The translations under genes and the position numbers were made by a program. A stretch of DNA of 49,304 bases from Candidatus Yanofskybacteria bacterium RIFCSPHIGHO2_01_FULL_41_26 (GTDB taxonomy: Bacteria > Patescibacteriota > Minisyncoccia > 2-02-FULL-40-12 > GWA2-44-9): positions 1-49,304 of the forward strand of contig MGJB01000018.1 of the NCBI GenBank assembly GCA_001794055.1. The letters run 5' to 3'. The notes below the pieces were generated by a model, which worked only from the letters and a program-made list of their open reading frames with translations, ran no database searches and was not told the origin of the DNA. This document shows positions 1 to 49,304 of the stretch, in pieces; within the stretch, counting starts at the first letter, position 1, and each line of letters opens with the position of its first letter.

Positions 1-42
1 CATACCTCTATTCTACAAGTGTTCGGATTCATTACGGAATGA

Positions 43-342
43 ATGTCAGTCATGCGAAACGTAGTCAAGCTCTTTCTCAAGGTGGTCGTTTGTACGCCGA
101 TGACCATGTTCTCGGTGGCGACCCTTGTTGCCGTCTCGGTCATCGCCTGGCAGTCGGCTCTCAAGCCGCTGCTGTTCCAGTTCGATCAGATCGACTGGTC
201 CAGGACATTCGTGTTTTGGTTCGGCGGCCCCGGCCTGCTCATCGGTATCGCAATCTCGATGGTCGCAATGGCCATTGCCGGAATTGCGGTCAACGGTTGG
301 GGATTGACCGTTGTTGGCATAACGATGGTCGACGAGATCTAG
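43..342 (+). CDS. small hydrophobic membrane protein, hypothetical (99 aa)
   Basis: ATG ORF with two or three hydrophobic helices (VATLVAVSVIAW, GLLIGIAISMVAMAIAGIAV). It lies in a ~60% GC segment unlike the rest of the window and is followed by hairpins and a strong terminator. Preferred over the overlapping Arg/His-rich frame 39..407. Confidence 0.4.
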   Translation: MSVMRNVVKLFLKVVVCTPMTMFSVATLVAVSVIAWQSALKPLLFQFDQIDWSRTFVFWFGGPGLLIGIAISMVAMAIAGIAVNGWGLTVVGITMVDEI

Positions 343-460
343 TTGCCCATTCGGTAAGCCAGTCCTTCATTCAAGTGAAGGGCTGGCTACATCGGGTGGG
401 TTTTTGATTTTTAATGCACCTTACTCTTATGAAAACAAATAAGGTGTTCCAACTTCACAG

Positions 461-514
461 AAAATAAAAAAGGCCCGCGTCACTCCTGACGCTCGCCGAC
501 GCGGGCCTTTTTTA
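461..514. terminator. bidirectional rho-independent terminator between convergent genes
   Basis: 10-bp GC stem ggcccgcgtc (472-481) / gacgcgggcc (498-507), with an A-run before it and a T-run (508-514) after it. Confidence 0.7.
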
Positions 515-523
515 TTACTAAAA

Positions 524-736
524 AGCGCAGCCTCATTGTTTTTCTGTCATTTGACGAATCGAGGAGAGAGCTGAAAGTAGCAAGAGTTATAGATTCCAAA
601 ATAATAGGTCGAGCGCCGAGCATCTTGCGAGGAGGCAAGCGTGGGTTACCTGTTATTTTGGCTTAATCTATACTTGCCATCTTGAAGCGAATGACGAGAT
701 GAGGATTATGACCAGAAAAATGATGAGGCGGAGCGA
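524..736. repeat. ~210-nt imperfect long hairpin; long variant of the 108-nt repeat family
   Basis: The left arm (524-608) is an imperfect reverse complement of the right arm (648-736), e.g. gcaagagttatagattccaaaataataggt vs acctgttattttggcttaatctatacttgc. The termini agcgcagcctcat / gatgaggcggagcga match the termini of the 108-nt repeats. It ends 1 nt before the ctpA stop codon. Confidence 0.6.
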
Positions 737-1981
737 CTATCTTACTATTTCAATCGCCTTATCTAATTGAGCGTCTTTGCCAGGAGTGCCGATTTCTATT
801 TTACCTTCTTCTTTGAGGTCTTCTTCTTTGAATTTAACCTCAATATCAGCTTCTATGCCTTTGTCCGATATTGAAATTCCCGCCGGAGTTAGCCATTTGG
901 CGACGGTAACTTTCAACGATGAACCATCGCCATAATTTTGAAGTTCCTGGACAGAACCTTTTCCAAAACTTTTCTCTCCTACTATTTTAATTCCCCGATT
1001 ATCATGTAAAGCTCCAGCCAAAATCTCCGATGCTGATGCCGAACCGCTATTCATTAAAATGACTGTTGAGTATTTCTTTAATAAAGCATTGCCATCGCTT
1101 CGAAATTCATTTTTTGTACCATCTCTTAACACCTCGCCGACCACGACCTGATTTTTATCCAAGAACCACCCGGCTAGATTTATAGCCGAATCTAACAGTC
1201 CACCGGGGTTGTTTCGAAGATCAACTATCAGGCCGTTTGCGCTAGATTTAAGTATTTCCTCGGCTACTTTTTTGAATTCCGAATCTATCGTTTGATTAAA
1301 AGAATAAATTTGTACGTAAGCGATTTTTTTGCCTCCGCCAGCTGGCGGATTGTCAACAAGTTTCCATTCAATGGTCGGTATTTTTATGGCACCTCGGACA
1401 AGTTCAATATCTCGAGTGATGCTATTTTGTATGGTTAAAACGACTTTTGTTCCTCTTTTGCCCCTTATTAGATAAACTGCTTCTTCAATAGATAGATCTA
1501 TTGTTGTTTTGCCGTCTATTTTTAATATTTTATCCCCTGCCCCAATTCCAGCCTTAAAAGCAGGAGTATCTTTGATGGGAGCTATGACTGTAAGAATATT
1601 ATTTCTCTTTCCTATCTCAATGCCAACACCGCCAAAACTTCCTGATATTTCTTCCTGGAATTTTTTGCTTGGAACCGGTTCAAGAAAAACAGTATAAGGA
1701 TCGCCAACACTGTTGACCAGTCCGCTGACGGCTCCGTAAAGAATTTTTTGAGGATCTACCTTACCCTTGTCAACATATTTGGCGCTAAGATCGTTATATA
1801 CTTTCCAAAAGAGAGAAAAATCAATATTTTCTTGTTTTCCTGGATCAAGATTAACAAGGTTTTTGATTACATTTGAAGAGTTTGTTGTCTTTATATCTCG
1901 GAACCAAAAACCGCCCAAAAAACCAAGGGCTAAAGAAATTATTATTGAGATGAGGAATATTTTTCGATTAAGCGCACTCAT
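737..1981 (-). CDS. ctpA: carboxy-terminal processing protease (S41 family, PDZ-containing)
   Basis: N-terminal TM segment, PDZ-like GVGIEIG...ILKIDGK, and S41 motifs VDLRNNPGGLL, SGSASASEILAGAL, GEKSFGKGSVQ. Confidence 0.85.
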   Translation of the reverse strand: MSALNRKIFLISIIISLALGFLGGFWFRDIKTTNSSNVIKNLVNLDPGKQENIDFSLFWKVYNDLSAKYVDKGKVDPQKILYGAVSGLVNSVGDPYTVFLEPVPSKKFQEEISGSFGGVGIEIGKRNNILTVIAPIKDTPAFKAGIGAGDKILKIDGKTTIDLSIEEAVYLIRGKRGTKVVLTIQNSITRDIELVRGAIKIPTIEWKLVDNPPAGGGKKIAYVQIYSFNQTIDSEFKKVAEEILKSSANGLIVDLRNNPGGLLDSAINLAGWFLDKNQVVVGEVLRDGTKNEFRSDGNALLKKYSTVILMNSGSASASEILAGALHDNRGIKIVGEKSFGKGSVQELQNYGDGSSLKVTVAKWLTPAGISISDKGIEADIEVKFKEEDLKEEGKIEIGTPGKDAQLDKAIEIVR

Positions 1982-2789
1982 TGGTTGAATGATTTTCAGA
2001 ACTTTTTAAAAATCCCCACTTAAACAAGTATTTAAACCCGTCTTTGATGTGCTGTTGAGACTGACGGTTCACAAAAGCATCAATTAGCCATGAATTTTTT
2101 TTTGAAATACGTCTGTGATAATGATATATCTTGGCCAACGGGCAGTAAACTACCTTATAACCATTTTCCCAGAAACGCTTAGCCCAGTCAACATCGCTGA
2201 AATACAAAAAAAACTTTTCATCCATAAATCCAACCCTATTGATTGCTTCACGCTTTACCATGAGGGCGGAACCCATGAGCCAGTCGACCTGTTGAACATC
2301 GGATAGGTCCTTATCTTTAAGAAGGAACTTTTTTAGGACCCTTTTGTTAAATGGAAGGTATCCTACTCGGCGGTAGCCAATAGTGATTGCGTTATAAAAT
2401 CCGAAACAAGATTGTTGGGGCGTGCCATCAAAATTAAGGAGCTGGGGTCCAGCCAATCCGACATCTTGATTTTTTTTCATATAATTCAGCAGCGTTTCGA
2501 TAGAGTTTTTAAGAGGAACAATGTCTGGATTTAAAACAAGAACATAATCTCCGGCGCTTTGCTTTATTCCCTCGTTAACCCCTTTTGAGTAGCCGATGTT
2601 TTCTTTAAACGACACTAATTTTATCGAAGGAAATTCTTCTAAAACTATATTCTGGGTTTCAATTTCAGATGAAATATCCATTACTAAAATTTCATATTTC
2701 AATTCGGAACTCAAAGTACGCTCAAGTGATTTTAAGCACAATCTCAATAAAGCCGGATTTTTATAATTTACTATAATAATGGAAAGCAT
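1968..2789 (-). CDS. glycosyltransferase family 2
   Basis: N-terminus MLSIIIVNYKN..., DxD-type region VLVLNPDIV, and typical GT2 length. Overlaps the ctpA start by 14 nt (operon). Confidence 0.8.
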   Translation of the reverse strand: MLSIIIVNYKNPALLRLCLKSLERTLSSELKYEILVMDISSEIETQNIVLEEFPSIKLVSFKENIGYSKGVNEGIKQSAGDYVLVLNPDIVPLKNSIETLLNYMKKNQDVGLAGPQLLNFDGTPQQSCFGFYNAITIGYRRVGYLPFNKRVLKKFLLKDKDLSDVQQVDWLMGSALMVKREAINRVGFMDEKFFLYFSDVDWAKRFWENGYKVVYCPLAKIYHYHRRISKKNSWLIDAFVNRQSQQHIKDGFKYLFKWGFLKSSENHSTNECA

Positions 2790-2792
2790 GAG

Positions 2793-3809
2793 TTAGTTCA
2801 GGTTGGCCTGAAAGAGTTGTTTTATTTGCGTAAAATTGTCGCCTTGAGGCAGAAGAATGTAGGATCCAGTGGTGCGGGATTCGTAAAGAAGATTATCGGT
2901 GGTTATGGTGTATTTTTTAATTTTTTCGGCAGAACTGATCTCTTTAGACAAGCTAAGCAACTCTGTGGCGTTCCAGATGTTTAAATCGGTTTTTATATTC
3001 GAGCGGATGCTATTAAGGATAGACAAAGTTTTAATGGGATCGGACCAGAAATTAAGTTTCGTAAGCTTGTCTTTCAAGGCGAAGACAACTTCCTGCTGGC
3101 GTCTGGACCTGTCAAAATCACTGGACGAGAATCTTGAACGGGCGTAGTAAAGAGCGTTTTTACCGTCCAAATGATTTGGTCCGGCTGGCAAGGAGAATTT
3201 ATATCCCCACTGCTGTGATTCTTCAAAGGGTTGTGCAAGAATAATATCTATTCCATCAACTTGGTCTATTATTTTTTCAAAAGAAGAAAAATCCAGAATC
3301 ACCGCTTTGTCTATATAGACTCCGGTTATTTTAGAAACCAACTCTTTGGTAAAGTTAATCCCGTTGTCTTTTTTGTAATGGCCAAATTCATAGGCGGTGT
3401 TTATTTTGTTTTTTTTATTTTTATCTATTTTTACGTAAAGGTCGCGAGGGATTGATATCATGGAGACTTTTTTGGTTGTTTTATCGTAACTTAGGACCAT
3501 TATTGAATCGGTGAGCAGGGGTCCGCCATCGGAAGCATCAGGATCGTCCTCTCCTCTTAAACCCATCACTAATACATCAAACCGATCCGGTTCTTGAACG
3601 GGCATTATGTAATCAGGGTCGATCGGTTCTGAAATAAAGTTAAAAACACTGGCCATCTTTTGCCAAAAATGAACTGGTTCCTCCCAAAAATATCCGCCGA
3701 TAATTAAAACTAAGACCAAAATAATAACGCTGAAGCGTTTTTTATTAAATCTCGGTCTCTCATTAAAGTCGGCCTGGATGAAATTATGTTGATTGTTCAG
3801 GTAAACCAT
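2793..3809 (-). CDS. LytR-CpsA-Psr (LCP) family cell-envelope polymer transferase
   Basis: N-terminal TM segment, then LTDSIMVLSYDKTTKKVSMISIPRDLYV...KINTAYEFG, the LCP signature region. Confidence 0.8.
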   Translation of the reverse strand: MVYLNNQHNFIQADFNERPRFNKKRFSVIILVLVLIIGGYFWEEPVHFWQKMASVFNFISEPIDPDYIMPVQEPDRFDVLVMGLRGEDDPDASDGGPLLTDSIMVLSYDKTTKKVSMISIPRDLYVKIDKNKKNKINTAYEFGHYKKDNGINFTKELVSKITGVYIDKAVILDFSSFEKIIDQVDGIDIILAQPFEESQQWGYKFSLPAGPNHLDGKNALYYARSRFSSSDFDRSRRQQEVVFALKDKLTKLNFWSDPIKTLSILNSIRSNIKTDLNIWNATELLSLSKEISSAEKIKKYTITTDNLLYESRTTGSYILLPQGDNFTQIKQLFQANLN

Positions 3810-3822
3810 TCCCTTAAGATGT

Positions 3823-5007
3823 TTATTGTATAATCATTTTTGATAATTGTAAAGCGAAAAATACCACCATAACAATTACTAGTATTTGGAGTATTCGCCA
3901 GCTAATTTCTGAAGCAGGAATCTGTCTTTCTTCATGAATGTTTGTAAGCATTAAAGAACGCATCTCATTAACATCCATGCGGGCGCGTTTCATTATGGTG
4001 TGTCTGCGCCTGATCATTCGCGGTAAAAGAAGCAGAAACCTCCCCCACTCCAGAAGCACTTTCTGTTCAAAAAGTCCCGCATAACCCTGGACATTTATCT
4101 CTCTTATTATTATTGCCGGGAGGTCCAGCAGAATGTTACGCAGATAATCGTTTTTAATTACAGTAAAGCGTGTGTTGGACCAATCCAGACGTCGTTTATG
4201 AATCGGGATCTGCCGTCTTAATTTTCGGCGGTGAACATAATCAGAAAGCAAATCGGTAGTTATGTTGCCTTTGGTTGTTGAACGATCGTGCCAGGCAATG
4301 ATTTCGGGTGAATAAATTTGTTTATGTCCGAAAAGGGTCATACGCCACGCAAGATCAAGGTCGTCTCCATACCAAAAATAGTCAGGATCCCAAATCCAGC
4401 CGCTAGTTTTACAATCTTCCAATGCGGTCCGCCGGAAGAATGGAACTGCACCCTCAACCCCGAAGATAACCTGTTGTCTTGAAAAGGCGGGCCCATCTTG
4501 TTTACCATGGCCGATGTTTATCACTTTTCGTTCTCGCGTCAGAGCAAAACCGCAGGTGTCAATAATTGAACGTTGTGGGTCGTAAGTTGTAGGTTGTAGG
4601 TCACGCAAATTATATTGATATATTTTGGCCTGAACAGCGCCTACTCCTGGATCGGCCTCACAAATTGCAACTGCTCTCTCGACAAAATTCTTGTCAATCA
4701 TAACGTCAACCGAAACGGATAAAATATATTTTCCGGAGGAGTATTTTAATAATTCTTCCTGTCCTGGCCACATGCCCAGATTTGTTTTGCCTTCAAGCAA
4801 AACAAATTTTGACCATAGTTTGTCATCTATAGTCGATAGCCAATCCTTAATAATTTTAATTGTGTCATCTGTTGAGCCATTATCTAAGATGTTTAATTCA
4901 ACCAAATTGTGTGGATATGTTTGCGCTAAAATCGCATCCAAACAATGGCGGATATATTTTTCGCCGTTTATAACAACTATGTTAATTGTGACTAACGCGT
5001 TATTCAT
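3823..5007 (-). CDS. glycosyltransferase family 2 with C-terminal membrane segment
   Basis: INIVVINGEKYIRHCLDAILAQTYP...LDNGSTDDT GT2 N-terminus, DDLDLAWR motif, and a C-terminal hydrophobic helix. Confidence 0.75.
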   Translation of the reverse strand: MNNALVTINIVVINGEKYIRHCLDAILAQTYPHNLVELNILDNGSTDDTIKIIKDWLSTIDDKLWSKFVLLEGKTNLGMWPGQEELLKYSSGKYILSVSVDVMIDKNFVERAVAICEADPGVGAVQAKIYQYNLRDLQPTTYDPQRSIIDTCGFALTRERKVINIGHGKQDGPAFSRQQVIFGVEGAVPFFRRTALEDCKTSGWIWDPDYFWYGDDLDLAWRMTLFGHKQIYSPEIIAWHDRSTTKGNITTDLLSDYVHRRKLRRQIPIHKRRLDWSNTRFTVIKNDYLRNILLDLPAIIIREINVQGYAGLFEQKVLLEWGRFLLLLPRMIRRRHTIMKRARMDVNEMRSLMLTNIHEERQIPASEISWRILQILVIVMVVFFALQLSKMIIQ

Positions 5008-6505
5008 GTTTGGTTAGAACTAAGGCGATGGTCGTCACAAAAATCAGAAACGTCCTTTCGTCAAAAAGAGCTACATCAGTTAAACCATAAACCAAAACCC
5101 AGGGAATAAAAATTAAAGCCGCACCGTTATAAACAATTATTTCACGATCTTTTGAGGAAACAAAGTTGTTATATATCTTCTGCACTAAAAGCCACAAAAA
5201 CCATAAAGCAAAAATCAGGGCCGGGGTTCCCATCTCGGCGGCGATTTGGAGGTAAATATTATGAGCCGAGGAGCCGGCTTTGGCTAAACGTATATCTTGC
5301 CCAAGCACAACCGGATAGTTGCCGATACCGACGCCTAATAACGGACGTTCTTTTATTGACAATAAGGTTTTCTTCCATATTTCTATACGCTGAGCGTTAG
5401 ATGTTTCTCCGAAATCGATTATTGACCTAACGCGCTGTTTTAAAAAATCATCGCTTTTTCCCACTAAAAACTGAGGAGAAGAAAATATGGGAAAAGCAAC
5501 AGCAAACATTACAAAAAATATTACTAAAAACCACCCCAATTTCTTAAAACTGACAAAATTATCATATGAAAATTTTGTCAGCTCCCTTTTTTTCACATAA
5601 ATCATCAATCCAAAATACAATAATACAACTCCAATACTTGCCGCCCAAATCCCTCTTGTCCCGCTTAGGATGATAATTAAAAATAAAAACGAAATAGATA
5701 TTATCTTTAACCATTTTTTTTGTATTATTGCCAAGACAGCAGGAATGCCAAGAAGTATAAATTGCGGAAATGAGTGCGAATCAGGAAAAAGAGAAAACAC
5801 TCTCAACGACAACTGCTCGCCGTAATACGCGAACCAAGTGTTGCCGAGTTGTACGGCGATATTGCACCATTGTTCACCAAACTGTCGGCATTGTATTTCC
5901 TCTCCCCACATCCTCATAAATTGATAGATATCAATGAAGTACGTGGAGATAACTTGAATATAACCGACTGTGGCAACGATAACGACAGGAATAATTGAGT
6001 TTTTAATTAATCTTTTAGCAAATTTTTTGTCAGCTGATTTGTAATAAATTACTATTCCCAGAACTGCGAAATTTAAAAAATAAATTATTCGTTTAATAGC
6101 TGCAATTTTGTCTGTCGCAGGAATTAGGGACAAAACTGCGAGGAGCAATAAAATGATGAGTAAAAAAGACAATTGTCTATAACTGAAATTTTTAATCCAA
6201 TTCTTAATACTTAATACGTAATACTTAATATTATTTTTGAATAACCATTTCAAAAATATAATTGTCGCCAAAACGCGCCAAGTATTGAAATTATCAAAAT
6301 TGGTCGTAATCGGCAGTGCCAAAAACAGAGGAATTGATCTCACAAAAAATACCAGAGAATCATCAAGTGGTGCGGCCAAAAAATATATAACCAAAGCCGC
6401 TCCCAAATAAAGTGCTATCTCTCGCGGCAAAATGCCGGTTATTATCAAACCGAAGAGACTAACTTCTATGGCAAAAAACAGGTTTAAAAATTTATTTCTT
6501 GACAT
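5000..6505 (-). CDS. O-antigen ligase / Wzy-like polytopic membrane protein
   Basis: About 10 or more hydrophobic segments and a Wzy_C-like motif GSSAHNIYLQIAAEMG. Overlaps the upstream GT2 by 8 nt. Confidence 0.7.
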   Translation of the reverse strand: MSRNKFLNLFFAIEVSLFGLIITGILPREIALYLGAALVIYFLAAPLDDSLVFFVRSIPLFLALPITTNFDNFNTWRVLATIIFLKWLFKNNIKYYVLSIKNWIKNFSYRQLSFLLIILLLLAVLSLIPATDKIAAIKRIIYFLNFAVLGIVIYYKSADKKFAKRLIKNSIIPVVIVATVGYIQVISTYFIDIYQFMRMWGEEIQCRQFGEQWCNIAVQLGNTWFAYYGEQLSLRVFSLFPDSHSFPQFILLGIPAVLAIIQKKWLKIISISFLFLIIILSGTRGIWAASIGVVLLYFGLMIYVKKRELTKFSYDNFVSFKKLGWFLVIFFVMFAVAFPIFSSPQFLVGKSDDFLKQRVRSIIDFGETSNAQRIEIWKKTLLSIKERPLLGVGIGNYPVVLGQDIRLAKAGSSAHNIYLQIAAEMGTPALIFALWFLWLLVQKIYNNFVSSKDREIIVYNGAALIFIPWVLVYGLTDVALFDERTFLIFVTTIALVLTKHE

Positions 6506-6759
6506 TATAATTTTAGAATATTAGGATTACTATTAAGGGATTAAATGGTAGGGGTGCTCGATGACTTTGTCTCTTTTTATGGCAATGAGTTTTACCGGAG
6601 CAGCATTTTTTTCTTCATTTAACCCAAGCAAAAACAGCAGAATAAGATTACGTATCTGGTTGGGTTTTGCTTTTTGTGCTCTTTTGTTCCATGCCTTAGG
6701 GCTATAGGATCGTCTATCTAGATGATCCTTTTTAATACTTGCTTATTATTTCTAAAAAC

Positions 6760-7890
6760 CTACGGTTCATTAATTATTTTGATCCAGCGGTTGGCAAAGT
6801 CATTCCAGTTATACTTCTTCACGAATTCCGGGCCGGAATTTTTTATTCTCTGGACTTTTTCCGAATCGGTCAGTGCCAGCTTTATTGCTTCTGCGACGTT
6901 GTCCACTTCTCCGCTTTTAGCATAGAACGCATATTCGCCGAAAAGCTCATGTCCCAACTCATTATCCATTATAACCGGCGGAACTCCAAACGACAGCGCT
7001 TCCATCGGCGGCAATCCGAATGCTTCTCTGTCGGAAACATAAACCAACGCTTTTGCTTCGGCGTATAGGCCGACCAGTTCTTCGTCTTTGATATAATCCT
7101 TATGGACGATTGCTTGCCTACCCAATCTGTCGTTCACTTCTGAAACCAGAAAACCGATGGTCGGAGTTTCATATTTATTAGGTCCAATTGCGATAAGTTT
7201 TAAATTAGAAAATTCTGGAGCCAATTTTTCAAACGCCAAGACGGTTTCTTTAAGGTGCCGGCGCGGAAATGCCTGCCCGACATAAAGAATATATTTATCT
7301 TGAAAATTATTATTTTCCTTGAGGTTTAACCTCAAGGAAAAATTTATACCGAGATAATTAACAAAAATTCGGTTTGGGTTGATGTTGAAAAGCTCGGCCA
7401 CGTTTTTTTTTGATGTTTCCGAGATTGCCAAAATTTTTGTTGCAAATTTTGCTGTCCAATTAACAAAAACCCAATAAGCAAGGCGATATCTAAACGGGAG
7501 CTTGCCTTGGTAGGTTTCATAATAAGCATCTTCGGTCAGCATTACCACTGATTTGCCAAAAGCAATTATGGGAAGCATATAATTTGGCCAAAACATTACG
7601 TCGAGCCGATCAAACCAAAGCTTCATCGGCAGAAGAGCAAAATAATAAATCGGGAAAAGACGGTTCTTAAAAAAAGGAACCGGAACCATCTTTTTTTCAA
7701 AAATTGGAGCGTTTAAAAATGAAAAACCAGGAATAGTATCCTTGAAATATAAAACAAAACGATATTCTTTTTCCAATTCCGTGCGGCGGGAAATTTCCTC
7801 AAGAAGTTTCATAATCATTCTTCCTACGCCCCACATTGGGTTTTTCCCCTCAATTGACTCACACTCAATTCCGATTCTAATTATTGACAT
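6760..7890 (-). CDS. glycosyltransferase family 4 (GT-B fold)
   Basis: EAFGLPPMEALSFGVPPV (E-x7-E motif). Start trimmed to the ATG at 7890 (MSIIRIGIECES...), because the longer track ORF adds an implausible leader. Confidence 0.8.
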   Translation of the reverse strand: MSIIRIGIECESIEGKNPMWGVGRMIMKLLEEISRRTELEKEYRFVLYFKDTIPGFSFLNAPIFEKKMVPVPFFKNRLFPIYYFALLPMKLWFDRLDVMFWPNYMLPIIAFGKSVVMLTEDAYYETYQGKLPFRYRLAYWVFVNWTAKFATKILAISETSKKNVAELFNINPNRIFVNYLGINFSLRLNLKENNNFQDKYILYVGQAFPRRHLKETVLAFEKLAPEFSNLKLIAIGPNKYETPTIGFLVSEVNDRLGRQAIVHKDYIKDEELVGLYAEAKALVYVSDREAFGLPPMEALSFGVPPVIMDNELGHELFGEYAFYAKSGEVDNVAEAIKLALTDSEKVQRIKNSGPEFVKKYNWNDFANRWIKIINEP

Positions 7891-7943
7891 AAGAATTATT
7901 TTGTTATAATATATAAAAACTGATCTTTGAACAAGGTTTAAAA

Positions 7944-8267
7944 ATGGCAACCGATCGGACTCGCAGAATTCGCGGAACTCGAGGTAATGTGGGTCGTCTG
8001 ATTCGCCGAGATTGGCTTCGGGCCACTGACTTTGATTGCGAAGCTCTTAATTTCGGAGATTTAGATGTTAATGAAAAATTTATTCCCCTACCTTCTCCCG
8101 GTGACAATAGTGGACACGGCGGTCTTTTGGGTGGTGCTTGGTTGTTTATGAAAATTGAACCAGAATCTTTTCCTGTAGCGGAAATTCCTCTTAATGCTGT
8201 CTGCTTGACGGATGGTTGTAAGGTTCATTTTTCTGATGCCGACCTTATCTATTTGGTAAATTGTTAA
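7944..8267 (+). CDS. hypothetical protein with Arg-rich N-terminus (107 aa)
   Basis: ATG ORF on the opposite strand to the surrounding cluster. It is visibly higher in GC than its neighbours and has its own terminator directly downstream. Confidence 0.45.
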   Translation: MATDRTRRIRGTRGNVGRLIRRDWLRATDFDCEALNFGDLDVNEKFIPLPSPGDNSGHGGLLGGAWLFMKIEPESFPVAEIPLNAVCLTDGCKVHFSDADLIYLVNC

Positions 8268-8274
8268 TTATTGA

Positions 8275-8299
8275 CTGGCTCATGAGCCAGTTTTATTTT
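8275..8299 (+). terminator. rho-independent terminator
   Basis: ctggct-catg-agccag hairpin followed by ttttatttt. Confidence 0.55.
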
Positions 8300-8350
8300 C
8301 CCCATTTTACGGATATACCAGTTGCCTATCCCTTTTAATATCGTAACTGA

Positions 8351-8935
8351 TTACTCTTTGTTTTTTAATTCTAGATATAATTTTTTTAAACGATTCAAGT
8401 AATTTAGAGCTCTATCCCGTTCAAGACCAGTTAGTTTTGTCATAATTAGCAAGCGAATTTGATCGTGGTTATATGCTTTTTGAGATTCATCATTCCAGGG
8501 GTAAAAATCATCTAAATAAACCATATTACCGTCGTTATCTTCAACGAAATTCTGCGTACTTTCATCAAACTCGATCCCACAATCTTTTAGTTGTTTCCGT
8601 AACGTATAAAGGTCTTCGATTTTTTCTTCTCTAATCGATATTGTTTCTCTTGACTTAAATTTAATTTTTTCTTTCGTTATTGTCCTTGGTTGAGTGGTAG
8701 TCATAAAAACATCCGGTACATTTTTCGGAAATAACATATGCAAAATTTTGGTAAAGTAGAACTTGGCTTTGTTAAATTCAGGTGACCTTTCAAACTTAAA
8801 TTCTGCTTCAATTTTGTAAATTCCCACCACTTTTTCATCTTTATCTGGGTGTGGATAGACGACTTTTTCACCTCCATCACCTATTTCTTTTTGAGCTTCT
8901 ATCCTGTTTTTTATGAATTCTTTAAATTCTTCCAT
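8351..8935 (-). CDS. hypothetical protein, possibly a minimal protein-kinase-like fold
   Basis: ATG at 8935 (MEEFKEF...). By eye: Gly-rich loop IGDGGEKVVY, Lys in VVGIYKIE, DESTQN (DxxxxN) and VYLDDF (DFG-like). No database check. Confidence 0.5.
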   Translation of the reverse strand: MEEFKEFIKNRIEAQKEIGDGGEKVVYPHPDKDEKVVGIYKIEAEFKFERSPEFNKAKFYFTKILHMLFPKNVPDVFMTTTQPRTITKEKIKFKSRETISIREEKIEDLYTLRKQLKDCGIEFDESTQNFVEDNDGNMVYLDDFYPWNDESQKAYNHDQIRLLIMTKLTGLERDRALNYLNRLKKLYLELKNKE

Positions 8936-9800
8936 ATTTATTTTTATAAAAATTAGCAACTCCCATCAATATTGCTTTTGATTTTTCTTTGTTTCTATTA
9001 ATTACTAATTTACCCAGTTGCTTAATTATTATTACCCAGCTCCACGGATAGACAGCCAGTTTAATATACCACGGTCCATTTTTCAAATTAAAATACAGGG
9101 CATTGCGGTAATGATATCTCAAAAGCATCGGTGAGCCCAATTTTTTAGCTGAAGCAGAAACGGAGTGAGAGATTTTGATTTCGGGGAAGAAAGATACCGG
9201 AACCATTGCCTTTCTGGCTCTTTGACAAAAATCAGCATCTTCAAAATATAAAAAATAATTTTCGTTTAGAAATCCAATTTTATCAAAAACATTCTTATGT
9301 ATTGCCATCGCCCCCCCGATGACATATAAGTTATCCACAGATTTTATGTTACCGACTTGCGAAGTCGGTAAGTGGATAAGTGTCGGTTTTAACCACTGGA
9401 TCAAGCCGGCAAAAACGGTCCTGTTCCCCTCATCTAAAGCTAGGCCAATAATCCCATCCTTGCCTTCCAAAATGGCCTTTAGACGTCCTGTAAACGTGTC
9501 TTCGGCCCAAGTATCATTATTAAGTAAAAGCACCCAATCCGTCCCTCCACCGGCTGGCGGATCGAGGGCCTTTTTGATGCCTATGTTATTGCCACCGGAG
9601 AAACCAAGATTTCGGTCATTCTTAATGTAACTTATATTAGTTTCTGTGGTTTGGTAAGTCATCAGTTTTTCTACATCATCAGAGTTATTATCTACTACAA
9701 TAATTTCAAAATCCTTGTCGGCTTGGTTTTTTAGTGATTCCAACAGTTTTATCGTGTTTTCTGAGCCGTTGTAATTGATTGTAATTATAGTTAATTTCAC
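8922..9800 (-). CDS. glycosyltransferase family 2
   Basis: MKLTIITINYNGSENT...IIVVDNNSDD and LLLNNDTW (DxD region). Contains two in-frame palindromic segments (see findings). Confidence 0.8.
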   Translation of the reverse strand: MKLTIITINYNGSENTIKLLESLKNQADKDFEIIVVDNNSDDVEKLMTYQTTETNISYIKNDRNLGFSGGNNIGIKKALDPPAGGGTDWVLLLNNDTWAEDTFTGRLKAILEGKDGIIGLALDEGNRTVFAGLIQWLKPTLIHLPTSQVGNIKSVDNLYVIGGAMAIHKNVFDKIGFLNENYFLYFEDADFCQRARKAMVPVSFFPEIKISHSVSASAKKLGSPMLLRYHYRNALYFNLKNGPWYIKLAVYPWSWVIIIKQLGKLVINRNKEKSKAILMGVANFYKNKYGRI

Positions 9801-9831
9801 TACTTGATTCTATTCAAAAATGGCGTTTTTT

Positions 9832-9860
9832 GCAATAAAAAACCCGCAAGTAGGTTGCGG
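9832..9860 (-). terminator. rho-independent terminator (read on the minus strand)
   Basis: On the minus strand: ccgcaa-cctac-ttgcgg followed by gttttttatt. Confidence 0.55.
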
Positions 9861-10014
9861 ATGTAATCTAATAGTTAGGAGGACTAATTTTTTGGAGTTT
9901 AAGACGGTCTTGGATTAGCTTCTCATGAAATTCTTGTTGGTGTTTAATAGAGTTCATCCAACCTATTTTTTCTTCCTTAGTTTGTACCCATACACCAGCA
10001 GAAGTGTTGCGAAG

Positions 10015-11091
10015 CTATTGACCGCTATTCGTCAATTGAATTACTTCTGTCCTAAACCTTTCTCTTGAAAATTTTTCGGCCCATTTTTGAATGATAAGCG
10101 GGCTGTAATTAAGATAGTTTTCGTTTAATCGGCGGATGCCGTCAGCAAGGGCCTCCGGTATCGGATCATCAAAGAATTCTCCTGTCACACCTTCAACCAT
10201 TGTTTCCAGAGCCCCCCCTTTTTGGAGAGCTAAAACCGGTTTACCAAAACTCATTGCCTCAAGGGGCGTAAGACCAAAATCTTCTTCCTGGGGCATGATG
10301 AATGCCTTGCAGTTTCGGTAATATTCAACAATCTCGTCATCTGTTTTAAATCCGAGAATTTTTATATTTTTACTGGCTATTTTTTTCAGATCTTTTTTAG
10401 CCGGTCCATCTCCTATAACAATGAGTTCATATCCTAGTTTATTAAAAGCATCTATTGCCACGTCAATATTTTTGTGAGGAAAAAGCCGACTAACTATTAA
10501 GTAGAAGGGGCTGAGCGGTAGTCTTGGAGCCACCGGTCCCATCGCATTTAATACTGTTGGCGGATATATTAATCTAGATTCTTTGCCATAATACTTTTTA
10601 ATTCTTGCCTGAACAGTTTTGGAGATAGCCACGAATTCATCTACCCTATCGGAGGCTTGTCGGTCCCAGATTCTTAATAAATGACGGGACAGTCCTGCCA
10701 ATCTTCCTTGATTGCTGTTTTCTGAATGTCTATCCCACAAGAATCTAGTCGGACTGTAGCAATAGCAGATATGTTTTGTTTTGGGTTTTAACACCAACCC
10801 CTTTGCAAATATAACAGATGAGGATATGACGATATCAAAGTTGGACAGATCAAAGGATTCAACTGCTGAAGGCATTAAAAAAAATAAGTATTTATAGAGT
10901 TTTGTTATGAATGGAATTTTCTGAAGAGAACTGATTCTGATTTCGGCTTCGGGCAGAAATTCCCGAACAAATTTTTTATTATAAAAAAGGACATATATCG
11001 GTGCCGTTGGAAAAATCTTATGAAGTTCTATCAACACACGCTCGGCTCCTCCCAAATTATTTAGCCAATCGTGGACTAGAGCGATTTTCAT
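10015..11091 (-). CDS. glycosyltransferase family 4 (GT-B fold)
   Basis: MKIALVHDWLNNLGGAERVL N-terminus and EEDFGLTPLEAMSFGKPVLAL (E-x7-E). Confidence 0.8.
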   Translation of the reverse strand: MKIALVHDWLNNLGGAERVLIELHKIFPTAPIYVLFYNKKFVREFLPEAEIRISSLQKIPFITKLYKYLFFLMPSAVESFDLSNFDIVISSSVIFAKGLVLKPKTKHICYCYSPTRFLWDRHSENSNQGRLAGLSRHLLRIWDRQASDRVDEFVAISKTVQARIKKYYGKESRLIYPPTVLNAMGPVAPRLPLSPFYLIVSRLFPHKNIDVAIDAFNKLGYELIVIGDGPAKKDLKKIASKNIKILGFKTDDEIVEYYRNCKAFIMPQEEDFGLTPLEAMSFGKPVLALQKGGALETMVEGVTGEFFDDPIPEALADGIRRLNENYLNYSPLIIQKWAEKFSRERFRTEVIQLTNSGQ

Positions 11092-11473
11092 ATGTAAATG
11101 GAACGGGTTCGTAATTATTTATATATCATTTTGGTAGAAAATTATACTTGACACATATTTTTTTGGACATGAAATACAAACGAGTATTCGGTTTCAATCT
11201 TTATAAAGATAAACAACTAATAGCTACAGAGGTGGAGCTACGGGTGTCGTAGGCGGCGCTGTGTCAGCGTAAGCTAATCCCCATACGGAGAAGCAACACA
11301 CAATGCTTCATCCCCGTGTGGGGTTTTTCTATTTTCTAATACCGAGGAGCAAAACCCCATCCCCATTTAAGGCCGTTTGGTTCCTGCGGAAAACACAATG
11401 GTTAAATTAACCGATAATTTGCTTATTAAACAAATTTAGGCCGGAAATGGTGGTGGGGTGAGCATACTTACTC

Positions 11474-12475
11474 CTATCTCTTTGCCAACACATTTCTTTT
11501 ATACACATCCAAATTTTCAAGGACGATGCCGGTGCCGCGAGCAACGCAGAAAAGCGGGTCGTCGGCGATTTGAGCCGGAACGCCGGTTACTTTGGTGATA
11601 AGCTTGTCTATGTTTTTTAGTAAAGCTCCACCTCCGGTAATATGAATGCCTTTATCCATAATGTCCGAACATAGTTCCGGAGGTGTTACTTCGAGAACAC
11701 TTTTAATAATTTGGATTATTTCCCGGAGCTGTTCGGTAATGGCCTCGGTAATTTCGTTGGTGGTTATTTCTATTGTTTTTGGATAGCCAGTAGCAAGATC
11801 TCTGCCCCTGATGTTTATTTTTTCTTCTTCGGGTATTTTTACCGCGCTGCCGATGGAAATTTTAAGAAGTTCGGCGGTCCTTTCCCCTATTGCCAGGCCG
11901 TGTTTCTTTTTTATGTATTCAACAATTGCCTGATCTAGTTTATTTCCGCCGATGCGAACGGATTTCCAGGTTACGATACCGCCAAGAGAAATGACAGCTA
12001 TTTCAGTAGTACCTCCTCCGATGTTCAAGATCATATTTCCAGCAGGATTATTTATAGGTATCTTGGCTCCGATAGCGGCAAGCACCGGTTCTTTAACTAA
12101 ATAAACCGCTTTTGCTCCAGCATTGAGCGCCGCCTCGATAACAGCTCTTTTTTCGGTGGAATTGATTCCCGCCGGAACCGATATCAAAACCTCCGGCTTA
12201 ACAAAACTCAAAAAACCGCCTGCTTTCTTTATGAAATAACGGAGCATTGCTCCAGTAACGCGGTAATCGGCAATAGCGCCGTCAATCAATGGTTTTGAAA
12301 CAACAATACTGTCCGGCGTTCTGCCGATCATTTCTTTGGCGAGATTTCCCACGGACATTATTTTATTATCTAAAATTGAAATGGCTACAACGGAGGGCTC
12401 GTTAATGATAATCCCTTTTTTGGGTATGAATACCACCGTATTTGTTGTGCCGAGATCAATTCCAATTTTCTTCAT
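11474..12475 (-). CDS. mreB: rod shape-determining actin homologue MreB
   Basis: IGIDLGTTNTVVF, NIGGGTTEIAVISLGG, GIHITGGGALL; full-length actin/MreB phosphate and adenosine motifs. Confidence 0.9.
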   Translation of the reverse strand: MKKIGIDLGTTNTVVFIPKKGIIINEPSVVAISILDNKIMSVGNLAKEMIGRTPDSIVVSKPLIDGAIADYRVTGAMLRYFIKKAGGFLSFVKPEVLISVPAGINSTEKRAVIEAALNAGAKAVYLVKEPVLAAIGAKIPINNPAGNMILNIGGGTTEIAVISLGGIVTWKSVRIGGNKLDQAIVEYIKKKHGLAIGERTAELLKISIGSAVKIPEEEKINIRGRDLATGYPKTIEITTNEITEAITEQLREIIQIIKSVLEVTPPELCSDIMDKGIHITGGGALLKNIDKLITKVTGVPAQIADDPLFCVARGTGIVLENLDVYKRNVLAKR

Positions 12476-12484
12476 TTATAATAT

Positions 12485-13732
12485 TTAAATTCTTTTTATC
12501 TCTGCCCCTATTTTTCTTAAGCGTTCTTCTATTTTTTCGTAGCCTCTGTCAATCTGATATACGTTGTTTAGGGTTGATTTGCCTTTTGCAACCAGCGCAG
12601 CGATAAGGTATGCCATTCCTGCTCGTAAATCCGGACTCTCGATTTCTCTGGCCCTAAGTTTTGTTGGTCCTTTTATGGAGATTCTGTGGGGGTCGTGCAT
12701 TAAAACGTCCGCTCCCATTCTTTTCAATTCGTCAAGCCAAAAAAGGCGGCTTTCAAATATGGTTTCGTGAACCAACCCCTGTCCCTCTGCTTGAGTTAAT
12801 AGCACACAAACAGGCGCCTGTAAATCAGTCGGAAAGCCGGGATATTCATGGGTCTTGACGTCCACTGTTTTTAACCGAGAAGGGATAATCTCCACGCTGT
12901 CGCTGCTTATCTTTAAACAAACTCCGGCACTTTTCAGCACAATCCACAAGGAATCTAAGTGTTCCGGTTCGCAATTTTTTATTAAAATATTGCTTTTTGT
13001 AGCTGCCGCTAAAATAGCGAATGTTCCGGCTTCTATTCTATCCGGTATTGTTTTATATTCTGCGCCCTTTAAACTTTCAACTCCTTCAATTATAACGAAA
13101 GGAGTGCCTGCTCCTCGAATTTTTGCTCCGCATGAATTTAAGAAATTGGCCAAACTTTCTATTTCCGGTTCACAGGCGCAGTTTTTTAAAACGGTTTTTC
13201 CTTTAGCAAGAGAGGAGGCCATGAGCATGGCTTCGGTTCCAGTAACGCTTATATTACTGAATACAAATTTGGCCCCTCTTAATTTCCCGCTGATGTTATA
13301 AAGATTGTTGCGATAATTTATTTTTGCTCCCAATGCTTTGTAACCATCCAGAAACACATTTATCGGCCTTTCGCCTATGACACATCCGCCCGGGTGGGGA
13401 AATTTTACATTTCCAGTACGAGCGAGAACTGAAGATGTAAGTACGATTGAGGCTCGGAGTTTTTTAGCTATATAAGGATTTATGACTGAGGTTTTTATTT
13501 TGGCGGCAGTTATCTGGTATTCTCCTTTTTTAGGATGAATTACTTCAACCCCTAAATCTTTCAGCAGTTCGGATATCCTAGTGATGTCTTCTACTTCGGG
13601 AACATTTTTTATTTTAACCGTTTCGGGCGTGAGAATAGAAGCTGCAAAAATTTTAAGAGCAGCATTCTTTGCTCCCTTGACTTCTATTGTTCCTCTTAAT
13701 TTTTTCCCGCCGTTTATTACGAATTTATCCAT
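12485..13732 (-). CDS. murA: UDP-N-acetylglucosamine 1-carboxyvinyltransferase
   Basis: MDKFVINGGKKLRGTIEVKGAKNAALK and active-site HPGGCVIGERPIN. Start trimmed to the ATG at 13732, because the longer ORF reads into a hairpin-repeat region. Confidence 0.9.
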   Translation of the reverse strand: MDKFVINGGKKLRGTIEVKGAKNAALKIFAASILTPETVKIKNVPEVEDITRISELLKDLGVEVIHPKKGEYQITAAKIKTSVINPYIAKKLRASIVLTSSVLARTGNVKFPHPGGCVIGERPINVFLDGYKALGAKINYRNNLYNISGKLRGAKFVFSNISVTGTEAMLMASSLAKGKTVLKNCACEPEIESLANFLNSCGAKIRGAGTPFVIIEGVESLKGAEYKTIPDRIEAGTFAILAAATKSNILIKNCEPEHLDSLWIVLKSAGVCLKISSDSVEIIPSRLKTVDVKTHEYPGFPTDLQAPVCVLLTQAEGQGLVHETIFESRLFWLDELKRMGADVLMHDPHRISIKGPTKLRAREIESPDLRAGMAYLIAALVAKGKSTLNNVYQIDRGYEKIEERLRKIGAEIKRI

Positions 13733-13760
13733 GGGTGATTTAAATTTATAGGTATTTTGT

Positions 13761-14067
13761 GATAAAATCAAGGTCAGATAGTTAAGCAATTTTATCTTTT
13801 TAGCGGAGTGTATTTTAGCCAAATTTGCGACGCGAGTCTGAAGATGTAGATGATTCTACTTCAAGGACGAGCAACAAAGAATTTGGCTAAAATACACCCG
13901 CCTTCAGAGGAAGTCAAAGAAAAGACCGAGTTCTTTGTCTCTCCTTCTCAATATAGAATAACTATATTTTCGTCGCCTGCCTGCCGGCAGGCAGGTCGTT
14001 TCTCGAACCCGGTCTTTTCTTTAGTTTCTAAAATGATAAAATTGCTTAACCATCTGACCATTATCAG
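13761..14067. repeat. ~300-nt nested inverted-repeat element (MITE-like, or a large structured RNA)
   Basis: The outer arms 13761-13796 and 14035-14065 are reverse complements (gttaagcaattttatc / gataaaattgcttaac...atctgacc). Inner hairpin A is 13806-13825 / 13880-13899 (19 of 20 bases). Inner hairpin B is 13916-13933 / 14005-14022 and encloses a perfect 20-nt palindrome, cctgcctgccggcaggcagg (13976-13995). Confidence 0.65.
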
Positions 14068-14084
14068 ATCCTAACGCAAAAGAC

Positions 14085-14909
14085 ATGACCAAAACAATAA
14101 AAAGGTGGTTATTTTATTCGGCAGCGGTTGTTTTTGCTGTGTTAAGTTTTGTAGTGATTCTCTACGCCCAAGGGTATAAATATAGTTTTTCCGAAGCTAA
14201 ATTTTTTAAAACTGGATCTATTTTTGTTAAATCAAATGAAAGCGCTGATGTGTATCTGAATGATAAATTTTTAAATTCAACCTCTTTCTTCGGCAACTCA
14301 TATACGATAAGTGGGCTTTTGCCTGGACAATATACGATTCGTGTGCAAAAAGATAATTTCAGTTCTTGGCAAAAAAAGGCAATTGTAGAGGAAGGTTTGG
14401 TGAATGATTTTTCCAGGATTTTTCTTTTACCTAAATCAGGAGAAGCAAAAGATAACTTCAAAGCAGAAATAAAAGGCCTTCTTTACCCCACACTCAAAAC
14501 GACACCGACCCCATTAATTAAACCTACGCCGAAACCGTCGCCTTCCAAAATTCCAACCCCTTCGCCCGTTTCAGCAGAGCCGTTTTATGTCAAGAACGGT
14601 GTCTTATTCAAAAATATGGAAAACGGCGAAACCGAGCGTTTGGCATATTTTGTTGCCGGATTTGCCATATCGCCGGATGGCAAGAAAATTACCTGGTGGA
14701 ATGCTAATGAATTATGGGTAATGTGGATTTCGGATATGAATTATCAGCCGTATCGTAAGGCCGGAGACAAGGATTTAATAACAACATTTTCAGTCAAGAT
14801 TAAAAAGGCTGCCTGGTTCAGAGGCAATGACCATATTGTCGTGGATTCCGGCGGATATAAAGTGGCAGAAATAGACAAGCGGGGCGGATTGAATATTATA
14901 GAAATTTAA
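14085..14909 (+). CDS. membrane-anchored PEGA-domain-like protein with Pro-rich linker
   Basis: N-terminal TM segment. ADVYLNDKFLNST...GLLPGQYTIRVQKDNFSSWQK resembles a PEGA domain. Linker TPTPLIKPTPKPSPSKIPTPSP. Confidence 0.6.
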   Translation: MTKTIKRWLFYSAAVVFAVLSFVVILYAQGYKYSFSEAKFFKTGSIFVKSNESADVYLNDKFLNSTSFFGNSYTISGLLPGQYTIRVQKDNFSSWQKKAIVEEGLVNDFSRIFLLPKSGEAKDNFKAEIKGLLYPTLKTTPTPLIKPTPKPSPSKIPTPSPVSAEPFYVKNGVLFKNMENGETERLAYFVAGFAISPDGKKITWWNANELWVMWISDMNYQPYRKAGDKDLITTFSVKIKKAAWFRGNDHIVVDSGGYKVAEIDKRGGLNIIEI

Positions 14910-14926
14910 GATTTATAGATTTTAGT

Positions 14927-15478
14927 TTACCTCTTGCTAAACTGTCCCATCTTTCTGGCTTTCTTATGGCCATATTTGCGTCGTTCTTTGATACGAGAAT
15001 CGCGGGTTAAGAACCCGGATTTTTTGAGTTTCTTTCGGAAGTTGAGGTCAAATTCTACCAAGGCCTTGGCGATGCCGTGCTTTATGGCATCGGCCTGACC
15101 CCTTGAACCTCCGCCATGGACTATGACAGTTGCTTTGAAGCGATTTAATGATTTTAGTTTTCTTAATGGCGATTCAACAATGTTCCAAAGGTTAGTATCA
15201 GAGAAGTAGCTTCTATAGTCCTTACCGTTTACGGTGACGAGAGCTTTCTCTTCTTCCACGGTATCGGTAGACTTTTTGGTGTATAAACGGATTCTGGCGA
15301 TGGACTCTTTTCTTCGTCCGATTGCCTGAAAATATTTTTCCTTGCCGTTTCCATTGGCAGGAGCTTCTTGGATAACCAAAACCTCCTCGACTGCTTCGGG
15401 TTTGGGTTTGGCTACCGCCTTATGTTTTACCGCTTTCTTTACCGAGGTTTTTTTTGTTTGGGCCTTTTTTACTGGCAT
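14927..15478 (-). CDS. rpsI: 30S ribosomal protein S9 with Lys/Ala-rich N-terminal extension
   Basis: C-terminus ...GGGSRGQADAIKHGIAKAL...RDSRIKERRKYGHKKARKMGQFSKR; about 50 extra N-terminal residues. Confidence 0.9.
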   Translation of the reverse strand: MPVKKAQTKKTSVKKAVKHKAVAKPKPEAVEEVLVIQEAPANGNGKEKYFQAIGRRKESIARIRLYTKKSTDTVEEEKALVTVNGKDYRSYFSDTNLWNIVESPLRKLKSLNRFKATVIVHGGGSRGQADAIKHGIAKALVEFDLNFRKKLKKSGFLTRDSRIKERRKYGHKKARKMGQFSKR

Positions 15479-15479
15479 T

Positions 15480-15857
<378 letters not shown>

Positions 15858-15886
15858 TACAACTATCTACCCTCCATATTCTACCC

Positions 15887-16234
15887 TCATTTTGTAAATT
15901 CTATGATAACCATCGGTGCACTATCTGATCTTCTCTGGCCGAGTTTTATGATCCTGGTATATCCGCCCTTTCTTGATTCAAATCGAGGAACCACATCAGT
16001 CATTAGTTTTTTTACAGCCTTTCCCCCTATTTGACCCAAAAGCAATCTTCTTGCGGCGAGAGTTTGTTTCTTGGCTGAGGTGATCAATTTGTCTATGTAG
16101 CCGGATAATGATTTGGCTTTGGCTTCGGTCGTTTTTATCTTGCCGTGTTCTATCAATGCTGTCGCCAACGCTCGGTAAAGCACTTTTCTTTGTCCCATTT
16201 TTCTTCCGAATTTTCTCTGTTTACCTCGTCGCAT
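15887..16234 (-). CDS. rplQ: 50S ribosomal protein L17
   Basis: MRRGKQRKFGRKMGQRKVLYRALATALIEHGKIKTTEAKAK...; follows rpoA. Confidence 0.9.
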   Translation of the reverse strand: MRRGKQRKFGRKMGQRKVLYRALATALIEHGKIKTTEAKAKSLSGYIDKLITSAKKQTLAARRLLLGQIGGKAVKKLMTDVVPRFESRKGGYTRIIKLGQRRSDSAPMVIIEFTK

Positions 16235-16243
16235 GTTTGTAAA

Positions 16244-16987
16244 TTATTTGGACTTTTTCTTGGAAGTTGTTTTGGTTTTCTTGGACCTTGCGGCAACCTT
16301 TTCTTCTAACTTAATGTCCGAAACCAACTTGAAATGGTCAACAAGGATTTCCGAAGCTTTCTTTAATGCTTCTTCCGGTTCAATGGAACCGTCGGTTTCT
16401 ATTTCCATTGTGATCTTATTGAAGTCAATTCTTTGACCCACACGGACATTCTCTATTTTGAAGTTTACAACTTTAACAGGCGAGAAAATAGCGTCGACAG
16501 CTATAACTCCAATGGCAAGTTTTTCTTTCTGCCTTTGTTCAACCGGCACATAACCAATGCCTTTTTCTATCTCAAGTTCCATGTTGAGGCCCATTTTTTT
16601 GTCGGTGATTGTGGCAATGTGCTGATCTTCATTTATCACCTTAACATCCGAAGTAAGTTTAATATCAGCAGCTGTTACAGTTCTCTCGCCTTTGACATCT
16701 AAAGTAAGTTTGACCGGACCGTCACTATGCAGTTTTAATCTTATTTTCTTTATGTTCAAAATTACTTCAATAACATCCTCCAAAACTCCGGGGATGCTTG
16801 AGAATTCATGATCAACTCCTTTTATCTTGACAGAAGTGACAGCGGCTCCCTCTAAAGATGACAACAAGACTCTTCTTAGTGGATTTGCTATCGTGGCTCC
16901 ATAGCCTGGCATTAAAGGAGATATTTCAAATGTAGTTTTTGATCCCTCCCTCGACAATACCTTAACTTGTTCTGGTATTTGTAACAT
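16244..16987 (-). CDS. rpoA: DNA-directed RNA polymerase alpha subunit, N-terminal domain only (247 aa)
   Basis: GYGATIANPLRRVLLSSLEGAAVTSVKIKGVDHEFSSIPGVLEDV. Ends in a short Lys-rich tail, with rplQ starting 9 nt downstream. Confidence 0.85.
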   Translation of the reverse strand: MLQIPEQVKVLSREGSKTTFEISPLMPGYGATIANPLRRVLLSSLEGAAVTSVKIKGVDHEFSSIPGVLEDVIEVILNIKKIRLKLHSDGPVKLTLDVKGERTVTAADIKLTSDVKVINEDQHIATITDKKMGLNMELEIEKGIGYVPVEQRQKEKLAIGVIAVDAIFSPVKVVNFKIENVRVGQRIDFNKITMEIETDGSIEPEEALKKASEILVDHFKLVSDIKLEEKVAARSKKTKTTSKKKSK

Positions 16988-17057
16988 GAATGTCGTTTAG
17001 GGCTTATGGACTTTGGACTATAGCCATTGTCTATAGTCAATTAGCCATTAGCTCTTA

Positions 17058-17693
17058 TTATCTACTGTAAAACTCAATTATTGCCTGCAGGTCCCCGACA
17101 TTTATTCCGCTTTCCTGAATCGTGGGCAAGCCCTTTATCTTTGCTGTCATCTTTTCTTTATCCAGCATAATCCAGGCGGGTGGATCATATTTTTTCAGCC
17201 ATATCGGCATAAAAGTCGTGAAAAACTGGCTTTTCAAGCTTCCTTCTCTTATCTTGAGATTGTCGCCTATTTTCACTTCAAACGAAGGAATTGTGACTTT
17301 TTTACCGTTTACCAAAATGTGTCCATGACCAACAAGCTGTCTTGCCTGATCTCTTGATTGGCCGAATCCCATCCGAAAGACGACGTTATCCAATCTGTTC
17401 TCGAGTTTCTTAATTATAAATTCGTAGGGTTCTTTTTTTGAATTTATTGATTTTTTAATGTAATTTTTAAACTGCTTTTCTAATAGTCGGTAGGTATTTT
17501 TTACTTTTTGTTTTGATTTCAATTGTTGGGCGAATTCAGATGCTTTTCTGGAACCTTTTTGGCCATGCATACCAGGCGGGTATGGCTTTTTGGTCATGGC
17601 TGATTTCTGAGAGTATGATCTCTCGCCTTTTAGGTAAAGTTTTTCGCCTAACCTTCGCTCTATTTTTTCTCTTGGTCCTGTGTATCTGGCCAT
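17058..17693 (-). CDS. rpsD: 30S ribosomal protein S4
   Basis: MARYTGPREKIERRLGEKLYLKGERS... and an S4 RNA-binding domain (RLDNVVFRMGF...ARQLVGHGHILVNGKKV). Confidence 0.9.
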   Translation of the reverse strand: MARYTGPREKIERRLGEKLYLKGERSYSQKSAMTKKPYPPGMHGQKGSRKASEFAQQLKSKQKVKNTYRLLEKQFKNYIKKSINSKKEPYEFIIKKLENRLDNVVFRMGFGQSRDQARQLVGHGHILVNGKKVTIPSFEVKIGDNLKIREGSLKSQFFTTFMPIWLKKYDPPAWIMLDKEKMTAKIKGLPTIQESGINVGDLQAIIEFYSR

Positions 17694-17735
17694 AATTGAA
17701 AATATATCGATATATCGAAATTTCGAAATATCGTG

Positions 17736-18173
17736 TTATACGCGTCGGGGTTTGGATCTGCGTACGCCATTGTGAGCAATGGGGGTCTTGTCTTGTATTG
17801 CAGTAAGATTTAAACCAGTTCCGGCTAATCCTCGAATGGCCGATTCTCGACCCGGTCCTATACCCTTAACAATTACTCGGATGTTCATTAAATTGTATTT
17901 CTTTACTTTTTCAAAAACGTCCTTGGCTACCATGTTGGCGGCATAAGGAGTTGATTTTCTTGCTCCTTTAAATCCCAGCAAGCCCGACGAGGACCAGGCA
18001 AAAATATCACCTTTGAGGTCGCTGATGTTTATCAGTGTGTTGTTATATGAAATGTTGATATGGGCCACTCCATTTATCACCTGCTTCTTCGTAGGTTTCT
18101 TAGAAATGCTAACAGTCCCCTCTTTGGGTTTTATATCTTCTTCTGTTTTTGTAATTATTTTTTTCTGTCCCAT
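17736..18173 (-). CDS. rpsK: 30S ribosomal protein S11
   Basis: GVAHINISYNNTLINISD...GFKGARKSTPYAA...GPGRESAIRGL. Confidence 0.9.
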   Translation of the reverse strand: MGQKKIITKTEEDIKPKEGTVSISKKPTKKQVINGVAHINISYNNTLINISDLKGDIFAWSSSGLLGFKGARKSTPYAANMVAKDVFEKVKKYNLMNIRVIVKGIGPGRESAIRGLAGTGLNLTAIQDKTPIAHNGVRRSKPRRV

Positions 18174-18221
18174 GCTCAGAGTGGGCTCCCATTTAAGTCG
18201 CCCGCTATATAGTTTAACTCA

Positions 18222-18608
18222 TCAGGTTTTTTCCGATGACGATTTTCTTCCCGAACCCATCGTCTTTCTTACATTTCCCCTTAATGTCCTGGAATTTGTT
18301 TTGGAGCGTCCGTGAATAGGAAGTTTTCTAGCATGTCTTAATCCTCTCCAGCTTCCAATTTCTTTAAGGCGTTTTATGTTCTGGCCCACATCTTTTCTTA
18401 AATCTCCTTCTACTTTATAACTTTTCTCAAGTATTTTCTGTATCTTGTTGAGTTCGTCAGCGGTAAGATCCTTGGCGAGCTTATTGCCATCCACATTAGC
18501 GGAACGCAATATAACTTCGCTCGAAGAGCGGCCAACTCCGTACAAATAGGTCATCGAATAAAGGATTTTTTTGTTGTCGGGGATATTTATTCCAAGTAGT
18601 CGTGGCAT
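18222..18608 (-). CDS. rpsM: 30S ribosomal protein S13
   Basis: MPRLLGINIPDNKKILYSMTYLYGVG...WRGLRHARKLPIHGRSKTNSRT. Confidence 0.9.
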   Translation of the reverse strand: MPRLLGINIPDNKKILYSMTYLYGVGRSSSEVILRSANVDGNKLAKDLTADELNKIQKILEKSYKVEGDLRKDVGQNIKRLKEIGSWRGLRHARKLPIHGRSKTNSRTLRGNVRKTMGSGRKSSSEKT

Positions 18609-18648
18609 TATTGAAATGTCGATATATCAAAATTTTAGAAATATCGAT

Positions 18649-18762
18649 TTAACCTTGACGTTGTTTATGTTTTGGATTTTTGCATATGCAATAAAGGCGA
18701 CCTTTTCGTCGTACTAATTTGCAATTGATGCACATTTTTTTAACTGATGCTCGTACCTTCAT
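18649..18762 (-). CDS. rpmJ: 50S ribosomal protein L36 (37 aa; below the ORF-track cutoff)
   Basis: Hand translation of the minus strand gives [37 protein letters not shown]. Lies between infA and rpsM, as expected. Confidence 0.85.
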
Positions 18763-18765
18763 TTT

Positions 18766-18993
18766 TTAAAATCTGAATGTTATCCTACCTCTTGCTCCGT
18801 CAGGGCTTAATTCTACAGCAACTTTGTCGCCAGGCATTACTTTTATATAATTCAGTCTCATTTTTCCGGCAAGATAGGCCAAAATCTTACGGCCGTCCTC
18901 TAGCTCAACCGTAAAGGTTGTGCCGGGCAAGGCTTCTGTCACTACGCCATTAAATTTTTCTTTTTGTTCTTTCAAAATTAATAATACGGCCAA
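18766..18993 (-). CDS. infA: translation initiation factor IF-1
   Basis: [60 protein letters not shown]. The track start is TTG and the true start is uncertain (an internal TTG is possible). Confidence 0.85.
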
Positions 18994-19146
18994 AACAAGT
19001 GGATTATACTCCTGATTTTACTCCTCGTGAGCGGAAGGTCCTCCACTTAGGAATCATGGAACCCGCTCAAAACATGATATTTTAAAGCCCCCTTATCTTA
19101 TCAAAAACGCCTTTAAATGTCAATCGTCGTTTAACTTTAATCCAAA

Positions 19147-19362
19147 TTACCATTTCTTTTTCTGATTTTCTGCATCGCTTTGGAGATAGCTCTTTGAGGT
19201 TTCATCACCAACTTGTTGCCTCATGATATAGAGTCTTCTGTTGTTATTATCGTAAAAAACGTTATCATAGCCTCCGCGTCTTGTTTTTGGACCAGTCATA
19301 ACAACCGGCTCAAAACCCAAAATATTTTGTGCTTGCTCAGATAACAACTGAATGGATTCCAT
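19147..19362 (-). CDS. hypothetical protein (71 aa)
   Basis: ATG ORF co-directional with its neighbours; no recognisable motif. Confidence 0.35.
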   Translation of the reverse strand: MESIQLLSEQAQNILGFEPVVMTGPKTRRGGYDNVFYDNNNRRLYIMRQQVGDETSKSYLQSDAENQKKKW

Positions 19363-19577
19363 ATAATCTTTCTGATATTGTACTGAATCATCAAAATAGT
19401 CATCGCCTTCTAAATGTTTTTGAAAATTTATTTGAGCTATCTATTGAAGATATAACATAAGAATTAAAACCTGAATTTTTAAAATTTTGTCTATTTAGTT
19501 CATTAGGATTTTCGTAATAATTAACATTGCGGTTACTTCTTTGATCTGATGATAAATTTTGAAAAATTTCATGTTAT

Positions 19578-21314
19578 TTAGTAGTTTATTTGAATACTTG
19601 TTTTTTCTCCATTTCGGGGGATTCTTTTGACCCAAAATGGCGATAAAATTACCTTTGCTGAATCTATGCCGACGGCTCCTTTAAAGTAATTCTTGATTTC
19701 CATCTCGCTTTGGCCGGCTAAGTCTGTTTTTATTTTATCGGAATCTACTTTAGCGTAACCATCGCCTTTAATATTTGCAGTAAATGTCAAGGTGTTATTG
19801 ATTTCATCGAAAGTTATATCAGCGTAATTTTTAGTGATTTTTTCGGGTACGATTGTGAAGTTCTGCTTTTTGTCAACATATTGTTTTATAAGATTGTTTA
19901 AATCATCTTCTTTGAATCCGACGGTTTTTATTGATCCGTTTACTGTCATCGTAAACGAATCAGTGGCCTCGTCTGTTTTAGCGGTTGATTCCAGAGCTTT
20001 TAATTTAACGGCTGAAGCATTTATTATTTTCAATCCGGCAGTTTGGGTTTTGAGAGAGTCTTGAACATCTTTTGCCACTTGATCTGTCAGGGTCTGTTTA
20101 GCGGTATTAAAGTCAATTTCAGTGACTACTTTTGCCTTTCCGATAATTCCGCCTTTTATGGCAGTATCAGATTTCCCATATATTTTTTCATATCTTATGG
20201 TATCGCCTTTTTCCCTGAAAGCCGGGATGCCAAATTTATTCGCGGGAACATTATATTCCTGTCCCGCCTTATCAGCGATGACTTCTACGTTTATGCTGCC
20301 GGGAATGATTTTGCCACCCACTACCGTAGTTCCGGGAATGACTATGCCTTTTAATGTTCTAAAAACCAATCCGTCAGAAGTTTGAAATCTGGTGGTAGCA
20401 ATCAAGACCTGCGGAGTGGTTCCGTATTCATTGAACACGGTAATTGTGCCTCTGGCTTTTTGTGCGACATCTTTTTCTCCGGTTGCAAAAAAGGTTTGAC
20501 TGGCATTTTTTTCTGTGTTGAACATTTGACCGGGGATTTTATTCAGACTAGCATCTACAGCTGAAAACCTGTCAGAGGCTGAGACTTTTAATTGAAAATC
20601 AAGAGGTTGTTTGTGGGGCGTTATGCTTATGTTGGCGCTTCCCGTGGTCATGTAAATTATGGCTCCAAGCACGATAATTGAAACTCCTCCAAGAATGATT
20701 ATTAATCTTCTGGGAAAATTTTTGAATGATTTCTTTGTCCGATTATTAATATCGGTCCACATACTATCCTTTACCACCAAAACACGCTCGCTTTGTTCTC
20801 TCCAGATATTTTTTATGTCGTCTACGGATTGATATGTGGGCTTTTTCTTTATATCAAGATTTGTGGGTTGTTCTTTCCGTAAGGTAACTTTTAGAGACTG
20901 CCCTTCTTGCTTAACAATATCGTCAAGCCCTCTTTTCGTTTTGGATACGGTTACAAACTGATATTCCTCGTTATCATCGTTATTTTCTCGATACATCGCC
21001 GGTTCGGCAATAGTTTCTTCTTCAATTTTTTCTTCTTTGTTTTCATCATCATCAACGGCTTTAGTTAAAAGAACATCAAATTTATATTTTTTTGCGAGCT
21101 TGTTTATGTCAGGACTGGAACAAAGAAGCGATATTTTTTTGTCAGACTTTTCGGCTTCATGTTCGAGGATAATAAAATGCTCTTCGTTTTTGAAAGCCCT
21201 TGATGTTTTAGGCAGGACAAATATAACCTCTTTGGCTAGAGAGTCTTTAAATAAATCTAAAATTTCCTCAAATTTGTCGTCCTTGAGAACATTGATAATC
21301 TTGGTAGATGCCAT
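19578..21314 (-). CDS. hypothetical single-pass membrane protein (578 aa)
   Basis: Acidic cytoplasmic N-terminal region, a TM segment LIIILGGVSIIVLGAIIYM, and a large beta-rich extracytoplasmic region. No motif recognised. Confidence 0.7.
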   Translation of the reverse strand: MASTKIINVLKDDKFEEILDLFKDSLAKEVIFVLPKTSRAFKNEEHFIILEHEAEKSDKKISLLCSSPDINKLAKKYKFDVLLTKAVDDDENKEEKIEEETIAEPAMYRENNDDNEEYQFVTVSKTKRGLDDIVKQEGQSLKVTLRKEQPTNLDIKKKPTYQSVDDIKNIWREQSERVLVVKDSMWTDINNRTKKSFKNFPRRLIIILGGVSIIVLGAIIYMTTGSANISITPHKQPLDFQLKVSASDRFSAVDASLNKIPGQMFNTEKNASQTFFATGEKDVAQKARGTITVFNEYGTTPQVLIATTRFQTSDGLVFRTLKGIVIPGTTVVGGKIIPGSINVEVIADKAGQEYNVPANKFGIPAFREKGDTIRYEKIYGKSDTAIKGGIIGKAKVVTEIDFNTAKQTLTDQVAKDVQDSLKTQTAGLKIINASAVKLKALESTAKTDEATDSFTMTVNGSIKTVGFKEDDLNNLIKQYVDKKQNFTIVPEKITKNYADITFDEINNTLTFTANIKGDGYAKVDSDKIKTDLAGQSEMEIKNYFKGAVGIDSAKVILSPFWVKRIPRNGEKTSIQINY

Positions 21315-21383
21315 CTACTTACAGTATATCACAACAAAAACACCAAGAAATCAACAGTTTTATTAACGACGAAAATACTTCAA

Positions 21384-21502
21384 CAGAATAGCGAACACCT
21401 CATCCCACGAAGACCGCATAAAAATCTTCTGATTTTTTGCTCTATCTCGGCTCGGGGTAGCCTCCGAACGTTCTTTTTAGGGATAAGGTGTTCGCTATTC
21501 TG
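21384..21502 (-). repeat. 108-nt hairpin repeat family, copy 1 (inverted relative to copies 2 and 3)
   Basis: The reverse complement aligns with copies 2 and 3: ...aagaacgttcggaggctaccccg[ag]gccgaga[tg]agagcaaaaaatcaga...tttttatgcggtct...gggatgaggtg.... The terminal stem is cagaatagcgaacacc / ggtgttcgctattctg. The dus stop codon (21495-21497) lies inside this stem. Confidence 0.8.
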
Positions 21503-22472
21503 AAAGAATTTTGGTGAATTCTTCTTCATTTTTCGCCTGCATGAGTTTTGTGCGTAATTCTTTAGCACCGTCAAAGCCGGAGATGTAGATTTTGAAAAAT
21601 TTTTTCATGACATCAAAGTTTTTCGCCTGCCCTGAGCTTGTCGAAGGGTCACCCCAGAGTTCAATAAATAATCCCATGTGTTTTTTTAGAAGTTCAATTT
21701 TTTCTTGAGGTGTTTTTGTAGCAGGGTCTATTGAGGGATTGAAAATCCAGGGATTGCGGAATATTCCTCTGCCGACCATTATTCCGTCTAAGTCATATTG
21801 TTTGGCTTTTTCCAAACCCTCCGCATAACTAACCACATCCCCATTGCCTATTACTGGTATACCCGCTTTTCGGCAAAGCAATCCTGCTTTACCTATTTCA
21901 TCCCAATGAGCCGGAACCTTAGACATTTCCTTCATTGTTCTGCCGTGGATAATTATCGCGTCTGGCTCGGCTTCAATAAGATATGATATCCACTCTTCCG
22001 TAATTATCTTGTTGTAGCCAATACGAGTTTTGATAGAAACAGGCATCCGCCGGCCGGCGGATGCCGCTCCCCGCTTGGTCTCCCTGATTATTTCTTTCGC
22101 CAGTTCAGGAGTTCGTATCAGTCCTGCTCCGCAATCGTGTTTGACTATTTTTCCTGCCGGACAACCCATGTTTATATCGATTCCGTCAAAGCCAAGTTCT
22201 ACGGCGCGTTGGGCACATTTATAAAAATTCTTGGGATTAGCTCCAAAAAACTGGGCTACGATAGGACGTTCATTTTTCTTGAATGCCAAATGAAGCATTA
22301 ATTTAGGCCGGCCTTTTTCGGAACATAATCCGTCACAAGAAACAAATTCAGTATAAAAAACATCAGGTTTACCGGTTTCACATATAATCTGCCGGAATGC
22401 CATGTCCGTTACATCTGCCATCGGCGCCAAAACAAAAAAGGGCCTGGGAAATTGTTGCCAAAAATTTGACAT
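21495..22472 (-). CDS. dus: tRNA-dihydrouridine synthase
   Basis: FVLAPMADVTDMAFRQI, DINMGCPA (catalytic Cys), IIHGRT. Contains an in-frame 24-nt perfect palindrome. Confidence 0.85.
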   Translation of the reverse strand: MSNFWQQFPRPFFVLAPMADVTDMAFRQIICETGKPDVFYTEFVSCDGLCSEKGRPKLMLHLAFKKNERPIVAQFFGANPKNFYKCAQRAVELGFDGIDINMGCPAGKIVKHDCGAGLIRTPELAKEIIRETKRGAASAGRRMPVSIKTRIGYNKIITEEWISYLIEAEPDAIIIHGRTMKEMSKVPAHWDEIGKAGLLCRKAGIPVIGNGDVVSYAEGLEKAKQYDLDGIMVGRGIFRNPWIFNPSIDPATKTPQEKIELLKKHMGLFIELWGDPSTSSGQAKNFDVMKKFFKIYISGFDGAKELRTKLMQAKNEEEFTKILSE

Positions 22473-22650
22473 GAATAATTAAAATAGTATCCTCTAGACA
22501 GGAAATTTACAATAAAGGATTATGAAAATGTCAGACCCAAGAGATGTTGAAGAACTGTGTAGAAAGGTTGAAAAAGAGATCAAAGATCATCCGAAATAAT
22601 GCGATCCTAACTGCAAACCGGGAAATACATTCCTACCTTAAGCAACACTA

Positions 22651-22674
22651 CTCACCAACCCGGTGAGTTTTTTA
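22651..22674 (+). terminator. plus-strand rho-independent terminator overlapping the alaS stop codon
   Basis: ctcacc-aaccc-ggtgag followed by tttttt. There is no T-run in the minus orientation. Confidence 0.45.
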
Positions 22675-24540
22675 TTCAACCGTAGCTCTGATTCTTCTAA
22701 CTCCGGCCGAGATAGCTTCTTCTTTGGTAATTTTAATTTTACCGATTTCACGGGTACGAGAAACATGAGGGCCTCCACACAATTCTTTGGAAAAGTCGCC
22801 AACCGAATAAACATTTACTTTTGGCGGGTATTTTAATTTGAAGAAAGCCAAAGCACCGGATTTGATGGCATCTTCGTAAGACAGCTCTTCTTTAGTGACA
22901 GAATAATCTTTTTGCACCGCTTCGTTTACCATATCTTCAACTCGTTTTATTTCTTCAGGGGTCATTTTGCGCGGGAAAGTAAAATCAAATCGCAATCTTT
23001 CAGATGTAATATCTGAACCTGCTTGATGGACATCTGGTCCCAGAACTTTTCTTAAAGAAGCATGGAGTAAATGCGTTGCGGTATGAAGCCGTGTCGCTTT
23101 TTTCAGTTCCTCCTCATTCCCCGCTTTCAGCTCACCCGTATCCATCAGTAACCCATGTCCGCCAAACTTTTTCTCTGCTCCGGCACGGGATATTTCCTGG
23201 TGTTGTTCTTTTTCTTTTCTAAATCTAGTCTCATCAATTTCTTTACCATCTCTCTTTGCTAATTCTTTGAGTAATTCAATTGGGAAGCCATAACTTTGTT
23301 CAAGCAAAAAGGCTTCTTCACCAGAAATCTTTTTACCGAATTTAAGATAGTGTTCTTCACCTTCTCTAATTCGTGAACTAAACCTTTGGGCTTCTTCATG
23401 GAGCACCTTTTCTATTTCTTCACGGTTAGCATTTATTTCAGAATAGTAAGCAGTGTCTTTGTAGGTATCGATGATGGAGTCAAATATTTCCATGAATGGG
23501 TATTTATCGCCCCCTCTAAGTGTTGCGTGCATTGTCGCACGACGTATCAATCTTCGTAGAATGTAACCCCGATCTTTGTTAGAAGGTCTTAATTTTTCCG
23601 AGATTAAAAATACAGAAGCTCGTAAATGGTCAGAAATTATCCTTAAACTTCTTTCTCCGTCTAAAGGTTTAGTCACATGTTTTTTAACCGCTTCCATTAT
23701 TGTCTCAAAAAAGTCGGTTGAAAAAATATCAGATTGGTTTTGGGAAGCAGCTGTTATTCTTTCAAGTCCTCCGCCGAAGTCTATGTTTTTTTGAGGCAAC
23801 GGTTTAAATGACCCGTTTGCCTGTTTTTGATATTCCATGAAAACATTGTTTCCGATTTCAAGATAACGTCCGCAATCGCAGTTTACGTGGCACGCTGGGC
23901 CATATTTTTCGAAATCGTGTTGTTCGGTATTTCCGAAATCATAGAACATCTCGCTATCAGGACCACCGGGTTGGCCAACGGCCATTTCTTCGGGTGTTCC
24001 GGATAATGACCACCAGTTTTTTTTATCGCTATAATAAAATATTCTTCCGTTACGCATGCCCTCCTGTTCAGCATTTTCTAAATCAACAGCTTCTATGTCT
24101 ACTTTTTTAAATAATTCTTTCCAGATCTGAACCGATTCAGTATCTCGGGGAATTTGGTTATTGCCGGCAAATACAGTTATATACAAATTTTGAGGGTTGA
24201 TTTTTGCTTCATTAACCAAAAAATCAAAAATCCAATTGAGCTGTTCTTTTTTCCAATAATCACCGAATGACCAATTCCCAAGCATTTCAAAAAAGGTTGT
24301 GTGTCTGTTGTCTCCTACCTCTTCAATGTCTTGCGCACGAAAACATTTTTGTGAATTTGCAATTCTTTTACCTTCAGGATGAATCTCACCAAGAAGATAT
24401 GGGATCATCGGTTGCATTCCGGCGGTTGTGAAAAGTACCGATGGATCATTCTCCGGCACAAGTGAAAATGAGGGTACTATCTTGTGTCCCCTCTCTTCAA
24501 AAAATTTAAGGAATTTATCGCGGATTTCTGTGTGGGTCAT
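22672..24540 (-). CDS. alaS: alanine--tRNA ligase, short form (622 aa)
   Basis: MTHTEIRDKFLKFFEERGHKIVPSFSLVP..DPSVLFTTAGMQ, editing-domain HTATHLLHASL and CGGPHV. Lacks the usual C-terminal ~250 aa. Confidence 0.9.
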   Translation of the reverse strand: MTHTEIRDKFLKFFEERGHKIVPSFSLVPENDPSVLFTTAGMQPMIPYLLGEIHPEGKRIANSQKCFRAQDIEEVGDNRHTTFFEMLGNWSFGDYWKKEQLNWIFDFLVNEAKINPQNLYITVFAGNNQIPRDTESVQIWKELFKKVDIEAVDLENAEQEGMRNGRIFYYSDKKNWWSLSGTPEEMAVGQPGGPDSEMFYDFGNTEQHDFEKYGPACHVNCDCGRYLEIGNNVFMEYQKQANGSFKPLPQKNIDFGGGLERITAASQNQSDIFSTDFFETIMEAVKKHVTKPLDGERSLRIISDHLRASVFLISEKLRPSNKDRGYILRRLIRRATMHATLRGGDKYPFMEIFDSIIDTYKDTAYYSEINANREEIEKVLHEEAQRFSSRIREGEEHYLKFGKKISGEEAFLLEQSYGFPIELLKELAKRDGKEIDETRFRKEKEQHQEISRAGAEKKFGGHGLLMDTGELKAGNEEELKKATRLHTATHLLHASLRKVLGPDVHQAGSDITSERLRFDFTFPRKMTPEEIKRVEDMVNEAVQKDYSVTKEELSYEDAIKSGALAFFKLKYPPKVNVYSVGDFSKELCGGPHVSRTREIGKIKITKEEAISAGVRRIRATVE

Positions 24541-24565
24541 GTCTTAAATAATAGCTTGTTTTTTG

Positions 24566-24592
24566 TAATAAAAAAAGGGGCTATTGCCCCTC
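24566..24592 (-). terminator. rho-independent terminator of the 24601..25377 gene
   Basis: On the minus strand: aggggc-aata-gcccct followed by tttttttatt. Confidence 0.65.
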
Positions 24593-24600
24593 TCAACATA

Positions 24601-25377
24601 TCACCTGCTTGATCTTCGGTATATTCCGCCAGTATATTCCGTAAACGCAGTTTGTCTACAAAGTTTCTCTTCCAATTTAGTAATACGCTCGTTCGCTTTT
24701 TTGAGCTGATCGAGAAGAAATCTATTGGCCTGCATCTGATAATGTAGCCATCCCCAACACCACTCCCAACAGATGATATCGGTCTGGTCGCGACCCATAG
24801 GATACGAGTAGAGTGAGAACTCCAAAATGTAGGCCTTGTTGTCCAACGCTTTAAATTTCCTGGCATTCCTTACCATGCGGAGGATGTCATCAGGCGGTTT
24901 TTCGCCTTCAGCCGGCTGGCCATCAACTTTTCCGTAGGTCTTCAGTTCATCCGGACCTTTTGATTCAAGGTCTCTTGGGGTTCCGGGCCCATAGAAATAC
25001 TCAACCCAAATTGCATGCTCGTTCAGTACCAGAATATTTCCAGCGCAAACAGATTCCTTTACATTGATTGCTTCATTACACAAGGTATAAAAAGCTGTTT
25101 TGGCCTCGTTGTTTCCTTCATTGTTTGCAAGGCAAAAAGACAAAATAGTATCAAAGTCGGTCTGTTCGTATTTGACCGGGCATTTGAAGTGGGTTTTCTC
25201 GTCCTGGTGAAAATGCCGGCATGAAATCGTGCCGTGTTTGGCGAGAAATGCTTTTAGTTCTTCTTCACGGCCTCGTAGAGTATTCGGAGGAAAACAAATG
25301 AAATCGGCAACGTTGAACCCTGCACTGGAAAGCTGTTCAAGACGGACGTGTTTGAGCGGATATTCCCGACTGGACAT
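24601..25377 (-). CDS. hypothetical protein (258 aa, Cys/Trp-rich)
   Basis: ATG ORF with its own putative promoter (TTGACA-17-TATCTT on the minus strand at ~25400-25430) and terminator. No motif recognised. Confidence 0.6.
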   Translation of the reverse strand: MSSREYPLKHVRLEQLSSAGFNVADFICFPPNTLRGREEELKAFLAKHGTISCRHFHQDEKTHFKCPVKYEQTDFDTILSFCLANNEGNNEAKTAFYTLCNEAINVKESVCAGNILVLNEHAIWVEYFYGPGTPRDLESKGPDELKTYGKVDGQPAEGEKPPDDILRMVRNARKFKALDNKAYILEFSLYSYPMGRDQTDIICWEWCWGWLHYQMQANRFLLDQLKKANERITKLEEKLCRQTAFTEYTGGIYRRSSR

Positions 25378-25469
25378 TACTGTTCCTTGTCAGTGTACAA
25401 TTTAGCAAGAAGATAGCATCGAAAATAATTTTTGTCAAAAGTAATATATACCAATTTACTGACAGAGAT

Positions 25470-27053
25470 TTAGTTATTAAGTAAGAATCGGAAAATAGCC
25501 CCAAGATATTTATTGTTCAGTAATGATTGGGGCGCTGGTTCCGATGGTGGAGGCGGAGGTGGTAGCATTTCTCTTTGAGGTTCTTGAAACTGCTGCTGCA
25601 TTTGAGGTACAGGTTCAAGCGGTTGGGATTGTTCTATCGGCATGCGGCCTTCAAACTCTGATGGAGGCACAAATCCTGGCGGAGGAGTCATCTCATCGCT
25701 TGGCATAGGCATTTCTGGTCGTTGAAACTCTGGGGGTATTTGTTTGTCTTGTGGTTCTCTTCGTTCCCATTCGCGCGGCTCCTCTCTTTCTCCTGGTGGA
25801 GGAAATTGATTTTGGATTGGCCTTTGCTCATTAGATCTTTGCTTATCTTCTGATCGTTGAAAATTTTGGCAGGCTTCTGGATTTTGAGAGCAAAAACTCT
25901 GGCATTCTTCCGGTGTAGAACATCCTCCGGGGCTGCGGCGGAATTCGCTACCTTCTGGCGGCGGTATGCCCGGTCTTCCTTCATGTTCTTGTCTTTCTTG
26001 TTCTTGCCCTGGCTCGCCTTCCATCGACGGGGGCATTTTTTGGAAACAACCTTGAATTGCATCTCCCAATTGAGGTCCGGGAGTGAGTTCTCCCGACTGG
26101 ATTTTGTTCATTGTTTTTTCACCAAGAGCTGATCTCAAGCAGTCCCTTGCTTCGCTTGGCATCCTATCTATGTCTTCGCGCATTCGATTCATCCCTTCTT
26201 TCATTCTGCTCAATTCTTCTTCGGTGATCATTCCATTCTCTTCGGCGAATTTAAAACATATATCTTGGTTAGATGGATTATTACAAAATGATTCACACTC
26301 CTCTTTGCCTTTGCACCCGCCCGGACCTTTGCCTTTTGTTTTTCTCGCCATTTCTGCTTCTTTTGCGTCCATAAATCCGGCTTCAATCGCAAAATTCATA
26401 CAGACTTCCATATTGTCTGGTTGTTGGCAATATTCATCGCAGGCCTGTCTGCCTCGACAAGGTAGCGGTTTAACTCCTCTTTTGAGGGCCTGCAACATTT
26501 TTTGGGCATTTTCTTTCTCCTGATCACCCATCAAACCGGCTTCAGACGCAAAGGTAACACATTCTTCCATATGGCTCGGATTCCCGCAGTAGCTATCGCA
26601 CGATTTCTTGTTGCCGCAAGCCGGCGGTTTAACACCTCGTTTAATTGCATTGCGTACTTTTTGAGCTTCCCGTAGCTCATCAGGCGGTATCAAGCTGTTT
26701 TGCTCGGCAAACGAAACACACTCGTCAATGCGAGAAATGTCATTGCAATATGTTTCACAAGAATCCTTACCAGTACATCCGCCGGGACCCTTGTTGCCTG
26801 AGGCCGCGAACTTTTTGGCCATTTCAAGCTCTTCCTTCGGCATTAAATTGTTCTGTTCAGCAAAATTTAAACAGGCCGAAATATTCTCAGGTCTATCACA
26901 ATAACTCCGGCATTCGGATTCACTTTTACAATTTCCAAGCTGGGAAACCGGATATTGAATATCCGAAATACCGGCAAACACTTGAACAGCAAAAAAAGAC
27001 AATATGCCGACTCCAGCCAAGTAAAGTATAAAAATAATTTTATTTTGTTTCAT
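25470..27053 (-). CDS. secreted Cys-rich tandem-repeat protein with Pro/Glu/Gln-rich tail
   Basis: Signal/anchor MKQNKIIFILYLAGVGILSFFAVQVFAG, followed by six copies of a ~45-aa module C-x5,6-C-x3-C-x8,9-C-x2-FA. Confidence 0.75.
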   Translation of the reverse strand: MKQNKIIFILYLAGVGILSFFAVQVFAGISDIQYPVSQLGNCKSESECRSYCDRPENISACLNFAEQNNLMPKEELEMAKKFAASGNKGPGGCTGKDSCETYCNDISRIDECVSFAEQNSLIPPDELREAQKVRNAIKRGVKPPACGNKKSCDSYCGNPSHMEECVTFASEAGLMGDQEKENAQKMLQALKRGVKPLPCRGRQACDEYCQQPDNMEVCMNFAIEAGFMDAKEAEMARKTKGKGPGGCKGKEECESFCNNPSNQDICFKFAEENGMITEEELSRMKEGMNRMREDIDRMPSEARDCLRSALGEKTMNKIQSGELTPGPQLGDAIQGCFQKMPPSMEGEPGQEQERQEHEGRPGIPPPEGSEFRRSPGGCSTPEECQSFCSQNPEACQNFQRSEDKQRSNEQRPIQNQFPPPGEREEPREWERREPQDKQIPPEFQRPEMPMPSDEMTPPPGFVPPSEFEGRMPIEQSQPLEPVPQMQQQFQEPQREMLPPPPPPSEPAPQSLLNNKYLGAIFRFLLNN

Positions 27054-27055
27054 AA

Positions 27056-27310
27056 TTATTTGAAGGGATTAGTTTTTATGCCGGAAAAAGGATTAGCTTC
27101 GCTTAAAGGATTAACCTCTGGTTTATTTTTCAACGGATTAACTGTCGGTAGATTCTGGGCCGGATTTTCAGTTTTTTGGTAAAGATCGCTGCCCAGCCCC
27201 CCTTGCGTTTCAGAAGATTTGTTTCGGATACTTTCTCGCCATAAAAATACAACAAGAACAAGCGCGACTAAAATTAACATCGCCAGATATGTCTTGAAAT
27301 GATTGCTCAT
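27056..27310 (-). CDS. small membrane-anchored protein with NP-repeat tail (84 aa)
   Basis: TM segment LAMLILVALVLVVFLW. Its stop is 3 nt from the start of the Cys-rich gene (operon). Confidence 0.55.
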   Translation of the reverse strand: MSNHFKTYLAMLILVALVLVVFLWRESIRNKSSETQGGLGSDLYQKTENPAQNLPTVNPLKNKPEVNPLSEANPFSGIKTNPFK

Positions 27311-27369
27311 GATATAAATTTTAATGTTTTAGAAAATTAAGTAAAGATTAAAAAGTTGATATTTTTTGA

Positions 27370-27398
27370 TTGAAAGATCGGTCTTAATGTGTTATGAT
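27370..27398 (+). promoter_or_regulatory. sigma70-like promoter for tRNA-His
   Basis: TTGAAA (27370-27375), 17-nt spacer, TATGAT (27393-27398); about 15 nt upstream of the tRNA. Confidence 0.4.
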
Positions 27399-27413
27399 AA
27401 AGAATAAATTTAT

Positions 27414-27488
27414 GGGGGCTATGGTGAAATGGTTATCACAGCGCTCTGTGGAAGCGCGGTCGTGGGTTCAATTCCCACTAGCCCCCCA
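27414..27488 (+). tRNA. tRNA-His (GUG)
   Basis: Hand-folded cloverleaf: G-1 plus acceptor GGGGCUA/UAGCCCC, anticodon arm GCGCU-CUGUGGA-AGCGC, and T arm GUGGG-UUCAAUU-CCCAC. Confidence 0.85.
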
Positions 27489-27506
27489 TCTGTGTTAAAA
27501 TAAATT

Positions 27507-27704
27507 ATGAATAACAATCAAAAAACAAGCGACGATGTGTTAGATGATAATGCATCAGTTGAGATAGTTGGTTTAGACAAGCTCGAAAAAGAAGAGCCGG
27601 GGGATTCGACTGTCAACACCTCTGACTATGGGGATGATGTTGACGACACAACCCCAGAAGAAGCCGAAGAAATGCTTGAAAAAGCAAATGAAATAATAAA
27701 ATAA
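27507..27704 (+). CDS. small highly acidic protein (65 aa)
   Basis: ATG ORF directly after tRNA-His; Asp/Glu-rich; no motif. Confidence 0.35.
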   Translation: MNNNQKTSDDVLDDNASVEIVGLDKLEKEEPGDSTVNTSDYGDDVDDTTPEEAEEMLEKANEIIK

Positions 27705-27713
27705 TTTTTTTTA

Positions 27714-29204
27714 TTATTTATTCGCAGAATTAGTATTGGCTAAATACTTTTTGAAAAAAGCATCCGCCACCTTAGCTGAAACAGTAACAATTGACGCCAT
27801 ACTGTGGAAATCAGTATTTGAAGTCCACTCTCTTGGCGGTCTGCCGTTGTTTCTGTATATAAAATTTTTGACGCTATCCACTCTTCCTTCGGGCCGCCCA
27901 TTTTTGTATTTGACAAAATTTGTTAAAGGAATTTTTTTCCCATCAATTAACAACAAGTGGTCTTTTAATAATCTAATTACATTTCTGTGTCCCCACTGAT
28001 AAGCCGCGTACGCAACCCATCTTTGTTCGTCCTCGCTGAATTCTAGCCATCTCTCAACTCCAATATCATCAATTATAAAAATAATTTTTTCCATCAAAAG
28101 GGCTCCTACCGCCTCAATCATGTCCTTTGTTTTTAACATTTTGGCTACAGTTCTCATTCCTGCCTCATTACTGCCAACCCCCTCTTCTATTGGCTGGGTG
28201 TTTTCGGTGCCAAAAACTTCTTTAGAAAAAAAATTTTTCACTATTCCAAACGAATCATACGGCATCATTTTTTCTTTAAAATTAGTTTCCAGAAGACCTC
28301 GACGAATTAAATTATCAACATCAGTCCCCAAACTGTCGGCACCGATACTACCCATGGTATCTATGTACTTATTGTCTTGGAAACCAGGATAATCAATTTC
28401 TCTTGCCATCCCTTCCTGCAGAACCACCGATGCCAAAAATCCGGGACTTAATCGGATGCACTCGCTGCCATATTTTTTATTTATGTTTCCGGCTCGTCTA
28501 TTTAGAATTTGAGAAGTTGTAACGATTCTATCATTGAAACTTTTGTATCGATGATAACCCAGTCGCTTAACCAGCTTAATTCCAAACGACGAACTCTCGC
28601 TTTTCAAAAGATTCGAGTAATCTATTCTTTTTAACAAATCTCTCCATCTCTCCTCATCCAACATATCCGCATTTTTCCTTGCTCTAATTTCTTCTGTATT
28701 TATAAAATCTTCAGCATAAATATGCTTTTTGATTGATCGTGCTAATGCAAAAGTCTCATTATCGTGATATACTCCTCCTATCAAGTCTGACATTTTTTTT
28801 ATTCCTTCTTTTTCGAGTCGTTTCTTAACACTCTCTAGAAGTTTTTTGTAATCTACGGAATCATATTTATGAACTGTTTCCTCTCCACGGCTTTTTGATT
28901 TTGCTAATTCAACGGTTTTTGTTTCTTTCGGTATATCTCCCGATCGGCTTGCTCTATAAACCGGAGCTCCGATTGATACAAAAATCGACAACGCAAGAGC
29001 GTATCTTATCAAAGTGTCTCGACTGCGGCCTATCAAGGAAATCACCTTGATGGTTTGTTCCGGTACTTCCTCTTGCGTCTCTGAAAGATTTTCCTCTATT
29101 TTCTCTAATTTTCCTGCATCTTCAGTCAGCTGTTCTTTGGTAAATAAAGCTGCATCGGTAACTTCTTTAGAAATTTCTGGTTTAGATTTAGGCGTTTTTT
29201 CCAT
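27714..29204 (-). CDS. hypothetical membrane-anchored protein (496 aa)
   Basis: Acidic N-terminus, one TM segment (ALALSIFVSIGAPVY), and a large C-terminal domain. No motif recognised with confidence. Confidence 0.65.
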   Translation of the reverse strand: MEKTPKSKPEISKEVTDAALFTKEQLTEDAGKLEKIEENLSETQEEVPEQTIKVISLIGRSRDTLIRYALALSIFVSIGAPVYRASRSGDIPKETKTVELAKSKSRGEETVHKYDSVDYKKLLESVKKRLEKEGIKKMSDLIGGVYHDNETFALARSIKKHIYAEDFINTEEIRARKNADMLDEERWRDLLKRIDYSNLLKSESSSFGIKLVKRLGYHRYKSFNDRIVTTSQILNRRAGNINKKYGSECIRLSPGFLASVVLQEGMAREIDYPGFQDNKYIDTMGSIGADSLGTDVDNLIRRGLLETNFKEKMMPYDSFGIVKNFFSKEVFGTENTQPIEEGVGSNEAGMRTVAKMLKTKDMIEAVGALLMEKIIFIIDDIGVERWLEFSEDEQRWVAYAAYQWGHRNVIRLLKDHLLLIDGKKIPLTNFVKYKNGRPEGRVDSVKNFIYRNNGRPPREWTSNTDFHSMASIVTVSAKVADAFFKKYLANTNSANK

Positions 29205-29346
29205 TTCTATTTAAATATTTGTTGATTATAACAAGGGCTTTTTCAAGTCCCTCGCGTTCTTTATTGCCCAAGCCGCTTTCTAATAAATTTAAAATCTCTT
29301 CGCGAAGATTTTTCAATTCCTCTAAGTTTTTGTTTTTATCTTCCAT
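29188..29346 (-). CDS. small coiled-coil protein (52 aa), tentative
   Basis: ATG at 29346 (MEDKNKNLEELKNLREEI...). The track ORF start at 29391 overlaps tRNA-Pro and was rejected. No obvious RBS. Confidence 0.3.
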   Translation of the reverse strand: MEDKNKNLEELKNLREEILNLLESGLGNKEREGLEKALVIINKYLNRNGKNA

Positions 29347-29351
29347 TTTTG

Positions 29352-29422
29352 TCGGGATGCCGAGATTCGAACTCGGACTAAAACGTCCCAAACGTCTCGT
29401 GCTACCGTTACACTACATCCCG
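29352..29422 (-). tRNA. tRNA-Pro (UGG)
   Basis: Minus strand: CGGGAUG acceptor, anticodon arm AGACG-UUUGGGA-CGUUU, T arm CCGAG-UUCGAAU-CUCGG. CCA is not encoded. Confidence 0.85.
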
Positions 29423-29490
29423 AATTTACCCTATCCTACCACTTACCATATATTTTAGCACGAGATAGGGTGAAAAGCGTACTGTGTACA

Positions 29491-29519
29491 GAAAATATAA
29501 AAGCCGAGTTTCCTCGGCC
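29491..29519 (-). terminator. rho-independent terminator of the Ubl cassette
   Basis: On the minus strand: gccgag-gaaa-ctcggc followed by ttttatatttt; 36 nt after the Ubl stop codon. Confidence 0.65.
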
Positions 29520-29554
29520 TGTATGAGATTATGCCTTCTGACTAAAGTAAGGAA

Positions 29555-29824
29555 CTAACCTTTTTGGCCTGCTGGCTTTTTGAATTCCAGCTCTTCGTTG
29601 CCATCAAGGAATACGCCCTCATCTGCAAGTTGCTTGCCATTGACCAAGATCACAGTGTGGTCATCACCGATATTCATGACTTCGCGAAGGTTGTTGCGAA
29701 CCTCACGCACGGTATATCCAAGCATACCTTCAAGTTCTTGGGTATTCGCACCACAGACAACACGTAGTCTGTCGGTTTTGGTAGTAGTCGCAGTCGGCGC
29801 AACAGAAGTTGCAAGCTTAAGCAT
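29555..29824 (-). CDS. ubiquitin-like beta-grasp protein (ThiS/MoaD/Prok_Ub-like), C-terminal Gly
   Basis: 89 aa. VILVNGKQLADEGVFLDGNEELEFKKPAGQKG-stop resembles the ThiS/MoaD C-terminal half. The last residue is Gly. Last gene of an operon with E1-like and JAB genes. Confidence 0.65.
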   Translation of the reverse strand: MLKLATSVAPTATTTKTDRLRVVCGANTQELEGMLGYTVREVRNNLREVMNIGDDHTVILVNGKQLADEGVFLDGNEELEFKKPAGQKG

Positions 29825-29885
29825 TTTAGGTCTCTTTTCCTTGTTTACGGATCTTTCGATAGTATATTACACTACAATACCAGTG

Positions 29886-30581
29886 TCAAGGGCTAGTCAA
29901 TTTTTGCCTAACTGGGCGTACATTACCAGTTTGAAGATCAAAATATACTTCGTAATAAGGACCAAAACCATTAAGCCACAGAACAAAGGCATTCAGCATT
30001 AAAGTTGCTACCGTTAAGTTAACAACTAGAAGTTGAGGCTCCCCAGCTTTAGCAAGTTCTTCACATGATAATTCTGCTGGATTACGATCAATTGGACTCT
30101 CGATTTCTGGATGCTGAAATGTGAGTGAGGGTGTAATGTCTTTGCCCCCACGCCTCTCATATACTTGAACATTGCCATCGTACAGCTCGTTGCCCCCAGA
30201 AATAAGCAGAGCATTATCCAAAGAGGCAACGTGGCCTGATACTAGATTTCTAGTCGCATGGTTATCACAGCCAAGAAAGATTACGTCACCTTCTCGAATT
30301 AATGCCAAAATATTATTTGAATTTACAAAGACTGGTTTAGATTCAATATTTAACTCTGTAAACATCAGCTCAAGCCATTCTTTTGTAGTCTCTGCTTTAT
30401 TTGCTAAAGCAGAAAATTTTTGACGCTCACGATTGCGCTCTTTATAGGCCTTACCATCTATCAATATGACTCGCTTGGGAATTTTTTCATTATCTGAGTC
30501 AGAGTAGGCTAAAATTCTACAGAGAGGTTCAACAAGATTACTACCTATACCTCCTAAACCCACTATTGCAACTCTCTTCAT
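29886..30581 (-). CDS. minimal ThiF/MoeB/E1-like adenylyltransferase (231 aa)
   Basis: IVGLGGIGS (Rossmann P-loop), ILIDGKAYKERNRERQ (E1 D...N..RQ motif), FLGCDNHATR (DN...R motif). Confidence 0.8.
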   Translation of the reverse strand: MKRVAIVGLGGIGSNLVEPLCRILAYSDSDNEKIPKRVILIDGKAYKERNRERQKFSALANKAETTKEWLELMFTELNIESKPVFVNSNNILALIREGDVIFLGCDNHATRNLVSGHVASLDNALLISGGNELYDGNVQVYERRGGKDITPSLTFQHPEIESPIDRNPAELSCEELAKAGEPQLLVVNLTVATLMLNAFVLWLNGFGPYYEVYFDLQTGNVRPVRQKLTSP

Positions 30582-31322
30582 TTACTCTTCTTCCCTTTGT
30601 TTCATTAACCTAACGCTATTTCGCCATTCTTCAGGCGGTTCATACTTTTCTGGCAAAAGTTTTTCTTCACCAGCTAGTACATATTCTTCTTGTTTATACT
30701 TAGGGTAAGAGTAGTAAACAGCTATGGGCTGTTTTACAACGCCTTCTATCAATTTACCTGGATCAAGAGTAAACCTAGTTCCATTTATGCATGCCTGTAA
30801 GCTTAGGTTGAAGGAATTACGATAGAAATAAAATCCACCAAATGTTCCGTGTATTCCGTCAAAGTTTATCTCATCGTGATGATCAATTGATGAATGAAAT
30901 GCCAACATCCTGCCATGTGAATGCAGAGTTCCTATGAGACGATGGTTTTCTTTTTGAGGTATATCATATTCGATTCTTCCATAAGCCACTGCCTGAGGCG
31001 GGACAGTAATATTGTAACCTCCTACATCAGATCCACTCCACCACAAAAGTGCTAGGGCTTCAGTGTTTTGCCTGTGAGTAATCCAAGCAAAGAATTGTGC
31101 AACTGTTTTTAATATTTCTTTAGGTATTGGGGGCAACAGGAATTCAAACTTAGGCTCTTGTTCTTCTAGTATGCTAATTCGTTCCACGGGAACGATAGCT
31201 TTCCAAAACGGCGTCTCTTTGTGAAGAAACACTCCATTAGCACTAATTTCATACAAGGTTGGCGTATCTGGTTTAGGCGTATTCTTATCGTGAATCCATA
31301 CTGGGTACATAGGCATAATCAT
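30582..31322 (-). CDS. JAB/MPN (JAMM) metalloprotease
   Basis: Glu88 (NTEALALLWW), then GTLHSHGRMLAFHSSIDHHDE, which is H-x-H-x7-S-x2-D (H134 codon at 30921-30923). The stop abuts the E1 start and the start overlaps the upstream stop (ATGA). Confidence 0.8.
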   Translation of the reverse strand: MIMPMYPVWIHDKNTPKPDTPTLYEISANGVFLHKETPFWKAIVPVERISILEEQEPKFEFLLPPIPKEILKTVAQFFAWITHRQNTEALALLWWSGSDVGGYNITVPPQAVAYGRIEYDIPQKENHRLIGTLHSHGRMLAFHSSIDHHDEINFDGIHGTFGGFYFYRNSFNLSLQACINGTRFTLDPGKLIEGVVKQPIAVYYSYPKYKQEEYVLAGEEKLLPEKYEPPEEWRNSVRLMKQREEE

Positions 31323-32665
31323 TCTCCTTTCTGCTGTAATTCTTCTACGAAGTGCTCACCAAAATCTTTACCCATCTTTTTGGAACGCCTTCTGAGAGAA
31401 GTAGTCAGTTTAACTACAAGATTGGTTATTTGCACTGAAAGAAAATCTTTGGCACCTTGAACCATGTTTTGAGGAACACTGAAATGTGCTCCCAAAAAAA
31501 GAATTTTTTCCTCAAGTTGTTCACGAAATTGTGATGCAAGTAGTTTTAGCTGACCATCTCTTTTTTGAGCCAAACTTTCTTGAGATTTTTCATATTTCTG
31601 GGCTATATAATCTAGGACCGCTTTTACCATTTGTCCCAGGTTATAATCACATTGTATCCAAGGTAATTTACAGACAGCCAGTAAAGAGTCCTCGCGCATT
31701 GAGAATTTTTCCCATTCTTCGATATTACTTACTTCTGGGATTGTACTTGCTGCTTGGCGCCACAATTCGGTTGACCACGGTTGGCCATCGTAAAAACCGC
31801 TTCCCCAGAACCAATCCAATAATGTTAGATTCCAGTTAGGGTCAGATAATTTTATTGGAGGTCGGCCAGAACCTAAACAAGTTCCGAAGGGTAACTGATA
31901 GTTTACTTCTGGCAGATTGCAAAAGTACAAAGCCTCGTTTTGACTTTGAAGTTTTTTTGATCCATAAAAAACACCTAAACCACAGTGACCATGGTCATTG
32001 TCACCGCTAGGAACGTCTTCATATAATTCGCCGTTCACGAAATAAACGATAAAGCGTACCCAAGGAAATACAAGCCTTCTCTTCACCCCACACATATCTA
32101 TGGTTCTTCGTTGAGGAGGAACATCCAAACAGAAAGCCGTATAAGTGTATTTAGGGGTTATAAGTTGCCAACGGAAACGAGTATTAACTGGGAATGGCCC
32201 ATCCGTTTGAAAGACACGCTCTTGTCTCCTATCTTGTTCATAGGCCCTACCTATTTCTTCAAACTTGTCATTAGCAAAGGATGAGAACATCTTTTCGCCC
32301 TGTGTCCCAAGTGCATCAAGTAATTCCTTTCGGAATTTTTTCTCACCCGCATTTATGCATGTATCAACCAGTGGGCTTATTAAGTCTGCGAGCTTATCTA
32401 TTTCCGGTTTGGCAATAGTTGTATTCCAACTATCCAGCATTTCAATAGTTGCTCTTTGGACTGATTCTGCAACAGATTCAGCAAGACTAGACTGGTCTCG
32501 AATAAATTCTAGTTTTTTAGGTTTGTACAGTCCTAAAAATTTAGATCCATTTTGAAATAATAGTCTCCAGACAGAGCCATCAGTATCTAGGAAAACTTTA
32601 CCTATAGAATCTGAAATACTTCTAGTATTAAGCGATTGACCGCTAAGCTCTTCTTGGTTAGTCAT
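31319..32665 (-). CDS. uncharacterised 448-aa protein, candidate E2/UBC-like component
   Basis: First gene of the cassette. The central beta-rich stretch is followed by NLPEVNYQLPFGTCLGSG (Cys263 codon at 31877-31879), reminiscent of the E2 HPN...G.[IV]CL flap. Helical N- and C-terminal regions. Assigned by eye only. Confidence 0.4.
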   Translation of the reverse strand: MTNQEELSGQSLNTRSISDSIGKVFLDTDGSVWRLLFQNGSKFLGLYKPKKLEFIRDQSSLAESVAESVQRATIEMLDSWNTTIAKPEIDKLADLISPLVDTCINAGEKKFRKELLDALGTQGEKMFSSFANDKFEEIGRAYEQDRRQERVFQTDGPFPVNTRFRWQLITPKYTYTAFCLDVPPQRRTIDMCGVKRRLVFPWVRFIVYFVNGELYEDVPSGDNDHGHCGLGVFYGSKKLQSQNEALYFCNLPEVNYQLPFGTCLGSGRPPIKLSDPNWNLTLLDWFWGSGFYDGQPWSTELWRQAASTIPEVSNIEEWEKFSMREDSLLAVCKLPWIQCDYNLGQMVKAVLDYIAQKYEKSQESLAQKRDGQLKLLASQFREQLEEKILFLGAHFSVPQNMVQGAKDFLSVQITNLVVKLTTSLRRRSKKMGKDFGEHFVEELQQKGE

Positions 32666-32710
32666 TTAACGACTCTTCCTTCATCGAATTTATAAATGAA
32701 CTTGGCCAAT

Positions 32711-32747
32711 ATTCTACACCAAAGTTATACAAGAGTCAATATTGACT
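32711..32747 (-). promoter_or_regulatory. sigma70-like promoter of the cassette, overlapped by a 14-bp perfect palindrome
   Basis: Minus strand: TTGACT (32734-32739), 17-nt spacer, TAGAAT (32711-32716). The palindrome AGTCAATATTGACT (32734-32747) covers the -35. RBS GGAAGAG lies 7 nt before the ATG. Confidence 0.5.
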
Positions 32748-32761
32748 TTCGGATGGGCCGC

Positions 32762-32836
32762 TTTCCTATCTGGTCCCCTCGGAGGGAATCGAACCCCCAT
32801 CAAGACCTTAGAAGAGTCCTGCTTTATCCATTAAGC
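32762..32836 (-). tRNA. tRNA-Arg (UCU), CCA encoded
   Basis: Minus strand: acceptor CCCCUCG/CGAGGGG, D arm GCUU-AAUGGAUA-AAGC, anticodon loop CUUCUAA, T arm GGGGG-UUCGAUU-CCCUC, then ACCA. Confidence 0.85.
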
Positions 32837-32969
32837 TACGAGGGGATATTCATCTGCCACTTGTCAATTTTACTCTAAAACAAACTTTTTGAAAAGGAAG
32901 TTTACACCTGATTCGCATTGTGATACATATTGACACAAAAGCTCGTTTAAAATTCAAAAGGACAGGCCC

Positions 32970-35273
32970 ATGAATTTGTTCTGGAGGAAGTCAAGAGAAT
33001 TATTTGACTTGATCCCAAAACAGCTTAAAACAGATTACTGGATTTTTACCATTAAACGCCGGCCATGGTTGAAGAAATTATTTGCGGTCCTTTTTTTGCT
33101 CTTTTTGTTCATGGGAGCAACGGTAGTTTCGGGATATTGGTATGTGTATTACTTCAAAGGCTGTTTTTTTAATTTAGGTTGTTTGAATGATGATCAAGGC
33201 CAACCGCTTGATATAGAAAAAATCGCCCAGTTTAAATTTAAAAAGGCCTCCTACGTTTATGCTAATAACAAAAAGGAAATCGGAAAATATTTTGACGAAA
33301 TAAGAGACCGCGCTCGGTTAAATGAAGTTCCCCAACTTCTTCAAGATGCTTTTATAGCCGCCGAAGATAAAAGATTTTATCAGCACTCGGGGATTGATGT
33401 GTATGCCATTGCTTCTGCCCTTATCGGCAACACTACGCATGAATTCGGTTTTAAATTTTGGACGAGATCAGGTGGGGCAAGCACCATAACCCAGCAATTA
33501 TCAAGACTCGCTTTTGCCGATGAAGTACCTGATTTCAAAACCAGAGCCCGTACCTACAATCGGAAATTAAAGGAAGCAAGACTAGCAATTCGGATAGAAA
33601 AACGTTATTCAAAAAAGGAAATTCTCGAAACTTATCTGAACTTAATCTGGCTTGGCCACGGGGCCAACGGCGTTGTTCCCGGAGCTAAGCGCTATTGGGG
33701 CAAAAATATCCGCAAAGAACGGCTTTCCATCAAAGAGGCCGCCATGCTTGCGAGTATTAATAAAAATCCCGCTCTTTATGACCCGATTTTTCACAAACCG
33801 CCCGAACCAAAAATAGAGGAAGGGACTTCTCCCGAAGCAATCGCAAAGTTGCAGGAAGAATATGAAGCAGCAAAAATAAAAGAAGTCATTCGATTGGCAA
33901 CCGCTAAAGACCGATATAATTTTGTCCTTAAGCAAATGAAATACCGCGGATCCATATCCCAAAAGGAATACGAGGAAAATTTATTTCAAAAAGATAAAAA
34001 TCCCGATACGGAAGCATTGGCCAAGCTAGAGTCTTGGAAAAACCCCGAATATGGTTATGGCAATCGAATGGTGAAAGAAATGCTTTTGACATCAGGACAC
34101 AATGAAGATGAGATATCCCAAAACGGCGGATTGAGGATTTATACAACTTTTGTCCCATCAATCCAAAAAATTACCTCGGAAGAATTTGAGAAACATCTGG
34201 CGCTGCTGAACGAAGGCAAAGAACAAAAAGACCGGCTAAATGGCGCCTTTATTGTAATAGAAGTAAAAACCGGAAATATTCTGGCTTTAAGCGGTGGAAA
34301 TAATTTTGATGAAAGCCAATATAACCGTGCAATGGCATCACGTTCACCGGGTTCGGGTTTCAAACCCTTTACCTATGCTGCGGCAATGGAATACTCCCAT
34401 AAGGATTTTTTTGACAAGATATGCAACTGCTCTTTCAGCATGAGGGGCAGCGGTCCTGGTAAAATCTGGACGCCAAAGAATTTTCAAGAAGAAAACCCTG
34501 TGCCGATCGGCTACATTCCTTTCTCAACCGGACTCATTCGGTCGGTGAATCTTGCCACCCTCAACGAAGCCCGTTCATTAGGCATGGGACCAATTCTAAA
34601 ATTGGCCAACTCAATGGGTGTCTGGGGAAACCCGGGCATAGTCAGAGATTCCGACGGAAAAATTTGGTTTAAAAAGCCCCACTATGAGATAAGGGGCGGA
34701 CTTGTTCCCCTTTTGCCGACAGCTATCGGGGCTTCGGATGTGAATCTTATCGAACTGGCAAATGCTTATACCGTTTTCTTCCGGGGCGGAAACTATATCA
34801 AACCGACACTCATCCGAGAAATTAAAAACACTTACGGCGATGATCTTCTGTATAAAGCTGATACTCCGAATGAAAAACGGGTCCTTTCTAAGAAAACCGC
34901 CAATAAAATGCTTGCCTTAATGCGAGCTGTCACAAAAATTGGTACTGCCAAAATATCAATGCGCGGCATTGAACAGCAAGTTGCATGCAAAACAGGCACT
35001 TCCGATGGTCCTAGGGATGTTTCGATGTGGTGTGGAACTCCGGAATTTGTTATTGCCGTCCGGTTCGGGATGGATGACTATAGAATAATTGAATTGCCCG
35101 CATACATGAAAAAAATGACCGGCCGATCTGACATGCAGGTATCAGGCGGTTGGGCTGCAGGACGATTTATCAGAAATGTTATTGTCCGATACTATAAAGA
35201 CAGACAGAAAGTGAAATTTTCCCCTTCAGTAGAATCTGAATTAAAGCGACTCTTGGATTCAAATCCCCAATAG
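32970..35273 (+). CDS. mrcA: class A penicillin-binding protein (bifunctional transglycosylase/transpeptidase)
   Basis: GT51 motifs EDKRFYQHSGID, GASTITQQL, RKLKEA. Transpeptidase motifs SGFK (SxxK), SVN, KTGTS. N-terminal TM segment. Confidence 0.9.
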   Translation: MNLFWRKSRELFDLIPKQLKTDYWIFTIKRRPWLKKLFAVLFLLFLFMGATVVSGYWYVYYFKGCFFNLGCLNDDQGQPLDIEKIAQFKFKKASYVYANNKKEIGKYFDEIRDRARLNEVPQLLQDAFIAAEDKRFYQHSGIDVYAIASALIGNTTHEFGFKFWTRSGGASTITQQLSRLAFADEVPDFKTRARTYNRKLKEARLAIRIEKRYSKKEILETYLNLIWLGHGANGVVPGAKRYWGKNIRKERLSIKEAAMLASINKNPALYDPIFHKPPEPKIEEGTSPEAIAKLQEEYEAAKIKEVIRLATAKDRYNFVLKQMKYRGSISQKEYEENLFQKDKNPDTEALAKLESWKNPEYGYGNRMVKEMLLTSGHNEDEISQNGGLRIYTTFVPSIQKITSEEFEKHLALLNEGKEQKDRLNGAFIVIEVKTGNILALSGGNNFDESQYNRAMASRSPGSGFKPFTYAAAMEYSHKDFFDKICNCSFSMRGSGPGKIWTPKNFQEENPVPIGYIPFSTGLIRSVNLATLNEARSLGMGPILKLANSMGVWGNPGIVRDSDGKIWFKKPHYEIRGGLVPLLPTAIGASDVNLIELANAYTVFFRGGNYIKPTLIREIKNTYGDDLLYKADTPNEKRVLSKKTANKMLALMRAVTKIGTAKISMRGIEQQVACKTGTSDGPRDVSMWCGTPEFVIAVRFGMDDYRIIELPAYMKKMTGRSDMQVSGGWAAGRFIRNVIVRYYKDRQKVKFSPSVESELKRLLDSNPQ

Positions 35274-35291
35274 GGGATTTTAGTTTTATCT

Positions 35292-35365
35292 TGGAGCGGG
35301 TAACGAGATTCGAACTCGTGTCTACTCCTTGGAAGGGAGTCGTACTACCACTGTACTATACCCGC
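35292..35365 (-). tRNA. tRNA-Gly (UCC), CCA encoded
   Basis: Minus strand: GCGGGUA acceptor, anticodon arm ACUCC-CUUCCAA-GGAGU, T arm CACGAG-UUCGAAU-CUCG, ending ...UACCCGCUCCA. Confidence 0.85.
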
Positions 35366-35588
35366 GAATTAGGCTGATTGGAAACTTATTTACAATTCAA
35401 CCGAATGAAGCGGGTATATGAGCTTAGCGATTATACCCGCGAATGGTAATATTTTATTTTAGCTTATCATCAAAACCTCTTTTTTTCAACCTAAAACAGA
35501 TTGCTATTGACTCAGTTTAAAAATTGCCTTATTATTGTTTATAGTTCCAAACAGCCGGTATCCGAATCCTTCAGAAAGGAAAGGGCAA

Positions 35589-36554
35589 ATGACTCTATTT
35601 CTTTCCAAGAACAGAGACATGCCGACTCTATCCCTAAAAGGTAGTGTTTGCGTGCCTCTGTTTTTATTTGTATTAGCTCTTTCACAACTAATCACTGCCC
35701 CTCTTTTTGCCCAAGACCTGCGCAACAGAACAGAAGAAATGTATCCCTTCGGCAAAATTATTATTTCTTCGGAATCATTACCAGATAAAGTTTACGAAGC
35801 TCAAAAAAATAAAATTCTGATTTCGGTAGTTTTTCTTGAAAAAGGAACCTCAAACATTATCACCAACTCTGTTGGAACGGGTTATGTAAGTGAAACTGCC
35901 GGTGTCATTGTTACTGCCCGCCATCTTCTAATGGAGATAATTCCTGAAATGGAAAAAGTTAAGGCGGAAAAAAGAAAGACAAATCCCCTGTTTGATTATG
36001 AGTATGTATTTATGGGTACCTTAATCACAAGTTCGGCGTGGACCAATTTTCCTCTTTACTTGGTGGCAATTGGAGAACAAGGGACACTCAAAGACATGAT
36101 GGTCCTAAAGACAGATGTTGCGACCATGGAAAAAGCCCGAAGAATTGGAAATTTTGCCAATCCAAACCCTTATGCAATATTGTTAAAGACTTCTAGGTTT
36201 AGTGATGCAAAGGTTGACGGAAGTAGGGTTTATATAAGCGGTTTTGGTCCTGTTACGGCCGGATACTTTGACAAAAATAACCGACCCGTTTCGGTTTTCG
36301 TGGATCTTATTAACCACACTTTTTCGGCAGAAATAGAAGCGCTTCTTCCAGAGATGCCAGAAAATAAAACCGGAGTTAAAATTATGTATAGACTGCGTGA
36401 CAGCGCCGAACCGGGATTTTCCGGCGGAAAAGTAATGAATGACCAAGGCCAGGTTATCGGTATGACCATAGCCGTATCTATTTCAAAAAATTTTGTTTTT
36501 GTTATTTCCTCCAAAGATATCAAAGAGTTTCTGAAAGATAACGGGCTTAAATAA
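35589..36554 (+). CDS. secreted trypsin-like (S1/DegP-like) serine protease without a PDZ domain
   Basis: Signal peptide ...LFLFVLALSQLITAPLFAQ. Triad context GVIVTARHLL (His), KDMMVLK (Asp), SAEPGFSGGKVMN (Ser). Start set at the ATG at 35589. Confidence 0.7.
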   Translation: MTLFLSKNRDMPTLSLKGSVCVPLFLFVLALSQLITAPLFAQDLRNRTEEMYPFGKIIISSESLPDKVYEAQKNKILISVVFLEKGTSNIITNSVGTGYVSETAGVIVTARHLLMEIIPEMEKVKAEKRKTNPLFDYEYVFMGTLITSSAWTNFPLYLVAIGEQGTLKDMMVLKTDVATMEKARRIGNFANPNPYAILLKTSRFSDAKVDGSRVYISGFGPVTAGYFDKNNRPVSVFVDLINHTFSAEIEALLPEMPENKTGVKIMYRLRDSAEPGFSGGKVMNDQGQVIGMTIAVSISKNFVFVISSKDIKEFLKDNGLK

Positions 36555-36562
36555 AAACCCTC

Positions 36563-37798
36563 TTAAGGGTTTTTTGTTATTAAATATTTCAAATAATACA
36601 GCGCTAGTGCAAAAAAAGATTTGACGGTTAACCAACATATTTTTAAATTGCTTTTGAATGAAGACATGCCATCTAGGGCATAAATTTTGTTTGACGGGAA
36701 CATGTTTGCTTGACTCCATCCATCTTCCCGAGCTTTTGCCAAAAGTTCGTCCGCGGCAAGAAGCGCCAAAACCATTTTTCCAGGATGCAGAGAATAAAAA
36801 TTTTCAAAACCATGTTTTTTGTGGTTCCAAATAACCGGACGCTGGGTATTGACAGCAAACGGCCTTACTCTGTATCCGGATTTCAGAAAGGAAATCTCCG
36901 GAACAACCCCATTAATCATGTCGGCGAAAACGGAATATAGTGGGCTTATATCGTCAGAACCGTTGGTCGGTCCAATTTGTACGTATCCGTTTTTTTGAAT
37001 ACACACAACATGTTTTTTGTCAGATCCGAAAGTAATAATCCCCGACCGGAGATAATTGCCGGAAATTTGTGCCTGAGCGCCAATATTTAATTTCATTGGC
37101 AAGGAAATGCCAAAAATTTTCCAGATATCGGGAATCCACGGACCGGCAGCATTAACAACGATATGAAATTTATCAATTCTGACAATGCAACCGCAGACGT
37201 CTGTTGCCACAATTTTATTAATTCGATTGCCAGCCACTTCGTAGTCGAGGATATCTTTGATGCTTACACTTTCAACATTCATATTGCCAACCGTTTCACG
37301 CATTTTTTCAAGAAGCTCAATTGGGTTAACGGTGAATTCCCAAAGGGCTAAGGCGCCATCAAAACGGCCCTTCCTTAGATTTGGTTCATTTTTTTCCAGA
37401 GTTGCTCGACTTATTCTGAAATAACCGCCTGGAAGTTGATTCAGCCTGGGAGCAGTTTCTCTATCATAAAAACTAAACAGGGCTTTGAATTTTTCCACGC
37501 TTTCAGGAAGATTTTGACAAATTGGAATCAAAAATAGTTGAGGTTTGACTATCTGGGGATTGAAGATTCCTCTCCAACGGCCACACTCATAAGCTGTTCT
37601 CTTGACTAATTCAAGGTCATGAAGCATATAATCGGAACGCGGAGCTAAGAATCCCGTAGCGGCATTTGTTGCTCCGGGAATATTTTTGCCGAGAATAACG
37701 CACTTTAAATTGTGTCTAGCTGCAACATAAGCCAAAGAAAGAGCTGAGATTCCATCGCCGATAATAACGACATCGGAACAGATATTAATTTGTCTCAT
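36563..37798 (-). CDS. FAD-dependent oxidoreductase (DAO / glycerol-3-phosphate dehydrogenase-like)
   Basis: N-terminal dinucleotide fold DVVIIGDGISALSLAYVAA...VILGK. C-terminal hydrophobic helix. Confidence 0.6.
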   Translation of the reverse strand: MRQINICSDVVIIGDGISALSLAYVAARHNLKCVILGKNIPGATNAATGFLAPRSDYMLHDLELVKRTAYECGRWRGIFNPQIVKPQLFLIPICQNLPESVEKFKALFSFYDRETAPRLNQLPGGYFRISRATLEKNEPNLRKGRFDGALALWEFTVNPIELLEKMRETVGNMNVESVSIKDILDYEVAGNRINKIVATDVCGCIVRIDKFHIVVNAAGPWIPDIWKIFGISLPMKLNIGAQAQISGNYLRSGIITFGSDKKHVVCIQKNGYVQIGPTNGSDDISPLYSVFADMINGVVPEISFLKSGYRVRPFAVNTQRPVIWNHKKHGFENFYSLHPGKMVLALLAADELLAKAREDGWSQANMFPSNKIYALDGMSSFKSNLKICWLTVKSFFALALYYLKYLITKNP

Positions 37799-37802
37799 TT
37801 AA

Positions 37803-39059
37803 CTATGCAATCAGTTTGTTTATTTTGGGAACAGCATCCCAACCGGCTTTCCATCCAATATTCATTCCCTCCAACATTTGCTCTTGAGTAAAGTCGCTAA
37901 AATGAGCATCGGGTATAGGATCGGAACTGATAAAAAGAAAATTTATTCTTTTTTTCTTAGCATAAGATAATTTACGCATAGTTTCTTTAATATCTCTGAT
38001 ATGTTGTCTTATTATCTGCTTGCTCGTACTGTCTAACCATGGATAGTAGAGTAATTCTTCAATTCTTTTCAAGCTTTCTCTTTGTTTTGCCAATTCTCCA
38101 AGATCGTTGTTTACTCTCAAATAGCCGAGAATGGTTTTTCGGGAATTTTCAGATACTGTGATGTCAAAACAACGGCTTAAAAGCTCAACCCAATTTTTAA
38201 ATAATCTCTCCATGGGCCCTTCTGCCTTGGAATTATAGTGGAGAACCACCATGTTGGAGTATCCTTCCTTAACAGCAAAATGAACAGGGAGATTGCTCAA
38301 AGCCGCAGTATCAACTATCTGGCCATCGCCGTCGTGTTTTCCGGAATTAATGTGGCCAAATACCCGAAGCCCGTTAATCCCACCCTCAACATATCTTAGA
38401 TTTCTTAATTTTATTTCCAAGTTAACATCTTCCGGCCGGAAGTTGGTAACGGAAACCCAACCCTGATTTTGCCACCCATTCAAATAAAGAGGCGGATCGG
38501 AAAGAATTTGATCAAGTGTCCAACCGGCCGTATTTAAATTTACCGCCGGCACTTCTATTTTTATAGGTGAATTAAAAATCCGGTCAAATTTCAAAGTGTT
38601 AAGCAAAAGTTTTCGAAGATTGTCATAAACAAGAAGAGATTCAACTGAAAAAATATCTTTTACGCCCTTCTCGATTATTTTGTAGGCTGGAAACCCCAGT
38701 GCCAATAAAGCCGCATGACTTGTCAATGGATTTCTTATCCTGCCAGTCTCATGAGCTGCGATCAATAATCCTGCAATCGATAAAAAATCAATTACTGCTT
38801 TTTTTCTAAAATTCGGGTGCAGACTTACAAAATGTTTTTTTCTCAAACTGATTAATCTTTCTTCAAATTCTTTATGATCTTCTTCCGATCTTTGGATATA
38901 AATAGATGCCGGAATAAATGAGACTGAACTGGTGGCTACGAAAGAGGGGTCTTGCTCCAGCAGTCCTTGTGATGCTGCATTACGGAGAGCGTGTAAAGTT
39001 CCAGCGTGAGGCCCTAACCGGGGATACGTACCAGGAAGACACAAAGCATATTCTTGCAT
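37803..39059 (-). CDS. hypothetical protein, possibly a divergent patatin-like phospholipase
   Basis: By eye: CLPGTYPRLGPHAGTLHAL compared with the patatin GGGxxG...H.G.L.AL block, ATSSVS compared with GxSxG, and VDTAALSNLPV compared with DGG..N.P. The motifs are degenerate. Confidence 0.35.
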   Translation of the reverse strand: MQEYALCLPGTYPRLGPHAGTLHALRNAASQGLLEQDPSFVATSSVSFIPASIYIQRSEEDHKEFEERLISLRKKHFVSLHPNFRKKAVIDFLSIAGLLIAAHETGRIRNPLTSHAALLALGFPAYKIIEKGVKDIFSVESLLVYDNLRKLLLNTLKFDRIFNSPIKIEVPAVNLNTAGWTLDQILSDPPLYLNGWQNQGWVSVTNFRPEDVNLEIKLRNLRYVEGGINGLRVFGHINSGKHDGDGQIVDTAALSNLPVHFAVKEGYSNMVVLHYNSKAEGPMERLFKNWVELLSRCFDITVSENSRKTILGYLRVNNDLGELAKQRESLKRIEELLYYPWLDSTSKQIIRQHIRDIKETMRKLSYAKKKRINFLFISSDPIPDAHFSDFTQEQMLEGMNIGWKAGWDAVPKINKLIA

Positions 39060-39117
39060 AGAGTCCTCTTGTCAAAGAACCTATATACCCTATCTATATT
39101 CTTAAAAAATTAGCTTG

Positions 39118-39156
39118 TCAAAACTAAAACCCCATTCTGATGGGGTTTTAGTTTTT
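39118..39156 (-). terminator. symmetric hairpin terminator after hup
   Basis: 14-bp perfect stem aactaaaaccccat / atggggttttagtt (39122-39153), with U-rich tracts in both orientations. Confidence 0.65.
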
Positions 39157-39176
39157 AATATCTCGAGATACTAAAT

Positions 39177-39455
39177 TTACTTGATAGCTTCTTTCAATAA
39201 CTTACCTGGGGTAAATCTTGGTTTCTTGGAAGCGGCAATATGAATGGTCTCGCCGGTTCTTGGATTTCGACCTTCTCTGGCTTTCCTGTCGGAAACTTTA
39301 AAGATGCCAAATCCGGTTATGTTGACCTTGTCGCCTGATCTCATGACTTTGGTGACCTCATCGACAAAAGCGTCTAACCACTCTAGACCCTGTTTTTTGG
39401 TGACTCCCATTTTTTCGGCGAGTCTACCCGCTAATTCAACTTTTTTTACTGGCAT
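39177..39455 (-). CDS. hup: HU/IHF family DNA-binding protein
   Basis: GFGIFKVSDRKAREGRNPRTGETIHIAASKKPRFTPGKLLKEAI; 92 aa. Confidence 0.9.
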   Translation of the reverse strand: MPVKKVELAGRLAEKMGVTKKQGLEWLDAFVDEVTKVMRSGDKVNITGFGIFKVSDRKAREGRNPRTGETIHIAASKKPRFTPGKLLKEAIK

Positions 39456-39687
39456 ATTTTTATAATTCTAATTTAATTGCTTATTTTAAATAAATTCTAA
39501 TCGACCGTTAGAATTCCTACACTTTTTCCAATTATCAAGGTTTTATGTGAAAAAATCAAGCACCCCCTGTGGAAAGACCCAATTTCCGCAGGGCCGTGGT
39601 TGGATGGGGAATATGTCTTGAGATTTACTGGATCTTCTTAGGTAGTATTAGATTTATCCTTGAATCTTAGCATTGACTAATACTGAC

Positions 39688-39717
39688 AGCCCGCGGAAAC
39701 GCGGGCTTTAAATTTTA
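39688..39717 (+). terminator. plus-strand terminator-like hairpin with no annotated plus-strand gene
   Basis: agcccgcg-gaaa-cgcgggct (GNRA loop) followed by ttaaatttt. There is no T-run in the minus orientation. Confidence 0.4.
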
Positions 39718-39724
39718 AAAAATT

Positions 39725-39832
39725 GAGCGACACCTAATCCCAAAGAAGAACGTTCGGAGGCTACCCCGGGCCGAGAGAGAGCAAAAAATCAGAATATTTT
39801 TATGCGGTCTGATTTGGGATGAGGTGGAGCGA
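39725..39832 (+). repeat. 108-nt hairpin repeat family, copy 2
   Basis: Differs from copy 3 at only two positions by eye (gagcgacacctaatc[ct]caaagaagaacgttcggaggctaccccgggccgagagagagcaaaaaatcagaatatttttatgcggtctgatttgggatgaggt[ga]gagcga). Ends 4 nt from the rny stop codon. Confidence 0.85.
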
Positions 39833-39836
39833 TAAA

Positions 39837-41369
39837 TTATCTGGCGTATTCTATCGCTCTTGTCTCCCTAATAACATTTACCCTTATCTCTCCGGGATAC
39901 TTCATTTCTTCTTCTATTTTTTTGGCAATATCTTTTGCCATCTTGAGTGCGCTCAAATCGTCAATTTTAGTTGGTGTAACAAATATTCTCAATTCTCTTC
40001 CGGCCTGAATGGCATATGATTTTTCAACTCCGTCAAATGACCCGGCAATCCTTTCCAAATCCTCAAGCCGTTTCAGATAAATTTCAACCGTATCTTTTCT
40101 CGCTCCGGGCCTTGCTCCCGAGATAGCATCAGCCGCCGTGACTATCCTTGCTTCTAAAATTGCATAAGGATATTCATCGTGATGGGCCTCCATTGCGAGA
40201 ATGGCTTTTGGATCTACTCCAAACTTTGAAAGTAATTTTCTACCTATTTCCACATGGGTTCCTTGGACTTCGTGATCCACGGCTTTGCCTATGTCGTGAA
40301 ACAAGGCACCTTTTTTAGCAATAGAAACATCGGCACCCAACTCGGCTGCAAGCATCCCAGCAATGTGGGTCATCTCAACTGAGTGAAGCAAAACATTCTG
40401 CCCAAAACTTGTTCTGAATGCCAGCCGGCCAAGCAAGTATGTAAGCTTCGGGTCTACCGGACCTACTCCTGTTTCAAAAAGCGCCGCTTCCCCCGCTTCT
40501 TTAATTTTTTCGTTTATTTCATTCTTGGCTTTTTCCACCATTTCCTCAATTTTTGCCGGATGAATTCTACCGTCAGCTATCAGCTTATCAATGGCTAATT
40601 TGGCTATTTGGCGCCTGACCGGATCAAATCCTGATACAACAAGAGCTTCCGGAGTATCATCAATTATAATATCTACTCCGGTCAGTCTTTCTATTGCCTT
40701 AATATTTCTCCCTTCTTTACCGATGATTTTCCCCTTCACTTCATCTGAAGGCAAACTTACAACTGTGGTCATAGCATCGGCTATTTGGGAAGATGCATAT
40801 CTTTGAATAGCCATGGTCACTATTTCTCTGGCCTTTTTTTCAAGTTCCTCCCGATTCTCATTATCAAGCTTCTTCATTAATTTATACAAATCATCTTTGT
40901 ATTCTTCTTCTGTTTTATTGACCAGTTCAATTTTAGCTTTTTCTCTGTCCAATCCGGATATTCTTTCGAGTTCCTTTAACTGTTTCTCTCTTGATTGTTC
41001 AAGTTCGCTTTTGAGGCTAGTTAACTCAATCGCTCTATGTTTAAGAGTTTCTTTTTCTGAAGAAAGTTCTTTTCCTTTTTGATCAAGTTCACTTTCTTTT
41101 TTAGTTAAAATATTTTCTATCCTTGAAAGCTGAGAGTTCCTCTCCTTTTCTTCTTTTTTGGCTTCTTCGAGTATCTTAAAAGCATTATTCTTGGCTTCGA
41201 GAATTAAATCTTGAGCCTTTGCTTTTGAATCTGCTAGTACTGCTTCCGCCCTTGATTCGGCAAGGTTGGTTTTTCTACTGGAAACTAAATGCCTGATGAG
41301 ATAACCGATTACTAATCCTGGAAGTAACGCCGAAACTGCCGTTATCAACGGGCTTAAACCTGAAAACAT
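39837..41369 (-). CDS. rny: ribonuclease Y
   Basis: N-terminal TM segment, long coiled coil, KH domain (GKIIGKEGRNIKAIE), HD domain (LFHDIGKAVDHE). Confidence 0.9.
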   Translation of the reverse strand: MFSGLSPLITAVSALLPGLVIGYLIRHLVSSRKTNLAESRAEAVLADSKAKAQDLILEAKNNAFKILEEAKKEEKERNSQLSRIENILTKKESELDQKGKELSSEKETLKHRAIELTSLKSELEQSREKQLKELERISGLDREKAKIELVNKTEEEYKDDLYKLMKKLDNENREELEKKAREIVTMAIQRYASSQIADAMTTVVSLPSDEVKGKIIGKEGRNIKAIERLTGVDIIIDDTPEALVVSGFDPVRRQIAKLAIDKLIADGRIHPAKIEEMVEKAKNEINEKIKEAGEAALFETGVGPVDPKLTYLLGRLAFRTSFGQNVLLHSVEMTHIAGMLAAELGADVSIAKKGALFHDIGKAVDHEVQGTHVEIGRKLLSKFGVDPKAILAMEAHHDEYPYAILEARIVTAADAISGARPGARKDTVEIYLKRLEDLERIAGSFDGVEKSYAIQAGRELRIFVTPTKIDDLSALKMAKDIAKKIEEEMKYPGEIRVNVIRETRAIEYAR

Positions 41370-41706
41370 ATTGTTTGAAAGTTAAGTAGTAGTCCATGTT
41401 CACTTTTGTGAAACTTATCCGCGCGCCGTCGTCAAAGCCTTTGGCGACGTACGACTACAGAACTAAAGATTAAAATTATAACTAACGTAAATATTGTACC
41501 AAACATCATGGTTTTTTGCAAACTTGTCGCTTAACCCTAACCCATTCTCGGGCACGGCATAAATTCTTGCTAGAATTTTGCCTCGTACTCGTTCCAGTCG
41601 AACCCCGTAAGTCCCTCTAATGGATTAGGGGTTCGCTCCAATATAGATTGGCAACGGAAGACACCTTACAGCTAATACCAGTCGCCAAGATTAATTTTTC
41701 TATCGA

Positions 41707-41737
41707 GCCCACAAATTTGTGGGCCTTTAATTTCTTT
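41707..41737 (+). terminator. plus-strand terminator-like perfect palindrome upstream of gpmI
   Basis: gcccacaaatttgtgggc (18-nt perfect palindrome) followed by ctttaatttcttt. Confidence 0.35.
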
Positions 41738-41782
41738 AAAGGCGCAGCCTCAACATTTTTTGTCTTTTGTAAATTAATAAAT

Positions 41783-41890
41783 GAGCGACACCTAATCTCA
41801 AAGAAGAACGTTCGGAGGCTACCCCGGGCCGAGAGAGAGCAAAAAATCAGAATATTTTTATGCGGTCTGATTTGGGATGAGGTAGAGCGA
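41783..41890 (+). repeat. 108-nt hairpin repeat family, copy 3
   Basis: See copy 2. Lies 38 nt upstream of the gpmI start. Confidence 0.85.
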
Positions 41891-41912
41891 CTTTCGTGGT
41901 TCGATAAATTTT

Positions 41913-41921
41913 TGGTATAAT
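41913..41921 (+). promoter_or_regulatory. extended -10 element (TGgTATAAT) 6 nt upstream of the gpmI ATG
   Basis: tggtataat at 41913-41921 and ATG at 41928. No Shine-Dalgarno sequence is possible in the 6-nt gap. Confidence 0.35.
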
Positions 41922-41927
41922 AATTTC

Positions 41928-43469
41928 ATGCGGCCAGTGGTTCTCACAATTTTGGACGGATGGGGATATTCAAAACAAACGCATGGCAATGCTGTTTTAA
42001 ATGCGAAAACACCCAATATTGATTTTATTCAGCAGAACTTTCCTTCTCTGCTTCTTCAGGCCTCCGGAAAAGCCGCTGGCATGACTTGGGGAGAACCGGG
42101 AAACAGCGAAGTCGGTCATCTTACAATCGGAGCCGGAAGGATTATTTTTCAATATTTATCCAGAATAAATAAAACTATTGATGACGATAGTTTTTTCTCA
42201 AATGAAATTCTGAATAAGGCAATCAGCCATACTCATGAAAATAATTCAATTCTTCATTTGGTCGGTCTTCTGACATCCGGTTCTGTTCATGCATATCTTG
42301 CCCACCTCTTTGCTCTTATAGACCTGGCCAAGCGAAACAATGTAACAAATCTTAAAATTCATCTTTTTACTGACGGGAAGGATTCCGGTTTGAAAGAAGC
42401 TCCTATACTTGTCAAAAAAGTTGAAGATTATTTATCCCAGACAGGTATCGGACATATTTCGACGATTATGGGCCGGGATTTTGCCATGGATAGAAGCAAA
42501 AACTGGGATTTGACTCAAATGGCATATCAACTTTTGACAACCGGTATTGGAGAAAAAACTACGGATATTTATAAAAAGCTTGATGAGTATTATTCACTAG
42601 ATTATAACGATTCAAAAATTCCTCCCACAGTAGTCAATGCCACCGGAATTATTCAAGAAAATGACGCGCTGATATTTTTTAATTTCAGAGAAGACAGCAT
42701 GAGACAGCTTGTTGAATCTTTTATAAATCAAGGATTTGATATCTTCCAGACCAAAAAATTAAACAATCTTTATGTGGCCTCCCTGACCCAGTATTTTGAG
42801 AATCCAAATCTTCACGTCGCCTTCCCTGTTTCCGAGCTAAAAAACGGGCTTGCCGAAATGTTAAGCAAAAACAATAAAAAACAATTCCACATAGCTGAAA
42901 CGGAAAAATACGCTCATGTAACTTACTTCTTCAATTGTCTGAAAAGTCTGCCTTTCGATGGCGAGACAGATTTTATTGTTGAATCCGCAAAAAATTCCCT
43001 TGAAAATCCCGAAATGAAAGCTGGAGATATGGTAGAAAGAGTTTTGTCAGAGCTGGATCGATATGATTTTTGTGTAATCAATTTTGCAAATGCGGATACC
43101 TTGTCCCATTTTGGAAATCTCGAGGTTGCCGTACAGGGAATTCAAGCAATAGATAAGGCTGTGGGTAGAATACAATCAGCAATATTGGAAAAGGGCGGAC
43201 TAATGCTCGTAACAGCCGATCATGGCAACGCGGAATCGCTTACCTATCAATCATCCGGAGAAAAAGAAACTAAACACAACAACAATCCGGTACCGTTTTA
43301 TTTAATAGGTAAAGAATTCGAACGCCGCAGATCAGATGACGAGATCGAGTCGGCAATGAAACAACCTACCGGTTTGTTGGCTGATATCGCGCCTACAATC
43401 CTAGAGCTCATGGGCATAGAAAAACCGACCGAAATGACAGGGGAAAGTCTCTTGGACATTCTTCATTAA
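41928..43469 (+). CDS. gpmI: 2,3-bisphosphoglycerate-independent phosphoglycerate mutase
   Basis: MRPVVLTILDGWGY, GNSEVGHLTIGAGR, TADHGNAE; full length (513 aa). Confidence 0.9.
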   Translation: MRPVVLTILDGWGYSKQTHGNAVLNAKTPNIDFIQQNFPSLLLQASGKAAGMTWGEPGNSEVGHLTIGAGRIIFQYLSRINKTIDDDSFFSNEILNKAISHTHENNSILHLVGLLTSGSVHAYLAHLFALIDLAKRNNVTNLKIHLFTDGKDSGLKEAPILVKKVEDYLSQTGIGHISTIMGRDFAMDRSKNWDLTQMAYQLLTTGIGEKTTDIYKKLDEYYSLDYNDSKIPPTVVNATGIIQENDALIFFNFREDSMRQLVESFINQGFDIFQTKKLNNLYVASLTQYFENPNLHVAFPVSELKNGLAEMLSKNNKKQFHIAETEKYAHVTYFFNCLKSLPFDGETDFIVESAKNSLENPEMKAGDMVERVLSELDRYDFCVINFANADTLSHFGNLEVAVQGIQAIDKAVGRIQSAILEKGGLMLVTADHGNAESLTYQSSGEKETKHNNNPVPFYLIGKEFERRRSDDEIESAMKQPTGLLADIAPTILELMGIEKPTEMTGESLLDILH

Positions 43470-43486
43470 TATGATAATTATTAATC

Positions 43487-44803
43487 ATGGATAAAAAAGA
43501 AGCGCCAGCGTCAGGTTTTAATCCAGAAAAAACAAAAAAGCAACCGGAAGAAAGTGTGGTTGATTTAGACTCGGAAACTTTGAAATTTTTAGAATCCCAC
43601 TCAAATCTTTACTTCTTTTTCCCGGAGAAAGAACTTCAGGAAATAAGAAAGTTTGTTAAGACACTGCCTTCCGACCTTCAATCTTCGGCAAGAAGAGCAC
43701 TGATTGAAAACTTTAAAAAGAAATTAGAAGAGAGCAAAAAAAAATCAGCCCAAGTTCAAGCTGAAATAGAAACTTTTATAAGAAACGGTCCCACCAGATC
43801 TATTGCAGAAATAAAAGAAGAATTGAACAGAATTATAACCTCGACTGGTTTAAGTGCTTATTATGCGGATTTTATGATAGCCGTAGATAAATTTTTGGAC
43901 GCACGAACCATTGTTTTTGGAGTAGTCAATAAATATTGGTCCAATTTTAAAGAGAAGTGGCAAGAAAATCTGTTTCGTGATTTATTCGGTTTTATTCCCA
44001 GAGGCAGAATTTTTGTTGAAGTTCTGCCGGCCAGCATTTATATAAAAATTTATGACTTAGAAGATTTCGTTTCCGTCTATTTATCTTTTCCTAACACCAC
44101 CGAGATTTCGGCTAGAAACTCTGGCGGGGCAAAACTTGCTACACCGCCCAAAAACCTACCTGAACTGAAAGATAAAGTGATAATAGAAAATAGCGCCTTA
44201 ACCCCTCCCGCTTTGTCGGGGCAAATAAAAACACACGAAGAAGAACATACTGTTTTTGATTATTATGATCCGGCACTAAGTTTGGGTCGAGTACCAAACA
44301 TGGTAAGACAGACCGACTCTCTGGTCAACAAAACACGCGGTGAGATTGATTACGTTAAATTTATAAACATTCTCGATCGTTGGGCGCTTACTTGGGTTTT
44401 GAATTGGGAATCTCTAGCCAAAGATGAGGCCTTAGCTTATTTGAAGGATGGCCGAAACCCTTACACTATTTTAGATCTACTGAAGGACGACAAAGGTTTG
44501 TATAATTATTTTCAAGGACATGTAGAAGAATTTCGAAACAGAATTTTGAGATTTGTCCGTATAAATCAAATCGGTATAAAAGATAGGGTTTTATCGACAA
44601 CCGATATATCAAACCTGGCCCACGAAACTCTTTTGAAGGGCTGGGTTAGTAAATATAAAAAAGATTTGAACACAGCGCTTCTAGCTGTAGCAAGACTTTT
44701 TAGAAGATACCAAAATTCACCCGAGGACAAGTTAAAAATAATCCGACTCTTAAGCCAAGAACCTCTTAACAAATGGCCCAGACTAGAAAAAATATTAGGC
44801 TAA
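43487..44803 (+). CDS. hypothetical protein (438 aa)
   Basis: ATG ORF 17 nt after gpmI; no motif recognised. Confidence 0.6.
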   Translation: MDKKEAPASGFNPEKTKKQPEESVVDLDSETLKFLESHSNLYFFFPEKELQEIRKFVKTLPSDLQSSARRALIENFKKKLEESKKKSAQVQAEIETFIRNGPTRSIAEIKEELNRIITSTGLSAYYADFMIAVDKFLDARTIVFGVVNKYWSNFKEKWQENLFRDLFGFIPRGRIFVEVLPASIYIKIYDLEDFVSVYLSFPNTTEISARNSGGAKLATPPKNLPELKDKVIIENSALTPPALSGQIKTHEEEHTVFDYYDPALSLGRVPNMVRQTDSLVNKTRGEIDYVKFINILDRWALTWVLNWESLAKDEALAYLKDGRNPYTILDLLKDDKGLYNYFQGHVEEFRNRILRFVRINQIGIKDRVLSTTDISNLAHETLLKGWVSKYKKDLNTALLAVARLFRRYQNSPEDKLKIIRLLSQEPLNKWPRLEKILG

Positions 44804-44879
44804 AATTCCCCGGGTTTTGTCTTATAGAGCCAACTTGTTGATCTGAGTATATACCCCTTCGACAAGCTTGGAAACAAAA

Positions 44880-45203
44880 TCATGTTTGTCGATCATTTTT
44901 GCTCTTAAAAAGTGACCGATAACCCGATTTGTTGTTTTCCCGAACAAAACCTCTACTTTTCAAAGCTTTTAGTGTCTCCTCAAGTTCATCAATCCTCTCA
45001 GTAATTTTTTCTGAAACTAAGGCTATTGTCTCCTCAGAATTTATCATTTTACTGTGTAATAAAATTTGCAGGGCGGCGTCTGCTTTTTTAAGATCATCTA
45101 GATCTTCTGTAAATTCTCTGAAAAATTGGTCAGTTTCAATATCTATTACATCTCCGCTGTCTTTTTCTTTAGGATAAAATGCTTTTTCTCTTTCCATGGC
45201 CAT
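44880..45203 (-). CDS. hypothetical acidic coiled-coil protein (107 aa)
   Basis: ATG ORF 12 nt downstream of mnmA on the same strand. Confidence 0.45.
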   Translation of the reverse strand: MAMEREKAFYPKEKDSGDVIDIETDQFFREFTEDLDDLKKADAALQILLHSKMINSEETIALVSEKITERIDELEETLKALKSRGFVRENNKSGYRSLFKSKNDRQT

Positions 45204-45215
45204 AATGTCAGATTA

Positions 45216-46376
45216 TCACAAAACTATTCCTCCGCCAAGAAGTTCTCCTTTTTTGTAAAATACTGCCGATTGGCCCGAGGTTATGGCTCTTTCGGAGTTT
45301 TCTAATTCTAATTCGCTGTTTTTATTTAGAACGGCTTGTTTTAATCCGGCTCGATAACGTAAGCGGACATCCAGTTGTTTCGGAAGCTTTGGTTCTTCGC
45401 TAACCCAGCTTATGTCTGAAACTTTGAATTTGTTTGAATAGAGGTCCTTATCGTCGCCGACGTAGATAATATTTTTTTTGATATTTTTGGAAACCACATA
45501 GTATGGTCCTTCGCCGATTCCAATATTCAACCCGTGTCTTTGGCCGATTGTATAATAGTAAACTCCATCATGAGTCCCCAAGATTCTTCCGTCTAAATGA
45601 ATAATGTCTCCCTTTTTTATTTTAATCTTAGTTTGCAAAAAATCCTTCATATCCAGAGGCCCAATAAAACAAACACCCTGACTGTCTTTTTTGTCATGAT
45701 TCGGTAATCCAAATTTTTTAGCCAGTTTTCTGATTTCTGGTTTAAGGTAATCCCCTATCGGAAATAAGCATTTCGCCAGCTGTTTCTGTTTCAAAGTCCA
45801 CAAAAAATACGATTGGTCTTTCGCGCTGTCGCGCGCGGTGAGTAGTGAATAGCGAATAGTGAGTAGTCGTTTTCTACTTACCACGTTCCACTTTCTACTT
45901 TCTCGTTTTCTTACATAATGTCCCGTGGCAATAAAATCTGCCCCTTCTTTCATTGCCTTATCAAAAAACAGGCCAAATTTGATTTCTTTGTTGCACATCA
46001 CATCAGGATTTGGAGTTCTTCCGGCTTTATATTCTCTTATCATATAATCAGTCACGGATCTTTTATATTGTTTTGAGAAGTCCCATGTTTTAAAAGGTAT
46101 GTCCAATACTGATGCCACCCTCATCGCTTCCTCCCTATCCTCTTTCCACATACACTTATCCACAGAATTGGCCATACCGACTTGCGAAGTCGGTAATGAG
46201 AAATTTGTGGATAAGTCAGGACTCCAGGGTTTCATGAATACTCCGACTACATTAAACCCCCGCCTTGCCTCGCCGAAGCCCCGCGAAGGCGGGTTCTTCA
46301 ACAAAGCAGCGGCAACAGATGAATCCACTCCCCCCGACATTGCAACGTAGACTTTTTTCGCCATTTGACTTTTCAT
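45216..46376 (-). CDS. mnmA: tRNA-specific 2-thiouridylase MnmA, carrying hairpin-encoded insertions
   Basis: PP-loop VAMSGGVDSSVAAALL, REYKAGRTPNPDVMCNKEIKF, ATGHYVR, DQSYFLW. Has extra segments relative to canonical MnmA. Confidence 0.85.
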   Translation of the reverse strand: MKSQMAKKVYVAMSGGVDSSVAAALLKNPPSRGFGEARRGFNVVGVFMKPWSPDLSTNFSLPTSQVGMANSVDKCMWKEDREEAMRVASVLDIPFKTWDFSKQYKRSVTDYMIREYKAGRTPNPDVMCNKEIKFGLFFDKAMKEGADFIATGHYVRKRESRKWNVVSRKRLLTIRYSLLTARDSAKDQSYFLWTLKQKQLAKCLFPIGDYLKPEIRKLAKKFGLPNHDKKDSQGVCFIGPLDMKDFLQTKIKIKKGDIIHLDGRILGTHDGVYYYTIGQRHGLNIGIGEGPYYVVSKNIKKNIIYVGDDKDLYSNKFKVSDISWVSEEPKLPKQLDVRLRYRAGLKQAVLNKNSELELENSERAITSGQSAVFYKKGELLGGGIVL

Positions 46377-46499
46377 TATCCAAATATTTTAATATATTTT
46401 TAAAAATTTAAAAAGCCCCCAATTAATGAGAGCAGAACGAACTACTTTATACCTGTGGAACCGAATCCTCCTGTGCCTCTAGCAGAATTTGATAATTCT

Positions 46500-47237
46500 T
46501 CATAAAACTGCCTGGCTTAAAACTTCTTTTTTTGTGGCAACTTTGTTCTCCATCGCAGAAAGAATGGCGTTGGCGAAATGTTCAACCATATGCTGTTTAT
46601 CCATCCCCGAAGTATCGACAATTCTCAACTGCGGGAATTTAGGGGACAGATCTTTGTAGGCCTGTTGGAATCTTTCGACAAGAACTTTGATGGTTTGAGG
46701 ATTGGTAAAATTTCCCAGACGGTCTGTCAGCGAGACCTCCTTAGTTCTCCTCATCGCCTCATCAGGATTACAAACTACAAAATACGCGGCATCCAACTTG
46801 TCCACCCAGAATCTGGATAAAAAGAAATTCTGATAGAGTTTAACCTCATCTGGTGTCAGCTGACCTTTAGTCTCCCAATACATCATCCAGCAGTATCCAT
46901 CAAACAAACACCTATCAAAGAGCACCAGGTCATACATGTGACCATTGCTCAAGTCCATAAGTTGAGTGCGAGCATAGTCGGCCGTTCTGATATTGTATTC
47001 CGGCGTCGTTCTAGGAATGTGCTGAATGACCTCGGCGCCTTCTTGAGGACGCAGAACCCTGAACTTCAATGTCTTGAAGAATTTGTAGAGCTCATCAATG
47101 GTCGTAGTCTTTCCGGAATCGGGAGAACCGGTGAATTCCACGAAAAACGGCCGGGGCAAGTATGATTCGCCGTATCTATGGTCAATGTTTAAATACTTTA
47201 GAACTCTTTCGGCTCTTCTCTCAAAAAGATTCTCCAT
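46500..47237 (-). CDS. P-loop kinase, deoxynucleoside-kinase-like
   Basis: Walker A FTGSPDSGKTTT and dNK-like LFDRCLFDGYCW. Start set at the ATG at 47237 (MENLFERR...). Confidence 0.5.
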   Translation of the reverse strand: MENLFERRAERVLKYLNIDHRYGESYLPRPFFVEFTGSPDSGKTTTIDELYKFFKTLKFRVLRPQEGAEVIQHIPRTTPEYNIRTADYARTQLMDLSNGHMYDLVLFDRCLFDGYCWMMYWETKGQLTPDEVKLYQNFFLSRFWVDKLDAAYFVVCNPDEAMRRTKEVSLTDRLGNFTNPQTIKVLVERFQQAYKDLSPKFPQLRIVDTSGMDKQHMVEHFANAILSAMENKVATKKEVLSQAVL

Positions 47238-47276
47238 GGCAACCTCGTTGTCAAAAATCAAAACTTTGTTTAGTAT

Positions 47277-47855
47277 ATGTTGATAGAAATGAAAGCACAA
47301 GGGGATAAAAAAATAATAGGATTTGACATGGACGGAGTGGTTTTAGATCACACAGAAAATAAACTTCTATTGGCCAAAAAATTTAATTTGAAAATCAAAA
47401 AAGAAGAAACCCCGTCTGACCTGATAAGACACTTGATGCCCCTCTCTGTTTATCGTAAATTCCAAATTGACCTGAACGACAATCCTAAATTTAGATGTTT
47501 ATGCGCCGTGATGCCGGGAACCAAGCAGATATTGAGAAGGATAATAAAATCAGAAGTACCCTACTTTTTAGTGTCCCGCCGTAAAAAAGAAAGGGCAGCT
47601 ATTAAAATTTTAAAGTATCACGGATTGTGGCCTAAGTATTTTAATAAAAATAATGCCTATTTTGTTATAACCCCGGAAGATAAAAACAAAAAAGCGGTGG
47701 AGTTGGGTATTACGCATTATTTTGACGATCAGCAAACTATTTTGGATAAGCTTGTAAATGTAAAGAACAAGTTTTTGTTTGACCATCTCGGAGTATTTAA
47801 AAATTCGCCTTATCGGCGAATTAAATCTTGGAAAGAAATCGCAAGATTGATTTAA
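47277..47855 (+). CDS. HAD-superfamily hydrolase, 5'(3')-deoxyribonucleotidase-like
   Basis: Motif I IIGFDMDGVVLD, motif IV HYFDDQ; about 190 aa. Divergent from the kinase-like gene. Confidence 0.55.
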   Translation: MLIEMKAQGDKKIIGFDMDGVVLDHTENKLLLAKKFNLKIKKEETPSDLIRHLMPLSVYRKFQIDLNDNPKFRCLCAVMPGTKQILRRIIKSEVPYFLVSRRKKERAAIKILKYHGLWPKYFNKNNAYFVITPEDKNKKAVELGITHYFDDQQTILDKLVNVKNKFLFDHLGVFKNSPYRRIKSWKEIARLI

Positions 47856-49180
47856 TTAAAAAGATTTAGTTCTCGAATTGCTCTGAATTTTTGAACAAAT
47901 GGCAGTGTTTCTTTAACTCCTTTAACTCTCAAATTCAGTCCTCCCGTAGCGGTATTGTATTTGTTCGGTCCACCGTTATAAATCATGGCCCTTACCTCGT
48001 CCAACTGATCCTGGGATAAACTGGCAAATACTTTTTTGGCCCTTGAACCGCTTCTGTTAACTTTATCGATTACATAAACCATATGATCGTCAAACACAAG
48101 AATCTGGGCCTTAATAGCATTGACCATATCCACTCTGCCAATGTCAACATCTTTAATTAAATTTGCACCGATATATGCCTGAAGTACACCGGTTTTCTTT
48201 TTTGGACTGGAATAGGTTGAAGGCATAATCTGAGCCGGACCGGAGGCGCCAGTTTTTGAAACAGTGTAGCGGAAAGCTTTTTCCTTATTTGCTCCATAGC
48301 GGACGAGAACCCTTTCTGCTTGATATTTGGCGTCATCGGAAGATGCTAATGTTAACTTGGGATCGGATTGTTCATTAATAAGAATATTTTTAACAAAGGT
48401 CGGACTGATAGTATCGACGATTAATCTGCCGGGGAAAGCTCGCGACATAATGCCTGCTTGAGCCAATCCATCAAATGCTTGTTGGACGCTTGTATTTATA
48501 AAATCTTTTCCGGAAGCAATCACCATCAAGTTTTGAATATGTTTAGAGTGAGGCACATAAACAATGTCGGAATATTTTGCCCCCGTTCTTTCTTCTGGAT
48601 AAACCAAATCGTCATTAGACATCAGGTATTTGTTAGCCGCAACGGCATATCGGTCACCGACGGTTCCGTCTCGAGTGATTGAAATATCGGAATTAAAACT
48701 GTTCCACCAATTACTGACGGCCAAAAATTCTTCACCAACATTTGACGACTGAAGTCTCGGGAGTTTATCCGGATTATTCAAATATTTTTTCCTTAATTCG
48801 TTGGCTTTATTTATCTCAGTAACATTGAGCCAGTATCTTTTTTCAAATACCTCACCAGTCTCTGTGTCCAAAACAGCTAAAGCAATTTCTTTCCTGACCA
48901 ACTCCATCACGGGTTGGCCTTTATTTTTTATGATTTTGCCTCTGTTGTCTTTTTTGGAAACTTCTTCAAATCTCAACGGCAGAGAATTTTCAAGAAGCTT
49001 TTTGCCTTCTTCAATTTTTTCCAATAGTCTCCATTCCTGGATACTGGAAACGACCAGCCCATTAATAATTATGGTTTTATTCGAGATAATATTTTCAGCG
49101 TTTAAATTTTGAGAGAAGACGGCGATGCCAAAAATAGCCAATAAGAAAAATAGAAGATTAAGTTTTAGGTTCATGTTCAT
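47852..49180 (-). CDS. secreted protein, possible lytic-transglycosylase-like domain
   Basis: Signal peptide LNLLFFLLAIFGIAVFSQNLNA. SKTGASGPAQIMPSTY resembles the SLT motif S.AGA.GLMQ.MP.T. Start set at the ATG at 49180. Confidence 0.55.
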   Translation of the reverse strand: MNMNLKLNLLFFLLAIFGIAVFSQNLNAENIISNKTIIINGLVVSSIQEWRLLEKIEEGKKLLENSLPLRFEEVSKKDNRGKIIKNKGQPVMELVRKEIALAVLDTETGEVFEKRYWLNVTEINKANELRKKYLNNPDKLPRLQSSNVGEEFLAVSNWWNSFNSDISITRDGTVGDRYAVAANKYLMSNDDLVYPEERTGAKYSDIVYVPHSKHIQNLMVIASGKDFINTSVQQAFDGLAQAGIMSRAFPGRLIVDTISPTFVKNILINEQSDPKLTLASSDDAKYQAERVLVRYGANKEKAFRYTVSKTGASGPAQIMPSTYSSPKKKTGVLQAYIGANLIKDVDIGRVDMVNAIKAQILVFDDHMVYVIDKVNRSGSRAKKVFASLSQDQLDEVRAMIYNGGPNKYNTATGGLNLRVKGVKETLPFVQKFRAIRELNLFN

Positions 49181-49304
49181 CACTTTTCCATTCTACCTTA
49201 GAATTGTTAAATTACATACAGTTAAAATAACATACCGGTGAGAATCTTCAATCTACAAATTTTTGGCAATTTCAGCCGCGAGGCGCTGAACGGAATTGGC
49301 GTAG

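What the first reader, a model, noticed from the sequence alone, without database searches (positions are those of the whole stretch)
29555..32665. Compact ubiquitin-like conjugation cassette (E2-like? / JAB-MPN / minimal E1 / Ubl) in a reduced genome
Four co-directional minus-strand genes are packed as one unit. There is an ATGA start/stop overlap at 31319-31322. The JAB stop codon directly abuts the E1 start at 30581/30582. A 61-nt gap precedes the last gene. (i) 29555..29824 encodes 89 aa. Its C-terminal half, VILVNGKQLADEGVFLDGNEELEFKKPAGQKG, reads like a ThiS/MoaD/ubiquitin beta-grasp, and the protein ends in Gly. (ii) 29886..30581 encodes 231 aa with the E1/ThiF adenylation motifs GLGGIGS, DGKAYKERNRERQ and CDNHATR. 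(iii) 30582..31322 carries a complete JAMM motif: E88, then H134-S-H136-x7-S144-x2-D147. (iv) 31319..32665 encodes 448 aa with no family obvious by eye, but it carries an E2-like Cys flap (see separate finding). This is the parts list of bacterial Ubl-conjugation operons: the Bil system, type II CBASS Cap2/Cap3, the PRTRC cassette, and the predicted Prok-E2/Prok-JAB/Prok_Ub operons. Some of those operons act against phage. Here the E1 is much smaller than E1s in the characterised defence systems, the large partner protein is unassigned, and the host looks like a minimal-genome episymbiont. It may therefore be a distinct minimal variant whose target and function are unknown.
Basis: partly seen in the sequence, partly recalled or inferred. 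Interest (0 to 1): 0.88.

Follow-up and report, generated by a model that had tools for sequence, protein, structure and literature searches.

The report
Ubiquitin-like tagging cassette in Patescibacteria
Four tightly packed genes in a tiny-genome (Patescibacteria/Saccharibacteria-type) bacterium encode what appears to be a complete ubiquitin-like protein-tagging kit (activating enzyme, conjugating enzyme, small tag, tag-removing protease). It is a distant, previously undescribed relative of a predicted but never-tested plasmid system (PRTRC / "6d"), and relatives also sit in large phage genomes.

Summary
All four minus-strand ORFs, their junctions and the quoted motifs are present, and the same four genes co-occur in the same order in at least 10 independent loci.

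- **Ubl (89 aa):** predicted beta-grasp whose best fold matches are ubiquitin, MoaD and SAMP1. It has an invariant P-[AS]-G-x-K-G C-terminus.
- **E1 (231 aa):** ThiF-family, collinear over its full length with PRTRC ThiF. It has a conserved crossover-loop Cys172.
- **JAB (246 aa):** carries an invariant JAMM motif and matches PRTRC protein A.
- **Large protein (448 aa):** Its core (residues ~150-345) is a divergent Prok-E2_D/PRTRC-B domain (hhalign probability 99.65%), with Cys263 aligned to the family's conserved Cys. Its N- and C-terminal helical extensions match nothing.

The cassette is therefore a new chromosomal variant of the uncharacterised "6d"/PRTRC-core operon class. It is not Bil, CBASS, Bub or a sulfur-carrier pathway.

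New findings:
- The Ubl gene has its own conserved promoter.
- One contig carries at least 3.5 tandem paralogous cassettes.
- The E2 is the fastest-evolving component.
- Related cassettes occur on predicted viral contigs of 29-178 kb, and an E2_D-JAB-E1 triad occurs in a cultured Bacillus jumbo phage.

The biochemistry is well supported by inference. The biological role (phage/mobile-element conflict versus housekeeping regulation) remains open.

The parts
32711..32739 (-). Promoter-like site (TTGACT-17-TAGAAT) about 45 nt upstream of the first gene. It overlaps a weak palindrome at 32727-32754.
   Evidence: Consensus scan, 10 of 12 matches; palindrome I7. Inferred only; the number of promoter-like sites in the region is no higher than in shuffled sequence.
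31319..32665 (-). Gene 1: 448-aa enlarged E2-like protein. Layout: N-terminal beta + long-helix region (~1-148); Prok-E2_D/PRTRC-B-like UBC core (~150-345) with candidate catalytic Cys263 in N-L-P-E-V-x4-P-F-G-T-C-L-G; C-terminal helical extension (~345-448) with the conserved QFREQLEEKIxFLGAHFSVP motif.
   Evidence: No direct Pfam, NCBIfam, PADLOC or PHROGs hit. A profile of 7 orthologues finds 156 cluster representatives, and 33 of 113 distant ones carry Prok-E2_D, 5 PRTRC_B. P0081 passes the Prok-E2_D gathering score in the matched region. hhalign against a set containing two Vibrio PRTRC-B proteins gives probability 99.65%, E=5e-25, with the Cys aligned. C263 is invariant or nearly so.
30582..31322 (-). 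Gene 2: JAB/MPN+ (JAMM) metalloprotease of 246 aa (probably 244 aa from the ATG at 31316). It has an N-terminal ~85-aa JAB-N-like domain. Catalytic residues are E88, H134, H136, S144 and D147, followed by a conserved DE-x2-FDGIH-x-T-x-G motif.
   Evidence: PRTRC_A TIGR03735 E=1e-7 over 130 residues; Prok-JAB E=0.0034. The orthologue in L003 passes the Prok-JAB gathering score (29.4 bits). The motif is invariant in 15 homologues. The only PDB profile hits are AMSH/AMSH-LP JAMM deubiquitinases with the motif aligned, E~0.1.
29886..30581 (-). Gene 3: minimal single-domain E1 (ThiF/MoeB-type adenylation domain, 231 aa). Features: GxGxxG (GLGGIGS), R-x-R-Q, D105-N-H-A-T-R110, and candidate thioester Cys172 in the crossover loop (L-S-C-E-E-L). 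It has no CxxC zinc motifs, no rhodanese domain and no second (inactive) adenylation domain.
   Evidence: ThiF PF00899 E=3.8e-16, above the cut-off. PRTRC_ThiF E=3.5e-9 over the full length, residues 3-224 against model positions 13-241 of 245. MoeB 1jw9 E=2e-6 over the N-terminal half only. Cys172 is conserved in all Patescibacteria-type and phage copies.
29861..29889 (-). Internal promoter for the Ubl gene (TTGACA-17-TATACT) in the 61-nt spacer. It overlaps the E1 stop codon.
   Evidence: Consensus scan, 11 of 12 matches. The TTGAC(A) box and a TAnnnT-like box are conserved in the otherwise unconserved spacer of 7 loci, including the most distant one, L011. A 50-120-nt spacer precedes the Ubl gene in every locus, whereas genes 1-3 abut or overlap.
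29555..29824 (-). Gene 4: ubiquitin-like beta-grasp modifier of 89 aa. It has a variable ~18-aa N-terminal tail, a conserved core, and an invariant C-terminus K-K-P-A-G-Q-K-G89.
   Evidence: AF2 model has pLDDT 72 (core ~80) with beta-beta-alpha-beta-beta-beta topology. Top 50 Foldseek PDB hits are ubiquitin, MoaD, SAMP1 and Caldiarchaeum ubiquitin, with TM-scores of about 0.5-0.69. The family profile hits a phage di-Ubl (1.5e-16) that itself passes the Pfam ThiS gathering score. Two of 11 orthologues carry one extra residue after the Gly.
29501..29520 (-). Intrinsic-terminator-like hairpin (AGGCCGAG-GAAA-CTCGGCTT followed by a T-rich tail), 35 nt after the Ubl stop codon. It closes the operon before tRNA-Pro.
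   Evidence: Terminator scan; sequence read.

Best explanation
This is a self-contained E1-E2-Ubl-deubiquitinase cascade for reversible protein tagging. It belongs to the uncharacterised '6d'/PRTRC-core class of bacterial ubiquitin-like operons.

Proposed mechanism (all steps inferred from conserved residues and family knowledge; none assayed):
1. The 89-aa beta-grasp protein is made from its own promoter, mostly in mature form ending in Gly89. In orthologues with an extra C-terminal residue, and in phage di-Ubl forms, the JAMM protease first exposes the Gly.
2. The 231-aa ThiF-type E1, presumably a homodimer like MoeB/ThiF, adenylates Gly89. It then takes the Ubl as a thioester on crossover-loop Cys172.
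3. The Ubl passes to Cys263 of the Prok-E2_D-like core of the 448-aa protein.
4. No E3 is encoded. The E2's fast-evolving N- and C-terminal helical extensions most likely choose the target, to which the Ubl is attached on lysine.
5. The JAMM protease removes the tag again.

Biological role: most likely (about 45%) conflict with phages or other mobile elements, either defence or a domesticated mobile-element module. A housekeeping regulatory role in Patescibacteria is the main alternative.
For: **All four activities are present with intact, conserved catalytic residues**
- E1: ThiF PF00899 E=3.8e-16; full-length collinearity with PRTRC_ThiF; Cys172 conserved.
- E2: the orthologue profile reaches Prok-E2_D/PRTRC_B proteins; hhalign probability 99.65%, E=5e-25, with the Cys aligned.
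- JAMM: motif invariant in 15 sequences; matches PRTRC_A and Prok-JAB.
- Ubl: beta-grasp model with ubiquitin/MoaD/SAMP1 fold matches; invariant P-[AS]-G-x-K-G end.

**The C-terminal Gly is the reactive end**
- Two orthologues carry one extra residue after the Gly, and one phage copy ends ...EAGSKGC.
- Phage di-Ubls have the motif at the internal junction.
- Ubls with N-terminal fusions (Rho_N) keep a free C-terminal Gly.

**Strict co-occurrence and order**
- E2-JAB-E1-Ubl recurs in at least 10 loci, down to 22% E2 identity and into the next-nearest E2 family.
- Genes 1-3 are translationally coupled. The Ubl gene has a conserved promoter of its own.

**Evidence bearing on a conflict role**
- The family is rare and patchy: 8 close homologues among 5.8e9 proteins and 156 clusters among 1.84e9.
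- The E2 evolves fastest: 23-59% identity against 51-78% for the E1.
- One contig holds a tandem array of at least 3.5 paralogous cassettes.
- Relatives occur on predicted viral contigs, plasmids and a cultured jumbo phage.
- The characterised cousins Bil, CBASS Cap2/3 and (by context) Bub act in phage defence (PMC11601596, PMC10557695).
Against: - There is no biochemical evidence for any step.
- The 448-aa protein gives no direct hit to any E2 model. Its AF2 model is poor (pLDDT 54.8, with the Cys263 loop below 50) and gives no meaningful fold match. The E2 assignment therefore rests on transitive and profile-profile homology, and part of the comparison set was itself found with the query profile.
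- The conserved His after the Cys that Iyer et al. describe for 6d E2s is absent.
- The Vibrio PRTRC ThiF has Ala where Cys172 sits (a Cys lies two residues earlier), so the thioester residue is not universal in the wider class.
- Against a defence role: PADLOC gives no system hit. The neighbours are housekeeping genes (RNase Y, HU, PBP1A, AlaRS, Dus). There is no GC anomaly and no att-like repeat. Two genomes with 42% E2 identity keep the cassette in the same HU/protease/PBP1A neighbourhood, which suggests vertical inheritance.
- Carriage by phages is equally compatible with a pro-phage function.
Confidence: 0.7

Rival explanations
1. Housekeeping protein regulation. This uses the same conjugation chemistry as the best explanation. 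The cassette would be a vertically inherited Patescibacteria system that tags the cell's own proteins, for example for turnover, localisation or activity control as with archaeal SAMPs, rather than acting in phage or mobile-element conflict.
For: - The context is chromosomal and housekeeping, with no mobile-element genes, no GC anomaly and no att repeats.
- Partial synteny (HU, 418-aa protein, Trypsin_2 protease, PBP1A) between the window and L003, despite 42% E2 identity.
- PADLOC is negative.
- An AAA ATPase lies directly upstream of the cassette in L036.
- An operon with its own promoters and terminator suggests steady expression.
Against: - Very patchy and rare: one hit among 185,579 GTDB species representatives with the (close-relative) patterns used, and few clusters overall.
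- The flanks differ in most loci.
- Tandem paralogue arrays and the fastest divergence in the putative specificity component are typical of conflict systems.
- The nearest relatives are on phages and plasmids.
Confidence: 0.25
2. Sulfur-carrier pathway. The small protein would be a ThiS/MoaD-type carrier that the ThiF-like enzyme adenylates and thiocarboxylates for cofactor, cysteine or tRNA-thiolation chemistry, with the JAB protease only maturing the carrier (as with CysO/Mec+).
For: - The E1 matches MoeB/ThiF models (E~1e-9 to 1e-6) and MoeB 1jw9.
- The Ubl core has a ThiS/MoaD-like V-N-G...L-x-G-x-E-(L/I/V)-E-F pattern, and a phage homologue passes the Pfam ThiS cut-off.
- MoaD and SAMP1 are among the fold matches.
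Against: - All MoeB/ThiF matches lie far below their trusted cut-offs and cover only the N-terminal half. The full-length matches are to PRTRC ThiF and mobile-element E1s.
- The operon contains an E2-type protein with a conserved Cys.
- The Ubl ends in K-G, not G-G.
- There is no rhodanese domain, no CxxC zinc site, and no ThiG/ThiH/MoaE/cysteine-synthase gene in the cassette or within 10 kb.
- Phage poly-Ubl and N-terminally fused Ubl forms make no sense for sulfur transfer.
Confidence: 0.05
3. Relic of a mobile-element replication/partition accessory (the PRTRC-like role). The module would serve plasmid or phage DNA maintenance. The chromosomal copy would be a domesticated or decaying remnant whose E2-like protein is a non-catalytic scaffold.
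For: - In mobile elements the E2_D/JAB/E1 genes sit beside replication and partition genes: DnaN and ParA in the Vibrio plasmid; Rad52, a helicase, Pol III delta and SSB in Butyrivibrio pNP144; a DnaN-like gene in phage scaffold MT835919.
- PRTRC is by definition ParB-associated.
Against: - No ParB, DnaN or other replication gene lies next to any Patescibacteria cassette.
- All catalytic residues, including the E2 Cys, are conserved across 22-59% identity, so the genes are under purifying selection and not decaying.
- Only one locus (L007) shows a split E2 gene.
Confidence: 0.08

Closest known systems
Iyer-Burroughs-Aravind 2006 operon type '6d' (Ubl + JAB with JAB-N + E1-like + E2-like + alpha-helical protein), which is the core of the TIGRFAM PRTRC system (PRTRC_C/Prok_Ub, PRTRC_A/JAB, PRTRC_ThiF, PRTRC_B/Prok-E2_D). 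Predicted in 2006 and, as far as the searched library shows, never characterised (PMC1779556).
   Same: - The same four protein types are present.
- The E1 is a ~230-260-aa single-domain protein, collinear over its full length with PRTRC ThiF.
- The JAB protein has an extra N-terminal domain and matches the PRTRC_A model over ~130-150 positions.
- The E2 is of the Prok-E2_D type: Cys present, no HPN histidine.
- The Ubl is small and ends in Gly. The Vibrio PRTRC_C tail KKSLGTKG resembles KKPAGQKG here.
- The local order B-A-ThiF matches E2-JAB-E1 here.
   Different: - Every match is far below the PRTRC trusted cut-offs.
- There is no ParB and no PRTRC D, E or F.
- The cassette is chromosomal in Patescibacteria rather than on plasmids or ICEs of Proteobacteria and others.
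- The E2 is about twice as long (430-500 aa), with unassigned N- and C-terminal helical regions, and lacks the conserved His after the Cys.
- There is no separate alpha-helical protein gene.
- The Ubl gene is last in the operon and has its own promoter.
- The Ubl does not hit Prok_Ub or PRTRC_C.
Cassettes on predicted viral contigs (IMG/VR UViGs L039/L038, L024, L025, L041, L042, L043) and the gp214-gp216 triad of Bacillus jumbo phage vB_BceM_WH1
   Same: - E1 identity of 38-42% (E~1e-58 to 1e-65 against the cassette profile).
- JAB with the same extended motif.
- Ubl with the same [AS]-G-x-K-G end.
- L039 and L024 have the same gene order, and L039 also has a large E2-like protein (830 aa, hit directly by the cassette E2 profile).
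   Different: - Carried on phage-like genomes of 29-178 kb with GC of 0.24-0.63.
- Most have a short (189-259 aa) E2_D and the order Ubl-E2-x-JAB-E1.
- Ubls are often tandem (di-Ubl) or N-terminally fused (Rho_N).
- L024 adds a second ThiF-like gene.
- No Ubl was detected near the Bacillus phage triad.
Bil (BilABCD, '6C') anti-phage system
   Same: Ubl + E2 + JAB + E1 with no E3. The E2 is proposed to pick targets directly (PMC11601596).
   Different: - BilD is a multidomain E1 (IAD-AAD-CYS); here the E1 is a single 231-aa adenylation domain.
- BilB is a CEHH-type E2, not Prok-E2_D.
- No PADLOC hit to any Bil model.
Type II CBASS Cap2/Cap3 ('6A/6B')
   Same: ThiF-type adenylation domain, E2-type Cys relay and a JAB protease. 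PADLOC E1-E2 models give weak hits (E>=3e-4) to the nucleotide-binding part of the E1.
   Different: - Cap2 is an E2-E1 fusion that conjugates a CD-NTase, and it has no Ubl.
- Here there is no CD-NTase or effector gene, the E1 and E2 are separate, and a dedicated Ubl is present.
Bub ('6E'/DUF6527) pathways
   Same: A bacterial E1/E2/Ubl operon of the same broad superfamily. Poly-Ubl forms exist there, as in the phage relatives found here.
   Different: - Bub E1 and E2 lack catalytic cysteines and use oxyester intermediates.
- Bub has a DUF6527 serine protease and fused proteins (PMC11601596).
- Here both cysteines are conserved and the protease is JAMM.
ThiS-ThiF / MoaD-MoeB sulfur-carrier pairs
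   Same: The adenylation-domain fold and motifs, and a beta-grasp partner with a C-terminal Gly.
   Different: - No Gly-Gly end, no zinc CxxC motif, no rhodanese domain and no pathway partners nearby.
- An E2 and a JAMM protease are present.

Membership tests
PRTRC system (TIGRFAM genome property) | ParB-related protein (TIGR03734) in the cassette | tested here: not met
   No ParB-family gene is in the four-gene unit. None appears among the Pfam-annotated genes within 10 kb on either side, or in the other Patescibacteria loci.
PRTRC system (TIGRFAM genome property) | PRTRC_ThiF (TIGR03736) at or above the trusted cut-off | tested here: not met
   36.3 bits against a cut-off of 144.75. The match is full-length (residues 3-224 against model positions 13-241 of 245), E=3.5e-9.
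PRTRC system (TIGRFAM genome property) | PRTRC protein A (TIGR03735) at or above the trusted cut-off | tested here: not met
   31.7 bits against a cut-off of 101.8, E=1e-7. Orthologues score 24.7-27.8 bits.
PRTRC system (TIGRFAM genome property) | PRTRC proteins B and C (and D, E, F) recognisable | tested here: not met
   No NCBIfam hit for the 448-aa or the 89-aa protein. The relation to B is only transitive or profile-profile. No genes for D, E or F are present.
Operon type 6d of Iyer et al. 2006 | Small beta-grasp protein with a conserved C-terminal glycine | tested here: met
Operon type 6d of Iyer et al. 2006 | E1-like protein without a rhodanese domain, encoded next to a JAB protein that carries an extra N-terminal alpha+beta domain | tested here: met
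   The E1 is 231 aa with a ThiF domain only. The JAB protein has a conserved ~85-residue N-terminal region that aligns with the N-terminal part of the PRTRC_A model. The 'strictly conserved Arg and Trp' of JAB-N were not mapped.
Operon type 6d of Iyer et al. 2006 | E2-like protein with a conserved Cys, lacking the classical HPN His but with an absolutely conserved His C-terminal to the Cys | tested here: inconclusive
   The Cys is conserved and there is no HPN His (N-L-P-N/E instead). No conserved His follows the Cys; position +5 is Arg in the close orthologues and variable in the wider family.
Operon type 6d of Iyer et al. 2006 | Separate alpha-helical protein with conserved charged residues | tested here: not met
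   There is no fifth gene. The E2 has helical extensions with a conserved charged motif (QFREQLEEK), but no similarity to any protein of the PRTRC or phage loci was detected.
Pfam Prok-E2_D (PF14460) | Match at or above the gathering score | tested here: not met
   No direct hit for the 448-aa protein or its close orthologues. It is related by profile search (33 of 113 distant hits carry the domain; P0081 scores 27.3 bits, at or above the 25-bit cut-off) and by hhalign (probability 99.65%). It is therefore a divergent relative that the current model does not capture.
Pfam Prok-JAB (PF14464) / JAMM metalloproteases | E...HxH-x7-S-x2-D metal-binding and catalytic motif; model match | tested here: met
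   The motif is invariant. The window protein scores 17.7 bits (below the 25-bit cut-off), while the orthologue in L003 scores 29.4 bits.
Pfam ThiF (PF00899) E1 adenylation domain | Model match above the gathering score; GxGxxG, Arg finger and Asp motifs | tested here: met
   59.4 bits against a cut-off of 28.1. The motifs are invariant.
Bil (BilABCD) | Multidomain E1 (inactive + active adenylation domains + Cys domain) and a CEHH-type E2 | tested here: not met
   The E1 is a single 231-aa domain. No PADLOC Bil hits. Architecture taken from PMC11601596 and PMC10557695.
Type II CBASS (Cap2/Cap3) | E2-E1 fusion next to a CD-NTase and an effector | tested here: not met
   The E1 and E2 are separate and no CD-NTase is in the neighbourhood. 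Only weak PADLOC E1-E2 hits, E>=3e-4.
Bub (6E/DUF6527) | DUF6527 serine protease; E1 and E2 without catalytic Cys | tested here: not met
   The protease is JAMM. Both cysteines are conserved.
ThiS/ThiF or MoaD/MoeB sulfur transfer | Gly-Gly C-terminus, pathway partners (ThiG/ThiH, MoaE), E1 zinc CxxC motifs or a rhodanese domain | tested here: not met
   The Ubl ends K-G. There are no CxxC motifs, no rhodanese domain and no partners within 10 kb. Whether such partners exist elsewhere in the genome could not be tested.

The most novel reading that the evidence does not exclude
Patescibacteria may carry their own stand-alone ubiquitination system. In this reading a single enlarged protein combines the E2 with the substrate-recognition (E3-like) role through its fast-evolving helical extensions. 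Paralogous cassettes, seen as tandem arrays, would each tag a different target, for example proteins of invading phages. That would make it a new immune strategy in a lineage that often lacks CRISPR and most known defences. Phages would carry related cassettes as counter-weapons. It would also be the first functional assignment for the long-orphaned 6d/PRTRC class.
Probability: 0.25. Interest if true: 0.8.

Novelty: new variant of a known kind. Interest (0 to 1): 0.62.

Why it matters
Bacterial ubiquitin-like conjugation is a young field. CBASS Cap2/Cap3, Bil and Bub have been worked out only recently. The 6d/PRTRC class, predicted in 2006, still has no assigned function in the literature searched here.

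- **What this cassette offers:** it is a compact, complete and strongly conserved representative of that class, in an unexpected place: the streamlined chromosomes of Patescibacteria.
- **Experimentally useful features:** a minimal 231-aa E1, an E2 that appears to carry its own specificity modules, a Ubl with a distinctive AGxKG end, and natural precursor forms for testing the JAMM protease.
- **Hints of an arms race:** the tandem paralogue arrays and the phage-borne relatives, including a triad in a cultured Bacillus jumbo phage.
- **If confirmed:** it would extend ubiquitin-type signalling to the candidate phyla radiation and give the PRTRC class a biochemical function.

Tried and rejected
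1. **Direct family scans of the 448-aa and 89-aa proteins** against Pfam, NCBIfam, PADLOC and PHROGs returned nothing.
2. **AF2 model of the 448-aa protein** from a 7-sequence alignment was poor (pLDDT 54.8). Its Foldseek PDB search gave only meaningless matches (best E=0.12, TM<0.2). Both structure-prediction jobs were then spent, so a deeper alignment could not be tried.
3. **Sequence-profile search of the E2 family against PDB** gave no significant hit. A weak, non-significant match of the C-terminal motif to the helical hairpin HP0062 was ignored.
4. **hhalign of the E2 family and the Ubl family against single Vibrio PRTRC_B and PRTRC_C sequences** was not significant (E 0.13 and 0.17), although the Cys motif and the KK-x-x-G-x-KG tail align. 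Against the phage 238-aa E2_D the result was E=0.003.
5. **The N- and C-terminal extensions of the E2** were compared with every ORF of the PRTRC, plasmid and phage loci, testing the idea that they are a fused '6d alpha-helical protein'. Nothing scored below E~0.004 and all alignments were short.
6. **Integration signs** were looked for and not found: no flanking direct repeats or tRNA fragments and no GC shift, despite the flanking tRNA-Arg and tRNA-Pro genes.
7. **The downstream 496-aa protein** was tested as a fifth component. It is not found next to any other cassette.
8. **The PDB profile hit of the Ubl to polyubiquitin** (E=1.8e-8) was discounted. It is the sum of nine individually insignificant repeats, and single ubiquitin scores E~1.
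9. **The GTDB scan with the broad alignment** failed for lack of conserved stretches. The narrower scan finds only close relatives, so its single hit is not a census.
10. **Literature searches for a PRTRC/6d function** found nothing relevant.

Full report
**1.

The mechanical ORF list gives four co-directional minus-strand ORFs at exactly the stated coordinates: 31319-32665 (448 aa), 30582-31322 (246 aa), 29886-30581 (231 aa) and 29555-29824 (89 aa). The junctions are as described:
- GGAGAATGATTATG shows the ATGA overlap.
- GAGTAAATGAAG shows the TAA|ATG abutment.
- A 61-nt spacer precedes the last gene.

One refinement concerns the JAB start. The GGAG box lies 7 nt before the third-codon ATG (31316) but only 1 nt before the ATG at 31322. 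Homologues begin MP[IL][YF]P, and one public gene call uses the shorter form. The JAB protein is therefore probably 244 aa and begins 2 nt after the upstream stop codon.

The unit has:
- a promoter-like site upstream of gene 1;
- a near-consensus TTGACA-17-TATACT in the spacer before the last gene;
- a hairpin plus T-run terminator after the last gene.

It lies between tRNA-Arg (32771-32845) and tRNA-Pro (29351-29422).

**2. The four genes travel together.**

The 448-aa protein has only 8 homologues among 5.8 billion sequences, and the 89-aa protein only 9. Every homologous contig that is long enough carries the same four genes in the same order:
- L001/L002/L008, L003, L004, L007 and L015;
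- L011, with only 22-25% identity of the large protein;
- L034;
- L036, from the next-nearest family of ~490-aa proteins.

Catalytic motifs are conserved in all of them. Chance or mis-annotation is excluded.

**3. What each protein is.**

*E1 (231 aa).*
- ThiF PF00899, E=3.8e-16, above the gathering score.
- The only full-length NCBIfam match is PRTRC_ThiF (residues 3-224 against model positions 13-241 of 245, E=3.5e-9). The MoeB/ThiF models match the N-terminal half only. All matches lie far below the trusted cut-offs.
- The cassette E1 profile scores 75.6 bits on a Butyrivibrio plasmid E1, 66.2 on a faecal phage E1, 52.9 on a Bacillus jumbo-phage E1 and 49.9 on a Vibrio PRTRC ThiF, all full-length. 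Against E. coli MoeB it scores 30.6 bits on half the length.
- GxGxxG, R-x-R-Q and D-N-H-x-T-R are invariant.
- A Cys (C172, L-S-C-E-E-L) sits just before the helix that follows the crossover loop. From my memory of MoeB/ThiF structures, not tested here, this is where MoeB and ThiF carry their loop cysteine. It is conserved in every Patescibacteria-type and phage copy, but it is Ala in the Vibrio PRTRC ThiF.
- There is no CxxC zinc motif and no rhodanese domain.

*JAB (246 aa).*
- PRTRC_A, E=1e-7 over ~130 residues; Prok-JAB, E=0.0034.
- All orthologues hit PRTRC_A (1e-5 to 1e-6), and the L003 orthologue passes the Prok-JAB gathering score.
- E88, H134, H136, S144 and D147 are invariant in 15 sequences that include phage copies. 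So is a downstream D-E-x2-F-D-G-I-H-x-T-x-G motif.
- The only PDB profile hits are the JAMM deubiquitinases AMSH and AMSH-LP, with the motif aligned, although E is only ~0.1.

*Ubl (89 aa).*
- No family model matches it.
- The AF2 model has pLDDT 72 (core ~80) and beta-beta-alpha-beta-beta-beta order.
- Its 50 best PDB fold matches are ubiquitin, MoaD, SAMP1 and Caldiarchaeum ubiquitin (TM-scores of about 0.5-0.69, probability 1.0; Foldseek E about 1e-3).
- The family profile hits a phage di-Ubl at 1.5e-16, and that protein passes the Pfam ThiS cut-off.
- The C-terminus P-[AS]-G-x-K-G is invariant. Two of 11 orthologues have one extra residue (L or I) after the Gly.

*Large protein (448 aa).*
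- Direct scans are empty.
- A profile of 7 orthologues, searched against 1.84 billion cluster representatives, gave 156 hits. Thirty are full-length family members. The rest match only positions ~150-360.
- Of 113 distant hits, 33 carry Pfam Prok-E2_D and 5 carry NCBIfam PRTRC_B. No other domain recurs.
- P0081 passes the Prok-E2_D gathering score in exactly the region matched.
- An alignment of three such proteins, the two Prok-E2_D/PRTRC_B proteins of a Vibrio PRTRC locus and a phage E2_D aligns to the family profile with probability 99.65% and E=5e-25 over 181 columns, Cys to Cys. This is partly circular, because three of the six sequences were found with the query profile.
- Shared motifs are visible by eye: LP-x-GTRF, PPQ-x-RTI, (A/S)FP(W/F/Y), FYR-x-x-pL-x-S-x-x-D-x-L, and N-L-P-N-x(5)-P-x(3)-C-L-G.
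- The core is therefore a divergent E2/UBC-superfamily domain with candidate catalytic Cys263.
- The N-terminal ~148 residues and the C-terminal ~100 residues (long helices; conserved QFREQLEEKIxFLGAHFSVP) match nothing in PDB or in the PRTRC or phage loci.
- The AF2 model was too poor to use.

**4. Host and setting.**

- The window is identical over the region to NCBI assembly contig MGKG01000015.1 (GCA_001794675.1) and to several groundwater metagenome contigs. Its neighbours are RNase Y, HU, a DAO oxidoreductase, a Trypsin_2 protease, PBP1A, AlaRS and Dus.
- The one GTDB representative found with close-relative patterns is an uncultured Candidatus Saccharibacteria MAG.
- Neighbours in other loci are also housekeeping genes: L20, IF3, SmpB, ArgRS, MetK, RRF, MiaA and ThrRS.
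- There is no GC shift and there are no flanking repeats.
- The window and L003 (42% E2 identity) share the HU/418-aa/protease/PBP1A neighbourhood.

The cassette is thus a long-resident chromosomal feature in at least this lineage.

**5.

(a) *Own promoter for the Ubl gene.* The spacer before the Ubl gene is unconserved except for an invariant TTGAC(A) box and a TAnnnT-like box about 17 nt later. This holds in seven loci, including the most distant. The tag gene seems to have its own promoter, which is sensible for a stoichiometric substrate.

(b) *Different rates of change.* The components diverge at different rates: E1 51-78% identity, JAB 44-64%, Ubl 41-87% and E2 23-59% for the same genome pairs.

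(c) *Tandem array.* One 19.6-kb contig (L032) carries a tandem array, followed by MetK: E1+Ubl | E2-JAB-E1-Ubl | E2-JAB-E1-Ubl | E2-JAB.

(d) *Relatives on predicted viral contigs (IMG/VR).*
- L039/L038 (65 and 29 kb, GC 0.24): an 830-aa E2-like protein, then JAB, E1 and a 149-aa Ubl ending EAGRKG. This is the same order as in the window.
- L024 (71 kb): JAB, E1, a Rho_N-Ubl fusion ending AGSKG, a second ThiF-like gene and an RNA polymerase beta'-like gene.
- L025 (178 kb), L041 (175 kb), L042 (156 kb, GC 0.63) and L043 (103 kb): the order is Ubl or di-Ubl, a short E2_D, a small protein, JAB, then E1.

(e) *Relatives in cultured elements.*
- Cultured Bacillus jumbo phages carry a related E1. 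In vB_BceM_WH1, gp214, gp215 and gp216 are E2_D-like, JAB-like and E1.
- Large Firmicute plasmids and a Vibrio PRTRC plasmid carry related sets beside replication and partition genes.

**6. How it most likely works.**

The parts, the conserved residues and the precursor forms fit a thioester relay:
1. JAMM maturation of the tag where needed.
2. Adenylation of Gly89 by the E1.
3. E1 Cys172 thioester.
4. E2 Cys263 thioester.
5. Transfer to a target lysine, chosen by the E2's own extensions because no E3 is encoded. Bil E2s are proposed to work this way (PMC11601596).
6. Removal of the tag by the JAMM protease.

Each step is inferred; none is shown.

The sulfur-carrier alternative is unlikely, for four reasons:
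- an E2 is present;
- the Ubl ends K-G;
- there is no zinc site, rhodanese domain or pathway partner;
- the phage poly-Ubl and fused-Ubl forms do not fit it.

The biological role is open. Rarity, the fast-evolving E2, the tandem paralogues and the mobile-element relatives point to conflict with phages or other mobile elements. The housekeeping context, the synteny and the negative PADLOC result point to endogenous regulation.

**7. Comparison with known systems.**

The closest kind is operon type 6d of Iyer, Burroughs and Aravind 2006: Ubl with a C-terminal Gly, JAB with an extra N-terminal domain, E1-like, Cys-only E2-like, and an alpha-helical protein (PMC1779556). Its proteins correspond to PRTRC C, A, ThiF and B.
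- The window cassette works like that class.
- It is not a PRTRC member by the curated definitions. It has no ParB and no D, E or F, and all scores fall far below the cut-offs.
- It also differs in its double-length E2 without the post-Cys His, its lack of a separate helical protein, its gene order and its chromosomal Patescibacteria setting.
- It is not Bil (6C; multidomain E1, CEHH E2), not CBASS Cap2/3 (6A/6B; E2-E1 fusion with a CD-NTase) and not Bub (6E; Cys-less, DUF6527 protease) (PMC10557695, PMC11601596).

No paper in the searched library assigns a function to PRTRC/6d or links it to ubiquitin. That library is incomplete, so the point is not proven.

**8. Verdict.**

This is a real, intact and conserved operon. 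It is a new variant of a predicted but untested kind of bacterial ubiquitin-like conjugation system.

Interest is moderate to high:
- The class is orphaned and the field is active.
- The cassette is minimal and experimentally tractable.
- The tandem arrays and phage-borne relatives are suggestive.

Against that, the concept was anticipated in 2006, and the role remains unknown.

Noticed in passing
L032:1-10359 (contig k141_851325 of ERZ27253378): Tandem array of at least 3.5 paralogous cassettes in one genome: E1+Ubl | E2 464/JAB 273/E1 230/Ubl 89 | E2 436/JAB 353/E1 226/Ubl 82 | E2 449/JAB 342. SAM synthetase follows. The last unit lacks its own E1 and Ubl.
   Followed up: partly
L024:2476-2907 and L024:2976-6920 (IMG/VR UViG_3300023442_000001): A phage-contig Ubl is fused to an N-terminal Rho_N (SAP-like) domain. 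It is followed by a second, divergent ThiF-like gene, a 147-aa ORF and an 881-aa RNA-polymerase beta'-like gene (Rpb1 domains, NADFDGD motif).
   Followed up: partly
L025:7348-7785 and L041:4191-4706 (IMG/VR contigs of 178 and 175 kb): Head-to-tail di-Ubl genes in which each unit ends in AG-x-KG. One of them ends ...EAGSKGC. These are polyubiquitin-like precursors that would need JAMM cleavage. L025 also carries a reverse-transcriptase-like ORF (12272-13450) and a RuvB-like ATPase nearby.
   Followed up: partly
L030:2716-5810 (Bacillus phage vB_BceM_WH1, gp214-gp216): A cultured B. cereus jumbo phage has an E2_D-like (gp214), JAB-like (gp215) and small E1 (gp216) triad in the same order as the window cassette, annotated mostly as hypothetical. 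No Ubl gene was detected nearby. A NADAR-family gene follows.
   Followed up: partly
L036:470-2197: A 575-aa AAA-family ATPase lies directly upstream of, and co-directional with, the cassette of the ~490-aa E2 subfamily. It could link tagging to unfolding or proteolysis. It was seen in one organism only.
   Followed up: no
L007:939-2319 (GCA_040960625.1 contig JBFOMW010028733.1): The large E2 gene is split into two ORFs (192 + 253 aa) around the FPW strand region. This is either a frameshift/pseudogene or an assembly error. A database variant, P0002 (400 aa), has an internal deletion of residues ~84-131.
   Followed up: no
window 25470-27053 (-): A 527-aa protein with an N-terminal hydrophobic segment, about five repeats of a C-x5-C-x3-C-x8-C-x2-FA(E) module and a Pro/Gln/Glu-rich tail. 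No Pfam family is on record for it. It looks like a secreted or surface Cys-repeat protein.
   Followed up: no
window 27415-35365: Four tRNA genes (His, Pro, Arg, Gly) lie within 8 kb, and two of them bracket the cassette. No tRNA fragment duplications or att-like repeats were found. The 67-aa ORF at 29188-29391 overlaps tRNA-Pro and is probably spurious.
   Followed up: yes
window 27714-29204 (-): A 496-aa protein of unknown family lies just downstream of tRNA-Pro on the same strand (weak PADLOC BnzB hit, E=0.0023). It is not found beside any other cassette, so it is probably unrelated.
   Followed up: partly
L014:2252-6705 (Butyrivibrio hungatei plasmid pNP144) and L013 (Vibrio penaeicida plasmid pIFO15642): In plasmids the E2_D/JAB/E1 genes are embedded in replication/recombination modules: Rad52, a helicase, Pol III delta and SSB in one; DnaN and ParA in the other. 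The Vibrio PRTRC locus has two Prok-E2_D paralogues.
   Followed up: partly
window 32727-32754: An imperfect palindrome (ATACAAGAGTCAATAT / ATATTGACTTTCGGAT, 81% complementary) overlaps the promoter-like site of the operon. It could be an operator. It was not tested for conservation.
   Followed up: no

Follow-up and report, generated by a model that had tools for sequence, protein, structure and literature searches.

Introduction

Conjugation of ubiquitin-like (Ubl) proteins in bacteria, as carried out by the CBASS Cap2/3, Bil and Bub systems, has been demonstrated biochemically only recently. Ubl systems that operate independently of an E2 are also known, namely SAMP/UbaA/HvJAMM1 of archaea and TtuB/TtuC of Thermus. 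To our knowledge, the 'E2 family D'/PRTRC (ParB-related, ThiF-related) branch has never been tested experimentally, and a literature search found no characterised PRTRC function and no described Ubl system in Saccharibacteria. An operon encoding a Ubl, a JAB peptidase, an E1 and an E2-like protein has been described computationally as type 6d, among types 6a-6e (Iyer et al. 2006, PMC1779556). The E2s of type 6d contain a conserved histidine C-terminal to the cysteine (PMC1779556).

Here, we analyze a locus in a 49,304-nucleotide stretch of Candidatus Yanofskybacteria bacterium RIFCSPHIGHO2_01_FULL_41_26 (GCA_001794055.1, contig MGJB01000018.1; hereafter, the window). Its minus strand encodes, in this order, the lead protein under study, a JAMM/JAB peptidase, a minimal ThiF-type E1 and, last, a Gly-terminated ThiS/ubiquitin-like protein (Table 1). 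A sequence-only reading had proposed that the lead protein contains an E2-like core with a catalytic Cys263 or, alternatively, that the whole protein is a substrate or effector of a system that has no E2. We consider it probable (roughly 60%) that the lead protein serves as the E2-like carrier in a self-sufficient Ubl-conjugation cassette of four genes.

Table 1. Features of the cassette, in window coordinates.
Feature	Position	Strand	Basis or remark
Promoter-like site TTGACT-17-TAGAAT	32711..32739	-	Consensus match only; 46 nt 5' of the lead ATG
Lead gene, putatively E2-like, with N- and C-terminal helical extensions	31319..32665	-	ORF and homologue searches
N-terminal extension, residues 1-149	32219..32665	-	Predicted structure, low to medium confidence
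Core domain, residues 150-345	31631..32218	-	Family domain limits; AF2 pLDDT 91, pTM 0.87
NLPE, residues 250-253, possible equivalent of the HPN flap of E2s	31907..31918	-	Family alignment; weak hhalign
Cys263 codon, proposed thioester-accepting cysteine	31877..31879	-	Conservation; weak alignment to UBC Cys85
C-terminal extension, residues 346-448, helical	31322..31630	-	Alignment and predicted structure
C-terminal tail QQKGE, residues 444-448	31322..31336	-	Alignment of close clade
JAB/JAMM metallopeptidase, 246 aa, N-terminal alpha+beta domain	30582..31322	-	Motif and weak models
Minimal ThiF-type E1, 231 aa	29886..30581	-	PF00899, E 3.8e-16
Ubiquitin-like/ThiS-like protein, 89 aa, ending ...KKPAGQKG (stop)	29555..29824	-	Conserved partner
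Terminator-like hairpin followed by a T-run	29501..29520	-	35 nt past the Ubl stop

Genomic organization and partner proteins

Between tRNA-Arg and tRNA-Pro lie the four genes of the cassette and no others. They form a translationally coupled operon headed by the lead gene, the stop of which shares 4 nt (31319-31322) with the JAB start. The number of promoter-like sites in the region does not exceed that expected from shuffled sequence. The neighbours are housekeeping genes, and none of them matches ParB in Pfam or NCBIfam. Among genomes, a Saccharibacteria MAG comes closest. The GC content of the cassette (0.39-0.41) is the same as that of its surroundings, and a related locus (L003) has a roughly syntenic HU/patatin-like/PBP neighbourhood; on these grounds, a recent horizontal transfer was rejected.

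The metal-site motif of the JAB protein (E88 and H134-S-H-x7-S144-x2-D147) is intact and invariant in 10/10 relatives. Family models match this protein at a distance, with an E-value of only 3.4e-3 for Pfam Prok-JAB and of 1e-7 for PRTRC_A (TIGR03735; 31.7 bits, below the cutoff of 101.8 bits). The E1 contains the motifs GLGGIGS (residues 8-14) and DNHATR (106-111), as well as Cys173 in LSCEEL, a cysteine that is invariant in 11/11 sequences; its match to PRTRC_ThiF (TIGR03736) has an E-value of 3.5e-9 (36.3 bits, below the cutoff of 144.75 bits). Neither the E1 nor the JAB protein matched any PDB sequence with phmmer. Residues 31-77 of the Ubl are weakly similar to residues 15-61 of ubiquitin, and the terminus [AS]GxKG is present in 10/11 cassettes. 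The Ubl in the window ends at the glycine, whereas those of relatives carry one or two further residues.

The core domain of the lead protein adjoins the E1 and Ubl genes in every locus with enough flanking sequence, and JAB in all but one. One locus (L016) has a different gene order, with no JAB within the available flanking DNA. The core domain is succeeded by JAB, by ThiF and by a small protein that ends in glycine, both in close relatives and in those of only ~20-25% identity.

The lead protein and its family

The lead gene is real and conserved: the 448-residue ORF runs from ATG to stop on the minus strand, and full-length homologues share 39-59% identity with its product (E-values of 1e-107 to 1e-177). 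The sequence-only reading had located the ORF and the cysteine codon correctly; the peptides it quoted span residues 173-215 and 245-270. The minus-strand segment 31868-31888 translates as FGTCLGS, which makes the cysteine of GTCLG residue 263 (codon 31877-31879).

The protein belongs to a rare branch recognised by no current family model. Comparison with the Pfam, NCBIfam and PADLOC models, including Prok-E2_D, gave no match (E<=0.1), and the curated cutoffs of PF14460 and TIGR03737 were likewise not reached, with no match at E<=0.1. Word-indexed homologue searches found 8-10 close relatives, and 7 when the core profile was used. Since such searches reached close relatives only, an exhaustive profile search was required, which defined a family of 155 proteins at a library-wide E<=1e-3. 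With remote homologues as queries, tblastn gave no match in phage and plasmid collections, and a scan of viral contigs with an alignment of the family (A5) gave no match.

The remote homologues may connect the family to previously named ones. The Prok-E2_D model (PF14460) matches 32/114 of them (best E 2.3e-8), and 5/114 match PRTRC system protein B (TIGR03737; best E 3.2e-7). Individual Prok-E2_D matches were inspected in three batches of 10 homologues, and all are sub-cutoff. The seven matches inspected individually are collinear with the core, at 15-21 bits for Prok-E2_D, below the Pfam cutoff of 25 bits.

Structure of the core domain

Residues ~150-345 constitute a discrete domain, found in the 155 proteins either standalone or within larger proteins. 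The earlier description of a core embedded between extensions thus agrees with the family data, which show a separable domain with family-specific helical flanks. A full-length AF2 model (8 sequences) reached a pLDDT of only 62 and gave nothing but noise in Foldseek; it was superseded by a model of the core built on 35 diverse sequences. In this model, a five-strand meander (residues 162-169, 174-182, 185-191, 194-200 and 202-210) is followed by two further strands, which gives a predicted sheet of seven, then by a loop with NLPE and Cys263, and finally by four helices. The beta-meander had been anticipated from the sequence, although the model has five strands rather than four.

The family signature consists of LPxGTRF, ExPPQxRT, LAFP[YW], VFYR, NLPN-x9-C, FWxSxF, W318 and W336. 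Conservation within the family peaks in the meander, at E181, P184, R187 and P201, and not around the cysteine.

A Foldseek search of the PDB with the core model gave no significant match (best E 0.27, TM <=0.21). Cap2 (7to3_A), the only E2-containing PDB entry listed, was at rank 29, with a probability of 0.06 and a TM of 0.21. The profile of the core family found no relative and no E2 among PDB sequences. In BFVD, the only matches to the model are four uncharacterised phage proteins. Because a model with a pLDDT of 91 matches no E2 in the PDB, the UBC fold that had been proposed as a check for this region was not confirmed, and the predicted fold of the core has no solved relative.

The conserved cysteine and the NLP motif

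The conservation of Cys263 was borne out: it is retained in 137/148 aligned core domains, and is invariant in the 8 closest homologues and in a further alignment (A4). No histidine is conserved alongside it in the core in the family alignment. A cysteine conserved without a histidine is expected of a thioester carrier rather than of a Cys-His hydrolase, and the lack of a conserved histidine in the core led us to reject a Cys-His hydrolase or a transglutaminase.

In classical E2s, the HPN motif lies about 8 residues ahead of the cysteine. The consensus of the present family is NLPN-x9-C, and the window protein has NLPE, with Glu253 standing where the asparagine of an HPN-type motif would be expected. 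The preceding N-L-P, whose invariance had been posed as a check, turned out to be a majority motif only: N250 is conserved in 89/150 sequences, L251 in 127/150 and P252 in 100/150, with an asparagine at position 253 in 112/150. Comparison with a validated profile of classical E2s by hhalign produced a single weak local alignment (8.6% probability, P=0.004), which places LPN on HPN and Cys263 on the catalytic Cys85 of UBC.

The core could also be a different kind of Ubl user or binder with a fold of its own, such as a Cys-dependent ligase or transferase outside the UBC class, or an adaptor of the Ubl or E1 without catalytic activity; the Prok-E2_D label would then reflect weak resemblance only. 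A high-confidence model without a PDB neighbour, whose sole structural relatives are the four phage proteins, is consistent with this possibility, as is the location of the strongest conservation (LPxGTRF, ExPPQxRT, LAFPY) in the meander, which is not a conserved E2 feature. However, there is no co-conserved second catalytic residue (His, or Asp beside Cys) to suggest a hydrolase or transglutaminase, and the sole local match to the classical E2 profile falls exactly at the HPN-Cys region. Moreover, the operon already has a peptidase and an adenylating enzyme, which leaves that of the carrier as the missing role. We regard a component of this kind as rather unlikely.

Terminal extensions and the C-terminal tail

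The flanks of the core had been described as helical and without recognisable relatives, and both points stand: none of the models in Pfam, NCBIfam or PADLOC matches the extensions. The C-terminal part, however, is ~100 residues rather than ~150, as the core ends at ~345. According to the full-length model, the N-terminal extension may consist of a small beta unit (residues 24-56) and one long helix (61-144), at low to medium confidence; it is weakly conserved among relatives of ~430-500 aa. Helices are predicted in the C-terminal region at residues 343-360, 365-393 and 399-446 (full-length model, pLDDT 62), and the motif QFREQLEEKIxFLGAHFSVP (379-398) is strongly conserved.

Large helical extensions suit a scaffold or effector more than a minimal E2. 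They would fit a system without an E2, in which the E1 conjugates the Ubl directly and the lead protein, as a dedicated substrate, sensor or effector, changes state when the Ubl is attached and when JAB removes it. E2-independent systems of E1, Ubl and JAMM exist, the lead protein directly fails all E2 models, and its predicted fold resembles no E2. However, a substrate needs no near-invariant lone cysteine in a conserved loop. Core-only members of the family (~210 aa), which contain no effector module, are encoded at the same place in the operon, and the remote homologues are linked to Prok-E2_D and PRTRC_B. A lead protein acting as the substrate in a system without an E2 fits the data less well than an E2-like carrier, and we consider it unlikely.

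The extreme C-terminus resembles that of a Ubl. K446-G447 is invariant in the close clade, where the lead proteins end in KGE, KGGE, KGGR or KGG plus 13-16 residues; the cognate Ubls end in AGQKG, AGQKGL or AGRKGI. In the family as a whole, GG occurs within the last 10 residues of 12/139 members, compared to a background of 2.6% (p=2.7e-4), and some members terminate exactly in GG or KG. The lead protein might then be both carrier and cargo: JAB would trim its KG(G)x tail and the E1 would adenylate it, with the lead protein itself becoming conjugated or polymerised; alternatively, the tail could act as a pseudo-substrate and thereby autoinhibit the E1 or JAB. Conjugation of the CD-NTase by Cap2 in CBASS offers an analogy. 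However, the KG-type tail is missing in most remote members and in roughly half of the 27 full-length relatives, it comes after a long helix rather than a beta-grasp, and a dedicated Ubl is already part of the operon. This dual role appears highly improbable. A variant that we judge very unlikely would combine such a tail with a structurally new Ubl carrier: the core would be non-UBC, or remodelled into a separate fold, and its Ubl-mimicking KG(G) tail would be processed by JAB and activated by the E1, with the carrier being conjugated, polymerised or autoinhibited by the tail.

Proposed function of the cassette

The E2-like carrier remains our preferred reading. Counted in its favor are the conserved gene order, the lone conserved cysteine, the profile links to Prok-E2_D and PRTRC_B and the in-register hhalign alignment, together with the PRTRC_A-like and PRTRC_ThiF-like partners, the order of elements parallel to that of UBC and the intact motifs of E1 (with its conserved cysteine), JAB and Ubl. 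Counted against it are the lack of a direct match to an E2 model, the sub-cutoff Prok-E2_D matches, the lack of a PDB match, the low hhalign probability, the seven-strand sheet, Glu253 and the centering of conservation on the meander. The E2 assignment of the sequence-only reading is thus upheld in part, by the cysteine, the separable domain, the E1/Ubl/JAB context, the profile links and the weak HPN-Cys alignment; a UBC fold and an invariant N-L-P are not supported.

We infer each chemical step and the role of the extensions as follows. The JAB peptidase would first trim residues beyond the terminal glycine of the Ubl, a step that would be unnecessary in the window. The E1 would adenylate this glycine and then load the Ubl onto its own Cys173, from which transthioesterification would move it to Cys263 of the lead protein, in the loop past NLP(N/E). 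The N- and C-terminal helical modules may act as a built-in, E3-like scaffold or target selector, such that the Ubl is delivered to a lysine of the target, and the JAB peptidase could later reverse the mark. If Bil, CBASS and Bub are a guide, the biological purpose may be defence or regulation.

The cassette would represent a minimal form of the E2 family D/PRTRC branch, with four genes and all catalytic motifs intact in a reduced CPR genome. All current annotation models miss its putative carrier, and the 155-member family profile would allow such genes to be annotated. The cassette bears on a possible E1-to-E2 thioester relay in this branch, on what a non-canonical E2 may look like, and on the use of protein tagging in a symbiont with a minimal genome.

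Comparison with known systems

The PRTRC cassette has a similar make-up: its Cys-bearing E2-like protein is accompanied by a PRTRC_A-like JAB and by a ThiF-type E1 and a Ubl that are both small. PRTRC_A and PRTRC_ThiF are among the best NCBIfam matches of the window JAB and E1. However, the scores of these two partners fall well short of the PRTRC cutoffs, and the two are relatives rather than equivalogs. The window core is flanked by helical extensions of ~150 and ~100 residues, no ParB-like or other PRTRC D/E/F protein is adjacent, and the cassette is located on the chromosome of a CPR bacterium, whereas PRTRC is on a plasmid or ICE.

Classical UBC/E2 proteins (UBE2D2, UBE2N) share with the core a beta-meander, an (H/N)(P/L)(N/P)-type flap, a loop cysteine ~10 residues further on and helices, as well as the partnership with an E1 and a Gly-terminated Ubl, which the gene content suggests for the window. 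They differ in having a four-stranded sheet, compared to seven predicted strands in the core, an N-terminal E1-binding helix that the core lacks, and HPN in place of NLPE. The core has no significant sequence or structure match to them.

In Bil (BilABCD), CBASS Cap2/Cap3 and Bub, too, the genes for an E1 and an E2-like protein lie in one compact operon together with those for a peptidase (JAB or another) and for a Ubl or a Ubl-like C-terminus (PMC10557695, PMC10097602, PMC11601596). The PADLOC defence models, Bil and CBASS included, do not match the lead, JAB or Ubl proteins; weak matches to the Cap2 'E1-E2' models occur on the E1 only (best E 3.4e-4). Unlike in Cap2, the E1 and the putative E2 are separate proteins in the window, and no CD-NTase accompanies them as in CBASS. 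The chemistry of Bub is reported to be of the oxyester type (PMC10557695, PMC10097602, PMC11601596), whereas both conserved, putatively catalytic residues of the cassette are cysteines.

The family lacks the histidine that follows the cysteine in type 6d E2s. SAMP/UbaA/HvJAMM1 and TtuB resemble the cassette in their small ThiF-type E1, ThiS-like Ubl ending in glycine and JAMM peptidase. However, they have no fourth, invariably linked Cys-bearing partner, whereas in the window family nothing in the cassette is more constant than this partner. The lead family is of a type known computationally and uncharacterised experimentally, and the variant itself is new.

The lead protein and its core domain

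The 448-aa lead gene is conserved, with full-length homologues at 39–59% identity (E 1e-107 to 1e-177), and its product has no hit at E<=0.1 among the models of Pfam, NCBIfam or PADLOC, those for E2 proteins included. The sequence-only reading had proposed that it contains an E2/UBC core with an N-L-P flap and a catalytic cysteine. The two peptides on which this proposal rested are indeed residues 173–215 and 245–270, and the cysteine of GTCLG is residue 263 (codon 31877-31879).

Word-indexed searches returned only 8–10 relatives, all of which keep C263 and the block PFGTCLGxxRPP...LSxPxW unchanged. Exhaustive profile searching across 1.84 billion representative proteins yielded 155 proteins. 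A second search, with a profile of residues 150–345, delimited this stretch as a discrete domain of ~180 residues that almost every one of the 155 matches over its full length. This core occurs alone in ~210-aa proteins, between helical extensions in proteins of ~430–500 aa, including that of the window, and within the C-terminal half of 700–1040-aa proteins. The family signature comprises LPxGTRF, ExPPQxRT, LAFP[YW], VFYR, NLPN-x9-C, FWxSxF, W318 and W336; the family alignment contains no conserved His in the core. Cys263 is kept in 137 of 148 sequences, as expected for the proposed thioester residue. The N-L-P of the sequence-only reading is a majority motif, not an invariant one (N 89/150, L 127/150, P 100/150). 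The Asn that follows it in 112 of 150 members is Glu in the window protein and Glu or Gln in its clade (position 253); at well-conserved positions the window protein departs from the consensus at E181->D, R235->G, P238->K, N253->E and P326->D.

Operon and partner proteins

The lead gene and the downstream JAB gene share a 4-nt overlap on the same strand. A promoter-like site lies 5' of the lead gene, a terminator-like hairpin lies 3' of the small gene, and tRNA-Arg and tRNA-Pro genes flank the four-gene cassette exactly.

Features of the cassette and its surroundings in the window
Feature	Positions	Strand	Remarks
tRNA-Arg(TCT)	32771-32845	minus	brackets cassette
Lead ORF, 448 aa	31319-32665	minus	
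Lead C-terminus, ...QQKGE*	31322-31336	minus	
JAB/JAMM peptidase, 246 aa	30582-31322	minus	Prok-JAB E 3.4e-3; PRTRC_A 1e-7
ThiF-type E1, 231 aa	29886-30581	minus	PF00899 3.8e-16; PRTRC_ThiF 3.5e-9
Second promoter-like site	29861-29889	minus	TTGACA-17-TATACT, 11/12 (consensus match only)
Ubl, 89 aa, ending ...PAGQKG*	29555-29824	minus	
Ubl C-terminus, ...AGQKG*	29558-29572	minus	
tRNA-Pro(TGG)	29351-29422	minus	brackets cassette
tRNA-His	27415-27487		nearby
tRNA-Gly	35292-35365		nearby
Class A PBP gene	32970-35273		beside cassette
Secreted protein (predicted), 527 aa	25470-27053	minus	

In alignments with 10–11 relatives per partner protein, the E1 retains GxGGxG, DNHxxR and an invariant cysteine (C173, in LSCEEL), the peptidase retains its metal motif (E...HSHx7Sx2D), and the small protein shows a ThiS-like pattern, ...NG...L..G(D/E)xxEF...[AS]GxKG, at its terminus. 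Residues 31–77 of the small protein are weakly similar to residues 15–61 of ubiquitin. Given the partner matches, the retained motifs, the ThiS-like terminus and this weak similarity, the genomic context of a predicted E1, peptidase and Ubl is solid. The second promoter-like site, a strong one within the 3' end of the E1 gene and just 5' of the Ubl gene, could provide separate, higher Ubl expression.

Cell-wall enzymes adjoin the cassette in three close loci: a class A PBP in the window, a YkuD L,D-transpeptidase in L001 (11255-12361), and a polysaccharide deacetylase and PBP in L003 (11272-14409). In L007 the cassette comes after mreB. These neighbours may reflect plain synteny or hint at targets. 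The predicted secreted protein of 527 aa in the window has a long tail rich in Pro, Gln and Glu, besides ~6 Cys-rich repeats in tandem (C..C...YC..P....C..FA...).

Loci of relatives

Loci of close relatives (L001/L002, L003 and L010, the last from a Candidatus Saccharibacteria MAG) contain all four genes in an unchanged order. At ~20–25% core identity, profiles of the window partners place a cassette beside the core gene in every locus whose contig extends far enough. The order is core, JAB, E1, Ubl in L004, L011, L014 and L015; the gene set of L017 is identical, its Ubl gene lying upstream; and L016 (19-4784) reads E1, Ubl, core, with no JAB seen by the window JAB profile in the available locus sequence. 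All examined relatives except L016 keep the Ubl terminus [AS]GxKG. The Ubl of that locus has a long acidic N-terminal region (239 aa) fused to it and ends in SGDKS, lacking a terminal Gly, and its core lies within a 1041-aa protein. One genome (L007, 2009-8667) contains two tandem cassettes. A pair of neighbouring core-only paralogues (214 and 212 aa) opens the first, ahead of JAB, E1 and a Ubl of 103 aa; the second consists of a full-length lead protein, JAB, E1 and a Ubl of 89 aa. The tandem adjoins mreB and the DNA polymerase III delta' gene. In L004, an 84-kb and possibly viral contig, a sigma-70-like gene precedes the cassette. The tight linkage of the core gene to predicted cassette genes across these loci is the strongest evidence for function.

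Relationship to E2 proteins

The AF2 model of the core (35 sequences, pLDDT 91, pTM 0.87) runs from a meander through a motif loop bearing the Cys to helices, a predicted secondary-structure order that it shares with UBC. Its sheet has seven strands, which counts against an E2 assignment. The UBC fold that had been proposed was not recovered: Foldseek of the core model against the PDB gave no significant match of any kind, E2s included (best E 0.27, TM <=0.21), and a profile search of PDB sequences with the family found no match. Uncultured Caudovirales phages supply the only significant structural relatives, four uncharacterised proteins in BFVD (A0A6J5MFC0, A0A7R7G2H5, A0A6J5P0Y8 and A0A6J5NU73; E 9e-7 to 4e-4, TM <=0.64).

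In favour of an E2, 32 of 114 remote homologues match PF14460, the Pfam model Prokaryotic E2 family D, with a best E of 2.3e-8; for TIGR03737 (PRTRC system protein B) the number is five, with a best E of 3.2e-7. Seven of these matches were examined one by one; they run collinear with the core, at sub-cutoff scores (15–21 bits). A classical E2 profile of four human E2s, validated on PDB E2 entries (E ~1e-73), was compared with the core profile by hhalign. It gave one local match with a probability of only 8.6% (P=0.004), whose weak register, ALYFCNLPE..GTC263LG against IYHPNI..GSIC85LD, sets Cys on Cys. We hold with moderate confidence (about 0.6) that the lead protein works like an E2. Because the direct tests failed, it is not placed in UBC, Prok-E2_D or PRTRC_B.

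Extensions and C-terminal tail

The full-length AF2 model is weak (pLDDT 62) and consistently predicts a small beta unit at the N-terminus, then a ~84-residue helix (61–144) and C-terminal helices (343–446). The C-terminal part contains a very conserved motif, QFREQLEEKIxFLGAHFSVP, and relatives of ~480–500 aa align weakly over most of the lead protein. The extensions might serve as a scaffold or in target selection.

Lead proteins of the window's clade end in ...KG(G) plus 1 to ~16 residues (in relatives, KGGE*, KGGR* or KGG followed by 13–16 aa), and these tails echo those of the cognate Ubls (AGQKGL* and AGRKGI* in relatives). Family members carry GG among their final ten residues more often than the background of 2.6% (12/139, p=2.7e-4); most members lack a C-terminal GG. 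It is conceivable, at low probability, that the KG(G) tail is recognized by the JAB or E1, which may imply self-conjugation or a pseudo-substrate role.

Comparison with known systems

A computational study of 2006 (PMC1779556) already predicted operons in which four genes encode a Ubl, a JAB, an E1 and an E2-like protein. Since then, the other classes CBASS (PMC10097602), Bil (PMC10557695) and Bub (PMC11601596) have been characterised. The nearest class to the present cassette is PRTRC/E2-family-D, itself uncharacterised. Our literature search found no paper describing this cassette. Unlike the PRTRC class, the window cassette is without ParB-type and other accessory genes and is chromosomal, in a CPR bacterium, while its E2-like protein bears helical extensions and escapes every current family model.

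What the first reader, a model, noticed from the sequence alone, without database searches (positions are those of the whole stretch)
46155..46215. The same nested-hairpin element is inserted in frame in two unrelated genes (mnmA and a GT2)
mnmA contains cttatccacaga-attggcca-taccgacttgcgaagtcggta-atgagaaattt-gtggataag (46155-46215). The GT2 gene contains ttatccacagattttatgt-taccgacttgcgaagtcggta-a-gtggataa (9331-9379). Both have an identical 21-nt core hairpin (9-bp stem, 3-nt loop) nested inside an outer inverted repeat, ttatccaca / tgtggataa. Both copies lie on the coding strand in the same orientation and translate to related peptides: LSTNFSLPTSQVGMANSVDK in MnmA and LIHLPTSQVGNIKSVDN in the GT2. 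From memory of E. coli MnmA, the corresponding region between the PP-loop segment and the conserved Cys region is about 17 aa shorter. This behaviour matches Rickettsia palindromic elements, which are mobile hairpin DNA tolerated as in-frame peptide insertions. I am not aware of it being established for this kind of genome.
Basis: partly seen in the sequence, partly recalled or inferred. Interest (0 to 1): 0.65.

Follow-up and report, generated by a model that had tools for sequence, protein, structure and literature searches.

The report
DnaA-box hairpin repeat inside essential genes
Two unrelated working genes of a tiny groundwater bacterium (Candidatus Yanofskybacteria) each carry, in frame, a copy of a small hairpin DNA repeat; in related genomes the same repeat brackets a transposase-like gene, and its outer arms are spelled exactly like the binding site of the replication initiator DnaA.

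Summary
An identical 21-nt hairpin (9-bp stem, 3-nt loop) nested in TTATCCACA/TGTGGATAA arms lies in frame in mnmA (46155-46215) and in a GT2 gene (9331-9379). None is expected by chance.

- Of 120 Yanofskybacteria MnmA sequences (window included), 49 have no insert at this loop, 18 carry this family and 53 carry unrelated inserts.
- The same arm-plus-hairpin units bracket a conserved Y1/HUH (RAYT-like) transposase gene that keeps its left-hand gene neighbours across Yanofskybacteria. So this is a REP-type repeat, not a relative of the Rickettsia elements.
- The inner stem co-varies (97% of cells paired; 5 of 10 pairs changed on both sides). The arms stay constant and equal the consensus DnaA box.
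- Between orthologues that share the core type, the element is far better conserved (third codon positions 82-94% identical) than the host gene (48-56%). That indicates turnover, copying or constraint on the DNA rather than neutral decay.
- In GT2 the element replaces the native loop almost length-neutrally.

I found no published description for CPR bacteria.

The parts
46155..46215 (.). Nested-hairpin element in mnmA, 61 nt, read in frame on the minus strand as LSTNFSLPTSQVGMANSVDK.
   Evidence: Folds at -16.8 kcal/mol as ssDNA (z about -7 to -8). Absent from 49 of 120 MnmA sequences.
46156..46164 (+). Left arm TTATCCACA, identical to the consensus DnaA box.
   Evidence: The 9-mer is quoted as the E. 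coli DnaA box in PMC5859110.
46175..46195 (+). Core hairpin TACCGACTT-GCG-AAGTCGGTA (9-bp stem, 3-nt loop).
   Evidence: The same 21-mer flanks Y1 transposase genes in L003 and L012.
46206..46214 (+). Right arm TGTGGATAA, the inverted DnaA-box 9-mer.
9331..9379 (.). Nested-hairpin element in the GT2 gene, 49 nt, read on the minus strand as LIHLPTSQVGNIKSVDN.
   Evidence: Folds at -13.4 kcal/mol. The orthologous copies in L005 and L008 keep the 21-nt core unchanged.
9350..9370 (+). Core hairpin, identical to the mnmA copy.
45216..46376 (-). mnmA (tRNA 2-thiouridine(34) synthase), intact, 386 aa.
   Evidence: Element residues 53-74 are modelled as coil with pLDDT below 50.
8922..9800 (-). GT2-family glycosyltransferase, intact, 292 aa.

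Best explanation
The element is a REP-type repeat of a Patescibacteria 'REPtron'. It is a short DNA unit made of a hairpin (invariant CGAC/GTCG in a 9-10-bp stem, 3-nt loop) plus a constant 9-10-nt tag, TTATCCACA(G).

In Yanofskybacteria genomes the same units bracket a conserved Y1/HUH tyrosine-transposase-like gene with fixed left-hand gene neighbours. This gene resembles RAYT, the REP-associated tyrosine transposase.

The most likely mechanism is inferred by analogy with IS200/IS605 transposases and RAYTs. The Y1 enzyme recognises the folded hairpin and tag on single-stranded DNA, and copies units into new sites or replaces existing ones. CPR genomes have little intergenic space, so some copies land in genes. 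Those that keep the frame and fall in permissive surface loops persist and are translated as floppy loops.

What is shown:
- the repeat family and its anatomy;
- its presence or absence among orthologues;
- its association with the Y1 gene;
- stem co-variation with constant arms;
- conservation of the element above that of its host genes.

What is inferred:
- the Y1 enzyme is the mobilising activity;
- the insert is translated;
- the DnaA-box arms have any role.
For: - **Repeat family.** The identical 21-nt core and arms sit in two unrelated genes.
- **Empty and filled mnmA sites at DNA level.** Empty sites read gac|aatgggggtctt|tgt (L014) and aaa|gttggtagtttt|tgt (L021). Filled sites carry TTATCCACA-N10-core-N10-TGTGGATAA (60 nt), or TTATCCACAG-N9-core-ATCCACAG (48 nt) followed by the native GGGGG codons.
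- **Scattered on the gene tree.** The family sits in 18 of 120 MnmA sequences and needs 13 parsimony changes; shuffled labels need 17 on average.
- **Y1 gene.** L003 1994-2659 and L012 158-826 match Pfam Y1_Tnp (4e-11), and the best NCBIfam model is REP_Tyr_transpos.
  - Among the 120 homologues listed, MPNHYH is kept in 114, Y[IV]H.NP in 115 and WSS in 119.
  - There are 5143 homologues, several of them named Candidatus Yanofskybacteria.
  - The left neighbours are the same in L022-L028 and L007: a 1200-1375-aa protein plus a 164-186-aa ORF.
- **Y1 flanks carry the same arm-plus-hairpin units.**
  - L003 and L012 have TACCGACTTGCGAAGTCGGTA, the window's core.
  - L025 has CGACAC-GGC-GTGTCG, the type seen in mnmA of L015, L019 and L020.
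  - L028 has TAACGATGTCGAACATCGTTA, the type seen in L007, and it would encode the ITMSDIV peptides seen in some GT2 orthologues.
  - Within L028, an in-gene copy matches the Y1-flank core at 20 of 21 bases.
- **Co-variation.** 97.2% of cells are paired, against 79.5% in shuffles (0 of 500 reach the observed value); 5 of 10 pairs change on both sides.
- **Conservation above the host gene.** The element is 88-94% identical (third positions 82-94%); the rest of the gene is 69-75% (third positions 48-56%).
- **Permissive position.** The loop is absent from solved MnmA structures and is modelled as low-confidence coil.
Against: - No Y1 gene lies in the window.
- Copy number looks low. Only three contigs per metagenome run match the 67-nt unit at 85% or better. 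The exact core occurs in only 9 metagenome loci and 3 genome loci. Classical REPs number in the hundreds.
- High-depth 31-nt unitigs show that the core is repeated in the community, but this cannot be assigned to one genome.
- The Y1 protein scores below NCBIfam's RAYT cutoff (45 bits against 80). It shows no sequence match to the solved E. coli RAYT structure, only a weak one to ISDra2 TnpA.
- The arrangement of tags around the hairpin differs between copies, and no common target sequence or cleavage site could be defined.
- One contig (L007) holds two different core types, so any homogenisation within a genome is incomplete.
- In GT2 the length-neutral replacement is not what simple transposition predicts.
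- There is no RNA or protein evidence of translation.
Confidence: 0.68

Rival explanations
1. Old, vertically inherited insertions kept by selection on the DNA or RNA. Each site was hit once long ago. The hairpin and the DnaA-box arms are then maintained because they do something for the cell, and the stems change by compensatory substitution. No ongoing mobility is needed.
For: - The GT2 copy is shared by orthologues at only about 75% amino-acid identity, with the 21-nt core unchanged.
- 51 of 121 GT2 sequences, down to about 55% identity, carry hairpin-type peptides at the same site.
- The arms are invariant while the stems co-vary.
- Copy number is low.
Against: - The mnmA pattern is patchy: 13 parsimony changes for 18 carriers. 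The gene tree is weakly resolved, however.
- The core types at orthologous sites are the same discrete types that flank Y1 genes. One would not expect that from independent drift.
- The two window copies have identical cores, whereas orthologous copies in other genomes differ.
- Two different right-end architectures occur at the same mnmA site.
Confidence: 0.2
2. Independent creation of the hairpins by template-switch or fold-back replication errors in loop-coding DNA, with no shared mobile source.
For: Template switching is a documented way to create perfect hairpins de novo (title and abstract of PMC10710096, seen). The mnmA loop is a hotspot for many unrelated inserts.
Against: Unrelated genes share the identical 21-nt core, the same 9-nt arms and similar linkers. 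The same units lie in intergenic DNA and around the Y1 gene. Independent origin cannot give that.
Confidence: 0.02
3. A conserved peptide module selected at the protein level, for example a binding loop LPTSQVG..SVDK, rather than a DNA element.
For: The same reading frame (LPTSQVG) is used in both mnmA and GT2.
Against: - Other copies are read in other frames or on the other strand: IPTCEVGN, LTMFDIV and TDIASR. Some copies are intergenic.
- Third codon positions are conserved at 82-94%.
- The peptides change wholesale between orthologues (LPTSQVG, ITTLKVV, ITMSDIV) while base pairing is kept.
- The segment is modelled as disordered coil.
Confidence: 0.02
4. The segment is present in the DNA but absent from the protein, because it is removed from the mRNA or bypassed by the ribosome.
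For: The strong hairpin, together with direct repeats (ATCCACAG...ATCCACAG) in one class of mnmA copies, is superficially like the T4 gene 60 bypass (own knowledge).
Against: - Every intragenic copy is open and in frame.
- The length differences at the mnmA site are multiples of three.
- No stop codon follows a take-off site.
- No Rfam family matches the three Y1-bearing loci that were searched.
- No RNA data were available to test this directly.
Confidence: 0.04

Closest known systems
REP / REPIN sequences with their RAYT (TnpA-REP) gene, the 'REPtron' of E. coli, Pseudomonas and Stenotrophomonas (PMC2817692, PMC3116915, PMC5581495, PMC6006769, PMC8266576)
   Same: - A short hairpin with a conserved tag beside its foot.
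- A Y1/HUH gene bracketed by copies of the repeat.
- The gene keeps one chromosomal neighbourhood across related genomes and diverges about as much as housekeeping genes do.
- Hairpin sequence types differ from one Y1 locus to another.
   Different: - Copies lie inside essential genes and are apparently translated; REPs are extragenic by definition.
- The tag is not GTAG or CGTC. It is a 9-mer identical to the DnaA box.
- Copy number appears to be a few per genome, not hundreds.
- The protein is below the curated RAYT threshold.
- The lineage is the candidate phyla radiation. A library search pairing CPR or Patescibacteria with REP, RAYT or REPIN terms returned no relevant paper among those listed.
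Rickettsia palindromic elements (RPE-1 to RPE-10; Ogata et al. 2000, as summarised in PMC10969869)
   Same: A palindromic repeat inserted in frame in unrelated housekeeping genes, at loops that tolerate extra residues and in a small, reduced genome.
   Different: - No sequence relation.
- 49-61 nt instead of about 100-150 bp.
- A candidate enzyme is linked to it (the Y1 gene); none is known for RPEs.
- The arms equal a DnaA box.
- In GT2 the element replaces the loop rather than adding to it.
IS200/IS605 insertion sequences and their transposase-less derivatives (IS608, ISDra2; background in PMC6006769)
   Same: A Y1 HUH enzyme with subterminal hairpins on both sides of its gene. Both loops point the same way in L003 and L012, as the left and right ends of IS608 do. 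Short derivatives lack the gene.
   Different: - The gene has a fixed chromosomal position and conserved neighbours, unlike an insertion sequence.
- No defined target tetranucleotide was found.
- The sequence relation to ISDra2 TnpA is only weak (E = 0.11).
[quoted passage not shown] 1990; Carr and Kaguni 2002; described in PMC6127211)
   Same: When the element folds as single-stranded DNA, its outer stem forms a duplex TTATCCACA, a DnaA box inside a hairpin.
   Different: This is a resemblance of sequence and geometry only. Neither DnaA binding nor helicase loading was tested, and the A site comes from a plasmid, not from a dispersed repeat.

Membership tests
REP/RAYT (REPtron) | A Y1 HUH tyrosine-transposase gene with the HUH motif and catalytic-tyrosine region intact. 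| tested here: met
   Pfam Y1_Tnp at 4e-11. Among the 120 homologues listed, MPNHYH is kept in 114 and Y[IV]H.NP in 115.
REP/RAYT (REPtron) | The protein reaches the curated RAYT model threshold (NCBIfam NF047646, REP_Tyr_transpos). | tested here: not met
   It is the best NCBIfam hit, but at 45.4 bits against a cutoff of 80. There is no sequence hit to the solved E. coli RAYT structure.
REP/RAYT (REPtron) | The gene is flanked by copies of the repeat that is dispersed elsewhere in the genome. | tested here: met
   Hairpin-plus-tag units lie on both sides of the gene in L003, L012, L022, L025 and L028. The same units lie in mnmA, GT2 and the large-protein gene.
REP/RAYT (REPtron) | A single-copy, vertically inherited gene, not a multi-copy insertion sequence. 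| tested here: inconclusive
   The left neighbours are conserved in L022-L028 and L007. Identities of 61-84% resemble those of MnmA. Copy number per complete genome was not counted.
REP/RAYT (REPtron) | Repeats are extragenic and number from tens to hundreds per genome. | tested here: not met
   Both window copies are intragenic. Only three contigs per run match the unit.
REP/RAYT (REPtron) | A conserved GTAG or CGTC tag at the foot of the hairpin (PMC3733652). | tested here: not met
   The conserved tag is TTATCCACA(G), or CTGTGGATAA on the other strand. It lies 0-11 nt from the stem.
Rickettsia palindromic elements | A palindromic repeat inserted in frame in unrelated protein-coding genes. 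| tested here: met
Rickettsia palindromic elements | Membership of the RPE-1 to RPE-10 sequence families, about 100-150 bp long, in Rickettsia. | tested here: not met
   The unit is 49-61 nt and the host is Yanofskybacteria. No RPE sequence was compared directly. Size and host come from PMC10969869.
Rickettsia palindromic elements | The insert is translated and lies on the protein surface. | tested here: inconclusive
   The frame is open, the loop is absent from solved MnmA structures, and the model shows coil with pLDDT below 50 at residues 53-74 (the model is only moderate, mean pLDDT 65). No proteomic data.
IS200/IS605 | A multi-copy mobile unit that inserts 3' of a fixed tetra- or pentanucleotide without target duplication. 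| tested here: inconclusive
   No common target was found. CC(N)GAC precedes both window copies. One mnmA class has ATCCACAG on both sides of the hairpin.
DnaA box | The 9-mer TTATCCACA. | tested here: met
   There are 41 perfect 9-mers in about 190 kb of non-redundant loci, against 2.0 expected. None lies in the three loci with empty sites. The loci were chosen for holding the element, so this shows that the arm is conserved, not a genome-wide excess.
DnaA box | Bound by DnaA. | not testable with these tools
   This needs a binding assay.

The most novel reading that the evidence does not exclude
The hairpins are mobile DnaA boxes. A domesticated Y1 enzyme spreads, and overwrites loops with, units whose folded outer stem is a high-affinity DnaA site. 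In a genome of about 1 Mb these units would supply dispersed DnaA-binding sites. They could titrate the initiator, or reload the helicase at hairpins on single-stranded DNA as the ABC-primosome 'A site' does. That would explain why the arms are invariant even inside essential genes, and why the element is conserved far above its host genes.
Probability: 0.15. Interest if true: 0.8.

Novelty: new variant of a known kind. Interest (0 to 1): 0.62.

Why it matters
- **It links two known phenomena.** In-frame selfish hairpins (known from Rickettsia) are joined here to REP/RAYT systems (known mostly from Proteobacteria, and extragenic by definition). The lineage is the candidate phyla radiation, where I found no published description of either.
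- **It offers a testable enzyme.** How palindromic repeats get into genes is unsolved for the Rickettsia elements. Here the Y1 protein is a candidate that can be purified and assayed.
- **It raises a mechanistic question.** The element is conserved above its host genes, and loops are replaced length-neutrally in GT2 and in the Y1 gene itself. This hints at copying that overwrites resident sequence, which simple insertion does not explain.
- **The DnaA-box arms suggest a link to replication** that can be tested directly.
- **Practical point.** Such inserts inflate and diversify CPR protein lengths (MnmA orthologues range from 332 to 483 aa). This affects alignments, orthology calls and structure prediction.

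Tried and rejected
- The copy count, the intragenic fraction and the Y1 gene of this genome could not be obtained.
- **First pattern search missed the copies.** The gapped pattern allowed a gap of only 8-38 nt; the mnmA copy has 41 nt between its arms, and the GT2 right arm has a mismatch.
- **Copy number from public runs was only partly informative.** These runs are kept as assembled contigs. Conserved gene parts attract many other organisms. Only three contigs per run match the 67-nt unit. 31-nt unitigs of depth 21-120 show the core is repeated in the community, but not in which genomes.
- **Pairing mnmA and GT2 from the same genomes by accession failed.** Almost no accessions were returned. 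One pair was inferred from a shared contig length.
- **No phage link.** A loose pattern gave 53 viral contigs, none with a stem of 8 bp or more and none with a Y1 gene, so all are chance matches.
- **Rfam** gave nothing in three loci that hold the Y1 gene.
- **The Dehalococcoidia hit (L002)** has the 21-mer but no arms. I treat it as chance or unrelated; about 0.3 exact hits are expected in 596 Gb by my own estimate.
- **Rejected readings:** assembly artefact, protein motif, and de novo template-switch hairpins (see the rival explanations).
- **Origin of replication considered.** I asked whether the DnaA-box cluster around the Y1 gene is a replication origin. The boxes are all arms of hairpin units and no dnaA or dnaN gene is nearby in the loci seen, so I do not propose it. 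It was not properly tested.
Full report
**1. The observation**

The sequence is as described. TACCGACTTGCGAAGTCGGTA occurs exactly at 9350-9370 and 46175-46195, and no occurrence is expected in shuffled sequence. In mnmA it is nested in TTATCCACA ... TGTGGATAA. In the GT2 gene it is nested in TTATCCACA ... AGTGGATAA. These are the only perfect copies of that 9-mer in the window.

Both units lie in intact minus-strand ORFs:
- mnmA, 45216-46376, 386 aa, which scores 406 bits on the NCBIfam equivalog against a cutoff of 284;
- a GT2 glycosyltransferase, 8922-9800, 292 aa.

As single-stranded DNA the units fold at -16.8 and -13.4 kcal/mol, 6-8 standard deviations below shuffles. Contigs of four public runs carry the mnmA unit unchanged, so it is not an assembly artefact. 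Earlier notes of this scan and the names of the protein hits place the genome in Candidatus Yanofskybacteria, a lineage of the candidate phyla radiation.

**2. Is it an insertion?**

*mnmA.* I aligned 40 sequences (65-80% identical, 332-483 aa) and classified 120 at this loop, the window included:
- 49 have a short native loop, such as PWQPKVGSFC;
- 18 carry this family;
- 53 carry unrelated inserts.

At DNA level the empty sites read gac|aatgggggtctt|tgt (L014) and aaa|gttggtagtttt|tgt (L021). Filled sites come in two forms:
- TTATCCACA-N10-core-N10-TGTGGATAA, 60 nt, taking the place of the four native codons (window, L013, L015, L019);
- TTATCCACAG-N9-core-ATCCACAG, 48 nt, followed by the native GGGGG codons (L010, L018, L020).

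On an MnmA tree built without this loop, the 18 carriers need 13 parsimony changes. Shuffled labels need 17 on average and at least 14. The tree is poorly resolved, so this shows only that the state is patchy.

The loop is absent from the solved MnmA structures 2HMA, 9HLV and 2DER. In an AlphaFold model of moderate quality (mean pLDDT 65), residues 53-74 are coil with pLDDT below 50.

*GT2.* Here 51 of 121 sequences carry hairpin-type peptides at this site, such as LPTSQVG, ITTLKVV, ITTRRVV and ITMSDIV; 33 of them also have the SVDK arm. The loop is only about 2.5 residues longer than in orthologues without the element. At DNA level the native KHIYNQVGLNNSRA (L029) stands where IHLPTSQVGNIKSVDNL stands in the window. 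In this gene, therefore, the element replaces the loop rather than adding 17 residues.

The two sites behave independently.

**3. What the element is**

Scans of public collections with the exact 21-mer gave 3 genome loci and 9 metagenome loci. Two of them, L003/L004 and L012, show a 221-222-aa gene flanked on both sides by the hairpin.

The protein has these properties:
- It matches Pfam Y1_Tnp (4e-11). The best NCBIfam model is REP-associated tyrosine transposase, at 45 bits, below the cutoff of 80.
- It has 5143 homologues at E of 1e-10 or better, several named Candidatus Yanofskybacteria. The 120 listed are 61-84% identical to the query apart from its exact copy.
- Among those 120, MPNHYH is kept in 114, Y[IV]H.NP in 115 and WSS in 119.
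- In five further loci the gene has the same left neighbours: a 1200-1330-aa protein and a 164-184-aa ORF on the other strand. L007, found through the 21-mer, is that same neighbourhood, cut off just before the Y1 gene.

A fixed position, together with divergence similar to that of housekeeping genes, is the signature of RAYTs rather than of insertion sequences (PMC5581495).

The flanks of each Y1 gene carry arm-plus-hairpin units:

| Locus | Core type | Also seen in |
|---|---|---|
| L003, L012 | TACCGACTT-GCG-AAGTCGGTA | the window's two copies |
| L022 | AAACGACTT ... AAGTCGTTT | (no other copy seen) |
| L025 | CGACAC-GGC-GTGTCG | mnmA of L015, L019, L020 |
| L028 | TAACGATGT-CGA-ACATCGTTA | L007; it would encode the ITMSDIV peptides of some GT2 orthologues |

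In L028, an in-gene copy in the large neighbouring protein matches the Y1-flank core at 20 of 21 bases and shares its linker.

Over 15 distinct cores, 97.2% of cells are paired, against 79.5% in shuffles (0 of 500 reach the observed value). Five of the ten pairs change on both sides. CGA/TCG is invariant and the adjoining C-G pair holds in 13 of 15 cores.

Copies are read in at least four reading frames on the two strands and also occur between genes, for example just 3' of dnaX in L001. The element is therefore a DNA repeat of the REP type, not a protein motif.

**4. Conservation**

| Comparison | Element, nucleotide identity (third positions) | Rest of the gene (third positions) |
|---|---|---|
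| Orthologues sharing the core type (GT2: window vs L005, L008; mnmA: window vs L013, L010) | 88-94% (82-94%) | 69-75% (48-56%) |
| Orthologues with a different core type (mnmA: window vs L015, L019) | about 65% | about 72% |

Neutral decay of an old insertion does not give this pattern. Three explanations remain open: recent re-insertion at the same site, copying from a master copy, or selection on the DNA itself.

A further hint of overwriting comes from the Y1 gene. In the L003/L012 lineage it contains, in frame and without any change of length relative to other lineages, a near-copy of its own hairpin (cttaccgacatcgcaagtcgg, encoding NLTDIASRK). L022, L025 and L028 have unrelated sequence there.

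**5. The arms**

TTATCCACA is letter for letter the consensus E. coli DnaA box (quoted in PMC5859110). The 9-mer is perfect 41 times in about 190 kb of non-redundant loci, against 2.0 expected. It is absent from the three loci whose sites are empty. The loci were selected for holding the element, so this measures conservation of the arm, not a genome-wide excess.

When the unit folds, its outer stem is a duplex DnaA box inside a single-stranded hairpin. That is the geometry of the ABC-primosome 'A site' (PMC6127211). Whether DnaA binds it is untested.

After reaching this point I found that earlier notes of this scan describe RAYT-like genes with DnaA-box hairpins in other Patescibacteria genomes. 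Those notes are unchecked leads, but they agree with my result.

**6. Copy number and limits**

From public runs, which are kept as assembled contigs, only three contigs per run match the 67-nt unit. 31-nt unitigs holding the core reach depths of 21-120 against an organism depth of about 9-23, so the core is repeated in the community.

No viral contig holds a true member of the family, and the window has no Y1 gene. I found no paper describing REP/RAYT systems or in-frame palindromic elements in CPR bacteria.

**7. Verdict**

By anatomy the element is a REP-type repeat of a RAYT-like system, with two unusual properties: copies sit in frame inside essential genes, and the arms equal the DnaA box. 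It is a new variant of a known kind.

The following remain inferences: the Y1 enzyme moves the element; the element is translated; the arms have a function.

Noticed in passing
window 46253-46300: A second in-frame insert in mnmA: a GC-rich hairpin (cccgcctt...aaggcggg) read as NPPSRGFGEARRGF. Among the 40 aligned sequences only the window and one orthologue have it at this site. In the metagenome contigs this stretch has summed depths of 66-199, against 9-23 for the organism, with many different flanks. It therefore looks like a much more abundant repeat family.
   Followed up: partly
window 45841-45900: A third variable segment of mnmA (ESRKWNVVSRKRLLTIRYSLLT). Orthologues carry at least five unrelated inserts of up to about 40 aa at the same position. 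Further hot spots lie downstream, and MnmA lengths range from 332 to 483 aa.
   Followed up: partly
window 9529-9573, 10507-10536, 22035-22087: Other GC-rich patches inside ORFs of a window that is 39.5% GC overall: DPPAGGGTDW in the GT2 gene, PVAPRLPLSP in the neighbouring glycosyltransferase, and RETKRGAASAGRRMPVS around the perfect palindrome GGCATCCGCCGGCCGGCGGATGCC. They are candidates for further in-frame repeat families.
   Followed up: no
L003 1700-1900, L025 2270-2440, L028 2240-2420, L007 5787-5804: A conserved non-coding stretch of about 100-110 nt lies upstream of the Y1 gene (taaatgcctttgaactgccgcgaaattagaaggtccga..aaggagggatttataatc..cgcgcagcagatcaaaag). It is shared by loci whose genes are only about 70% identical. 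No Rfam family matched in L003 or L025.
   Followed up: partly
L012 315-338 and L003 2151-2174: The Y1 transposase gene of this lineage carries an in-frame near-copy of its own flanking hairpin (NLTDIASRK), with no length change relative to other lineages.
   Followed up: partly
MnmA orthologues, loop after FMKPW: Sequences with an insert of any family nearly all read WSP before it, whereas empty sites mostly read WQP. This may be a footprint of the insertion or a target preference. CC(N)GAC precedes both window copies.
   Followed up: no
L006 1509-1565: This copy has a partial tandem duplication of the 3' half of the hairpin (..GCGAAGTCGGTAActaGCGAAGTCGGTAA..) at the end of an ORF.
   Followed up: no
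window 39718-39832 and 41776-41890: A 115-nt direct repeat, 97% identical, in two intergenic regions 2 kb apart. It is unrelated to the element studied here.
   Followed up: no
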